Positions 1 to 64,000 are shown, numbered from the stretch's first letter. The stretch: DNA of 64,000 bases from Candidatus Oxydemutator sp. (GCA_965203445.1 OZ241883.1:1344001-1408000); one strand, 5' to 3'. Numbers and translations are program-made. Notes: generated by a model from the letters alone, not told the origin.

Positions 1-2001
1 AAGAAGAAGTTTGTGCTGGAGACGAACTGGTGCGCGACCCTCGACCGCGTGCCGGAGGCACTGTACTCGGAGATCGCCGCCAACGCGGCGCAGTGCGAGG
101 AGTGGGTCGCGTTGTTCGCCGTTGATGAGATAGCGGGCGATTCGGAAGGCGACGGCGCGGCCTGGAACAATCCGCCGAGCGTTGCTTTTCTGAAGGCCAA
201 CCCGTACCTGGTGCTCGACACGCGACATTTCGAGCGTGGCTTCGTGGACAAGTTGCTGGCGGCGTTATCCGACGCCGGCCCGCTGGACGAGCAGCTGGAC
301 GGCCTGCTGGTACACGGCGAGAACTTCCAGGCACTGAACCTGTTGCAGGCGCGGTATCGGGAGCAGGTGCGGTGTGTGTACATTGATCCTCCTTTCAATA
401 CGGGCGACGGGGATTTCGCATATAAGGATGGCTATCGCTCTTCGAGTTGGATTTCAGCGATGTCCGAAAAAATATCATTGTCGCGTCGCCTGATGTCTTG
501 CGACGGACAATTTTGCGTTCATATTGATGAAAACGAAAGTGAAAACCTGCACAGATTGATGAGCGGTATTTTTGGTTCCGATAATTATCTGGGGGCGATG
601 ATATGGAACAAGCGCAACCCCAAGGGAGACGCGAAAGGTTTGGCAGTCCAGCATGAATCCATATTGTGGGCGGTGAAAGATGCCGATGAATTGTCTTCTG
701 ATGAAAATGATCTGCGCCGCCCGAAAAGGAACGCAAAAAAGATATTGGATATGGCAAGAAGATGTATCAGGAAATCGGACACTTTGGACGGAGCGCGCAA
801 GAAATTTTCTGACTGGTTGAACGTTCAAAGCTTTTCCGGAGGGGAGTTGGCGTATAAGTTTTTGGACGATAAAGGACAGGTTTTCCAGATGGTTTCAATG
901 GCATGGCCAAATAAAGACAAGGCCCCAGCCGAATATTATGAACCGTTGATCCATCCTGATACTGGCATGGCTTGTCCCGTCCCCAGGAGGGGTTGGAGAA
1001 ATACCCCGAAGAAGATGAAGGAGCTATTAGAAAATGATCTGATTGTATTCGGGGAGGACGAGACAACACAGCCTCGAAGAAAGTATTTGTTGGCGGAGAA
1101 TATGTTTGAGAATGTGGCATCTGTATTTGACTTCGGCGGCAGTTCGGACATCGAATCAGCCTCTATGGGTATATTCTTTGAGACGATGAAGCCTCTGATA
1201 CTCGCCAAGTACATATGCAACTTTGGGGGCGCGGGAACCATACTCGACTACTTCGCCGGTTCCGGCACCACTGCCCATGCCGCTATCAGCCTGAACCGCG
1301 AGGATGGGAGGCAACGAAAATATCTTTTGGTCGAGATGGCCGGCTATTTCGATACGGTTTTATCGCCACGCCTCAAAAAGATCATTTATTCGCAGGACTG
1401 GAAGAACGGCAAACCGGTTTCGCGCAAAGGCGGAACACAGTTTTTCAAAACCATCCGCCTTGAATCCTATGAGGACACTTTGGACAGCCTCACACGGACG
1501 CCGCCTGCCGGCGATCTGTTGGCGGAAAACAACCAGTTGGCCGAGGACTACCAGTTGCGCTACGCGCTTGGCGTAGAAACATCCGGCAGCGCCTGCTTGT
1601 TGGGCCGAGACTTCACCAATCCGTTCGCCTACACCCTCTCCGTTGTGCGCGACGGCGTGCGCCGTGAAATCCCGGTGGATCTGCCCGAAACTTTCAACTA
1701 CCTGATCGGCCTGCGCGTAGAATCCTGCCGACAAATTGACGGCGTGCTCACCATCACCGGCATAGACGCCGAAGGCCGCATATGCCTGATCCTCTGGCGC
1801 AACCTTGACGAGATGGATTCTTCCGCTTTGGACACTTGGTTCGCCCGCAACCGCAAGCAATTTACCGAATCTCCGAATATCATATATACCAACGGCGACC
1901 ACACACTGAACGCCATGAAACAACCCAAAGAAACCTGGACCGCCGAAACCATCGAATCGGTTTTTCGGGAACTGATGTTTGAGGAATCTGACAATGAATG
2001 A
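1..2001 (+). CDS. mod: Type III restriction-modification methyltransferase (Mod), 5'-truncated by window edge
   Basis: Frame open from base 1; motif IV YIDPPFNTG, motif I ILDYFAGSGTT, HGENFQALNLL, C-terminal RLESYEDTL and DLPETFNYLIG typical of long Mod subunits; cognate res downstream. Confidence 0.88.
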   Translation, partial: KKKFVLETNWCATLDRVPEALYSEIAANAAQCEEWVALFAVDEIAGDSEGDGAAWNNPPSVAFLKANPYLVLDTRHFERGFVDKLLAALSDAGPLDEQLDGLLVHGENFQALNLLQARYREQVRCVYIDPPFNTGDGDFAYKDGYRSSSWISAMSEKISLSRRLMSCDGQFCVHIDENESENLHRLMSGIFGSDNYLGAMIWNKRNPKGDAKGLAVQHESILWAVKDADELSSDENDLRRPKRNAKKILDMARRCIRKSDTLDGARKKFSDWLNVQSFSGGELAYKFLDDKGQVFQMVSMAWPNKDKAPAEYYEPLIHPDTGMACPVPRRGWRNTPKKMKELLENDLIVFGEDETTQPRRKYLLAENMFENVASVFDFGGSSDIESASMGIFFETMKPLILAKYICNFGGAGTILDYFAGSGTTAHAAISLNREDGRQRKYLLVEMAGYFDTVLSPRLKKIIYSQDWKNGKPVSRKGGTQFFKTIRLESYEDTLDSLTRTPPAGDLLAENNQLAEDYQLRYALGVETSGSACLLGRDFTNPFAYTLSVVRDGVRREIPVDLPETFNYLIGLRVESCRQIDGVLTITGIDAEGRICLILWRNLDEMDSSALDTWFARNRKQFTESPNIIYTNGDHTLNAMKQPKETWTAETIESVFRELMFEESDNE

Positions 2002-2896
2002 TAATCGGGATCAATCTACTGAATCCCTCACTTTCTCGCAACGCTACGGGTATGAACCTCTGCCAGAACCGATGAAACTGGAAGAGCTATCAGGTGACCT
2101 GAGACGAAAGATATGGAATGAGGTGCGAGAGTTCCTTTTGTCACTGTCATCAGACCCCGATTCGGATGATAATAGTTTCAAAAGCGAAGGCAAAAGGTTT
2201 ATCGAGCGTGTTCTCGGAAAATTCCTAAAGAAAAGTGAAGACGAAATTATAGCCAGAGACCTTCATCCATATGATGCTTTCAGGCATATCCTCGATTCTT
2301 TCAAGCAATCAATATTACAAGACACATTTAATCGTATCCTCGATCTCGTCGAACTTATTGTAAATGACAGATCTGTAGAAAGTAGGTTCGCAGACAAAAT
2401 TGCTTGTCTCTTTGAAGCACATGCTGCTGCCTATTGGTTGGACACGTCATGCTCTCCATCTCAATTTATTCCACGCGTCACCAGGGAACAAGGCGAGGCT
2501 ACGAGAGCAGCCATCGAGACGATTCACAAAAACGATATGGAAGGGGCCAGCACACACTTGCGCGATGCGTCGGCCCATATCAACACAGGTCAATTCGCAG
2601 ACTCGATTGCGGATAGTATCCATGCCGTCGAGTCCGTCGCGTGCATAATCTGTCCAAAAGAGAAAACACTTGGGAAAGCATTGGATGCCTTGCAGAAAAA
2701 GGGTTTGTTGAAGCATCCGGCACTCAAAGAGGCTTTCTCGAACTTATACGGTTACACAAGCGATGAACAGGGAATCCGACACGCCCTACTCGATAAAGAC
2801 TCGCCGGATGTCGACATAGACGAGGCCATGTTCATGTTCGGTGCTTGCGCGTCCTTTGCCGCCTATCTCGCCAGCAAGCATCAGCAGACGAAGTAG
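1994..2896 (+). CDS. AbiJ N-terminal (NTD4-like) domain protein with HEPN-like C-terminus
   Basis: FSQRYGY N-terminus; LYGYTSDEQGIRH C-terminal motif; ATG at 1994 overlaps the end of mod. Confidence 0.55.
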   Translation: MNDNRDQSTESLTFSQRYGYEPLPEPMKLEELSGDLRRKIWNEVREFLLSLSSDPDSDDNSFKSEGKRFIERVLGKFLKKSEDEIIARDLHPYDAFRHILDSFKQSILQDTFNRILDLVELIVNDRSVESRFADKIACLFEAHAAAYWLDTSCSPSQFIPRVTREQGEATRAAIETIHKNDMEGASTHLRDASAHINTGQFADSIADSIHAVESVACIICPKEKTLGKALDALQKKGLLKHPALKEAFSNLYGYTSDEQGIRHALLDKDSPDVDIDEAMFMFGACASFAAYLASKHQQTK

Positions 2897-2897
2897 C

Positions 2898-3659
2898 ATG
2901 AGCGACAAAACTGCTATCGAATGGACGGACGCAACCTGGAATCCGGTAACGGGTTGCACCAAGATCACGCGAGGTTGTGATAATTGTTACGCTGAGCGAT
3001 TCGCCGAGCGGTTTCGGGGTACGCCCGGACATCCGTTTGCAAACGGATTTGATCTTACGCTTCGTCCGGAAAGGCTCACTCAACCGTTGTCATGGAAACG
3101 GCCGCGCATGGTTTTTGTCAATTCGATGAGCGACCTGTTTCACAAAAAAATACCCGCCGAGTTTATTGATCAGGTTTTCGATACTATGGAGGCGGCTGAC
3201 TGGCATATTTTTCAGATACTGACAAAACGCAGTTCACTGATGCGCCATTATTTGCAGCGCCGATACGGGCGCGCTCTGACACCGCAACATATATGGTGTG
3301 GCGTGTCGGTCGAAGATCACACGGCAACCGCCAGGATTCAGCACCTTCGAAAGGCGCCGGTCGCGGTACGATTTCTCTCCATCGAACCTCTTTTGGGGTC
3401 CGTGGGGAGTATTGATCTTACCGGAATCAGCTGGGTTATCGTCGGTGGAGAAAGCGGCCCTAAGGCGCGACCTATGCGGCTGGAGTGGGTTCTTGAAATT
3501 CGTGATCGTTGCAGGAGAGAAAAAGTACCTTTTTTCTTTAAGCAATGGGGAGGCCAGACACCGAAAGCAGGTGGGCGCATTCTGGAAGGAACTGAACATA
3601 ATGGAATGCCAGCGTATCTCAAGACGAGGAAGGGCGATGGACTTCAGATGGCATCCTGA
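2898..3659 (+). CDS. DUF5131 / phage Gp37-Gp68 family protein (three-Cys radical-SAM-like)
   Basis: IEWTDATWNPVTGCTKITRGCDNCYAE (CX6CX2C), FVNSMSDLFH, WVIVGGESG, FFFKQWGG. Confidence 0.9.
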   Translation: MSDKTAIEWTDATWNPVTGCTKITRGCDNCYAERFAERFRGTPGHPFANGFDLTLRPERLTQPLSWKRPRMVFVNSMSDLFHKKIPAEFIDQVFDTMEAADWHIFQILTKRSSLMRHYLQRRYGRALTPQHIWCGVSVEDHTATARIQHLRKAPVAVRFLSIEPLLGSVGSIDLTGISWVIVGGESGPKARPMRLEWVLEIRDRCRREKVPFFFKQWGGQTPKAGGRILEGTEHNGMPAYLKTRKGDGLQMAS

Positions 3660-4893
3660 ACAACTTCCACCACCTATCGAGGGGCATAGCAAGGCGAAGC
3701 TTACGGTATTGCGCAGCTATCTCCGCGCTTATTTTGATAGATTGGGCGGCAACTTTGCTCGTGATGAGTTCAAACTCGATTTTGTCGACGGTTTTGCCGG
3801 GGGCGGCACTTTTCAAGACGGTGACGACATAATTTCCGGAACACCGCTGATCATGCTGGAAGAATCCGCGGTTGCGAAAGAAAGGTTGGTGCGAGGGCGC
3901 ACCAAACCCATGCGCTTTGATTTCAAATACTACTTTGTTGATAAGGAAACCGCCCACACGGATCATCTGCGCAAGGTTTTGCAAGAGCGCGGCTATCAAG
4001 CGAATGGTGGAGAGATAGTTATTCTTAATCGTCGTTTTGAAGAGGTGGTGGATAACATCATTGCTGAGGTCAGCCGCCGTCAGCCGAGAGCTGGTCGTTC
4101 TATTTTTCTGCTTGACCAGACTGGATATTCTCAAGTGGAATTATCGCTTGTTGCCAGGATTCTTCGTGAGTTACGCGCCGCGGAAGTCATTCTGACGTTC
4201 GCGGCGGATATTCTTTTTAACTTTCTTAATAAGAGTCCTGAATTTGTTCGGGCGGTTTCCTCATTTGGGCTAACATCGGAGGATGTGCGCCACTTAATAC
4301 AACTCAAGGGCGGTGCAGGTGGATTAGCACTTGCTCAAAGAACACTCCGCGAGCATATCCGATTTGTGACGGGCGCGAACTTCGACACACCCTTTTTTAT
4401 TCAACCTAGGTCATCGCGTCGTGCGTTGTGGTTTTTGCATTTGTCAAGACATCCCACGGCGCGTGACGTGATGATGCAGTGTCATTGGAATCTATCGAAC
4501 ACATTCAAGCATTATGGTTCTGGCGATTTCGAGATGCTGGGATGGGATGACTTGGCACCAGGAGGAGAAACTTTGCCGCTGTTTGATTTTAGGGAACATG
4601 ACAAGCGGGCGATGAAGAAGGGGCTGCTTGATACACTGCCTGAAAAATTATTCAGCTTGGCGTCCGAAGAACCTGTCACCATAGATGCGATGCGATATAT
4701 GTTTGCCAATCAAACAGCTGCTCGTTTTTCTGATTATGATTCAATTTTGCTCGAACTTTTTCGAGGGAAAGAATTGAACATTCTAAATCCTGATGGCAAA
4801 GTACGTGCGCGCACCCTGAAACGCATTAGATCCACGGATCGAATCGCGTTTCCGAAACAGTTGTTGCTTCCAGGAATTTTACGTCGTCGTTAG
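3637..4893 (+). CDS. tcmP: Three-Cys-motif partner protein (SAM-binding methyltransferase-like fold)
   Basis: HSKAKLTVLRSYL, FVDGFAGGG SAM-binding loop, IFLLDQTGY; directly follows DUF5131; likely ATG at 3637. Confidence 0.75.
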   Translation: MDFRWHPEQLPPPIEGHSKAKLTVLRSYLRAYFDRLGGNFARDEFKLDFVDGFAGGGTFQDGDDIISGTPLIMLEESAVAKERLVRGRTKPMRFDFKYYFVDKETAHTDHLRKVLQERGYQANGGEIVILNRRFEEVVDNIIAEVSRRQPRAGRSIFLLDQTGYSQVELSLVARILRELRAAEVILTFAADILFNFLNKSPEFVRAVSSFGLTSEDVRHLIQLKGGAGGLALAQRTLREHIRFVTGANFDTPFFIQPRSSRRALWFLHLSRHPTARDVMMQCHWNLSNTFKHYGSGDFEMLGWDDLAPGGETLPLFDFREHDKRAMKKGLLDTLPEKLFSLASEEPVTIDAMRYMFANQTAARFSDYDSILLELFRGKELNILNPDGKVRARTLKRIRSTDRIAFPKQLLLPGILRRR

Positions 4894-4911
4894 TTTTTGA
4901 AAAGTTTTCCG

Positions 4912-7900
4912 ATGCCCCAACGCCGCTCAACGAGGAACCCGTCCCTCCAAAACCGTCTCGCGCTGCACCGCTTCATCTGCCGCGAGTTCGGTTACGAGGG
5001 CCTGGATGTCATGCTCGAACGATTGGGCGACGCCGCGCCCGACCCTGCTTCCGGCGGCGACGGCGCATATGCCGAAGCCCTGTATCTCCCCGACCGCGCC
5101 GCAATCACCCCCGACCAACTCGCCCGCTACGACGCCAACATCGCCGCCCATAGCCGTCGTCTGCGTATCACCGCCGATCATGGGCGCACCTGGAAACCGC
5201 ACCAGTATCTCGCCCTGCTGTTCACCGAACATTATCTGCGCCGTTATTTCGACGATCCCGAAGCGTTGCGCGCCGACCTGAACGACGCGAAGAGCAAGCA
5301 CCCCGCGACCGCGCCCCTGCCGGACTACGAGGCGGACGATCTGCGCACCCTCGCGTTTCAGAGCGCGACCGGGTCGGGCAAGACGCTGTTGATGCACGCG
5401 CACATTCTGCAATACCGGCATTATCTGAGGGACGCCGGCGGGCGCCTGAACAACATCGTGCTGGTGACGCCGAACGAGCAGATGTCGGTGCAGCACGAGC
5501 GCGAGCTGGGCGAAAGCCGCCTGCCGGCGCGGTTGTTTTCCGGCGATGCCGGTTCGGAATTGTTCGCGCCGGTCGAGATCATAGACCTGAACAAGCTGGC
5601 CGAAAAGAAGGGCGTCAAGCGCGTCGCCGTGGCCGACTTCGGCGACGACAACCTGGTGCTGGTGGACGAGGGGCATCTGGGCGCGTCGGGGAAAGTCTGG
5701 CGCGAGCATCGCAAGGAGCTGTCGCGCGGCGGCTTTGCGTTCGAGTATTCGGCCACGTTCAACCAGATAACGAGCAAGCCGGGCAACGCCGATCTGCTAG
5801 ACGCCTACGGCAAGTGCCTGTTGTTCGATTATTCCTACCGCCGCTTTCACGAGGACGGCTACGGCAAGGACTACGCCATCCTGAATCTGCCGGACGGCTT
5901 CCAGGACGACAACAGCAAGATGTATCTGCTCGGCTGCCTGCTGACTTTCTATTCGCAATGCCGCATCTGGCGCGCCAAAGGAGCGGGATGGCAGGCGTTC
6001 AACGTAGCGAAGCCGCTGTGGGTGTTTCTCGGCAAGACGGTCAAGGGTTCGAGCAGGGCCGATCAGGAAACCCGTTCCGACGTCGTGCTCATCCTGCATT
6101 TTCTCGGCTGGGTGTTGGCACACGGCGATGAGGTGCGGGCGATGATCGCGCGCCTGCTGGCCGGCAAATCGGGGTTGCGCGACGAGGCCGGCAACGATTA
6201 CTTCGCCGACCGCTTTCCCCACCTGCCGCGCGCCGGCGAGGATCTCTACGCCGATCTGTGCGCGACCCTGTTTCACGGGGGCGGGAAGCTGCACGTCGTT
6301 TATCTGACCGCCGGCGAAGGCGAACTGCATCTGCGCACCGCCGACAACGCCCCTTTCGGCGTGGTCAACGTCGGCGATTCGGCGGCGCTCTACAAACTAC
6401 TCGCCGAGACGCCGAACCCGGATTGGAAGGTCGAGCGCGAGATGGGCTTTGCGGCGCGTCTCTTCGCCGACGTTGATCGCCCGGACTCGACGGTGAACGT
6501 CGTCATCGGCGCGCGCCGCTTCATCGCCGGCTGGAATTCCTGGCGCGTGAGCACGATGGGGCTGATGCACGTGGGCGTCGGCGAAGGGCCGGAAATCATC
6601 CAGATGTTCGGGCGCGGCGTGCGCCTGAAAGGCTGGAACATGAGCCTGAAGCGGCACCGGGAAAGCGGTGCCGAACCGCCCGCGGACGGCACCGAACTGG
6701 CCGAATTGGAGAGGCTGTACATCTTCGGCCTGCGCGCCAATTACATGCAGACCTTCCGCAATCTGCTACAGGCGGAAGGAATGCAGACCGAACGGGAGAC
6801 GTTCCCGTTGCCGGTAACGTGGAACTTTGCGAAGGAGAAGAATCTGAAACTGATCCGGCTGAAGGAAGACAGCCGATACGATCTTTGTGCCGAGCGCCCG
6901 GTATTGCCGGAACCGACCGGCGCCCGCCTTCCTATCGTGACACTCGACTTGCACTCGCGGCTGCAATCGGTTGCGTCGAACGATACTGCGACCGGCGGAG
7001 GGAGAGACGAGACCACGTCCAGCCTGAAACCCTATGCCGCCTTTTTCGATACGACGCGCGTGTACAACGGGCTGCTGCGGCGCAAGCGGCAGAGAAACTG
7101 GTGCAATCTGATCATCGAGCGTGCGACGGTGGAGAAACTGTTGGCCTGCGATGACTGGTATGAACTCTCTCTGCCACCGGAGCGACGCGAACCCAAGGGA
7201 TTTGCCCAAGTGCGCCGGCTGGAAGACGTGGCCCTCGACCTGATCACGGAATACGCCGACCAATTCTGGCGCAAGCGGCGTCGCCAGTGGGAGCACAAAA
7301 AGATCGAGGTCATACCGCTGGAGAAAAACGATCCGAACGTTGTGAACTATGAATTGCTCGTGGATACGACCGAACAAAAGCTGGCGGACGAGGCCCGCAA
7401 ACTGGCGAACTGTATACGGGAAGAGCGGCCGGATTACTTGCGGTCTTGGTACGACGGCCTGAAAATCGGCGTCGTTCGGGAGCAAAGCCGCCACGCCTAC
7501 CAACCGCTGCTCTACGCCAAAAAAGAGCGCGTGGTCACGGTGCAACCGATCCCGCTGGATGAGAACGAGAGGAAAGTCGTCGAGGAGCTGGCGGAGCTTG
7601 CCGACGCCGGCGACGACTGCCTGCAAGGCCGGGAACTGTTCCTGATTCGCAATCTGACACGCGGCCGCGGCGTGTCGTTTTTCGACGACTACGGATATTA
7701 CCCGGACTTCATCGTCTGGCTGAGGGACGGCGACTTCCAGCACGTTTTGTTTCTCGACCCGAAGGGGCTGGGCCGGTACGGGAGAAGGGAGCGCCAGAAA
7801 GTGCGGCTGCATAAAGCGATCAAAGAAACCGAAAGGCAGGTGCGCAAGGACGACCCGACCCTGCGCCTGTGCGCCTACGTGCTATCCGTAACACCCGTCT

Positions 7901-8025
7901 CCGAAATAGACGGCGGCGAACGCCCCGCAAGCGATTGGAAACAAGACGGCGTGTATTTCCTGAACGAGGAAAACTGCCTGAAACAAGTCATCAAACACGC
8001 GCTGGGGCAGACGGCCACCGCTTGA
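4912..8025 (+). CDS. res: Type III restriction endonuclease subunit Res (SF2 helicase + PD-(D/E)xK nuclease)
   Basis: QSATGSGKT, LVDEGH, EYSATF, QMFGRGVR, C-terminal YYPDFIVW...FLDPKG. Confidence 0.88.
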   Translation: MPQRRSTRNPSLQNRLALHRFICREFGYEGLDVMLERLGDAAPDPASGGDGAYAEALYLPDRAAITPDQLARYDANIAAHSRRLRITADHGRTWKPHQYLALLFTEHYLRRYFDDPEALRADLNDAKSKHPATAPLPDYEADDLRTLAFQSATGSGKTLLMHAHILQYRHYLRDAGGRLNNIVLVTPNEQMSVQHERELGESRLPARLFSGDAGSELFAPVEIIDLNKLAEKKGVKRVAVADFGDDNLVLVDEGHLGASGKVWREHRKELSRGGFAFEYSATFNQITSKPGNADLLDAYGKCLLFDYSYRRFHEDGYGKDYAILNLPDGFQDDNSKMYLLGCLLTFYSQCRIWRAKGAGWQAFNVAKPLWVFLGKTVKGSSRADQETRSDVVLILHFLGWVLAHGDEVRAMIARLLAGKSGLRDEAGNDYFADRFPHLPRAGEDLYADLCATLFHGGGKLHVVYLTAGEGELHLRTADNAPFGVVNVGDSAALYKLLAETPNPDWKVEREMGFAARLFADVDRPDSTVNVVIGARRFIAGWNSWRVSTMGLMHVGVGEGPEIIQMFGRGVRLKGWNMSLKRHRESGAEPPADGTELAELERLYIFGLRANYMQTFRNLLQAEGMQTERETFPLPVTWNFAKEKNLKLIRLKEDSRYDLCAERPVLPEPTGARLPIVTLDLHSRLQSVASNDTATGGGRDETTSSLKPYAAFFDTTRVYNGLLRRKRQRNWCNLIIERATVEKLLACDDWYELSLPPERREPKGFAQVRRLEDVALDLITEYADQFWRKRRRQWEHKKIEVIPLEKNDPNVVNYELLVDTTEQKLADEARKLANCIREERPDYLRSWYDGLKIGVVREQSRHAYQPLLYAKKERVVTVQPIPLDENERKVVEELAELADAGDDCLQGRELFLIRNLTRGRGVSFFDDYGYYPDFIVWLRDGDFQHVLFLDPKGLGRYGRRERQKVRLHKAIKETERQVRKDDPTLRLCAYVLSVTPVSEIDGGERPASDWKQDGVYFLNEENCLKQVIKHALGQTATA

Positions 8026-8105
8026 TACAATGGGGTTTCTCTCGACGGCCATGCCTCTGATTCAGAGGGAAGGGCAAAGGTCATGACAGGCGAGGAAGTC
8101 ACACT

Positions 8106-9455
8106 ATGAATATCAGAAAATTGATCATTGAGGATGTCCGTTGTTTTGCGGGCAGGCAGGAATTCGAGATACGCCCCATTACTTTTTTGGTGGGTGAAAA
8201 CAGTACCGGAAAATCTACCGCCCTTGCCTGTTTGCAAACGTTGTATGATTTTCTTAGATCTTCAAGCTCTGGCTTGGACTTCAATGCGAAGCCATACAAT
8301 TTGGGTGCTTTCGCCGATATTGTCAGAATCTCAAGGCCTAAAAAGAAACGTTTTCGATTAGGCATTGAGCTTGAGACGCAGCACTCGAAGGCAGTTCAGT
8401 TTTGTTTGACTATAACGGAGAGAGAGGCAGGTTCTGAGCCCGTTGCTCAGAAGCTGAGTATGCTTTTTGTTGATGGCAACAAAATACTTGTTAAGCGAAG
8501 CAGCCAACAGGAGAGCCAAAGTGAAAGTCCTCCGCAAGTTGAAATACGAGAGAAACCGGACGGGAAAAAGCAATTTGTTATTGCGTTGCCTTTCTTGAAC
8601 CTGGGAAGTTTTAATCTATGGTCGTTTACACTGTTTTTCGACAAAGGGCCAGAAGCGTCTGAACTGAAACGATTTTCGGAAATGCACAAAGAATTCTTCT
8701 CTGAATTCTTCTCTCCAAGAAATTTTCCTAATGTGTACAGTTTTGCACCGATTCGGTCCAGGCCACAACGCACGTACAACCCACTGAGAGAAGATAGCAG
8801 TCCTGAAGGCAGCGATATACCCATGATGTTGATGAATATGGTCAGGGTGAGTGAGGAGCAATGGGAGCAATGGGAGCAATGGGACAAATTGAAAGACAGA
8901 TTGGCCAAGTTCGGAAAATCTTCGGGTTTGTTCAAGGATGTCAACGTCAGAAAACTTGGAGGGTCTACGAGCGATCCGTTTCAGTTGCAAGTTAATGTGA
9001 GAGGTCCGAAAATCAACCTTATGGACGTAGGCTACGGCGTCAATCAAATCCTTCCTATTTTAGTGCGTATCTTTGACGCCGTAGCAACAGAGGAAACTTT
9101 TTTAATGCCGCAACTGAGGACAACTTTTTTAATGCAGCAGCCGGAAGTACATTTGCATCCCAAGGCCCAGGCAGAATTGTCTTCTCTGTTGATCGAGATT
9201 GCTCGACAAAGGAAACAGAATTTTGTTATCGAAACACACAGCGACTACATGATTGACCGCGCAAGTGTTGATATCCGGAAAGGAAGAATATCGCATGAGG
9301 ATGTTTCGCTGATTTACTTGGAACCACGTCGCAGAGATGTTCAGGTGCACAATATAAAGTTTGACGAGCAGGGAAATTTGTTGAACGCCCCGAGTGGCTA
9401 CCGACAGTTTTTCCTTGAGGAGTCAAACAGATTTCTCGGGTTTGATGAGGATTGA
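8106..9455 (+). CDS. ABC-type ATPase (AAA_15/AAA_21, DUF3696-like tail)
   Basis: Walker A GENSTGKS, signature-like DVGYGVNQILP, Walker B/D-loop QQPEVHLHP, H-loop IETHSD. Confidence 0.8.
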   Translation: MNIRKLIIEDVRCFAGRQEFEIRPITFLVGENSTGKSTALACLQTLYDFLRSSSSGLDFNAKPYNLGAFADIVRISRPKKKRFRLGIELETQHSKAVQFCLTITEREAGSEPVAQKLSMLFVDGNKILVKRSSQQESQSESPPQVEIREKPDGKKQFVIALPFLNLGSFNLWSFTLFFDKGPEASELKRFSEMHKEFFSEFFSPRNFPNVYSFAPIRSRPQRTYNPLREDSSPEGSDIPMMLMNMVRVSEEQWEQWEQWDKLKDRLAKFGKSSGLFKDVNVRKLGGSTSDPFQLQVNVRGPKINLMDVGYGVNQILPILVRIFDAVATEETFLMPQLRTTFLMQQPEVHLHPKAQAELSSLLIEIARQRKQNFVIETHSDYMIDRASVDIRKGRISHEDVSLIYLEPRRRDVQVHNIKFDEQGNLLNAPSGYRQFFLEESNRFLGFDED

Positions 9456-9458
9456 TTC

Positions 9459-9896
9459 ATGTGCATCATCATAGATACCAACCTGTACGGTGAGTTTGGC
9501 AAAGAGTATATGAAACCACTGAGAGAATGGATAGAAAACAAAAAAAGAAAGGGCAAAATTGTCTATTCTTTGGCGGGAGATCTCGGGCAAGAATTGAATG
9601 CCCATGGAAGAATGAAGAAGAAGCTTGAACTATATAAGGAAATGGGGGTAGCCAAACTGATTTCCAAAAAGGCAGTGGAAAGAGAAAAGGAAGTAGTAGC
9701 AGGATTAAACCTGCGCTCGAATGATCCGTATATCATTGCATTAGCTCGAGTCTCCCGCACCCGATTGTTGACTTCAGAGGATGTCGCATTGTGCAAGGAT
9801 TTCAAAAACAGAAAAATCATTAGAGGCGGGAAAATCTATAAAGCGCGGGAACATGACGAACACGCACATCTGCTTAGCCGGAATAAATGCCCATAA
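9459..9896 (+). CDS. PIN-domain protein
   Basis: IIIDTN, NDPYIIALA, LLTSED acidic motif pattern; starts 3 nt after ATPase stop. Confidence 0.7.
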   Translation: MCIIIDTNLYGEFGKEYMKPLREWIENKKRKGKIVYSLAGDLGQELNAHGRMKKKLELYKEMGVAKLISKKAVEREKEVVAGLNLRSNDPYIIALARVSRTRLLTSEDVALCKDFKNRKIIRGGKIYKAREHDEHAHLLSRNKCP

Positions 9897-9924
9897 GTTC
9901 CGCTATTTGATATTCTGCGCCACT

Positions 9925-10353
9925 GTGCCGTCTCCCACCCCCAAATTCCCCGCCATCGTTCGCCCCGTCCTTGCGGCGTATCCGGACGTTCAGGCCGTTT
10001 ATCTGTGCGGCACCTGGGGGACGGCGGATCAGCGGCCCGACAGTGATCTGGACGTCGGCGTGTTGTTGCCGCCCGCGACGGCGCGCGCGGTCGAGCCTTC
10101 GGCGTGGCATGGTCTTGCGGCCGAAGTGGCGCTGGCTGCAAAGGTGGAGCACGCCGATCTGGTCAACGTGCTTACCGCCCCGGTGATTTTGCGCAAGGAA
10201 GTGGTCGCCGCCGACCGGCGCATATATTGCGCCGACGAAAACGCCGCCGCCGAGTTTGAAATGCTGACGTTGTCCATGTACCAGAAGTTCAACGACGAGC
10301 GCCGGGAAATCGTCGAAAGCGGTCTGAGCGGCGGAAGGTTTTATGACGTCTGA
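9925..10353 (+). CDS. mntA: Minimal nucleotidyltransferase antitoxin (MntA-like)
   Basis: VYLCGTWGTADQRPDSDLDVGV (GS..DxD variant), DLVN; probable GTG at 9925; overlaps HEPN gene. Confidence 0.75.
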   Translation: MPSPTPKFPAIVRPVLAAYPDVQAVYLCGTWGTADQRPDSDLDVGVLLPPATARAVEPSAWHGLAAEVALAAKVEHADLVNVLTAPVILRKEVVAADRRIYCADENAAAEFEMLTLSMYQKFNDERREIVESGLSGGRFYDV

Positions 10354-10759
10354 CGTGTTGTTGCAGAAGAAGGCCGGCCTCGAGCGGTGCATACGGCAGG
10401 CGCGGGCGTATTACGCGACGCCGTCGGAAAATCCCTTCGCCAATGATTTTTACAAGCAGGACGCGGTCGTCATGAATCTACAGCGCGCCTGCGAACAGTG
10501 CATTGATATGGCCAATCACGTGGTTCGGCTGAAGAAACTGGGGCTGCCGTCCACCAGCGCCGAGAGTTTTGTCATGCTGCGCAAGGCGGGCCTCATAGAC
10601 GCCGCTATGGAAAAGCAGTTGATCGGCATGGTGGGATTCAGAAACGTCATTACCCATCGGTATCAGGACCTTGATTATCGGCGGGTAGAGGAAGTGATAA
10701 GGCGGCATGCCGACGACTTGATCGCCTTTGCCGACGTTATGGTGGCTTTACCAAAGTAG
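10343..10759 (+). CDS. hepT: HEPN/DUF86 ribonuclease toxin (HepT-like)
   Basis: NLQRACEQCIDMANH, GFRNVITHRY (RX4HXY). Confidence 0.85.
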   Translation: MTSDVLLQKKAGLERCIRQARAYYATPSENPFANDFYKQDAVVMNLQRACEQCIDMANHVVRLKKLGLPSTSAESFVMLRKAGLIDAAMEKQLIGMVGFRNVITHRYQDLDYRRVEEVIRRHADDLIAFADVMVALPK

Positions 10760-11084
10760 CGTTTTCCGATGGCGCGGGCAGGCGGCGTTACCGACCCCGA
10801 AAACAAAGGGAATTGTGTAGCAAAATCCGCTGCGTTACGTCCGACTGTTTTGTGGCTGCCGTCAATATCCGATAAACTATTGTTATATAATTGTTTTATC
10901 CTCAAAACGCGGTCTTCGGACACGATTTCCCGAAATATATGCGATCGCCGTGTATGCCCGTGCCCCAGGCCCGTTTTCGGCTATTGCGGTCTTCGTGTTA
11001 TACTGAATCACATATGCCGGCAGGCCCGCGGGCGCACCGGCGTTGCCAATTCCAAAGATCAAAATGAAAGAGGAGGTTCCAACG

Positions 11085-12455
11085 ATGGCAATATTTTCGC
11101 GCTCCGTCCTGACGGTAGCCTTGTCCATGGTAGTGGGTATGGCGTCCACGGCGCACGCCGATGAGACCTGTATGTCTCCCTACATGGCCAAGATTGTCGG
11201 TCAGGAGGATTACGTCTATGTTTGGACGCTCGGCATGGAAGGGCTGGGCGACGAGCAGGACAAACTGGTGACGATAGACGTCAAACCTGGTTCCGGCACC
11301 TACGGCAAAATAGTTCATACACTGTCGGTCGGCGGGCGCAACGAAGCGCACCACTCGGGCTTGACCGACGACCGCCGTTATTTGTGGGCCGGTGGCCTCG
11401 ACACCAACAAAATCTTTATCTTCGACGTTCACAGCACTCCGCGCCAGCCGCGGCTGCACAAGGTCGTCACCGACTTTCCCGCCAAGACCGGCGGCATGAC
11501 CGGCCCGCACACGTTCTACGCGCTGCCCGGCCGTATCATGATCTCGGCCTTGTCGAACAACAAGGACAACGGTGGTCGCACGGGTCTGGCCGAATACACC
11601 AATGAGGGCGAGTTCGTCGCGGCGCACTGGATGCCGACCGACGACAACCTGCGTGGCGCCGTCAAGAGCGGCAAGCTGGCCGACGGTTACGGCTACGACG
11701 TGCGCGTGCTGCCGCGCCGCAACGTCATGCTGACGTCGTCGTTCACCGGCTGGTCGAATTACATGATGCCGCTGGGGCAGATGATGCAGGACGCCGAGGC
11801 GATGAAGCGTTTCGGCAACACCATGGTGCTGTGGGATCTGCACACGCGCAAGCCGAAGAAAGTGTTTGACGTGCCGGGCGCGCCGCTCGAGATTCGTTGC
11901 GCGTGGGGCTCGCAGCACGACTACTGCTTCACGACCACGGCGCTGACTTCCGAGTTGTGGGTCATCTACGAGGATGAGCACGGTGAGTGGCACGCCAAGA
12001 AGAGCGCCGACATCGCCAGAGGCGAGGGCGAGCCGGACATCCCGTTGCCGGTGGACATCTCGATCACCGCCGACGACAAGGGCATGTGGATACAGACGTG
12101 GTTCGACGGCAAATCCCGCTACTTCGACATCAGCGACCCGTTCAACGCCAAGCAGGTGTACGAGCACAAAATTGGCGAGCAGGTCAACATGATCTCGCAG
12201 AGCTGGGACGGTAAGCGTTTGTATTACTCGTCGTCGTTGCTGGCGAATTGGGACCGCCAGGAAGGCCAGCATGACCTTCAGTACGTGAAGCTCTATCACT
12301 GGGACGGCAAGCAGGCCTCGCTTCAGTTCGAGATTGACTTTCTTGAAGAGAAGCTCGGGCTTCCGCACCAGATGCGTTTTGGCGCCTACTCGCTGTACAG
12401 CGGTATCGCCGACGACGCGGAGACCAAACTGACCGAAGCTGAAGTCATTCAGTAA
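11085..12455 (+). CDS. mtoX: Methanethiol oxidase (SBP56/selenium-binding protein family), exported
   Basis: Signal peptide ending AHA, then DETCMSPYMAKIVGQEDYVYVWTLG...GRNEAHH...GPHT...SSLLANWD...PHQMRFG; RBS GAGGAGG before ATG 11085. Confidence 0.88.
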   Translation: MAIFSRSVLTVALSMVVGMASTAHADETCMSPYMAKIVGQEDYVYVWTLGMEGLGDEQDKLVTIDVKPGSGTYGKIVHTLSVGGRNEAHHSGLTDDRRYLWAGGLDTNKIFIFDVHSTPRQPRLHKVVTDFPAKTGGMTGPHTFYALPGRIMISALSNNKDNGGRTGLAEYTNEGEFVAAHWMPTDDNLRGAVKSGKLADGYGYDVRVLPRRNVMLTSSFTGWSNYMMPLGQMMQDAEAMKRFGNTMVLWDLHTRKPKKVFDVPGAPLEIRCAWGSQHDYCFTTTALTSELWVIYEDEHGEWHAKKSADIARGEGEPDIPLPVDISITADDKGMWIQTWFDGKSRYFDISDPFNAKQVYEHKIGEQVNMISQSWDGKRLYYSSSLLANWDRQEGQHDLQYVKLYHWDGKQASLQFEIDFLEEKLGLPHQMRFGAYSLYSGIADDAETKLTEAEVIQ

Positions 12456-12510
12456 ATCCTCAGTCCGTTCCGGGGCAAGGCGGGGGCGCGTCGCGCTCCC
12501 GCCGCCCCTA

Positions 12511-12897
12511 TTGTGGGAGGCTTACCGAAGGGTAGTTTTCCGCTTGCAGGAGCCGCTCGACCCGGGTGGCACTTTCTCCATTCTGACCGCCGACAACCCG
12601 CGTGGCGAAATCAGCGACGCGCTTGTCAACCGTCGCGCCGAACGCGCGCTTTTTCGAGAACTTCTTCTTTGGTGCAAGCCGTCGCGCCTGCAAGGATGCG
12701 CGCCCGACGGCGGCCATTGCGAGAACAGTTTCGCGGCTTCCATCACGCGGCGCCTGGCGCAGACGCTCGCCGGGCGCTACCGCCAGAACGCGCTGTACTG
12801 CGTTGAAAAAGGCGTGCTCTATCTGGTGCCGTGCCGGATGGACGGCCGCCGCCGGGAGCGCCTCGGTTTGTTTGCCGAGCGCGTCTTCCGCTGGTGA
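12511..12897 (+). CDS. DUF3293 family protein
   Basis: FSILTADNPRG, E.SF, YRQNALY motifs. Confidence 0.65.
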   Translation: MWEAYRRVVFRLQEPLDPGGTFSILTADNPRGEISDALVNRRAERALFRELLLWCKPSRLQGCAPDGGHCENSFAASITRRLAQTLAGRYRQNALYCVEKGVLYLVPCRMDGRRRERLGLFAERVFRW

Positions 12898-12901
12898 TGC
12901 G

Positions 12902-13114
12902 ATGTACGTCTGCGTTTGCAACGCCATTACCGAGGAGCAGGTTCGCCGCGCCATCGCCGCCGGCGCGAACAGCCCCGACGACCTGTGCGCGGTGCTCGGC
13001 CTCGGCGATCAGTGCGGAAAGTGTCTTGAATACGCGCGCCGCTACTTTTGTGGGGAGACGTCGGATGCGCCGCCATACGAGTCCCGCCACGCGAGTCCGA
13101 ACGGCGGGTTATGA
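12902..13114 (+). CDS. bfd: Bacterioferritin-associated ferredoxin
   Basis: MYVCVCNAITE...QCGKC; upstream of bfr. Confidence 0.9.
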   Translation: MYVCVCNAITEEQVRRAIAAGANSPDDLCAVLGLGDQCGKCLEYARRYFCGETSDAPPYESRHASPNGGL

Positions 13115-13158
13115 GCAAATTACGAATAACTATCAGCGTGCGATTTATTCGCGTTTGC
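13115..13158. promoter_or_regulatory. Imperfect inverted repeat resembling Fur-type boxes between bfd and bfr
   Basis: GCAAATTACGAATAACTATC...GATTTATTCGCGTTTGC; AT-rich dyad in an iron-storage locus. Confidence 0.4.
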
Positions 13159-13234
13159 AGGCGGCGTTCGGCGACGTTTTCCCGGTTATACTCGACCGGA
13201 CAAACCGGGCTACGACCCACGGAGGTGACGTTCG

Positions 13235-13699
13235 ATGAAAGGTGACGGCAAGGTGATAGAGCACTTGAACAAGGTGCTGCGCAACGAGTTGACCGCGATC
13301 AACCAGTACTTTCTGCACGCGCGGATGTACAAAAACTGGGGATTGCACAAACTGAACGAACACGAGTACAACGAATCCGTTGACGAGATGAAGCACGCCG
13401 ACGCGCTGATCGAGCGCATCCTGTTTCTGGAGGGCCTACCCAACATGCAGGACATCGGCAAACTGCTGATCGGTCAGCAGCCGCGCGAGATGCTCCAGTG
13501 CGACCTCGATCTGGAGCGCGCGGCGGTGCCCGACTTGAAGGCCGCGATAGCGCACTGCGAGCAATGCGGCGACTACGTCTCGCGCGAGCTGTTCGAGAGC
13601 ATTCTCGACGGCGAAGAGGAGCACATAGACTGGCTGGAGACGCAGTTCGACCGCATCTCACGGGTCGGCATAGAAAACTATCTCCAGTCCATGATGTGA
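13235..13699 (+). CDS. bfr: Bacterioferritin
   Basis: [12 protein letters not shown]...[12 protein letters not shown]...DEMKHAD...[11 protein letters not shown]. Confidence 0.97.
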
Positions 13700-13908
13700 G
13701 GAGCGGGCCGACGGGCAACGCGCCGAGCGCCCAGAGGTCGCGCTTCCCGGCTGTGATTTCATCATGGCGAGCGATGGACGCATAGCTTCGGTGAAGGGGT
13801 TTTTCGACCCCGCCGGGCCGATGGCCCGACCGAACTTCGCAACGCCGTAGATCGCGGCGCCGGATGGCGCCCCTCTCCGTCGAGAGAGGGGCAAAGACGA
13901 GGGAAATC

Positions 13909-14262
13909 TGGTGGAGGCGGCGGGAATCGAACCCGCGTCCGCCTATTCTCCGCCTTCGGCACTACATGCTTAGTTCGTCTCTATACCGCGGTCGTTTTTG
14001 ACGAACAAAAAACCCGACCGGGTTGTTCGCGTTGAAGTTTTAACCAGGCGGCCGCGAACGAGTCTCCTGGCGAGCTTGTGATTCGTCTCCCGCTCCGGCG
14101 CCACAAGCACCGCCGGGCGGAAGGCATAGCCGGTTGTTTAGGCCGCTAGTGCGTAGTTGTCTTCGTTGGCAACTATTGTTTTGCAGCAAGTTTAACGAGT
14201 TTCGCTGCACGCTCGGCATGCGCCTCTGGTTTCGCAATACGCGTCGAAGCCAAGTCGCCCCC
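13909..14262 (-). ncRNA. ssrA: tmRNA
   Basis: Minus strand 5' GGGGGCGACTTGGCTTCGAC; 3' GGTTCGATTCCCGCCGCCTCCACCA; tag reading ANEDNYALAA-stop. Confidence 0.96.
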
Positions 14263-14310
14263 AGAGGATGGAAGTATAGCACGCCGGCGCAACCTCCGGC
14301 GCGGGCGCAC

Positions 14311-14340
14311 CGGGCGTCCATGGGTGTCTATGGGTGTCTA
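14311..14340. repeat. 10-bp tandem repeat (CGGGCGTCCA TGGGTGTCTA TGGGTGTCTA) abutting TATAAT
   Basis: Read directly in the ssrA/purL divergent intergenic region. Confidence 0.7.
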
Positions 14341-14385
14341 TAATGGGGGGGCGGCGGCCTTGCCGACGGCCCCGCCCGCGCCCCG

Positions 14386-17300
14386 ATGGACGACATGCAG
14401 ACCCTTTACGGCCCCGCGCCTTTGTCCGATTTCCGGCGCCGGCAGTTGCGCGAGCGCCTGCACGCCGTCTGTCCCTCGTTGTGCGACTTGCAGATCGCCG
14501 CGGTCTATTTTGTCGACGTGCGCGGTGCTCTCGGCGATGACGAGCGCGCACGCTTGTCGTCGCTGCTCGGGCCTGCCGCCGGTGGCGACGCTCCCGTTGA
14601 TGCGCCCGCGCCGGGCGCCTTGGTCTACGTGATTCCGAGAACCGGCACGGTGTCGCCGTGGTCGAGCAAAGCCACCGATATATTCCACGTGTGCGGCCTT
14701 AAGCGCGTGCGCCGCGTCGAGCGCGGCTTTTGCTACCGGATCGGGACGCGCCGCGAACCGTCCGCGGCCGAGCGCACCGCGTGCGCGCGCCTGCTGCACG
14801 ACCGCATGACCGAGCAGACGTGCTGCTCGCCGCCGCCCGCGCACCGGTTGTTTGTCGCCGGCGACGCAAGACCGTTGCGCGAGATCGAACTGGATGGCGA
14901 CGCGCGCGCCAAACTGCAAGCGGTCAACCGCGACTGGGGACTCGCGTTGTCGGACGACGAGATCGAATACCTGCTCGGGCATTACGCGCAGCAGCGGCGC
15001 GCGCCGACCGACGCCGAACTGATGACGTTTGCGCAGGCCAATTCCGAGCACTGCCGCCACAAGCTGTTCAACGCCGAGTGGACGCTCGACGGGCGCCGCT
15101 GCCCGCGCACGCCGTTCGAGATGATCCGGCACACGCACGCCTGCTCGCCGCGCGGCGTGCTGTCGGCGTACGCGGACAACGCCGCGGTCGTCGCCGGCGC
15201 GCGCGCGCGGCGCCTGATCGTGGACGCGGACACGCGAAGTTACCGTTGCTCGGAAGAGCGGCAGCCTTTCCTGATCAAGGTCGAGACGCACAACCATCCG
15301 ACCGCGATCTCGCCGTCTGCCGGGGCCGCGACCGGCGCCGGCGGCGAGATCCGCGACGAGGCCGCGACCGGCCGCGGCGGGCGTCCCGCGGCCGGGCTTA
15401 GCGGTTTCAGCACGTCGAATCTACGCATCCCCGGTTTCACGCAGCCGTGGGAGGGCGCCGAAAGACGTCCGTCGCGGATCGCCTCGCCTTTGCAAATCAT
15501 GATCGAGGGGCCGGTCGGCGGCGCGCGTTTCAACAACGAGTTTGGGCGCCCGAACCTGTGCGGTTATTTCAGGACTTTCGAACGCGAGGAACGCGGGCGG
15601 TCGTGGGGGTACCACAAACCGATCATGGTCGCGGGCGGTCTCGGCAGCCTGCGCGGGAGCCACGTCGCCAAGCGGGTGTTTGCCGACGGCACGCCGTTGG
15701 TCACGTTCGGCGGACCGGCGATGTTGATCGGCCTGGGCGGCGGTTCGGCCTCGTCGGTCGGCGGCGGCGCGCGCGCCGAGGAACTCGACTTCGCGTCGGT
15801 GCAGCGCGACAACGCCGAGATACAGCGGCGCTGCCAGGAGGTCATCGAGCGGTGTGCGGCGCTTGGCGACGACAATCCGATTCTGGCAATCCACGACGTC
15901 GGCGCTGGCGGTCTTGCCAACGCGCTGCCGGAGTTGGTTCACGGCGCCGGCCTGGGCGGGTGCTTCGAGTTGCGCGAAGTGCCGTGCGCCGACGCCGGCC
16001 TGTCGCCGATGGAGATCTGGTGCAACGAGGCGCAGGAACGCTACGTCGCCGCGGTCGCCGCCGACAAGCTCGACGAGTTCATCGGGTTTTGTCGGCGCGA
16101 GCGCTGCCCGGTCGCGCTCCTCGGGCGCGCCACCGCGGCGCGTCGGCTCGTCGTTACGGATCGCCTGCTCGGGCGCGACGCGGTGTGCATGCCGATGTCG
16201 GTGTTGTTCGGCGATGCGCCGCGTTCGTCGCGCTCGGTGGCGACGCCGTCCGTCGTCGCGACGGACGCGCGCGCCGCGACGACGGATGACGTTCGATTGG
16301 ACGACGCCGTCGAGCGCGTGTTGAAGATGCCGGCGGTCGCGTCCAAGTCGTTTTTGATAACGATAGGCGACCGCAGCGTCACCGGCCTGGTCGCGCGCGA
16401 CCAGATGGTCGGCCCGTGGCAGGTGCCGGTCGCCGACGCCGCGGTCACGCTGGCGGATTATTCGGGCTACGCCGGCTACGCCATGGCGCTCGGCGAACGC
16501 GCGCCGGTCGCGCTCGCCGACGCGCCCGCGTCGGGGCGTCTCGCCGTGACCGAGGCGCTGCTGAACGTCCTGTCCGCCGGCGTGGGTGCGCCGGGCGACG
16601 TCCGGCTGTCGGCCAACTGGATGGCCGCCGCCGGCGATGACGCGCAGGCGACGGCGTTGTTCGAGACCGTGCGCGCGGTGGCCGAGGAATTGTGCCCGGC
16701 GTTGGGCATTGCGATACCGGTCGGCAAGGACTCGCTGTCCATGCAGATGGCGTGGCGCGACGATGGCCGCGAGGAGCGCGTCGTCTCGCCGTTGTCCCTG
16801 GTGGTCTCGGCTTTCGCCGCGGTCGCCGACGTGCGCAACGCGCTGACGCCGCAACCCGACGCGCAAACGCCCGGCGCAAGGCTGTGGCTGCTCGATTTGT
16901 CCGGCGGCAAGAATCGCCTCGGCGGGTCGTGTCTGATGCAGGCGTACGGGCGCGCCGGAGGCGCGCCTCCGGATCTCGACGACCCTCAAAAAATCATCGG
17001 CCTGTTCGGTTTGTTGCGCGAGTTGCGCGCGCGCGGGTGGTTGCTAGCGTACCACGACCGCAGCGACGGCGGCCTGTTCGCGTGCCTGGCCGAGATGGCC
17101 TTCGCCGGACGTTGCGGCGTGCGTTGCGCATACGAAGGCGCGCATGAGGAACTGCCGGCGTTTTTGTTCTCGGAAGAGCCGGGGGTCGTTGTTCAGACGC
17201 CGCCTGCGGCGACGCCGGCGCTGCCTGCGCTCGCGCGCCGCCATGGGTTGGACGGCGGCTGCCGCGACCTCGGCTGCTGCACGCTCGAGCAACAGTTTGT

Positions 17301-18291
17301 CATTGACGGGCGCGGGTGGTCTCAGTCGTGGCCGGTGATGCGCCTCAAGCGGTGGTGGTGGGAGACCAGTTATCGCATCCAGGCGTTGCGCGACCATCCC
17401 CTGTGCGCGGCCCAGGAGCGCGACAAGGTCTGCGATCAGAACGATCCCGGGCTGGGCGCGTCGCTGACCTTCGACCTCGCCGGCGCCACCGCACCGCCGG
17501 CGCACGCGCATGCCGGCAAGCCGCCGAAAGTGGCGATTCTGCGTGAACAGGGCGTCAACGGCCACGTCGAGATGGCGGCGGCTTTCCTGCGCGCCGGCTT
17601 CGACGCCTGCGACGTGCACATGAGCGACCTGATCGAGGGGCGCGAGGATTTGCGAACCTTCCACGGGCTTGCCGCCGCCGGCGGTTTTTCGTACGGCGAC
17701 GTATTGGGCGCCGGCGCCGGTTGGGCGCAGTCCATCCTGCTGCATCGGCGCGTGCGCGACGTGTTCGCCGCCTTTCTCGCGCGCGAGAACACGTTCACGC
17801 TGGGTGTGTGCAACGGTTGCCAGACGTTGTCGCGCATAGCCGGGATGATTCCGGGGGCCGCGCATTGGCCGCGCTTCGAGGGCAACGCTTCCGAACAATT
17901 CGAGGCGCGCCTGGTCATGGTGCGGGTGCTGCCGTCGGCTTCGATCCTGCTGGACGGCATGGAAGGTTCGGTATTGCCGGTCGTCGTCGCGCACGGCGAG
18001 GGGCGCGCCGCGTTTGCAGGCGAGGACGCACTGCAACGGGCCAAACCGTACGCCTGCCTGCAATACGTGGACGGCGACGGTCGCGCCACCGAACGCTATC
18101 CGGAAAATCCGAACGCGAGCAGCCACGGCTATACCGGCTTTTGCAGCGAAGACGGTCGCGTCACAATCATGATGCCTCATCCCGAACGGGTGTTTCTTAG
18201 CCGCCAGCATTCCTGGCATCCGCCCGAGTGGGGCGAGGCCGGCCCGTGGTCGCGGTTGTTCGAGAACGCGCGGCGTTGGCTTGCGACGTAA
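14386..18291 (+). CDS. purL: Phosphoribosylformylglycinamidine synthase (large type)
   Basis: AQANSEHCRHK, KVETHNHPT, IHDVGAGG, GGFSYGD, GVCNGCQ, MMPHPER. Confidence 0.98.
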   Translation: MDDMQTLYGPAPLSDFRRRQLRERLHAVCPSLCDLQIAAVYFVDVRGALGDDERARLSSLLGPAAGGDAPVDAPAPGALVYVIPRTGTVSPWSSKATDIFHVCGLKRVRRVERGFCYRIGTRREPSAAERTACARLLHDRMTEQTCCSPPPAHRLFVAGDARPLREIELDGDARAKLQAVNRDWGLALSDDEIEYLLGHYAQQRRAPTDAELMTFAQANSEHCRHKLFNAEWTLDGRRCPRTPFEMIRHTHACSPRGVLSAYADNAAVVAGARARRLIVDADTRSYRCSEERQPFLIKVETHNHPTAISPSAGAATGAGGEIRDEAATGRGGRPAAGLSGFSTSNLRIPGFTQPWEGAERRPSRIASPLQIMIEGPVGGARFNNEFGRPNLCGYFRTFEREERGRSWGYHKPIMVAGGLGSLRGSHVAKRVFADGTPLVTFGGPAMLIGLGGGSASSVGGGARAEELDFASVQRDNAEIQRRCQEVIERCAALGDDNPILAIHDVGAGGLANALPELVHGAGLGGCFELREVPCADAGLSPMEIWCNEAQERYVAAVAADKLDEFIGFCRRERCPVALLGRATAARRLVVTDRLLGRDAVCMPMSVLFGDAPRSSRSVATPSVVATDARAATTDDVRLDDAVERVLKMPAVASKSFLITIGDRSVTGLVARDQMVGPWQVPVADAAVTLADYSGYAGYAMALGERAPVALADAPASGRLAVTEALLNVLSAGVGAPGDVRLSANWMAAAGDDAQATALFETVRAVAEELCPALGIAIPVGKDSLSMQMAWRDDGREERVVSPLSLVVSAFAAVADVRNALTPQPDAQTPGARLWLLDLSGGKNRLGGSCLMQAYGRAGGAPPDLDDPQKIIGLFGLLRELRARGWLLAYHDRSDGGLFACLAEMAFAGRCGVRCAYEGAHEELPAFLFSEEPGVVVQTPPAATPALPALARRHGLDGGCRDLGCCTLEQQFVIDGRGWSQSWPVMRLKRWWWETSYRIQALRDHPLCAAQERDKVCDQNDPGLGASLTFDLAGATAPPAHAHAGKPPKVAILREQGVNGHVEMAAAFLRAGFDACDVHMSDLIEGREDLRTFHGLAAAGGFSYGDVLGAGAGWAQSILLHRRVRDVFAAFLARENTFTLGVCNGCQTLSRIAGMIPGAAHWPRFEGNASEQFEARLVMVRVLPSASILLDGMEGSVLPVVVAHGEGRAAFAGEDALQRAKPYACLQYVDGDGRATERYPENPNASSHGYTGFCSEDGRVTIMMPHPERVFLSRQHSWHPPEWGEAGPWSRLFENARRWLAT

Positions 18292-18316
18292 CGATAAACC
18301 CCCCCTATTGTGCTCC

Positions 18317-18380
18317 CTCTCCCTCTGGGAGAAGTTGTCCGCAGGCCCATAATGTAACCCTCTCCTCCTAGGAGAGGGTG
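18317..18380. repeat. Dispersed REP-like element, copy 1
   Basis: CTCCCTCTGG...CAGGCCCATAATGTAACCCTCTCTCCTAGGAGAGGGTGG; near-identical copy at 60251-60316. Confidence 0.8.
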
Positions 18381-18504
18381 GGCGGCTTCCATGAGGGCCG
18401 TTCCGCCCTTGTACACCAGTAAGGGAACGCCCCCACGGCGTTCCCGACTGAGATACTATGTATAATCCTTCGATACAACCTTCGCCATAGCCAGAGGTGG
18501 TCGT

Positions 18505-19449
18505 ATGTTGATACAAATCCGCAACCGTGTGCGGCCGAAGCCGTCGGAAATCACGCCGCACGCGTTGTACCTGAGGCGCCGCGAGTTCATCAAGGCGGGC
18601 GGCGGCGCGTTGGCGGCCGGGTTGTTGCCGGGGCTGGCCGCGGCGGCCTTGGGGCCCGACTTCGGCGATCTTCCCGACAGCCGCTACAACACCGACGAGA
18701 AGCTCACGTCGTACGAGAACGTTACGACGTACAACAACTTCTACGAGCTTGGCAGCGGCAAGGACGACCCGCACCGAAACGCCGACGCGTTGATCACCGA
18801 GCCGTGGAGCATCCGCGTGTCGGGCGAATGCAACAAGCCCGGCGTCTATTCGGTCGAGGACTTCGTCAAGCCGTATCAGCTCGAGGACAGGATATACCGG
18901 CTGCGCTGCGTCGAGGCGTGGTCCATGGTGATTCCGTGGGTCGGTTTCGAGGTCGCCCGCGTGTTACAGCGCTGCGAACCGAACTCCGCTGCGAAGTACG
19001 TCGCCTTCACGTCGGTGCTCGATCCCGAGAATCTGCCGGGGCAAGCGCGCCGCGTGCTGGACTGGCCGTACACCGAGGGTTTGCGGCTGGACGAGGCGAT
19101 GAACCCGCTGGCGATTTTTGCGGTCGGCCTCTACGGCAAGGTGCTGCCGAACCAGAACGGCGCGCCGCTGCGCTTGGTCGTGCCGTGGAAGTACGGCTTC
19201 AAGAGCATCAAGTCCATCGTCTCTATCGAGCTGACGCGCACCGAGCCGCCGACGGCGTGGGGACGGTCGGCGCCGCGTGAATACGGCTTTTACTCGAACG
19301 TCAATCCCGGCGTCAGCCACCCGCGCTGGTCGCAGAAGCGCGAACGGCGCATCGGCGAGTTTTTCAAGCGCGATACGCTGATGTTCAACGGCTACGCCGA
19401 CGAGGTCGCCCACCTCTACGCGGGCATGGATTTGAAAAAATACTATTGA
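18505..19449 (+). CDS. msrP: Protein-methionine-sulfoxide reductase catalytic subunit
   Basis: SEITP, Tat [40 protein letters not shown]. Confidence 0.97.
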
Positions 19450-19450
19450 T

Positions 19451-20095
19451 TTGAGCAAGGCCACGGTTCCCGGCGCGCTGCCCTCGGCGAACGACCGGCG
19501 GGGCGCCCTGACAACGCGGGTTTTCGTTCACGCCGCCTGCCTGACGCCGCTGGCGTGGCTTGCGTGGCAGGGGCTGCACGCCGGCCTCGGCGCCAACCCC
19601 ATCGAGTACATCACGCGCTTCAGCGGCGACTGGACGCTGCGCCTGCTGCTGATCACGCTGTCGTTTCGTCCCGCGGTCCGCCTGCTGCGCGCGCCGCGCC
19701 TGCTGCGCTACCGCCGCGCGGTCGGTCTCTACGTTTTTTTCTACGCGCTGTGTCATTTCACCACCTACGTGTGGTTCGACCAGTTTTTCGATTGGCCGTC
19801 CATCGTCGAGGACGTCGCCAAGCGTCCGTTCATCCTCGCCGGCTTCACCGCGTTCACGTTGCTGATCCCGCTGGCCGCGACCTCGAACGACCGCGCGGTG
19901 CGCTGGTTGCAACACCGCTGGAACGTGCTGCACCGCCTGGTCTACGTGATCGCCGCAGTCGGCCTGTTGCACTACTGGTGGCTGGTGCGCGCCGATTTTC
20001 TGAAGGCCTGGGTCTATCTCGTGATCCTGGCGGCGTTGCTGGGATGGCGGCTTGCGCGGTTCGTCGGAGCGCGCTACTCAGCCATTGCGAAATAA
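19451..20095 (+). CDS. msrQ: Methionine sulfoxide reductase heme-binding membrane subunit
   Basis: LGANPIE, RRAVGL, KRPFI, LAATS, LHRLVY; follows msrP. Confidence 0.95.
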   Translation: MSKATVPGALPSANDRRGALTTRVFVHAACLTPLAWLAWQGLHAGLGANPIEYITRFSGDWTLRLLLITLSFRPAVRLLRAPRLLRYRRAVGLYVFFYALCHFTTYVWFDQFFDWPSIVEDVAKRPFILAGFTAFTLLIPLAATSNDRAVRWLQHRWNVLHRLVYVIAAVGLLHYWWLVRADFLKAWVYLVILAALLGWRLARFVGARYSAIAK

Positions 20096-20188
20096 CGGAA
20101 CGTTTGTCCAGGACGTGGTGGCCCCGTACAATGCGTTGACAGCGCCCGGTAACGCGGCTACGATGGGTGCTGGCGTTAGCGCGGGGCA

Positions 20189-32000: not shown

Positions 32001-32599
32001 AATACGTCGTCAAGATAGGCGGCAGCCTCTATGCCCGCCCGGAGCTTGGGCGCGTGCTGGCCCGCGTCGCCGATCTGATAAAGGCGCCGCACGGCGCGAT
32101 CATCGTTCCCGGTGGCGGCCCGTTCGCGCACCAGGTGCGTCGCGCCCAGAAACGCTGGTTGTTCGCCGACCAGACCGCGCACCGCATGGCGTTGCTGGCG
32201 ATGCGCCAATACGGTCACATGATCGCGACACTTGCGGGGCTGCCGGCGACGGAACGGACGCAGGATGCGGCGGCGCACGGCGGCACCGTGTGGTTGCCGT
32301 CGGAGGATTGCCGGGCGTGGCTGCCCGAAGATCGCCCGCCCCCCGACTTCGATTGGCACCTGACCTCGGACTCCGTCGCCGCCTGCCTCGCCAGACGTAT
32401 CGGCGCAAAGCAGCTGCTGTTGATAAAGGCGGTGTCGGCGGGTGGGGTAGGCGGGGTGGGTGAGATGGGCGATCTGGTGGACGAACGTTTTTGCGGGTTG
32501 GTTACGGGAAGCGGAATGCAGGTGGGGTGCGTTTCGGCCAAGGAGTGGATCGCACTGGAACGCATTGATGATTTGGCGGGTTATCTGCTGTATGCATGA
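31997..32599 (+). CDS. Amino-acid-kinase-family protein (MfnE/Orf21-like)
   Basis: VVKIGGSL, VPGGGPFA, AHRMALLAM, TSDSVAA. Confidence 0.82.
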   Translation: MKYVVKIGGSLYARPELGRVLARVADLIKAPHGAIIVPGGGPFAHQVRRAQKRWLFADQTAHRMALLAMRQYGHMIATLAGLPATERTQDAAAHGGTVWLPSEDCRAWLPEDRPPPDFDWHLTSDSVAACLARRIGAKQLLLIKAVSAGGVGGVGEMGDLVDERFCGLVTGSGMQVGCVSAKEWIALERIDDLAGYLLYA

Positions 32600-32729
32600 A
32601 GACGTCGGACTTTGCTCGCCGCCGCTCCCGTTCCCTGCACCTTTCGTCCATCAGCCAATCCTACGCTTTCCATCCGCGTCGCAGGCTTTCCGGCGTTGCC
32701 CCTGAAACTATCCGCAAAATGGCAATCCC

Positions 32730-32844
32730 CCCTCTATTGTACAAGTCTGACGCCCCTTAATGGTAAAATCTGACGCCCTCTAACGTACAAACCTGACGTC
32801 CCCTAATGGTAAAATCTGACGCCATCTAATGTACAAATCTGACG
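32730..32844. repeat. Five tandem 23-bp units alternating A/B (46-bp higher-order repeat)
   Basis: ccctctattgtacaagtctgacg / ccccttaatggtaaaatctgacg / ccctctaacgtacaaacctgacg / tcccctaatggtaaaatctgacg / ccatctaatgtacaaatctgacg. Confidence 0.92.
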
Positions 32845-32867
32845 GTTTTCGTCTATACTGAAAACCC

Positions 32868-34118
32868 ATGGAAACCTGTCCACGCTGGCAGAAGCCCCTA
32901 GTCCGGCAGGCCCTGCAATATGCCAGAGCGGTATCGTTGTTGGGCGCCCGCCAATGCGGCAAGACTACTTTGGCAAAGATGCTCGCTTCGAGACGGGCGG
33001 AGTTCCGTTCACTGGACGACAGCGAAACTCTGGAGGCGGCGCGCAATGATCCGAAGGAGTTTGTCCGGCACGACAAATCCACGCTGATCATTGATGAATT
33101 TCAGCGTGTCCCGGATTTGCTTCTGGCCGTCAAGCGGGCGGTGGACGAAGACAACCGCCCCGGCCAATTTCTGCTGACCGGTTCGTCAAACATTTTTGCG
33201 TCGCCCGTCGCAATGGACTCTCTGGCCGGGCGGATACGCAGGATACGACTGCGACCTTTGGCGCGGGGCGAAATCAAAAACGTGGCGCCCGGGTTTCTCG
33301 ACGCCGCGTTCAGCCGGTCTTTTGCGGCGGGGAAAATAGCGGCCGCCGAGGATCGCAACCAGCTGCTTGAACTTGCGTTCCGGGGCGGTTTTCCCGAGGC
33401 GGCGAGGCTGGATCATCGTCGCCGTCGGCAATGGCACGACGATTACCTCGAGTCATTGTTGCAACGCGACTTGAGGGATATATCCGGCATCAGGCGCCAC
33501 GGTGTTTTGCAAGCCCTCGTTGCCGCGACCGCGGCCTGGTCCGGAAAGTACATGAACCTCTCGGCGATTCGCTCCGGCCTGTCCATACATCGCGACACCC
33601 TGGAGAGTTGCCTGGAAGCCCTGAGGCTGCTTTATCTCGTCGAACTCTTGCCGCCCTGGACAAAGACCGACTACGCCCAGGTCGGGAAGCGGCGCAAAAT
33701 TTTCATGACGGATTCCGGGCTGATGGCGTCCGTTCTGGGATGGCGATTGGGCGACGCGCGGTTGGGTTCCGACCAGAGCGGCAAGATATTCGAGACCTTC
33801 GTATTCAACGAACTCGCCGCCCAGGCGGACGCCGAAGAGGACAGGCGCTACACGATTTTCCACTACCGCGACCAGAAGAAACGCGAGATTGATTTTTTGA
33901 TCGAGCGCGAGGACGGCGCGTTGCTCGGCATCGAGGTCAAGGCGAGTTCCACCGTCAAAGGAGAAGACTTCAAACACCTGCGGTGGTTTCAGAAAAATTT
34001 GGCCGGCGAGAATGGGTTTTCCGGAGTCGTCTTGTATACCGGAGACCAAGTGTTGTCGTTCGGATCGGGGACGTGGGCGGTGCCGATCGGAGCATTGTGG
34101 ACGCAGTGGCGCCGGTAA
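32868..34118 (+). CDS. AAA_14 + DUF4143 ATPase with C-terminal PD-(D/E)xK nuclease-like domain
   Basis: GARQCGKTT, IIDEFQR, FLLTGSS, DSLAGR, DSGL, EIDFLIE...IEVKAS. Confidence 0.9.
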   Translation: METCPRWQKPLVRQALQYARAVSLLGARQCGKTTLAKMLASRRAEFRSLDDSETLEAARNDPKEFVRHDKSTLIIDEFQRVPDLLLAVKRAVDEDNRPGQFLLTGSSNIFASPVAMDSLAGRIRRIRLRPLARGEIKNVAPGFLDAAFSRSFAAGKIAAAEDRNQLLELAFRGGFPEAARLDHRRRRQWHDDYLESLLQRDLRDISGIRRHGVLQALVAATAAWSGKYMNLSAIRSGLSIHRDTLESCLEALRLLYLVELLPPWTKTDYAQVGKRRKIFMTDSGLMASVLGWRLGDARLGSDQSGKIFETFVFNELAAQADAEEDRRYTIFHYRDQKKREIDFLIEREDGALLGIEVKASSTVKGEDFKHLRWFQKNLAGENGFSGVVLYTGDQVLSFGSGTWAVPIGALWTQWRR

Positions 34119-34174
34119 TCGCAAACACCGATACTCGCAGCACCTGCTGGTGACCGAGACCGCGAAAGCGATTG

Positions 34175-34210
34175 GTGCCCAACGTCTTCTGACATCATAG
34201 TTTCCATTCG
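34175..34210 (-). CRISPR. Solitary degenerate CRISPR repeat
   Basis: Plus strand GTGCCCAACGTCTTCTGACATCATAG versus array GTGCTCAACGCCTTTCGGCATCATAG: 21/26 identical, hairpin preserved. Confidence 0.7.
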
Positions 34211-34321
34211 GCAATCGCTGGCGGTTCGCTTTTGCCAGGAACGGCGACCTTCCGCGTTCCGTATATAAGGGGTATGACCCGGCGAGCGTTCAGCCTTATC
34301 TTCTGAGATCCAACATGCAAA

Positions 34322-35227
34322 TCACTTGGCCGCTTTTGCCGCCTTACCACGAGACGCCCTTTTCTTTATTGGATCGGATTGTGGACGAAAAGTGACGCGC
34401 TTTCGCGATATGCCGTTTTTTACCAGTATCAGGAAATAGGAGTGCTGCTTTCGCGCGTGGTTCTGTTTGACTAATCTGCTCACCGCGGGGGCGTTGGCCC
34501 GGACGAGCACAAACAAATCTTTGCAATAAAAGCCGACGTCCATTGCATAATTGATAATGTCCACGTGAGTCAGGCGCTGCACGTTGGCGCAAACCTGGTC
34601 CTGGCATTTGACGATAAGCGTTCCTTTGTCGGTAAGGATGCGGTTTGCCTCGGAAATGGAGTCGAAATACATCGCGAGAACGGCGTCGTGCCAGCGTGGC
34701 CCCGTTCCCTGCTCTTCGTTGCCGTTTGCGTAGTAATTTCGGAAGCTCACGTGTGTTCCGTTCCCCGCCTTTTCCCCTCGTCCGGCGTTCCGATAAAACC
34801 CTTCCATATAAGGCGGATCGAGCACAACGGCGTCGAAGGAAGCGTCGGCATAAGGGAGCCGGCGACAGTCCGTTCCCGTCGCAATGTCCGAAGGGGTCAG
34901 GTCGTATGCACCCTTCGGGACTTTCCTCCAGAACACGCCTTTTCCGTATGTCACATCGGCGATCTTCGAACCTTCCGGGACGTGCAATCGGAGTATGCTC
35001 GGGAATATATCGGCGTTGCTTCCGACGCAGACGGACGTGACCAGATTGGACGTCGTCTCACCCTGCGGCGGTTTGCGCGTGATGGGTTTCCCCGGCCGGC
35101 GGCGTCGGTCGAGGCAATCGGTGATTCCCAGCCGTAACTGAGGGTTATTGCTTGGGGCGTTTTCCATTGTTTGGCCGGAAGCGGATGCGGCTAAGATATT
35201 GTCCAGAATGTTTCTGGCCCTATACAT
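34322..35227 (-). CDS. Orphan amino-DNA methyltransferase (alternative start 35167)
   Basis: IADVTYGKGVFW (motif I variant), VVLDPPY (motif IV), IVKCQD. Confidence 0.72.
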   Translation of the reverse strand: MYRARNILDNILAASASGQTMENAPSNNPQLRLGITDCLDRRRRPGKPITRKPPQGETTSNLVTSVCVGSNADIFPSILRLHVPEGSKIADVTYGKGVFWRKVPKGAYDLTPSDIATGTDCRRLPYADASFDAVVLDPPYMEGFYRNAGRGEKAGNGTHVSFRNYYANGNEEQGTGPRWHDAVLAMYFDSISEANRILTDKGTLIVKCQDQVCANVQRLTHVDIINYAMDVGFYCKDLFVLVRANAPAVSRLVKQNHARKQHSYFLILVKNGISRKRVTFRPQSDPIKKRASRGKAAKAAK

Positions 35228-35399
35228 ACCTTTCCGTATCGTTGGATGTGTGATTATGGCGTTGCGACCGCTAATCGAATAATAACGTCCAGTGGTTCAT
35301 CCGGTTACCGGCATGGTAATAAAATGGGAAGCCAGACGTAAGCTGCGTCCGTCGCCGACGGTTCCGCGGGCGGGCGGACAATCAACGGAAAACACAGTC

Positions 35400-37169
35400 A
35401 TGCGTTATAGCGACGAGGACATCATTCGCCGGCTGCGCCTGGGCGAGGACAGTGGTTGGGAGTTTCAGCAGGTCGAGTTCAGCGGCAGCTGCCCGAGCAA
35501 GCCGAGCAGGTCCCAATGGGCGGATGAAATTGCGGCGTTCGCCAATGCGAAAGGCGGCGTGCTGCTTTGCGGTGTTACCGACGATGGAGAAGTGCAGGGT
35601 ATGTCGCGTGAGCAGATTGTCGCATTGGACGCTTTCCTGGTCGAAGTGAGCACCGATTCCATCCACCCGCCTGTACGCATCAACACCGAACACAAGGAAT
35701 TGCCCGGCGGCAAACTTCTGTTGGTGGAAATCCCGGAAGGCGATGCGCGGCACGACAGCCCCGGCGGTAGCTACATCCGGACGGGGGCAACGAAGCGAAA
35801 GATGATCGGCGACGAGCGGATGCGCTTGACGCAACGCCGCGGCCAAGCGCGTTTCCGCCGGTTTGATGAGCAGGTCGTGCCGGACACCGGTTTTCACACA
35901 TTGGAGGAAGCGCTTTGGAGGCCCCTGCTGAGCGCTGAGGGAGCGGCCAACCCCGAACCGGCGCTGACAAAGCTGGCGTTGCTGGCGCCCGACGAAGCCG
36001 GCATCGTGCGCGCGACGGTTGCCGGAGTGCTGTTGTGCACCCAGAATCCCGAACAATGGCTCCCCAATGCCGGTATCACGGCCACCCGTTATCGCGGAAA
36101 GGATCGCGCCTCCGGCCAGGTGGACGCGCAGGAAATCGTCGGCCCGCTGAACCGGCAGATTGCGGACGCGGTCGCTTTCGCAATACGCAACATGCACGTT
36201 GCGGCGCGCAAAGAACCGGCCCGCGTGGACATGCCCCAATACAGCGACAAAGCCTTGTTCGAGGCTCTGGTCAACGCCGTGGCGCATCGTGATTACTCGA
36301 TACGCGGCAGCAGGATTCGCCTGTCCATGTTCGACGACCACCTGGAAATCCAGTCGCCCGGGTCGCTGCCGAACAACCTGACCGTGGACAGCATGGAGCA
36401 GCGGCAAGCCACCCGCAATGAAACGCTGACTTCGAGGTTCAGGCGAATGCCGGTGGGGGAGGTCCGGGGTTCGGAAGACCGGCGCTGGTTCATGGAACGT
36501 TGCGGAGACGGCGTTCCGATTATTCTGCGCGAGACCCGAAAACTTTGCGGAAAGCCGCCGCTATACGAGGTGATAGACGAATCGGAAGTGTGCCTGACTA
36601 TTCCCGCGGCGTCACAGGAGCAAAGCGCCGCCCGTGCCGTCGTCACCGTGCGGTGCGCCGGCGATCCGCTGGCCGGTGCCGACGTACTGGCCCTGTTCCC
36701 CAACAACACCTGGAAACGCGCGACGACCGACGAACACGGGGAGGCGGCCCTCGATCTGCATTCCACCCATCTGCCGATGACGGTGTTTGCCGCCGCCGCG
36801 GACCACACCGCCCATGCCCACTACGACTGGACACCCGCAGAGTGCGGGCTTGCTCTCGAATTGGACGCGCTGCCCGACGGCGGCGGCGTCATTTTCCCCG
36901 ACTCGACCGGCACAATTCCGGGAATCAACGGCCGCCTGAACCCGATCCGCGACCCCCACGACCGCACGTATCTGTATGCATCCAACGTCGCCATTGACAA
37001 GGGCCGCCCCCAACCCGTCCATTTCATCCCCGGTGAACCCCTGCGCCTGACCGACGCCGACGGAAACGAAACACAGGTGCGCATCGTCGCGATAGTCGGG
37101 AGGTCGGCGCTGGTGGAGTATCGGGCGTGTTCGGGCGGGGAGGGGGGGGGGGGGGGGGGGGGGGGGTAG
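35400..37169 (+). CDS. AlbA_2 (Schlafen-like) + HATPase_c_4 protein with beta-rich C-terminal domain
   Basis: GEDSGWEFQ, IAAFANAKGGVLLCGVTDDG, EALVNAVAHRDY, IQSPGSLP, RNE. Confidence 0.82.
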   Translation: MRYSDEDIIRRLRLGEDSGWEFQQVEFSGSCPSKPSRSQWADEIAAFANAKGGVLLCGVTDDGEVQGMSREQIVALDAFLVEVSTDSIHPPVRINTEHKELPGGKLLLVEIPEGDARHDSPGGSYIRTGATKRKMIGDERMRLTQRRGQARFRRFDEQVVPDTGFHTLEEALWRPLLSAEGAANPEPALTKLALLAPDEAGIVRATVAGVLLCTQNPEQWLPNAGITATRYRGKDRASGQVDAQEIVGPLNRQIADAVAFAIRNMHVAARKEPARVDMPQYSDKALFEALVNAVAHRDYSIRGSRIRLSMFDDHLEIQSPGSLPNNLTVDSMEQRQATRNETLTSRFRRMPVGEVRGSEDRRWFMERCGDGVPIILRETRKLCGKPPLYEVIDESEVCLTIPAASQEQSAARAVVTVRCAGDPLAGADVLALFPNNTWKRATTDEHGEAALDLHSTHLPMTVFAAAADHTAHAHYDWTPAECGLALELDALPDGGGVIFPDSTGTIPGINGRLNPIRDPHDRTYLYASNVAIDKGRPQPVHFIPGEPLRLTDADGNETQVRIVAIVGRSALVEYRACSGGEGGGGGGGG

Positions 37170-37235
37170 GCGTATGGTTGGCCGATCCTCGGATTGAAAT
37201 CTACACGCCCCCCCCCCCCCCCCCCCCCCCCCCCC
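37142..37235. repeat. G25 tract (37142-37166) and C28 tract (37208-37235), 41 nt apart
   Basis: Read directly; the tracts are mutually complementary. Confidence 0.85.
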
Positions 37236-37266
37236 GGACAACATTATTCGAAATTCCAAATAGGAA

Positions 37267-40200
37267 GTGCTCAACGTCTTTCGGCATCATAGATTGATTT
37301 GCCGCGCCGCGAATCCAGCACACGCCGTCGACCGCATCGGTGCTCAACGCCTTTCGGCATCATAGATTGATTTGCACCAAGTTACACGTGTTGATGTTAT
37401 TACAGGTGCCGTGCTCAACGCCTTTCGGCATCATAGATTGATTTGCTTCCGACACCGGTTCGTTTCCGGCGTGGAACGAGGCGTGCTCAACGCCTTTCGG
37501 CATCATAGATTGATTTGCCGTATTGCCTGTTCTTTTAATATATCTTCTCGAATGTGCTCAACGCCTTTCGGCATCATAGATTGATTTGCCACCGACGCCA
37601 CCGACGCCACCGGCGAACGCCGGGCGGTGCTCAACGCCTTTCGGCATCATAGATTGATTTGCACCGCCACCGGCGACGCCACCGCCGCAGGCGGTGCTCA
37701 ACGCCTTTCGGCATCATAGATTGATTTGCCTCAAAAAATGGCATCTGAGCACGCTTCTCGTGCATGTGCTCAACGCCTTTCGGCATCATAGATTGATTTG
37801 CATAGCAGTCACGGATTGATGTATGCGCCGAAGAAAGTGCTCAACGCCTTTCGGCATCATAGATTGATTTGCACTACCGGAAAAAGAAGAGGACAAAACA
37901 AATGTCCGTGCTCAACGCCTTTCGGCATCATAGATTGATTTGCCCGCCTGCTGTGCGGCGACGGCACCGAGGAGGAGTGGTGCTCAACGCCTTTCGGCAT
38001 CATAGATTGATTTGCCACCGTGGGCGCACCCTCGCCAGCCACCGTCAACGGTGCTCAACGCCTTTCGGCATCATAGATTGATTTGCGCAGGCGCAGCCGG
38101 CTGACGCGCAGATTCTCAAGAGTGCTCAACGCCTTTCGGCATCATAGATTGATTTGCTTGCCCGGCGACGACAGGGCGTTCGCCCAACAAAGCGTGCTCA
38201 ACGCCTTTCGGCATCATAGATTGATTTGCCGCATCGTCGCGCTGTTGATCCTGTCCTGTAATGGCGTGCTCAACGCCTTTCGGCATCATAGATTGATTTG
38301 CTGCAGCTCCCACGACTCCGCGAACAACGACGCGAGTGCTCAACGCCTTTCGGCATCATAGATTGATTTGCCGCATCGTCGCGCTGTTGATCCTGTCCTG
38401 TAATGGCGTGCTCAACGCCTTTCGGCATCATAGATTGATTTGCTGCAGCTCCCACGACTCCGCGAACAACGACGCGAGTGCTCAACGCCTTTCGGCATCA
38501 TAGATTGATTTGCCACCGGCACGTCCGCCGCGAGCACAGAATAATAAGGTGCTCAACGCCTTTCGGCATCATAGATTGATTTGCTACTCGGACGCTAAGG
38601 CGTCTAGAGACCGCTTCGGGTGCTCAACGCCTTTCGGCATCATAGATTGATTTGCATGCGCGTCGGACGGCCTTGCCGCGGCCGGATTCGAGTGCTCAAC
38701 GCCTTTCGGCATCATAGATTGATTTGCGCGCCGCGCGCACGTCCCTGTCGCGGGTGGCTGCGTGCTCAACGCCTTTCGGCATCATAGATTGATTTGCCGG
38801 CGCCGGCCGCTGGAAGGGCCGGGTCACCTTCTCGTGCTCAACGCCTTTCGGCATCATAGATTGATTTGCATGCCGGCGCCCGTGTTCAATTTCAATTTTG
38901 AGATGTGCTCAACGCCTTTCGGCATCATAGATTGATTTGCCAGCTCCACGTTCTCGATTACGGTCGCCGGGTGGCGTGCTCAACGCCTTTCGGCATCATA
39001 GATTGATTTGCACGCGGGTTACCTTAAAAAGCCCGTATCCCGGCGTGTGCTCAACGCCTTTCGGCATCATAGATTGATTTGCTAATAATCCCCGGCATAT
39101 AGGCCCGTGTACGTTTGTGCTCAACGCCTTTCGGCATCATAGATTGATTTGCAGGTAAAGTTCCGAAGCTGATGCCCTCAAAAGGTGGTGCTCAACGCCT
39201 TTCGGCATCATAGATTGATTTGCCTCGATGATGCGGGGGCGGTATTGTCCGTCCCCGTGTGTGCTCAACGCCTTTCGGCATCATAGATTGATTTGCGCGT
39301 TTGGCAGGCGGCCAAATTTTACGCGGCAGAAGTGCTCAACGCCTTTCGGCATCATAGATTGATTTGCCTACAGAACAATGGATAGCCTATACCGGGGATG
39401 TTGTGCTCAACGCCTTTCGGCATCATAGATTGATTTGCACGCTGGGGATTTTTTTGATTGCGCCTGGACGCAAGTGCTCAACGCCTTTCGGCATCATAGA
39501 TTGATTTGCGATGCAAATTTGCATTTGCAAATGGAATCCGTCGGGTGCTCAACGCCTTTCGGCATCATAGATTGATTTGCGCCTCATCGCCAGGCGGGGT
39601 AACGCCAAGCAAGTGTGCTCAACGCCTTTCGGCATCATAGATTGATTTGCTGCGTGAACGTATCACCGGCTATCACCGGCCAAAGTGCTCAACGCCTTTC
39701 GGCATCATAGATTGATTTGCCCGGAATAATGCGTCGTCGCGGTGAATTTGCCGTGCGGTGCTCAACGCCTTTCGGCATCATAGATTGATTTGCTGATTGT
39801 CCAGGTGCCACAAATCGGCGAGGACGAGGTGCTCAACGCCTTTCGGCATCATAGATTGATTTGCCCGAAAAACAGCGCTCCCAGAGTAGATAATACCACT
39901 GTGCTCAACGCCTTTCGGCATCATAGATTGATTTGCACCGGTGATGCGCCCGTGCCTGGCGACGGCCAGGCGTGCTCAACGCCTTTCGGCATCATAGATT
40001 GATTTGCATATTACTGATTTATAATCTAAATTTTACTACCCTAGTGCTCAACGCCTTTCGGCATCATAGATTGATTTGCAATGATTATGATGTGGAGGCC
40101 AGCGCGGATGCCGGTGCTCAACGCCTTTCGGCATCATAGATTGATTTGCGGTGCTCGCGGGCGCGGCGTCCGAGCCAGCGCGAGGTGCTCAACGCCTTTC

Positions 40201-43200
40201 GGCATCATAGATTGATTTGCGCGTCCCGGGCTTCTTTTTGGCCGTCGAACACCAGTGCTCAACGCCTTTCGGCATCATAGATTGATTTGCCAAGAGCCAG
40301 GCAGCCTCAACTTCCTCAAGACCAAGTGCTCAACGCCTTTCGGCATCATAGATTGATTTGCCAGCTTCGGCGCGGGCCTAACTTTAGAACGAGTAAGGTG
40401 CTCAACGCCTTTCGGCATCATAGATTGATTTGCACTTGGACGGTCTGGCACTCATGGAACAGAGCATAGGTGCTCAACGCCTTTCGGCATCATAGATTGA
40501 TTTGCTCCGCGAGGCGATGTCCGGCGCCGGGCGCGTTGTGTGGTGCTCAACGCCTTTCGGCATCATAGATTGATTTGCCTATTATTATCGAGCTTGGACG
40601 GATCACTTGGAAGTGCTCAACGCCTTTCGGCATCATAGATTGATTTGCTCTGGAAATGCTCGATTTTGAACAGGTCAAAAGCGGGTGCTCAACGCCTTTC
40701 GGCATCATAGATTGATTTGCCGACGCCTGCCCTGCCCGCCGATACCGGCGGGCGGTGCTCAACGCCTTTCGGCATCATAGATTGATTTGCGCTATGGAAA
40801 GAATATAAAAAAGTCCGTACATAATGTGTGCTCAACGCCTTTCGGCATCATAGATTGATTTGCAAGGAGAAGAGGAGGACTTCGGGGGGCGTTTCCGTGT
40901 GCTCAACGCCTTTCGGCATCATAGATTGATTTGCCTATGTGTGTTTGGCAGGGATGGTGATGCTTGAAAGGTGCTCAACGCCTTTCGGCATCATAGATTG
41001 ATTTGCAAAGACTATTCTTTTGTAAGGCTTTAATTAGCTGCGTGCTCAACGCCTTTCGGCATCATAGATTGATTTGCTGATCCGCAGCAGCGGCAGGATC
41101 ACCAGTGCCCAAGTGCTCAACGCCTTTCGGCATCATAGATTGATTTGCGTCCGCAGGGTTGTCCACGCCGGCGACATGCTCGAGTGCTCAACGCCTTTCG
41201 GCATCATAGATTGATTTGCGCGCCGGCGGTTTATTCCGCCGACACCTCTATTAGTGCTCAACGCCTTTCGGCATCATAGATTGATTTGCCGAAAGATAAC
41301 CGGCTTGGAAAAATGGTGGTCAGTGTGTGCTCAACGCCTTTCGGCATCATAGATTGATTTGCCCCAAGACAGCGCAATCATTCGAGTCGCCGGGAAGTGC
41401 TCAACGCCTTTCGGCATCATAGATTGATTTGCCGGTCAGGATATGGTTGTTCAAACTCCGGAGCGCGGTGCTCAACGCCTTTCGGCATCATAGATTGATT
41501 TGCATGGATAATTCTTTTGGTGATTTACGCTACGCGGTGTGCTCAACGCCTTTCGGCATCATAGATTGATTTGCTATCGAGAGTTCTTGACCCGTTATTT
41601 CAACGAGCGGTGCTCAACGCCTTTCGGCATCATAGATTGATTTGCATGGTCAAAAACTTTTCCCTGGTACACCCTGCCGCGTGCTCAACGCCTTTCGGCA
41701 TCATAGATTGATTTGCGCGTCCGTGCCGATGGCGTCCATGCCGACGGCGTCGTGCTCAACGCCTTTCGGCATCATAGATTGATTTGCTGCCAGAGTAGTT
41801 GCCAAGCGAGGGCTGATCAGTGCGTGCTCAACGCCTTTCGGCATCATAGATTGATTTGCTGACGGAAAGTGTCGCCAGCGATAAGAGGGAACAGTGCTCA
41901 ACGCCTTTCGGCATCATAGATTGATTTGCAAGACAAAACAAAATTTCAATAAGAATCAAAAACTTAGTGCTCAACGCCTTTCGGCATCATAGATTGATTT
42001 GCCGAGGACAGGAAGATCAACCATAAGCCCGACCGGGTGCTCAACGCCTTTCGGCATCATAGATTGATTTGCTTCATTTATTATTATCATTTATAAGTTT
42101 ATATTATTTGTGCTCAACGCCTTTCGGCATCATAGATTGATTTGCCGCCATTTGACAGGCCTGGTATAATGATAAAGATGGTGCTCAACGCCTTTCGGCA
42201 TCATAGATTGATTTGCATCTTCGTTTTGGGTTTGCCTGGCCCGTGATATTGTGTGCTCAACGCCTTTCGGCATCATAGATTGATTTGCCCTGTAACCGCC
42301 CACTTGCCACATACGCCAGTTCGTGTGCTCAACGCCTTTCGGCATCATAGATTGATTTGCAATACCGCGACCACGGCGCCGCCCTCGATCACGCAGTGCT
42401 CAACGCCTTTCGGCATCATAGATTGATTTGCCGGCGCCATGCCCGGCAGCGTCAGCTCGCCAGTGAGTGCTCAACGCCTTTCGGCATCATAGATTGATTT
42501 GCTTCAAGCACGACGTTCGAGGCGCGCGTCGGCAACGCGTGCTCAACGCCTTTCGGCATCATAGATTGATTTGCGAGGGCTGATCAGTGCCATTGACATC
42601 ATGGCCAGAGTGCTCAACGCCTTTCGGCATCATAGATTGATTTGCCTGACCAAAAGGAACAAGCCCAAGCGATCTAGTGCGTGCTCAACGCCTTTCGGCA
42701 TCATAGATTGATTTGCATGCCGGAACGTATCACCGGCAATCAGCGGGAAAAGTGCTCAACGCCTTTCGGCATCATAGATTGATTTGCCGCCGTCTTTGTC
42801 GGTTCGTTCGGAAAGGACACTGCGTGCTCAACGCCTTTCGGCATCATAGATTGATTTGCGAGCGCTTGTCGTCAAAATCGTCCTTCAACACGGGTGCTCA
42901 ACGCCTTTCGGCATCATAGATTGATTTGCGTCCAGATACACACCATATATCGAATCGTTGTCAATGTGCTCAACGCCTTTCGGCATCATAGATTGATTTG
43001 CCTCATGAACATCAAGAGGAATAAAGAACGAAGTAGTGCTCAACGCCTTTCGGCATCATAGATTGATTTGCTCTCGCCAAGACGCTCGAAAGGAAAGCCG
43101 GAAAGATGTGCTCAACGCCTTTCGGCATCATAGATTGATTTGCCCCATGCAGGCCCTGAACACCGCGCCCACATCGGCTATGTGCTCAACGCCTTTCGGC

Positions 43201-45567
43201 ATCATAGATTGATTTGCCAGCGCGCGGCGCCACGGCGCGACCCCGAGGTCGCGGTGCTCAACGCCTTTCGGCATCATAGATTGATTTGCGCTGGTAGCCA
43301 CTCCACCCGCTCCAGGAGCCGACAGAGTGCTCAACGCCTTTCGGCATCATAGATTGATTTGCGCTGTTGTGCGGGATCGCCGTGCCTATCCGGGCTTGTG
43401 CTCAACGCCTTTCGGCATCATAGATTGATTTGCGCCGGACGATGCAGGTAACCGGCGGTTATTACAGGTGCTCAACGCCTTTCGGCATCATAGATTGATT
43501 TGCTCGTTGTTGGCGTTGCGCGCGAGGTAACTTTCCAGTGCTCAACGCCTTTCGGCATCATAGATTGATTTGCGCGCTCTGGCAAAATCGGGGGTAATGG
43601 GAGTACCGCGTGCTCAACGCCTTTCGGCATCATAGATTGATTTGCTCGCGCCGTACGGCAGGGCGGCGCCGACCGGGCGGTGCTCAACGCCTTTCGGCAT
43701 CATAGATTGATTTGCTGACTTCGCGCGCGCGCGCGTGTATCCTGATGCAGTGCTCAACGCCTTTCGGCATCATAGATTGATTTGCAAGGAGGTGCAGTGA
43801 TGGCCCGGATGAATTATCGAGAGTGCTCAACGCCTTTCGGCATCATAGATTGATTTGCAATAATAGCCCTCATTTTTCGCACACCAACTGTCCGTGCTCA
43901 ACGCCTTTCGGCATCATAGATTGATTTGCTTGCCGGTGGCATTGGCAGCGGTTTTGGTAGCGCGTGCTCAACGCCTTTCGGCATCATAGATTGATTTGCA
44001 CGATTGCGCGAACCTTTACCTCTACCTCGTCTAGGGTGCTCAACGCCTTTCGGCATCATAGATTGATTTGCGTCCTCTTGGCGTTCTGGTGTGAGGAGCT
44101 TGGAAGGTGCTCAACGCCTTTCGGCATCATAGATTGATTTGCTCGCATCTCTGACATAAGCACAAAAGAGTGGCACAAGTGCTCAACGCCTTTCGGCATC
44201 ATAGATTGATTTGCCGCGTTACGCGGTTTTGATAAACGGGGTTATCACTATGTGCTCAACGCCTTTCGGCATCATAGATTGATTTGCGTAGGCAAATGTT
44301 TTTCATCAGTTATCAATATCATAGTGCTCAACGCCTTTCGGCATCATAGATTGATTTGCTGCGTGGCGCTATGGAGATGATTGCGCGCGGTGCTGTGCTC
44401 AACGCCTTTCGGCATCATAGATTGATTTGCCCCCGATACCCTGAACAGGCGCCATGGGCGCCCCATGTGCTCAACGCCTTTCGGCATCATAGATTGATTT
44501 GCCACCCCGCAGGTAATCACGGGCATAGTAGCGAATAGTGCTCAACGCCTTTCGGCATCATAGATTGATTTGCATGTTTCAACATGGGAGTAGTTTTGAA
44601 GATAGAAGTGCTCAACGCCTTTCGGCATCATAGATTGATTTGCAGGCAAAAAGTAAAACTTACCAGCGATCTCTGGTGGTGCTCAACGCCTTTCGGCATC
44701 ATAGATTGATTTGCGTACCGCCAGCCATGCTTCTCCGCGCTGCCGACATGTGCTCAACGCCTTTCGGCATCATAGATTGATTTGCACGGTAACCCTCGAA
44801 CACCTTAAGGCGCTCGACTAGTGCTCAACGCCTTTCGGCATCATAGATTGATTTGCACACGATGCGCGACCGTCTCAACAGAGAGCTGAGGTGCTCAACG
44901 CCTTTCGGCATCATAGATTGATTTGCACGATTGCGCGCACCCTTACCTTTACCTCGTCTAGGGTGCTCAACGCCTTTCGGCATCATAGATTGATTTGCCA
45001 CCTCGCGCTCCAGGCCGTCGATTCGGTCCGCGGTGTGCTCAACGCCTTTCGGCATCATAGATTGATTTGCTCGGTTTTGTGCTGTTCGAGGACATCACGC
45101 GAGAGTGCTCAACGCCTTTCGGCATCATAGATTGATTTGCTCGCGCAGCCGCGAGGCCGCCCAGATCGGCGAATTGTGCTCAACGCCTTTCGGCATCATA
45201 GATTGATTTGCCGAGATGGGCGCCGTCTCGGCCGCCCGCCAAGACACGTGCTCAACGCCTTTCGGCATCATAGATTGATTTGCCAGGGTTGATACGCTTG
45301 AAAATACGCTTTTCAAGTTGTGCTCAACGCCTTTCGGCATCATAGATTGATTTGCTTCGGCCCCGAGGGCTCGTTCATAAACCGCTGGTTGTGCTCAACG
45401 CCTTTCGGCATCATAGATTGATTTGCCTGCTGGACGTCGGATTCGACACCATAGGCGTCGAGTGCTCAACGCCTTTCGGCATCATAGATTGATTTGCAAT
45501 ACGCCGCGCGTTAATCATTGATAAAATCAATGTGCTCAACGCCTTTCGGCATCATAGATTGATTTGC
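37267..45567 (-). CRISPR. CRISPR array, 117 repeats / 116 spacers (hand count); 36-nt repeat GCAAATCAATCTATGATGCCGAAAGGCGTTGAGCAC in transcribed orientation
   Basis: Near-invariant repeat with spacers of about 31-38 nt; variant repeat at 37267 marks the trailer; AT-rich leader next to cas2; 3' TTGAGCAC handle typical of I-B/MYXAN repeats. Confidence 0.99.
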
Positions 45568-45817
45568 AGACCCTTTTTATCTGATTGAAACCAGTGGACT
45601 TTTTTTCATAGTTTTCAAGCTTCTGATTCATCATGGTAACACACTACCCTTTTCTTAAGAGTTCCGTAAAAGAAGTTTTTTGATTATCTGATAGCTATAG
45701 TAGTTCATGCATGTACATCCTTAACAAGAGAGCCAAAGTATTTTGAAAGTTTTATGTATTTTCTTTCCTGCGTAGAGAAGTAGCGACTCCAGCAAGTGAT
45801 CCATGACTCACACAATA
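45568..45817 (-). promoter_or_regulatory. CRISPR leader
   Basis: AT-rich non-coding region between cas2 stop and first repeat. Confidence 0.8.
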
Positions 45818-46102
45818 TCATAGAATTTCAAAGCGCGGCGGTGCCTCGGTCCAGATTTCCTTGTTGCGTCTCTCGATCACCCGGCTTTGTGGCGCAAGCC
45901 GAATGATCAGCAGATCGTCTTCCTCAGCCAGTATTTTTTCCAACTCCCAACGAAGTGCTTCCATTTGAGTAGCAGTGAAATGGCAACGGAACAATGAGTA
46001 TTGAAGCCATTCGCCATTTCCACGCATGTGCTTGTATACCTGTCGCCAGCGGCGTTGATCGCGGATGTCGTAGCTGAACAGATACCAGTGTCTATCACTC
46101 AT
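45818..46102 (-). CDS. cas2: CRISPR endonuclease Cas2
   Basis: YLFSYDIRD..RWR, GEWLQYSLFRC; ATG at 46102. Confidence 0.95.
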   Translation of the reverse strand: MSDRHWYLFSYDIRDQRRWRQVYKHMRGNGEWLQYSLFRCHFTATQMEALRWELEKILAEEDDLLIIRLAPQSRVIERRNKEIWTEAPPRFEIL

Positions 46103-46104
46103 AG

Positions 46105-47739
46105 TTATCGAATCCGCAACTTCGCAAAGTTTCCACCTTGCTCGCTCCATTCCTTCTCGAGAAGTCGCGCCTCCAGTTCAATCGTGCGAGCATAACTCAG
46201 TGAATAGTTCAACACGGGATGCTTCCATGTTTCCTGCTTACGGCTTTCGTACAGTTCAATCGCCTGCCGCCGCCCCTCATCAGAAAGCCAAACCTGCTGC
46301 TTGGTAACGTTGAAGTGCCGTTGCCTCCATTGGCGGCGGTTGATGGATGCGACCAAAGCCATGTCCCAAAGCAACACTCGGAATATTTCCATTAAATCCA
46401 GCGCCAGAGGATGTGCCGCGCTACGTGGCGTGTGAAAGAATCCGAGAGTGGAGTCTAACCCGACTACGATAATGGCAGCCATGACGTCCCGATACAACAA
46501 CGCATAACCGAAAGATAGCGCTGCATTGAAAGCGTCTTGCGGAGGACGGCGCGTTCTGCCTGGAAACGACATCAGATCGTCATCGTCGGTTTGCAGCAGG
46601 CAAGCCAGCGCCTCGAAGTACGATCGCGCTGCTACGCCTTCACATCCCCGCAGCATGTCCACTTCCTCACATTGCCCCACTGCACGAATCTGGCTGCGCA
46701 GCATGTTCATTTGAATCTTGATGTCGTCTTTTTTGTTTTTGACACGCGCACTGCGAGCAAGAAAGCGCAGCTGGTTCTCAATTTTGGCCAGTGCCGTTCG
46801 CCGAGATAATTGAATCCGCAACGACCGATCCGTCAGAGCACGGTATTGGCGCAAACGGCGTTGCACTCCCGGTGGCGAATTGATGCCACCTACGTAGCGG
46901 CCGCCGCCACTGAGCCAATGCACCGCCACGTTTTCAGCGACCGCAAAGTGAATAGCCTGGGCGCTGATCTGGGTGTTGCCGTGCAGGATAATAGCGCCCA
47001 CGTCCTTGCCCGGAAACTTGATCGCTTCCCCTTCCACCGGTTTGACTACGAATTGCAGGCCACTACGGACAACCCGGCTGCCGACTTCCGTGATATGCAG
47101 GGTACGCCGTTCCTCGTGTTTGGGGAATAGTCGCTTGGGCTTTTTCGCAGCGTCTGCGTCCGCCTCCTGCTGAAAACGTTCTTCTTCCGGCAAACATACC
47201 GGTGCCAGAGAGCACTTGGCGCACAGGTTTTCATTGGTTGTGATGGGTGGCCGCTCAATTTTCCCAGATAACTCGCGGGCGCGACTGATAGTTCGACGCA
47301 ACTTTTCTCGGGCTTCATCATCTATCGTTACGCGAATCGTTTTGTTGTTAGCGTGGTAACGGATGCGTCCTTCGGTAACCGGTTTGTCAAAATGTTCGGA
47401 AAGCAAGACCGCATAAGCGATGACTTGTAGTTTGTCGGTGTCCCAGGCATCGTCGCCTTTGGAGCGTCCACGCTTATGCTCTACGGCAATCAACTTGCCG
47501 TCCCGATAGCGCGCAAAATCCACCTTGCCGCGAATTCCCCATTCATTGCTTTTCAACTCGATGCTTTGCCATTCGCGGTTTTTGTCTATTTCAACTTCGT
47601 GCAGCGTGCGACCGGCATAGACGCGCTTGTCTGCAATACGGATTTCTTCTACTTCTTCTAAATAAAACAGGCGCTCGCAGTACTCGAGCGCATGGAGTGC
47701 CATGACGCGCGTCAGTGTAGTATTGGAATCCAGAGGCAT
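46105..47739 (-). CDS. cas1: Cas4-Cas1 fusion (MYXAN type)
   Basis: RVMALHALEYCERLFY, GKVD, EHKRG, CAKCSLAPVC; EGVAARSYF, RRPPQD..NAALSFGY, GFFH, LDLME. Confidence 0.95.
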   Translation of the reverse strand: MPLDSNTTLTRVMALHALEYCERLFYLEEVEEIRIADKRVYAGRTLHEVEIDKNREWQSIELKSNEWGIRGKVDFARYRDGKLIAVEHKRGRSKGDDAWDTDKLQVIAYAVLLSEHFDKPVTEGRIRYHANNKTIRVTIDDEAREKLRRTISRARELSGKIERPPITTNENLCAKCSLAPVCLPEEERFQQEADADAAKKPKRLFPKHEERRTLHITEVGSRVVRSGLQFVVKPVEGEAIKFPGKDVGAIILHGNTQISAQAIHFAVAENVAVHWLSGGGRYVGGINSPPGVQRRLRQYRALTDRSLRIQLSRRTALAKIENQLRFLARSARVKNKKDDIKIQMNMLRSQIRAVGQCEEVDMLRGCEGVAARSYFEALACLLQTDDDDLMSFPGRTRRPPQDAFNAALSFGYALLYRDVMAAIIVVGLDSTLGFFHTPRSAAHPLALDLMEIFRVLLWDMALVASINRRQWRQRHFNVTKQQVWLSDEGRRQAIELYESRKQETWKHPVLNYSLSYARTIELEARLLEKEWSEQGGNFAKLRIR

Positions 47740-47755
47740 CTATGAACACGTTAAC

Positions 47756-48487
47756 CTATGCCATATTATTTGGGGTGATACAAATCCAATACTTTTCTTC
47801 TTGCGGTCTTTGGGGTAGCGGCATGGGGTCAGAAAGTGAAAAGGTTTCAATGCGGGATTTGTTCTCCTCTGAATAGTCCACCCAAACGGGCATAGTTAAA
47901 AAACCACCATCGTCTTTTTGTAAAAACCGCCCTTCGTCATGAGGTGTTTTTTCTCGAATTTCGTTGACAAGATGCGAAGACTCGCCGAGGGATAGACCGC
48001 CATAGCGTACAATGCTGCCTCGCGTACCTGGATCCAAGGCGTTGCGGATATTTTGCACTATGCGATCTGCGTTCTCTCCCACTTGTTCATCTTTTTCATC
48101 TGCATCACGTACCCATACCCAAAATTTCAACCATAAGACTAGTTCTTGGTAGTCGGGACGGCGCCCGAGGTAGTCTCGTTGCTCCCATTGCTTATGTTCT
48201 TCAGTGTTGCTTCGGTCTGGTTCTTTTGGGGATTGCGGAACGCGCCGAAATTTGCGAAATATTTTTGTGCGTCCTATCGCGCCGTTGTCATAGGAACTTT
48301 CCGCGATAGCTATAGAAAGTTGTACGTCCTTGAACTTCTCTTTCTCGTCTCTCTCCGTTCCGATGAGTGAAAGCAGCATTCCAAAAACAGTAGATGGCGG
48401 TGGTGCAGGAAAGCTCTCCTGATATTCTCGTGCCCAACGCGGACGAAATCCTGCCATCGGCACATCTACATACAGTGAAAGTATCAT
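47756..48487 (-). CDS. cas5: Cas5 (DevS/Cmx5-like)
   Basis: FRPRWAREYQESFPAPPPSTVFGMLLSLIG, RPDYQEL, RYGGLSLGES. Confidence 0.92.
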   Translation of the reverse strand: MILSLYVDVPMAGFRPRWAREYQESFPAPPPSTVFGMLLSLIGTERDEKEKFKDVQLSIAIAESSYDNGAIGRTKIFRKFRRVPQSPKEPDRSNTEEHKQWEQRDYLGRRPDYQELVLWLKFWVWVRDADEKDEQVGENADRIVQNIRNALDPGTRGSIVRYGGLSLGESSHLVNEIREKTPHDEGRFLQKDDGGFLTMPVWVDYSEENKSRIETFSLSDPMPLPQRPQEEKYWICITPNNMA

Positions 48488-48507
48488 TTGACGTTATTCT
48501 TGGGTAT

Positions 48508-49434
48508 TTAGGCAGACAATTTTTCGCCTGCCTTTTTCACTGCCATCTTCACACCGCTTGTGACAGTCGCCCCTTTTTCCTCTAACTCATCAAAGCCAGC
48601 CACAGAGATGTTCGCTGTAATAATCAATTCTCGCGCTGGAATATCTGAATCATTATCACCAGACATTTCCACAAGTCGAGGAATGCTAACGTCGCCACGA
48701 TCTTCGTCTTGCTCAAAACAGTACAGAAATCGTGGTGCGGGGTCGCTGGTAATGCGCAGCACTACTGCCGCTGCTGAGTAGTCGGCAAAATAACGTGCAT
48801 GTGCCCCGCCTACTCTTCGCAGGGATACAAGTCCATTCAATGTCTTACACACTCTTTCAACTATCTCTTCTGGTTGGTGCCTGCTTTCACCGTTATTGCC
48901 TTCGCGTCCAATAGCGTCGGGAGTTAGGGCGAAACCGAATTGATAGCGTGTGTGATGCACCTCAACGGCATGAGGGTGGGGCGATGCACTTTTTTTAAGT
49001 TTGCCTTCTTTTTCATAGTCTGAACTTACGTTTGTGCCAGGAGAGGCAAAATTGTTCATCGTTTCACCGCGCCACGGAGTAACAGAAATTGCTCGGGTGA
49101 CTTCCAGGGGCGCGCGTCGTGCACGTGTGGGGTTGTCCGCCCGCATAAAGCCGAGCAAATCGTCATCAAGACGAGCTTGCCACTTACCTTCGGCAAACTC
49201 TGTGTCACTATATTTTGATTTACTGTGATCTGGCATCGTACGGTTCAGGGTTTCGCCGGCAAACTGCCAACCCTCACGTAAGGCATAACGTATTGCTTCT
49301 GCCGATACAGTAGTCCACTGGTCGCCGTTACGAAATACTTTTTGCAAGTTTGAGGTAACGCCCTCCCCTTCGCCACGATTGTTGGAAAAAGTGCCCTCCT
49401 GCGTGAGCACCATACCGAAAATGTGTGTCGCCAT
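48508..49434 (-). CDS. cas7: Cas7 (DevR-like)
   Basis: NNRGEGEG, TTVSAEAIRYALR, DDDLLGFM, EVHHTRYQFGF, VGGAHARY. Confidence 0.92.
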   Translation of the reverse strand: MATHIFGMVLTQEGTFSNNRGEGEGVTSNLQKVFRNGDQWTTVSAEAIRYALREGWQFAGETLNRTMPDHSKSKYSDTEFAEGKWQARLDDDLLGFMRADNPTRARRAPLEVTRAISVTPWRGETMNNFASPGTNVSSDYEKEGKLKKSASPHPHAVEVHHTRYQFGFALTPDAIGREGNNGESRHQPEEIVERVCKTLNGLVSLRRVGGAHARYFADYSAAAVVLRITSDPAPRFLYCFEQDEDRGDVSIPRLVEMSGDNDSDIPARELIITANISVAGFDELEEKGATVTSGVKMAVKKAGEKLSA

Positions 49435-49905
49435 TTATATTGCCTCCTTGGTTTTGTTTTTGTTGGCAAGCCGGCCATCGGTAAAAGTGATAAGCGCGAG
49501 TAATGCCAAGTCACGTGCTTTTGCATAGTCATGCCTGTCGTTTAGCATCCCCCACATCATGGTGGATAACTCGTTGCCGCTACCGTCTTCTTGCCAGAAT
49601 AGCAATCCGCCTGCATGTTCTTCGCCACCATCTGTTTTCAACTTCCTGTGACGCGAGTTTGCTTCGGCTAGTAGGCCAACGATTGTCGCACGGCAGAGTG
49701 GCTGCGTTTTTGCGCTATTCAGTTTGCGGCGAACTTCATCCACTTTGTCATCCCACCTTTCGCGCAGCGATCGTCCGCCCCCTCTCTTAGCGGCAAACTC
49801 CTCTTCATTAAGCATCCGCCGAAACGCGCGGTGGAATACACCCTGAACTAGTTTATGGTCTTCTGTTTCGCCCCAAATACCACTGTCCTTTTTTGTTAGT
49901 TTCAT
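49435..49905 (-). CDS. cas11: Probable Cas11 small subunit from an in-frame internal start in cas8 (156 aa)
   Basis: Minus strand GAGAGGAG-AGAACTT-ATG giving MKLTKKDSGIWGETEDHKLVQGVFHRAFRR. Confidence 0.65.
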   Translation of the reverse strand: MKLTKKDSGIWGETEDHKLVQGVFHRAFRRMLNEEEFAAKRGGGRSLRERWDDKVDEVRRKLNSAKTQPLCRATIVGLLAEANSRHRKLKTDGGEEHAGGLLFWQEDGSGNELSTMMWGMLNDRHDYAKARDLALLALITFTDGRLANKNKTKEAI

Positions 49906-51198
49906 AAGTTCTCTCCTCTCATATTTGATGAGTTTATCAAACCAGAAATGTTCTGGAGACATATCGCGTGGTGTCTTTTCACGGATTTCGTCTCCATGCC
50001 AAAATGGTATGTACGCCAATTCGCGGTACCAGTTATACCCTTTCAGCAAATTGGCTGCTATACGCTCACGACAACTTGGCAAACTTATAAATGATGGTTT
50101 TCCATTTTGTTGTACTCGCACGGTTTTAGTTGCTGGGAAAATACGGTTAAAACAGCGGTATTTGTTGACTGCTTCATATGCAGCGGCTGGCGAGAACCGT
50201 AAGTGGCTTTTGCGCACATTCTGGCTTGAGTAATGGGACACTTGTCCCATTACTATCGCTAATACTTCAGTGCTGTCAGTTTTCGCTAATTTTACACCTG
50301 TCAAGTATCGTAATGTGGCGTCTTCTAAACCAGCCACTTCGCTTTGAAATGGCCAATTTGCTGAGGTTACGGAATGCCGTAATACGCTTTTGTGGAATGT
50401 TGATAACGACCGGACCTGCGGAACGATGAACGCCCAGTTGGATTTCATCTTATCTTTTACTTTGGTGTTAGGTAATTTTATGAAGTGGCATGCCAATGGT
50501 GCAAATGCGAGCAAAAAACAAATACTAGCAAATCCTTTCCATTGCTGTTCTTTTTTCCCGAAGCGGGGTGCGGAACCAGGGTAAATCCATGAAGCAAGCT
50601 CATCAACTGTATGGGATGAGGTAAATTCATTATTTTGCAATATCTTTTTCCCACAATTTTTCCAATATGCTAACTCGGCACCGCAGTTGATAGAAGCATA
50701 CCGAAGAGAAAACGGTCTATCTTCGTCATAGTATTCTGTTTTTACTTCTGGCTTTTTTGCCTTGATATTCGTTCCTTTTGGCTTAGTAATGCTTTTACCA
50801 TGCTGTAAGAAAGTACTAAGCAACCCATTATGCGTCGGCAGGCGCAAGTAGTAGTTATCGAAGTGTGTCTGTTTGCGGTGTACCGCAGGCAGGAACAAAA
50901 CCCCGTCATGTACCTGCCACGCCCAACGTATTATTCTGTCAAAGGAATCAGCAGTTTTATCTGTATCATGCCAGTCTAATTTCACTGCAATATCACCTTT
51001 TGGAAAATCCCAATGCACATTCTCTTTCAGTTCTTTTGCTTGCCTCTTAGCCGGCGATTCTAGAAGGGCAGAATCCCAGATATCCGCTGCCGTAAGGGAC
51101 ATGTATAAGCCAGCCAATCCGGCCCGTTCATATTCTCCCATACCGGGATCATTCAGTGCCCATGTATAAGACGTGAGTGCTGGTGTTTTCTTAGTCAT
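49435..51198 (-). CDS. cas8: Cas8 large subunit (MYXAN/I-B type)
   Basis: DPGMGEYERAGLAGLYMSL N-terminus; position between cas3 and cas7; ATGA overlap with cas3 stop. Confidence 0.85.
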   Translation of the reverse strand: MTKKTPALTSYTWALNDPGMGEYERAGLAGLYMSLTAADIWDSALLESPAKRQAKELKENVHWDFPKGDIAVKLDWHDTDKTADSFDRIIRWAWQVHDGVLFLPAVHRKQTHFDNYYLRLPTHNGLLSTFLQHGKSITKPKGTNIKAKKPEVKTEYYDEDRPFSLRYASINCGAELAYWKNCGKKILQNNEFTSSHTVDELASWIYPGSAPRFGKKEQQWKGFASICFLLAFAPLACHFIKLPNTKVKDKMKSNWAFIVPQVRSLSTFHKSVLRHSVTSANWPFQSEVAGLEDATLRYLTGVKLAKTDSTEVLAIVMGQVSHYSSQNVRKSHLRFSPAAAYEAVNKYRCFNRIFPATKTVRVQQNGKPSFISLPSCRERIAANLLKGYNWYRELAYIPFWHGDEIREKTPRDMSPEHFWFDKLIKYERRELMKLTKKDSGIWGETEDHKLVQGVFHRAFRRMLNEEEFAAKRGGGRSLRERWDDKVDEVRRKLNSAKTQPLCRATIVGLLAEANSRHRKLKTDGGEEHAGGLLFWQEDGSGNELSTMMWGMLNDRHDYAKARDLALLALITFTDGRLANKNKTKEAI

Positions 51199-53522
51199 GA
51201 TTTCTGTTTCCACTCAGCGCCTTTGATTTTGTCGTAGCCAAGATATTCTTCTGCAATCAAAGGGAATCCTCCCATTATACCGACTATCGCATCATGGGGT
51301 ATTCCATTCATTGGGCCATTCATTGGGATAGTCCATTCCATCACTTCCCGTGTAGTGGGGTATTTTGAATTGCACTGCTCGCGGATGCTTGCTTCATCCT
51401 CTTTCCTGATCACTGTGATACTGTTTGCTCCTTCACGCAAAGTTGCCTGGCCGGACTCCCAGGCGTCATCGAGCCAAGCCGAATGTAGCTTAAAGTTATC
51501 ATCATCAGGCAAATTATTGAGACGATCATGCAAGTCAGCCTGCGAAAAATTACTGCGCTCAAGCTTTTCAACAATTTTATCAGCAGTGTTCAGATCAGAG
51601 CGAAGATATGGACGGCGGTCATGCCCGTCGAAAGGATATATCAAGCAGAGTCCTCCCTTGCTCTCCTCACCGCGGCGATTTAGACGCCCTAAGCGCTGAA
51701 TCAACGAAGGGAAAGGCGCACATGCTGAAACTAACAATCCCGCGCTGATATCCAGAGACATTTCACATACCTGAGTGGTTATTGCCAAGCAGGGCTTTTT
51801 TTGATTAAACACGTTAAGCAGGTTTTTCTGTATATCCACTCTATCTTTATAACGATAACGACTATGGAAAAGTATTGGTTTTACTGGAAGGTCATGCTCC
51901 ATCGCTTGTTTGTGTACTTCTCTTGCATCCCTGATTGTGTTACATACCCATAGAACCTTTTTGTTCTTTTCCAAGGCGTCAGAGACATCATCCCAACAGG
52001 CAGTCTCATCTTTCCGCTGTTTTATACGATAGCGTTTTTTCTTTTCTTCGGTTTCGTTTCCTTTCAGGAAAGTGGGTGCTCCTCCCCATTTTTCTAACGC
52101 CTTTCTGCGACTTGGAGACAGCGACGCCGTCATCAACAAGACGGGTATTCCAGGAAATGAATCCAGAAAGCGTAATAGTGCGCCAAACAGTTTGGCATCG
52201 TAGCTATGTATTTCATCGAACACGATTGCGCTCTTCAAAATTGCTGGAAAACTGAAAAGCCCTACTCGTTGGTTCTGTATCAACCCGAGCACCGTGTCCA
52301 CGGTGCAGGCGATAACTTGCTGGCCCCACGCTCGTAGAGATAGCACGCCTAAAACGCCATTGGCCTCTTCATTCGGGATTCCCTCGCCGTTGATGTTCAT
52401 GCGAGCAATGTCCACGTCCGCACGGGAGTGAACCAGCGTACGTTCAAGTTCACTTTGTGCGAGCAGATAGTCCTCAAATCCTGCTGATGCCGTTCCAGTA
52501 GTCGGATAACAAAAGATCAATTTACGTCCTTCATGCTGCTTTGCCCACTCATAGGCAGCAATAGTTTTGCCGCCTCCACATGCGGCTTCCAGCACGGTTC
52601 TATCTGCCGTAGAAGTTCCAGCCTGTTTTTGAAACCCGTATAGCTTATTGCTGCTGTCTATTCTGCTATCTATGACCTCGTCCAGATTGGCAGCCGAGAA
52701 ATCTTTGCCAAGTGATTTTTCAATCGCCTTGTGCACTGCAAACTCTTTTTCTCCATTGTCACTCCACAGAGCAGACCCGGCAACGTCAGCGGCTATCACC
52801 AAGCCTTTGGCGTAAGCTGTCAAGAGACGCTCCTCCGGGAGCAAGCCTTCGGATATTTCTTCTGATTCCCAAATGTAATTTTCCACTAAATCAGCGTGCG
52901 AATCCTCGCTGAAATCAGTTTTTATAGAGAAGTCAGGAATGGACGGTTCTCGTTGTACTGTGATGTTGAGGTCATCTGATATTACATTCACTAATTCGGT
53001 AATTATTGGCTGTACGCGGTCACCACCATGGAACTCGATTTTTTCTGGTGGGATACCGGCAATTTGTATCATGCTGCTCATTTCATGGTCAGCGCAGTGG
53101 TGCAGTTTCAGGTGGTGTCCACCCACTATCCAGGAAAGCATCCAGACGAGGCGCGTAGCATTTTCACAATCCTTGAAAACGTCTTGCTCAAGCCATTTTG
53201 AAAAATCGCGACACTCTTTCGTATAACCAGCCACGATTAACGCGCTAAGAATCTCATGGCGAATTGGCTGGTTGATATTTCGTCCAACAGTGCCTTGTAG
53301 TTTTCCTAAAAAGATATTGTTTGCCTTACCAAGATCGTGCAGAACAGCACCTATCAGCGTCAATTCTCGCAACCTTTGGCGGTTTATTTTCTCAGGCAAA
53401 AACTGCTGGATTGATGAAAATACCGACCTTGAGGCAGTGCCAACCGCTCTGGTGTGATCGAGTAAAGAAACTGCCGGGCAATCATGCCGCGCCGACTTGG
53501 CAAGTAATGTTGTCTTGCTCAC
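51195..53522 (-). CDS. cas3: Cas3 HD nuclease-helicase
   Basis: LHDLGKAN, IRHE, GHH, AADVAGS, AACGGGKT, FDEIH, MTAS, QRLGRLNR; GTG at 53522 overlaps cas6 stop. Confidence 0.95.
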   Translation of the reverse strand: MSKTTLLAKSARHDCPAVSLLDHTRAVGTASRSVFSSIQQFLPEKINRQRLRELTLIGAVLHDLGKANNIFLGKLQGTVGRNINQPIRHEILSALIVAGYTKECRDFSKWLEQDVFKDCENATRLVWMLSWIVGGHHLKLHHCADHEMSSMIQIAGIPPEKIEFHGGDRVQPIITELVNVISDDLNITVQREPSIPDFSIKTDFSEDSHADLVENYIWESEEISEGLLPEERLLTAYAKGLVIAADVAGSALWSDNGEKEFAVHKAIEKSLGKDFSAANLDEVIDSRIDSSNKLYGFQKQAGTSTADRTVLEAACGGGKTIAAYEWAKQHEGRKLIFCYPTTGTASAGFEDYLLAQSELERTLVHSRADVDIARMNINGEGIPNEEANGVLGVLSLRAWGQQVIACTVDTVLGLIQNQRVGLFSFPAILKSAIVFDEIHSYDAKLFGALLRFLDSFPGIPVLLMTASLSPSRRKALEKWGGAPTFLKGNETEEKKKRYRIKQRKDETACWDDVSDALEKNKKVLWVCNTIRDAREVHKQAMEHDLPVKPILFHSRYRYKDRVDIQKNLLNVFNQKKPCLAITTQVCEMSLDISAGLLVSACAPFPSLIQRLGRLNRRGEESKGGLCLIYPFDGHDRRPYLRSDLNTADKIVEKLERSNFSQADLHDRLNNLPDDDNFKLHSAWLDDAWESGQATLREGANSITVIRKEDEASIREQCNSKYPTTREVMEWTIPMNGPMNGIPHDAIVGIMGGFPLIAEEYLGYDKIKGAEWKQKS

Positions 53523-54166
53523 TTCCTTCTTTCCTCCGTTGGCAAAAACACCCCGCATCCCACCCGTCGCCGTCCGCCAATTCCCTTTTCTTGTAAGCGA
53601 ATGGATTCTTCTGCCGTCAGTTCCGTTACCAGCATGGAATAGCCGACGATGGTTTTGCTGCCGACGCGAAATACGCGGCGGCCATGGTTGCGGTCTGCAT
53701 TGCCTGCATTCTGCCTGGAAGGGATCCGTAGTGGCTTGCCATGGATCTCCAGCGCTTCCAGCTGGCGCTGTATTTCCGCGTCAAAACGCTCAACGTCTTC
53801 GCCATTCCTGGTAGTAACAATGCGGGCATACAGTGTAGCCGCCGGTATCAGCGCGACACTTCGGCTGACTCCAACTCTCACGGGGCAACCATCCAGTTCG
53901 ATTCTCTTGCCCGCCAGTTTCAAGGCCTTCGGCAGAAGTTCCGCCGGCATCCGCATCCCCAAGCGTGCGTTATCTGACAGCAGCAGTTTTCCATGGCCAT
54001 CATGGGCACCGCGTATCAGATGAAGCCCGACGTCGAGGTTGCCGTGTAACCATTGATCACTCGGCGATTCCAGTATCCGCGAAGCTGCACTGAAAAGCGC
54101 ATAGCCATGGTCCAGCGGGACTTGCTTCCCTGTTACCGTAAAAAATATATCAACTATTCTTTTCAT
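53519..54166 (-). CDS. cas6: Cas6 (Cmx6/MYXAN type)
   Basis: VPLDHGYALFSA, LQEKGIGGRRRVGCGVF Gly-rich loop. Confidence 0.93.
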   Translation of the reverse strand: MKRIVDIFFTVTGKQVPLDHGYALFSAASRILESPSDQWLHGNLDVGLHLIRGAHDGHGKLLLSDNARLGMRMPAELLPKALKLAGKRIELDGCPVRVGVSRSVALIPAATLYARIVTTRNGEDVERFDAEIQRQLEALEIHGKPLRIPSRQNAGNADRNHGRRVFRVGSKTIVGYSMLVTELTAEESIRLQEKGIGGRRRVGCGVFLPTEERRK

Positions 54167-54327
54167 GGTAGAACTTACCTTACAATGATTATTGTATCAG
54201 ACAGCGCTCTCAGCTTCTTGTATGAGGCCACCACATTCTGGACAAATGAGGGAGTTGTTTTCAGGTGGCTTGGCGCGGGGTGATATTCTCCCCGTCCAGG
54301 ATTTTTCTGGCTTTATACAGTGATTTT

Positions 54328-55104
54328 ATGAAACAAAAGTTGATGCGGTCTCGTTATGGGGCGTTGTGGAGCCGGGACGAGTTGATTCTGGCTTTTGAGC
54401 TTTACTGTCGGATACCATTTCGGCGGACAAATAATCGTGATCCGCAAATTAAGGAGTTGGCCGGGATTTTAGGTCGTACTCCCAGCTCCGTTGCGAGAAA
54501 ATTGGGGAATTTCGGTTCCCTGGATCCGAGATTGCAGAAGGCAGGTATAAAAGGGTTGACCAACGTCAGCAGGATGGATCGAGAGATATGGGAGGCGTTT
54601 CATGCCGACTGGAACGCCCTGGTATGGGAAGCCAATCTGCTGAAAGAAAAATACAGCAGTGCAGTTACGGATAAAGGATTTGTCCCAGTGCCTTCTGGGC
54701 CTTCGGAAAAACTGAGGCTGACCAGGCAAAGGGTGCACCAGACTTTTTTCCGTGAAACGGTTTTGAGTAATTATCAGGCGACCTGCTGTGTTTCGGGTCT
54801 TTCGATCCCAGAATGTTTGAACGCCATTCATATTGTTCCGTGGAGCGAAAGTGAGGAATTTCGGGCCGATCCGACGAATGGATTGTGTCTTAGTGCGACT
54901 TTCCATTGTCTGTTTGATGCAGGGCTTATGGCCATTGCTGAAGATTTGACCGTTCTCTTTGCGCCTCGCGTAATGCAGCGCGATGATTTTGCTACTAAGA
55001 GGTTGTTGAAGTATTACAGTGGGCGGCCGATGAAAAGACCGCTCCGTTTTCTCCCGAACAGCAGGCGGCTTGCATGGCACAGAGAAAATACATTCCACTC
55101 TTAG
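54328..55104 (+). CDS. HNH endonuclease (HNH_2) with helical N-terminal domain; putative restriction-type nuclease
   Basis: WSRDELILA..LY, RTPSSVARKLGNF, FRETVLSNY, CCVSG, HIVPWS, NGLCL..FHCLFD. Confidence 0.85.
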   Translation: MKQKLMRSRYGALWSRDELILAFELYCRIPFRRTNNRDPQIKELAGILGRTPSSVARKLGNFGSLDPRLQKAGIKGLTNVSRMDREIWEAFHADWNALVWEANLLKEKYSSAVTDKGFVPVPSGPSEKLRLTRQRVHQTFFRETVLSNYQATCCVSGLSIPECLNAIHIVPWSESEEFRADPTNGLCLSATFHCLFDAGLMAIAEDLTVLFAPRVMQRDDFATKRLLKYYSGRPMKRPLRFLPNSRRLAWHRENTFHS

Positions 55105-55129
55105 AGTAGTCCAGGGCAGTCTTTTCCCA

Positions 55130-55834
55130 TCAGATCGCCGTCCGAAGTGGAGCATTGCCCGTATTGACTATTTCTACTATCTTTCCGATAGCCTCTCCCG
55201 ACAATTTTCCGTCCCTTTTGTCCCCCTCGCATAGTGCTGTTCGGAAGCCCAGGTAGTCCGGCCCGATCTTTTGCAGGGGTTCGATGTCGTCCATCCCCAG
55301 CGATCCTGCGATTCCGCACAGCAGGCCGCAGTTCCGTGCCGCCTGCACGAATCTGTCCAACTTTTCATCGGTTGCGCATTTTCTGACCGAGCCGTTTCCT
55401 TTGTCCGCCGTGTCCACCATTGCGCCGGCGAAGCCTGCTTCCTTCAGCAGCGAACAAGGGCCCTCGAAGTCGGCGATTCGATCCGCGAACAAGACTCCCA
55501 CCAGCCGAATCTCTCCCGCCGCGTGCTTCAGCACTGGCAGACACTTTTCCAGATAGTGCGGCCCGAACAGTCCGACTTTTACGTAATCCACGCCGAGGGC
55601 CGCGACCTCGCGTGCTCGTTCCACCATCATCTCGCCTTGCGCCGGCAGATCGCCGGTCGTCGCGCTCGTTGTGCGGCGGCCGTTCGCCACCTTGACAATC
55701 GCGCGGATCACGTCGGTATCCAACGCGCCCAAGGCGCCCGTCGCCGGTTCTTTCATGTCGAGGACGTCTATCGGCGCGCGCAGGGCGATCTTGGCTTCTT
55801 CTACGCTGCGCACGCTGGCGAGCAGTCTGGTCAT
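55130..55834 (-). CDS. mfnB: (5-formylfuran-3-yl)methyl phosphate synthase (DUF556)
   Basis: LLASVRSVEEA, DMKEPATGALGA, SATTGD, DYVKVG, MVDTADK, AGSL, GFRTALC. Confidence 0.88.
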   Translation of the reverse strand: MTRLLASVRSVEEAKIALRAPIDVLDMKEPATGALGALDTDVIRAIVKVANGRRTTSATTGDLPAQGEMMVERAREVAALGVDYVKVGLFGPHYLEKCLPVLKHAAGEIRLVGVLFADRIADFEGPCSLLKEAGFAGAMVDTADKGNGSVRKCATDEKLDRFVQAARNCGLLCGIAGSLGMDDIEPLQKIGPDYLGFRTALCEGDKRDGKLSGEAIGKIVEIVNTGNAPLRTAI

Positions 55835-56499
55835 TCGCGCGGTCTCGTTCCCGTCGCGGGCGTCGGCCTTGGCCTTGCCGTCGTCGCTCGCGCCGCCGTG
55901 CCGACATCCGTGCCAGTGCTCGCGCCACCGCCCGCGCCACCCCTCCGCGCGCGATATTTCCGCACCTTGTCCATCAGCCAGCCCCACGCCTCCCGCTCGC
56001 GTTCGCCGGCGGTTTTCTCGATTGCGATTTTCAGGTATTCGATTTCGCGCTCCACTTTGTCCGGCGGCAGCCGGTCGAGGCGGCTGACTAATATCGAGAG
56101 TTCGATCACCGCGGCCTGGGCGCGGTTGAAGCCGGCGAACGGGGCGTGGTTGGCCTCGTGCGCGACGGTGCAGACGAAGCGCGGGCGCACGTCGTCCTCG
56201 ATGATTTCGGCGACCTCGACCTCGGCGTGGCTGAGTGCGTCGGCAAGTCTTTGCAGCGGCAGGCGTTCGGCGTCGCACAGCGGCCAGTCGCGCCGCCCGC
56301 ACAGGCTGCCGGCGAACACGCGCACGTCGTCGGTGTGGTTGATTACGGCGCAGCGTTCGCGTCGCAGGTTGGCGAGCGTCGTCGAGGGTGCGAACGGCGC
56401 CAGCACGCGCGCGTCGCCGTCGGCCCAGACGCCCATCGGCGCCAAGTGTGTCGTGCCGTCGTCGTTGCGGGTGGCGACGATGGATTCGTGGATCAGCAT
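55831..56499 (-). CDS. DUF447 family protein (H4MPT cluster)
   Basis: HLAPMG, PFAPSTTLANL, GFNRAQAAVIE, AIEKTAG. Confidence 0.85.
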   Translation of the reverse strand: MLIHESIVATRNDDGTTHLAPMGVWADGDARVLAPFAPSTTLANLRRERCAVINHTDDVRVFAGSLCGRRDWPLCDAERLPLQRLADALSHAEVEVAEIIEDDVRPRFVCTVAHEANHAPFAGFNRAQAAVIELSILVSRLDRLPPDKVEREIEYLKIAIEKTAGEREREAWGWLMDKVRKYRARRGGAGGGASTGTDVGTAARATTARPRPTPATGTRPRE

Positions 56500-58055
56500 G
56501 GTTTTGTATTTTGTCCCGGCGCCCTGTCTTCGGCGTGCTCGTCTTTGGCGCCTCCGTCTTCGGCACCCTTGTCTTCGGCGCCCCTCTCTTCGGCGCGCCC
56601 GATGCCCTCGCGTCGCGCCCGGCTCCGGCGCCTGCGGCGCTCGCGCTTTGCCTTCAGCGTCACGCCTTCCTCTTTGAACTTCGTCAGGTCTTCGCGCGCC
56701 TTTTCGACGGCGCAGCCCCAGTCGAGTTCCTCGTCCTGGTTGTAGCGTTTGCCGAGTTGGTGCGCGATTTGCGCGCGCGCCAGTTCGACGCCGAGATAAA
56801 AGGCGTGCCCGCCGTCGTCCTCGACCGCGAGCGCGGTATAGAAGTCGAAGGGGTCGGTCGCGGTGCGGTACAGGTCCCGATTATAGACGTGCACGCCTTG
56901 TTCGTTGACCTGAATGCGAAAGCCGGGGTCTTTGACGCCTGCTGCGAACGCGCGGATCTCGGCGTCGTCGTACGGGAACGGCTTGCGCTCGTGCAGCATC
57001 ATCAGGCGCTCGCCGAAGCCGGTCGGCGTCGTGTTTTCCTCGCGCGCGGCGAACATCACGCGCCGCGCCGCGTCCAGCTCGCGGATCGCGTGGCGGCAGT
57101 GTTCGCTGACCTCGGTCGTCAGCACGCAGCCGATGCGCAACTCCGACGCGATCCCGGCCAGCAGCGCGTTGACGCCAGCGCTGTCGGCGTGCGTCAGTTC
57201 GCTCAGGTTGCCCACGCCCATCATCATCTCGGCCTCGGGATAGTCGGCGCGCACGCGGTGGTAGCGCACCAGCGAGTCGGCGAAGCCGCAGTGCACCGGG
57301 TCGAGTATCGGGTCGGCGACAAAGCGCCTGCCTTTCGCTTGCAGCGCGTCCATGCATTCGTACAGCGTCTCGAGTTGTTGCGGCGAGTCGGGTATCACTA
57401 TCGGCGTCGCGTCGGTCTCGTCGGCCACCCACAGCGTTTGCCGCGTCAGGCTCAGCAGATAGTCGGCGCCGGCGCGCGCGGCTGCCAGCAGTTGTTCGCC
57501 GTCGAGCGTGTCTATGCTCACCTGGAAACCTTCCTGCTTCAGCAGCGCGATTGCGTCCGCCAGGTGCGGGAACGGCGTCTCCGGCAAAAATCCCAGGTCG
57601 ACGACGTCGGCGCCGTCGGCGCGCTGGCGGCGCGCGATCTCTACGATCTGCTCGGGCGCCAAGTTCGGCGCGTCCACGATCTCGCCGAAGATGCGCACGT
57701 CGTAGCGGTCGAGCGTTCGTTTCCTGGCGCCCTTGCCGAAGAACGCCGGCAGGTCCTTCAACTCCTCCGGCCCGCGCTCGAACGGCACGCCGAAGCGCGC
57801 CGTCAGCCTGTCGAGGTCGCCGCGAAAGCGGCCCGGCAGCACGACGCGGTCGGCGCCGAAGGTGTCGAAGGTGTCGCCAAGGCGGCGCTCGATCAGCTCG
57901 GTGGTCATCAGCGCGGCGACGCTTAAGCCCAACTCGTGTACAGTGTAGGTACATCCGTCGGGCCGTATCTCGTCGAGCACCTTGAGCAGGCTCAGGCGGG
58001 CGAGCTTGCCGGTCAGAAACAGCAGGTGTTCGGGTTTTTCGGACGGGTCGGGCAT
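56493..58055 (-). CDS. Dihydropteroate-synthase-related protein (DUF6513/Orf20-like)
   Basis: LFLTGKLA, VAALMT, GPEELKDLP, EIVDAP, DPILDP, GNLSELTHADSAGVN, HAFYLGVELARA. Confidence 0.88.
   Translation of the reverse strand: MPDPSEKPEHLLFLTGKLARLSLLKVLDEIRPDGCTYTVHELGLSVAALMTTELIERRLGDTFDTFGADRVVLPGRFRGDLDRLTARFGVPFERGPEELKDLPAFFGKGARKRTLDRYDVRIFGEIVDAPNLAPEQIVEIARRQRADGADVVDLGFLPETPFPHLADAIALLKQEGFQVSIDTLDGEQLLAAARAGADYLLSLTRQTLWVADETDATPIVIPDSPQQLETLYECMDALQAKGRRFVADPILDPVHCGFADSLVRYHRVRADYPEAEMMMGVGNLSELTHADSAGVNALLAGIASELRIGCVLTTEVSEHCRHAIRELDAARRVMFAAREENTTPTGFGERLMMLHERKPFPYDDAEIRAFAAGVKDPGFRIQVNEQGVHVYNRDLYRTATDPFDFYTALAVEDDGGHAFYLGVELARAQIAHQLGKRYNQDEELDWGCAVEKAREDLTKFKEEGVTLKAKRERRRRRSRARREGIGRAEERGAEDKGAEDGGAKDEHAEDRAPGQNTKPC
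56526..56600 (-). repeat. Five 15-bp imperfect in-frame tandem repeats (xxAED-type pentapeptides)
   Basis: gtcttcggcgtgctc/gtctttggcgcctcc/gtcttcggcaccctt/gtcttcggcgcccct/ctcttcggcgcgccc. Confidence 0.8.
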
Positions 58056-58107
58056 GGAAAGAAACCGGCGGGCGCCTGGCGCGGTTCTCATTATAAGTTA
58101 TAAGGTG

Positions 58108-58656
58108 ATGCGCGATTATTCGTTGTGGTTGCTGCCGCCGCCGCGCGAGAGTGCGGCGTGGCGCGCGTTGATCCGGCGCCTCGCCGCGGCTTTCGACGCG
58201 CCCGTATTCGAGCCGCACGTGACGCTGCTGGGGGGTATCGCCGCACCGCCGTCGCAGGCCCTTGCCGCCGCGCGCGAATGGGCGCAGTCCTCGCCGCCGC
58301 TTATAGCGCGTCCGCGCGCGATTGCCTGCCTTGACGAGTATTACCGCTGCGTGTTCGTCGAGTTGGAGAAAACGCCGGAGTTGCTCGCGGCGCGCCGGCG
58401 CGCGGAAAGAATTTTCAAGCGCGCCGGCGGTGCCTACCTGCCGCACCTAAGCCTGCTCTACGGGCGTTACGACGCCGCCGCAAAACGGCGCGCCGTCGCC
58501 ACCGTCGGCGCGCCCTCCCGCGCGCCTTTCCGGCTGCCGTGCGCGGCGTTGGTCGAGATGGGCGCGGGTGGTGCGCCGGCGGACTGGCGGGTCGCGGAAG
58601 TTTTCCCTCTGGCGCCGCCCGCGGGAGACGCGCGCGAAGGGCATGGGGCTGTATAG
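58108..58656 (+). CDS. 2H phosphoesterase / cyclic phosphodiesterase-like protein
   Basis: YSLWLLP, FEPHVTL, YLPHLSLLYG (two HxT/S motifs). Confidence 0.85.
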   Translation: MRDYSLWLLPPPRESAAWRALIRRLAAAFDAPVFEPHVTLLGGIAAPPSQALAAAREWAQSSPPLIARPRAIACLDEYYRCVFVELEKTPELLAARRRAERIFKRAGGAYLPHLSLLYGRYDAAAKRRAVATVGAPSRAPFRLPCAALVEMGAGGAPADWRVAEVFPLAPPAGDAREGHGAV

Positions 58657-58686
58657 GGGCTTTACAATAGCGCTACAATACCCGCG

Positions 58687-59817
58687 ATGGACGGCCAGAG
58701 CGACAATGTCCGACGACGCCTCGACGATCTCCGCCGCGGCCTGGACGCGAGCGCCCGCACCCAGGTCGGCTATCCGTGCAACCAGGCGTTCGATTATTCC
58801 GAGCTGCTGCCGTTTCTCCGGCGTTCGATGAACAACGTCGGCGATCCGTTCCACGACAGCAACTACTGGAGCAACACGCACGAGTTCGAGCGCGAGGTGG
58901 TCGCCACGTTCGCGCGGCTGACGGGGTTTTCGCCACAACACTGCTGGGGCTACGTCACCCACGGCGGCACCGAGGGCAACATGTACGGCCTCTACCTCGC
59001 GCGCGAACTGTATCCGAACGGCCTCTTTTATTTTTCCGAGGACACGCACTACAGTGTGCTCAAGACGATGCACGTGCTGCACGCGCGCAACATCATGATC
59101 AAGAGCCGCGGCGACGGCGAGATGGACTACGACGACCTGCGCGAGACGCTGCGCATTCACCGCGACGTGCCGGCGATTGTGCTCGCCAATATCGGCACGA
59201 CGATGAAGGGCGCGGTGGACGATCTGCACGTCATCCGCGGCATCTTCGATGATCTTGCGATCCGCGACTATTACGTCCACGCCGACGCCGCGCTTTCGGG
59301 CATGATCCTGCCGTTCGTCGAGGAGCCGCAGCCGTACCGCTTCGAGGACGGCTACCACAGCATCGCCGTCAGCGGCCACAAGCTGATCGGCGCGCCGCTG
59401 CCGTGCGGCATCGTGCTCGCGCGGCGCGATTACGTCGCGCGCGTATCGCGCGCCGTCGAATACGTCGGCGTGCTCGATACGACGCTGGCCGGCTCGCGCA
59501 ACGCCTTTACGCCCCTGCTGTTATGGTACGCGTTCCAGCGCGTCGGCCTGGACGGTTTCCGGCAGATAGTCGCGGCCATGCTCGAAGTCGCGGAATACGC
59601 GGTGGCGCGTTTCAACCGCGAGGGCATTGCGGCGTGGCGCCACAAGAATTCGGTGACCGTGGTTTTTCCGAGACCGCCCGCAAGCGTCACGCGCAAATGG
59701 CAGATCGCGCTCTACAAGGACATTGCGCACGTCATCACGATGCCGCACGTAACGCGCGAGACGGTGGACGCGCTGGTCGCCGACTGCGCGCGTGCGCGGG
59801 TCGACGAGGCGGCTTGA
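58687..59817 (+). CDS. hdc: PLP-dependent group II decarboxylase, histidine-decarboxylase-like
   Basis: GYPCN, NNVGDP, WGYVTHGGTEGNMYG, THYSV, HADAALSG, SGHK, GSRN. Confidence 0.8.
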   Translation: MDGQSDNVRRRLDDLRRGLDASARTQVGYPCNQAFDYSELLPFLRRSMNNVGDPFHDSNYWSNTHEFEREVVATFARLTGFSPQHCWGYVTHGGTEGNMYGLYLARELYPNGLFYFSEDTHYSVLKTMHVLHARNIMIKSRGDGEMDYDDLRETLRIHRDVPAIVLANIGTTMKGAVDDLHVIRGIFDDLAIRDYYVHADAALSGMILPFVEEPQPYRFEDGYHSIAVSGHKLIGAPLPCGIVLARRDYVARVSRAVEYVGVLDTTLAGSRNAFTPLLLWYAFQRVGLDGFRQIVAAMLEVAEYAVARFNREGIAAWRHKNSVTVVFPRPPASVTRKWQIALYKDIAHVITMPHVTRETVDALVADCARARVDEAA

Positions 59818-59851
59818 CGACGGCTTGGCGGGAACGGATCGGGAAGCGCTT

Positions 59852-60244
59852 ATGAAACGCATTGTCATCGTGGCCGGAGACGAAGTCGGCGTCATCGCCG
59901 ACCTCAGCCGCCTGCTGGCCGACAACGGCATCAACATAGAGACCTTGGACGCCGACAGCCACGGCGACCACGGCATGATCGTTTTGACCACCGACCAGTC
60001 GGACGAGGCGCTGCACGTGCTGAGGCAGGCGTCGTACAAGGCGGTCGCCGACGACGCGCTGATTTTGAGACTGCGCGACGAACCGGGCGCGCTGGCCAAG
60101 GTCTCGGAACGTTTGAAGCGCGCCAACGTCAACATCCGCAGCGTCCATATTCTCAATCGCCGCAACAATTACTCGACGGTCGCGATGGCCGTGGACGAAC
60201 GCGACAAGGCCCTCGAGTTGCTCGCCGGCGAAATCATCACCTGA
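59852..60244 (+). CDS. Tandem ACT-domain protein
   Basis: DEVGVIADLSRLLADNGINI and DEPGALAKVSERLKRANVNI. Confidence 0.85.
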   Translation: MKRIVIVAGDEVGVIADLSRLLADNGINIETLDADSHGDHGMIVLTTDQSDEALHVLRQASYKAVADDALILRLRDEPGALAKVSERLKRANVNIRSVHILNRRNNYSTVAMAVDERDKALELLAGEIIT

Positions 60245-60250
60245 TGAAAC

Positions 60251-60316
60251 CCGCTCCCTCTGGAAGAGGATGGCCACAGGCCCATAATGTAACCCTCTCC
60301 CCCTAGGAGAGGGTGG
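60251..60316. repeat. Dispersed REP-like element, copy 2
   Basis: CTCCCTCTGG...CAGGCCCATAATGTAACCCTCTCCCCCTAGGAGAGGGTGG. Confidence 0.8.
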
Positions 60317-60326
60317 AGCAAGAACT

Positions 60327-60335
60327 TGGTATAAT
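60327..60335 (+). promoter_or_regulatory. Extended -10 promoter for prfB
   Basis: TGGTATAAT ending 18 nt before the ATG at 60354. Confidence 0.55.
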
Positions 60336-60353
60336 TTTCTTATTTTTTCGGTC

Positions 60354-61449
<1,096 letters not shown>

Positions 61450-61452
61450 GCG

Positions 61453-62961
<1,509 letters not shown>

Positions 62962-62965
62962 CGCG

Positions 62966-64000
62966 ATGGAAGTGTTGGCAATACTCCTGTTGCTTGCGCT
63001 GGCCGGCGGCGGGGTCTTCTTTGCGCGGCGGCTTGCCGGCGAGAAATCGCGCGCCGACGGCGCCGTCGCCACGGTCGCGCAACGCGATTCGCGCATCGCC
63101 GGCCTGGAGGAGAAGTTGCGCGCGGCCGAGGAAACCGAACGCGGACGGATTGCGAAGATCGCCCGTCTCGAGGCCGAACTCGAAAGCCGCACCGCCCATC
63201 TGGGCGAACGCCTCCGCGAACAGGGCCAATTCGAGGAGCGCATGAAGGACGCGGTCAAGCAGCTGACGCAGGAGGCGTTGCAGCACCAGGGGGATCGCTT
63301 CAAGCAGACCAACCGCGAGCAGATGGGCCACCTGATCGAGCCGCTCAAGAAAGACATCCGCGATTTCAAGGACTCGTTCGAGACGCTGAAGACCGAGACC
63401 GCCAAGGAACGCCAGAACCTGCTCACCCAGTTCAACCAGCTGAACCAGGCGGCGCTCGAAATCTCACGCGACGCGAGCGACCTGACGCGCGCGCTGAAGG
63501 GCGAGAAGCAGAAGCAGGGCGCGTGGGGCGAGAGCGTGCTTGAGACCATCCTGGAGGGCTCGGGCCTGCGGGAGGGACACGAGTATCAGCGCCAGCGATC
63601 GTTCACCGGCGACGACGGCGCCCGCCTGCGCCCCGACGTGGTCATCAACATGCCGTCGTCGGACGAGCGCGTCATCATAGACTCGAAGGTGTCGCTGGTG
63701 GCCTTTATCGAGTACGTCAACGCCGACGATGAGGAAGTCCGCGAGCAGGCGTTGCAGCGGCACGTGCAGGCCGTGCGCCGCCACGTCGCGAGCCTCGGCG
63801 AAAAGGGCTACGCCGACGCGGTCCGCTCCGATCTCGATTTTGTCATCATGTTCATGCCCATCGAGGCGGCGTTTGCGGCCGTGGTCGAAAAGGACCTGGA
63901 AATCACCGAATACGCGATCAAGCGCCGCGTCATCGTGGCGACGCCGACGACGCTGCTGCTGGCGTTGCGCACCATCGCCAACCTGTGGCGCGTCGAGAGG
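62966..64000 (+). CDS. rmuC: DNA recombination protein RmuC, 3'-truncated (absent from ORF track)
   Basis: N-terminal TM, coiled coil, QGAWGE..LE..LE.SGL, LRPDV, IIDSKVSL, MFMPIE, ATPTTL. Confidence 0.92.
   Translation, partial: MEVLAILLLLALAGGGVFFARRLAGEKSRADGAVATVAQRDSRIAGLEEKLRAAEETERGRIAKIARLEAELESRTAHLGERLREQGQFEERMKDAVKQLTQEALQHQGDRFKQTNREQMGHLIEPLKKDIRDFKDSFETLKTETAKERQNLLTQFNQLNQAALEISRDASDLTRALKGEKQKQGAWGESVLETILEGSGLREGHEYQRQRSFTGDDGARLRPDVVINMPSSDERVIIDSKVSLVAFIEYVNADDEEVREQALQRHVQAVRRHVASLGEKGYADAVRSDLDFVIMFMPIEAAFAAVVEKDLEITEYAIKRRVIVATPTTLLLALRTIANLWRVER

Follow-up and report, generated by a model that had tools for sequence, protein, structure and literature searches.

Why does a single, degenerate copy of a CRISPR repeat, whose stem is changed on both arms and still pairs and whose handle is kept almost whole, lie by itself beyond the trailer end of an otherwise uniform array? 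An earlier note on this DNA had offered two answers, either a regulatory or decoy RNA loaded into Cascade, or the old end of the array cut off by an insertion. The window (the whole stretch of 64,000 nucleotides that was analysed, G000:C1:1344001-1408000) belongs to Candidatus Oxydemutator sp., whose genome of 2.38 Mb and 63.6% GC forms a single contig. Comparing the sequences, we conclude that this pseudo-repeat is probably a decayed and truncated fossil repeat, left behind by a rearrangement at the trailer end of the array. The unit and the CRISPR-Cas system that it resembles are laid out in the window as follows.

34175..34200, minus strand: pseudo-repeat core, 26 nt, corresponding to the hairpin and the 8-nt 5' handle of the repeat; in crRNA sense CTATGATGTCAGAAGACGTTGGGCAC
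37267..45567, minus strand: CRISPR array with 117 repeats (36 nt each) and 116 spacers (31-38 nt)
37267..37302, minus strand: terminal (trailer-end) repeat, with C11T on the plus strand and a C-A mismatch in the stem
45568..45817, minus strand: AT-rich leader, from cas2 to the first repeat
45818..54166, minus strand: type I-B (MYXAN) cas genes cas2, cas4-cas1, cas5, cas7, cas8, cas3 and cas6 (Pfam)

All the repeats of the array are identical except the copy at 37267. PADLOC names the effector Cas8a1/Csx13 MYXAN or Cas8b and the processing protein Cas6 MYXAN, the cas6 gene being located at 53519-54166. The crRNA is read from right to left, with 37267 as the trailer end, because the G-U stem pair exists only on the minus strand and because the leader and the minus-strand cas genes agree with this direction. 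Thirty-one AT-rich bases adjoin the repeat at 37267 and could be the original trailer of the array. Inside the array, a 142-nt block of two repeat-spacer units is exactly duplicated at 38194-38477, so that two spacers are doubled. Three spacers (44215-44251, 44431-44466 and 44999-45034) have partial matches in a single 2-kb region of this genome (28/37, 23/36 and 29/36), which lies outside the window at about 140320-142487 of G000:C1 and shows a 5' ATG flank at two of the three sites; this region may be an escaped prophage remnant, and a copy of an insertion sequence (IS) lies near it, at 144959. When 8,000 array bases (37561-45560) were compared with 50,697 phage records, just four weak matches came out, with E values of 0.06 to 0.7.

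On the plus strand, 34175-34200 reads GTGCCCAACGTCTTCTGACATCATAG, against GTGCTCAACGCCTTTCGGCATCATAG in the array repeat, and 21 of the 26 positions are identical. The count is 23/29 over 29 nt and 25/36 over the full 36 nt, and it reaches 24/29 when the comparison is made with the trailer repeat, with which the pseudo-repeat has in common a T at plus-strand position 11 (T11). The unit stands on the strand of the array, 3.1 kb beyond its trailer end, and has no companion. The earlier note, which had described a solitary unit about 3 kb outside the array, matching the first 26 nt of the repeat at 21 positions and sharing T11 with the repeat at 37267, is thus borne out on each of these points. 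Over both strands of the 2,378,814-base genome, the pseudo-repeat is the top match outside the array and the runner-up reaches 19/26. From base composition, matches of at least 21/26 are expected 0.016 times per genome and 3.4e-5 times within 5 kb of the array on either side on the same strand. The shuffle test that the note had proposed gave one block-shuffled window in 200 reaching 21/26. With a covariance model for which 19 family repeats, but not the pseudo-repeat, served as training set, the unit scored 20.2 bits (E 0.003) in positions 1-37250 of the window, where the next match had 8.4 bits; over the whole genome its E value was 0.19 and the next match had 15.4 bits. A resemblance arising by chance, with no historical link to the array, is scarcely credible: the genome-wide E value of just 0.19 and the one successful shuffled window speak for it, but the expected numbers of matches, above all so near the array and on the same strand, speak against it, as do a stem formed in register and a derived base common with the terminal repeat, a coincidence that has by our own arithmetic a chance of about 5/26 x 1/3 = 0.06. 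On these comparisons the pseudo-repeat is related to the array. The likeness is limited to 26 nt (positions 11-36 of the covariance model), and the ten bases standing where the 5' part of the repeat belongs are probably the other side of a junction. The elements in and around the unit, and the folds of the three kinds of repeat, are listed here.

34139..34174, minus strand: guide position, the 36 nt after the handle, which also contains the left arm of the inverted flanks
34182, minus strand: predicted start of the 5' handle in crRNA sense, reading UUGGGCAC...
34201..34210, minus strand: ten bases unlike the repeat (4/10 identical); the model alignment stops at position 11
34212..34226, no strand assigned: right arm of the inverted flanks, CAATCGCTGGCGGT (inverted repeat I3, 8/8)
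Canonical repeat folded alone: 6-bp hairpin, -7.8 kcal/mol
Terminal repeat at 37267 folded alone: hairpin lost, -2.8 kcal/mol
Pseudo-repeat folded alone: same hairpin, in register, -5.2 kcal/mol

In crRNA sense, the hairpin of the array repeat, ATGCC-GAAA-GGCGT, becomes ATGTC-AGAA-GACGT in the pseudo-repeat: a C-G pair is replaced by U-A through changes on both arms, and the 6-bp hairpin stays in register. The handle reads TTGAGCAC in the array and TTGGGCAC in the pseudo-repeat, with seven of eight bases kept. The comparison of the three folds leads us to read the pseudo-repeat as carrying the mutation of the trailer repeat plus a second change that repairs the pair; the odds that one of the four further substitutions restores the broken pair are about 5% by our own arithmetic. 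Two features of crRNA-like regulatory RNAs, a stem-loop and conserved 3' terminal bases, are therefore present in the pseudo-repeat. The unit is also enclosed by inverted flanks (AGCGATTG/CAATCGCT, 8/8, plus ACCGC/GCGGT), whose duplex of -19.2 kcal/mol was equalled at 3.0% of 5000 random places in the genome and whose pairing is beaten by one pair of array spacers. All three traits had been pointed out earlier, and the swapped stem pair and the nearly intact handle were recovered as described, as were the flanks, which are only mildly unusual. When 71 nt of context are folded (-25.2 kcal/mol, z -2.81), the favoured structure pairs the handle with the upstream flank and the Cas6 hairpin is not formed; in another fold, the handle with its 8 nt, a further 16 nt and a hairpin of 25 nt amount to about 49 nt.

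The surroundings of the pseudo-repeat are those of a genomic hotspot. The genes and scars between which it lies are the following.

32868..34118, plus strand: AAA_14/DUF4143 ATPase gene (Pfam; PADLOC PDC-S01, a candidate defence family, E 2.3e-142), left border of the island
34322..35227, minus strand: phage-type DNA methyltransferase gene (Pfam N6_N4_Mtase), likely true start M21 at 35167
35186..35226, plus strand: solo right inverted repeat (IRR) of a decayed IS of about 835 nt with DDE/rve remnants
35292..37169, plus strand: AlbA_2/HATPase_c_4 gene (Pfam), whose reading frame enters the polyG tract
37142..37235, no strand assigned: palindrome of polyG(25), a 41-nt core and polyC(28), between AlbA_2 and the array
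54218..54292, plus strand: left inverted repeat (IRL) of this decayed IS with roughly 45 nt more of it, located between cas6 and HNH
54328..55104, plus strand: HNH_2 endonuclease gene (Pfam; PADLOC HNH, E 2.4e-79), right border of the island

In a genome of the same genus (G001), synteny holds up to the DUF4143 gene and the HNH gene resumes about 600 bp later. Because these two genes stand so close together there, we read 34119-54327 as a variable island of 20 kb, bordered by two conserved genes of defence type, with the pseudo-repeat 57 nt inside its left edge. The DUF4143 gene is found at 74% DNA identity in three same-genus genomes, with synteny in G001, and the HNH gene at 71% in G001, which holds at this hotspot (L003:2894-3454) one small low-GC reading frame of about 186 aa in place of the CRISPR island. 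None of 40 relatives carries any copy of the array repeat, and the three same-genus DUF4143 loci contain nothing repeat-like, the top match being 18/29. The module of DUF4143 ATPase and methyltransferase on which the earlier note had built is not sustained, since the former is a conserved gene of the genus and the latter a phage-type gene of the variable island. The window also contains, directly upstream of the DUF4143/PDC-S01 start, five tandem 23-nt units of two alternating kinds (...CTGACG; 32730-32844), which look like iteron or operator sites, and its segments 2001-5000 and 8001-10000 have a GC content of 45-52% against 64% for the genome and may be a second foreign island.

The pseudo-repeat follows the stop codon of the methyltransferase by 112 nt, on the same strand. 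The methyltransferase shows about 50% identity over aa 50-278 to those of Mycobacterium phages, and its relatives include 24 viral loci with up to 58% identity, plus one 59-residue match at 63%, and 80 metagenome loci with up to 64%. The idea that its reading frame is truncated, which came from coverage of positions 2-124 of the 221 of the Pfam profile, was dropped because the phage homologues cover aa 50-278, as for a full-length protein. No other phage genes adjoin it, and the setting is that of a chromosomal island. The first 40 nt of the IS end (35186-35225) are identical to the ends of five longer copies and of one other solo end in the genome, and 54218-54292 shows 88% identity, along its 75 nt, to the left IS end. 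These right and left ends bracket the AlbA_2 gene, the array as well as the cas genes, in the order that two direct, now almost wholly deleted IS copies would give, and the CRISPR-Cas block may once have been a unit resembling a composite transposon. The AlbA_2 gene has about 70% DNA identity to copies in G010, G013 and G032. Among the 12 runs of at least 14 G or C in the genome, the only inverted pair is that at 37142-37235, which could be an assembly effect. Overall, the DNA on the array's trailer side is a mosaic of scars and foreign segments.

Contigs from public sequencing runs allowed us to compare related strains over the same region. One contig of X3 is colinear over 32809-35780, including the arrangement of the unit, and about 96% identical (109 differences and 6 gaps); this colinearity argues that the region is not lost quickly. 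In X4, the aligned pieces of the methyltransferase region, each of 188-262 nt, differ by 2-7 bases, and one low-depth contig of 432 nt aligns with the window from 34200 rightwards only, and the 176 nt with which it begins have no match anywhere in 32000-37300. As we calculate from the depth table, 33974-34199 is covered by none of the other contigs of X4. Since this break coincides with the end of the repeat likeness, the single low-depth contig suggests that 34200/34201 is a junction. In X9, which is about 91% identical, a contig joins 34121 to 34364, skipping 242 nt, and several small deletions are found within the tandem units of 32730-32844. Among the strains compared, none with an uninterrupted array from 37267 to the pseudo-repeat was found. 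The comparison with relatives that the earlier note had recommended thus gave a mixed picture of conservation: the locus is kept in X3, replaced or unalignable in X4 and skipped in X9, and the 40 relatives have no repeat to compare.

Does the locus have the other parts that a working crRNA-like gene would need? The note had reported no convincing second pseudo-repeat or target, and our model scan and our searches of the genome and of promoters came to the same outcome. With filters off, the covariance model detected no second pseudo-repeat in 1-37250 or 45570-64000 and no match at E <= 10 near 34104-34139 or 34247-34282. No direct repeats at spacer-length spacing lie beside the pseudo-repeat, and the next model match (the one of 8.4 bits) has an E value of 2. 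The PAM, ATG, was deduced only from the flanks of two of the three partial self-protospacers (141.4-142.5 kb of G000) and from the target of a mini-array in another genome (L025, see below). The best target of the guide position in the genome matches at 26 of 36 positions and lacks an ATG or TTG flank, as do all of the 12 other seed matches, and exact matches in viral contigs numbered zero. Six promoter regions were considered, namely those upstream of the methyltransferase, DUF4143 and cas6 genes, the leader, the gap between AlbA_2 and the trailer, and the local intergenic region; the best match to the guide was 12 of 20 counted positions, and 37-96% of shuffled guides did equally well. For the guide position, the search for ATG-flanked seeds in promoters that had been proposed returned none. 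We also considered, and dropped for want of a supporting pair of guide and target, a mini-ORF resembling CreT at 34275-34307 (MTRRAFSLIF, two Arg codons side by side).

Over 33900-35400, a simple consensus scan found no sigma-70-like promoter, and no site resembling an intrinsic terminator was found there either. Because the pseudo-repeat comes 112 nt behind the methyltransferase stop in sense orientation, and no site like a terminator separates the two, it is probably transcribed by read-through from that gene. It stands outside the cas operon: cas2 is 11.6 kb away and the start of cas6 about 20 kb. If such a unit accompanied this methyltransferase as a rule, it would be seen at homologous loci; we scanned 100 of 106 loci (2 from genomes, 24 viral and 74 of the 80 from metagenomes, with L139-L144 left out) and found no unit of this repeat family, the best E value being 0.78.

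The repeat family itself is informative about what solitary units can be. A pattern scan for the repeat and the unit, with one genome per species, turned up 18 loci, which belong to Acidobacteriota, Latescibacterota, Clostridia, Deinococcota, Planctomycetota and other groups. Hairpin and handle, 26 nt together, are invariant across the family genomes, partly by construction of the pattern, and the first 10 nt vary; the T-A stem variant of the pseudo-repeat occurs at none of the 18 genome loci and in no metagenome contig. Several loci have single units, and at L019 the unit is beside a Cas6 gene. In a member of the Pyrinomonadaceae (L025:1865-2100), a two-unit mini-array is located between a PD-(D/E)XK gene and WYL-cas6, upstream of the latter, and its spacer matches at 19 of 24 positions a 5' ATG-flanked site 126 nt upstream; by analogy, this fits a CreR-type autoregulator. 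On one chromosome of the Trueperaceae (L027/L028), a solitary full repeat lies among housekeeping genes, flanked by rsmB and a peptidase gene, and a stump of two repeats beside a cas1 fragment is 8 kb away; a system of the same family has decayed there and left its repeats dispersed. A viral contig (L037:2001-2495, with the same element in L038) carries three degenerate units with short spacers and, about 290 nt away, a lone perfect 26-nt unit, which make it a candidate viral mini-array or RNA anti-CRISPR. The family thus gives both true regulatory mini-arrays and plain debris, and the pseudo-repeat is without the marks of the regulatory kind.

How might a fossil of this form have been produced? 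Most likely, the pseudo-repeat would once have stood at the last or the next-to-last place in an ancestral array whose end came just behind the DUF4143 gene. Some 3 kb of foreign DNA would then have been placed between it and the rest of the array, bringing the phage-type methyltransferase, an IS of which the end alone is left, the AlbA_2 gene and the polyG/polyC palindrome, and one junction at 34200/34201 would have let only the part with hairpin and handle survive. The compensated stem could date from service as a Cas6 site at the array end, under past selection, or could have arisen at once by template switching within the hairpin; template switching in quasi-palindromes can change both arms of a stem in one step. 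We infer both this order of events and that the pseudo-repeat is not processed today. Integration of the Campbell type through an element's own repeat mimic was also considered and is not favoured, because a single crossover does not give a pattern in which T11 is in both flanking repeats and the other changes in the left one only.

The shared strand, T11, the intervening foreign DNA with its IS scars and the loss of likeness at what is probably a strain-variable junction are best read as the severed end of an array, and for these reasons the note's insertion reading is the better supported of its two. The orientation of the array and a derived base of its end repeat are both found in the pseudo-repeat, foreign genes and IS ends intervene, all of 34119-54327 is absent from G001, and fragmented arrays do occur in the repeat family, as the stump and solitary repeat of the Trueperaceae show. 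The main point against a fossil is that the stem is repaired on both arms and seven of eight handle bases are kept, which would be expected under selection for Cas6 recognition; besides, the array's own terminal repeat has lost the hairpin that the pseudo-repeat kept, transcription behind the methyltransferase is probable and X3 is colinear. The complementary flanks, which would then have to lie on the two sides of a junction, are awkward, although only mildly unusual (p about 0.03), and the support from X4 is one low-depth contig. If the 31 AT-rich bases after the repeat at 37267 are the original trailer, they speak against an origin from the end of this array and for an older array or another source. 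A remnant of something else, either the stump of an earlier related array at the DUF4143-HNH hotspot or a Racr-type mimic that came with the mobile element of the methyltransferase, is possible, if unlikely. It would suit a hotspot that holds a different small low-GC gene in G001, a stretch running from AlbA_2 to cas6 between the IRR and IRL of one IS, which looks as though it had come in as one piece on the right-hand side of the pseudo-repeat, and a methyltransferase of phage type; viral contigs (L037, L038) carry units of the family, functional divergence would keep the stem by paired changes, and, according to the part of PMC10651486 used here, host repeats are mimicked by the solitary repeat units that mobile elements carry, which can adjoin the downstream side of a gene. 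T11 points instead to the same array, the T-A stem variant was found neither at the 18 genome loci nor in metagenome contigs, the methyltransferase has no other phage genes beside it, and the X4 homology, which starts at 34200, separates the 26-nt unit from the methyltransferase segment.

That the unit works today is quite unlikely. Cas6 would bind and cut a read-through RNA from the methyltransferase gene that contains the hairpin and handle, and the product would be loaded into Cascade as a crRNA-like regulator, of the CreA, CreR or CRISIS kind, or would occupy Cas6 and Cas7 as a decoy. A hairpin in register, a handle kept at seven of eight bases, the sense orientation closely behind the methyltransferase stop without an intervening terminator-like site and the colinear X3 contig would all agree with it, as would the true mini-array that the family forms in L025 (spacer 19/24, ATG flank). 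As far as the portion of bioRxiv 10.1101/2024.12.27.630466 consulted goes, CRISIS units also lie directly behind the gene that they supervise, and the I-C crlRNAs measure 49-50 nt, close to the 8 + 16 + 25 nt of the alternative fold. Against this stand a guide position without a PAM-flanked target in the genome, promoter regions matched no better than by shuffled guides, the lack of a second repeat and of a promoter-like site, a place outside the cas operon, a context fold in which the handle pairs with the upstream flank instead of leaving the Cas6 hairpin, the replaced or unalignable region of X4 and the skipped one of X9, and the 100 homologous methyltransferase loci without a unit of the family. 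The regulatory or decoy RNA of the earlier note is therefore not supported. In a particular form of this idea, a live unit in the 3' UTR of the phage-type orphan methyltransferase would be cut by Cas6, tying the stability or dose of the mRNA to CRISPR, or would give a one-repeat crRNA-like RNA with an outside target, for example a phage; we regard this as decidedly unlikely. A bolder variant would make repeat-like units at array ends landing pads that capture foreign cargo beside CRISPR arrays. Chance remains very unlikely, and the fossil repeat of a rearranged trailer end is the reading that we retain.

Taken alone, such a fossil matters little, being one more case of an array that frays at its trailer end, and it also illustrates the part that IS elements and captured phage genes play in the rebuilding of defence islands. 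It cautions against calling a solitary repeat a regulatory RNA solely because its hairpin is compensated and its handle intact. What discriminates a relic from CreA, CreR or a crlRNA is a target, a partner repeat, the position and the conservation across strains, of which the first three are negative here and the last is mixed. The side results on the repeat family are perhaps more useful than the pseudo-repeat itself, since this I-B (MYXAN) family is widespread, with solitary units in several phyla and in viral contigs and at least one clear mini-array with a target.

These distinctions can be set against the systems already described. Ectopic, partly degraded copies of repeats have been attributed to ongoing generation and loss (Shmakov et al. 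2023, PMC10120712), and, in the passages of that study drawn on here, standalone repeats are like the pseudo-repeat in being a single, partly degraded stretch of at least 16 bp outside an array with an active-looking system. The functional subset in the same passages consists of two-unit I-B mini-arrays near cas6 with a PAM-flanked target in a cas promoter, whereas the pseudo-repeat is one unit, beyond the trailer, for which no target was found. CreA, CreR, the CRISIS crlRNAs and the Shmakov mini-arrays have, in the parts of the sources concerned (PMC9458426, PMC10120712, 10.1101/2024.12.27.630466), a stemmed repeat-like unit with a conserved handle, usually a second degraded repeat (most CreA and CreR, while it is not required of CRISIS units), and a guide that matches, seed first, a PAM-flanked promoter of a cas or neighbouring gene. 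To the same extent of these sources (PMC9458426, 10.1101/2024.12.27.630466), the pseudo-repeat resembles CreA, CreR and crlRNAs as a degenerate ectopic repeat with a stem-loop and handle bases, behind a non-cas gene and on its strand, but differs from them in having neither a PAM-flanked promoter match, nor a second repeat, nor a location in the cas operon. With Racr, as presented in the portion of Camara-Wilpert et al. 2023 (PMC10651486) relied on, it has in common that it is solitary and intergenic, mimics the repeat of the host subtype and lies beside a phage-type gene; it differs in its setting, a defence island of the chromosome where other phage genes, a promoter-like site in the consensus scan and a recognised anti-CRISPR gene are all lacking. 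As a Racr, it would act against the cell's own system. The closest likeness in layout is to degenerate terminal repeats and split arrays, the pseudo-repeat being on the trailer side, in the same orientation, mutated, and with a mutation common to the last repeat. Terminal repeats usually decay in the stretch that follows the hairpin, and a degenerate end repeat of the family (L023) has the handle TTGAAAAT with such decay, whereas the pseudo-repeat keeps its handle and misses the other end. For this reason, truncation fits the pseudo-repeat better than slow decay.
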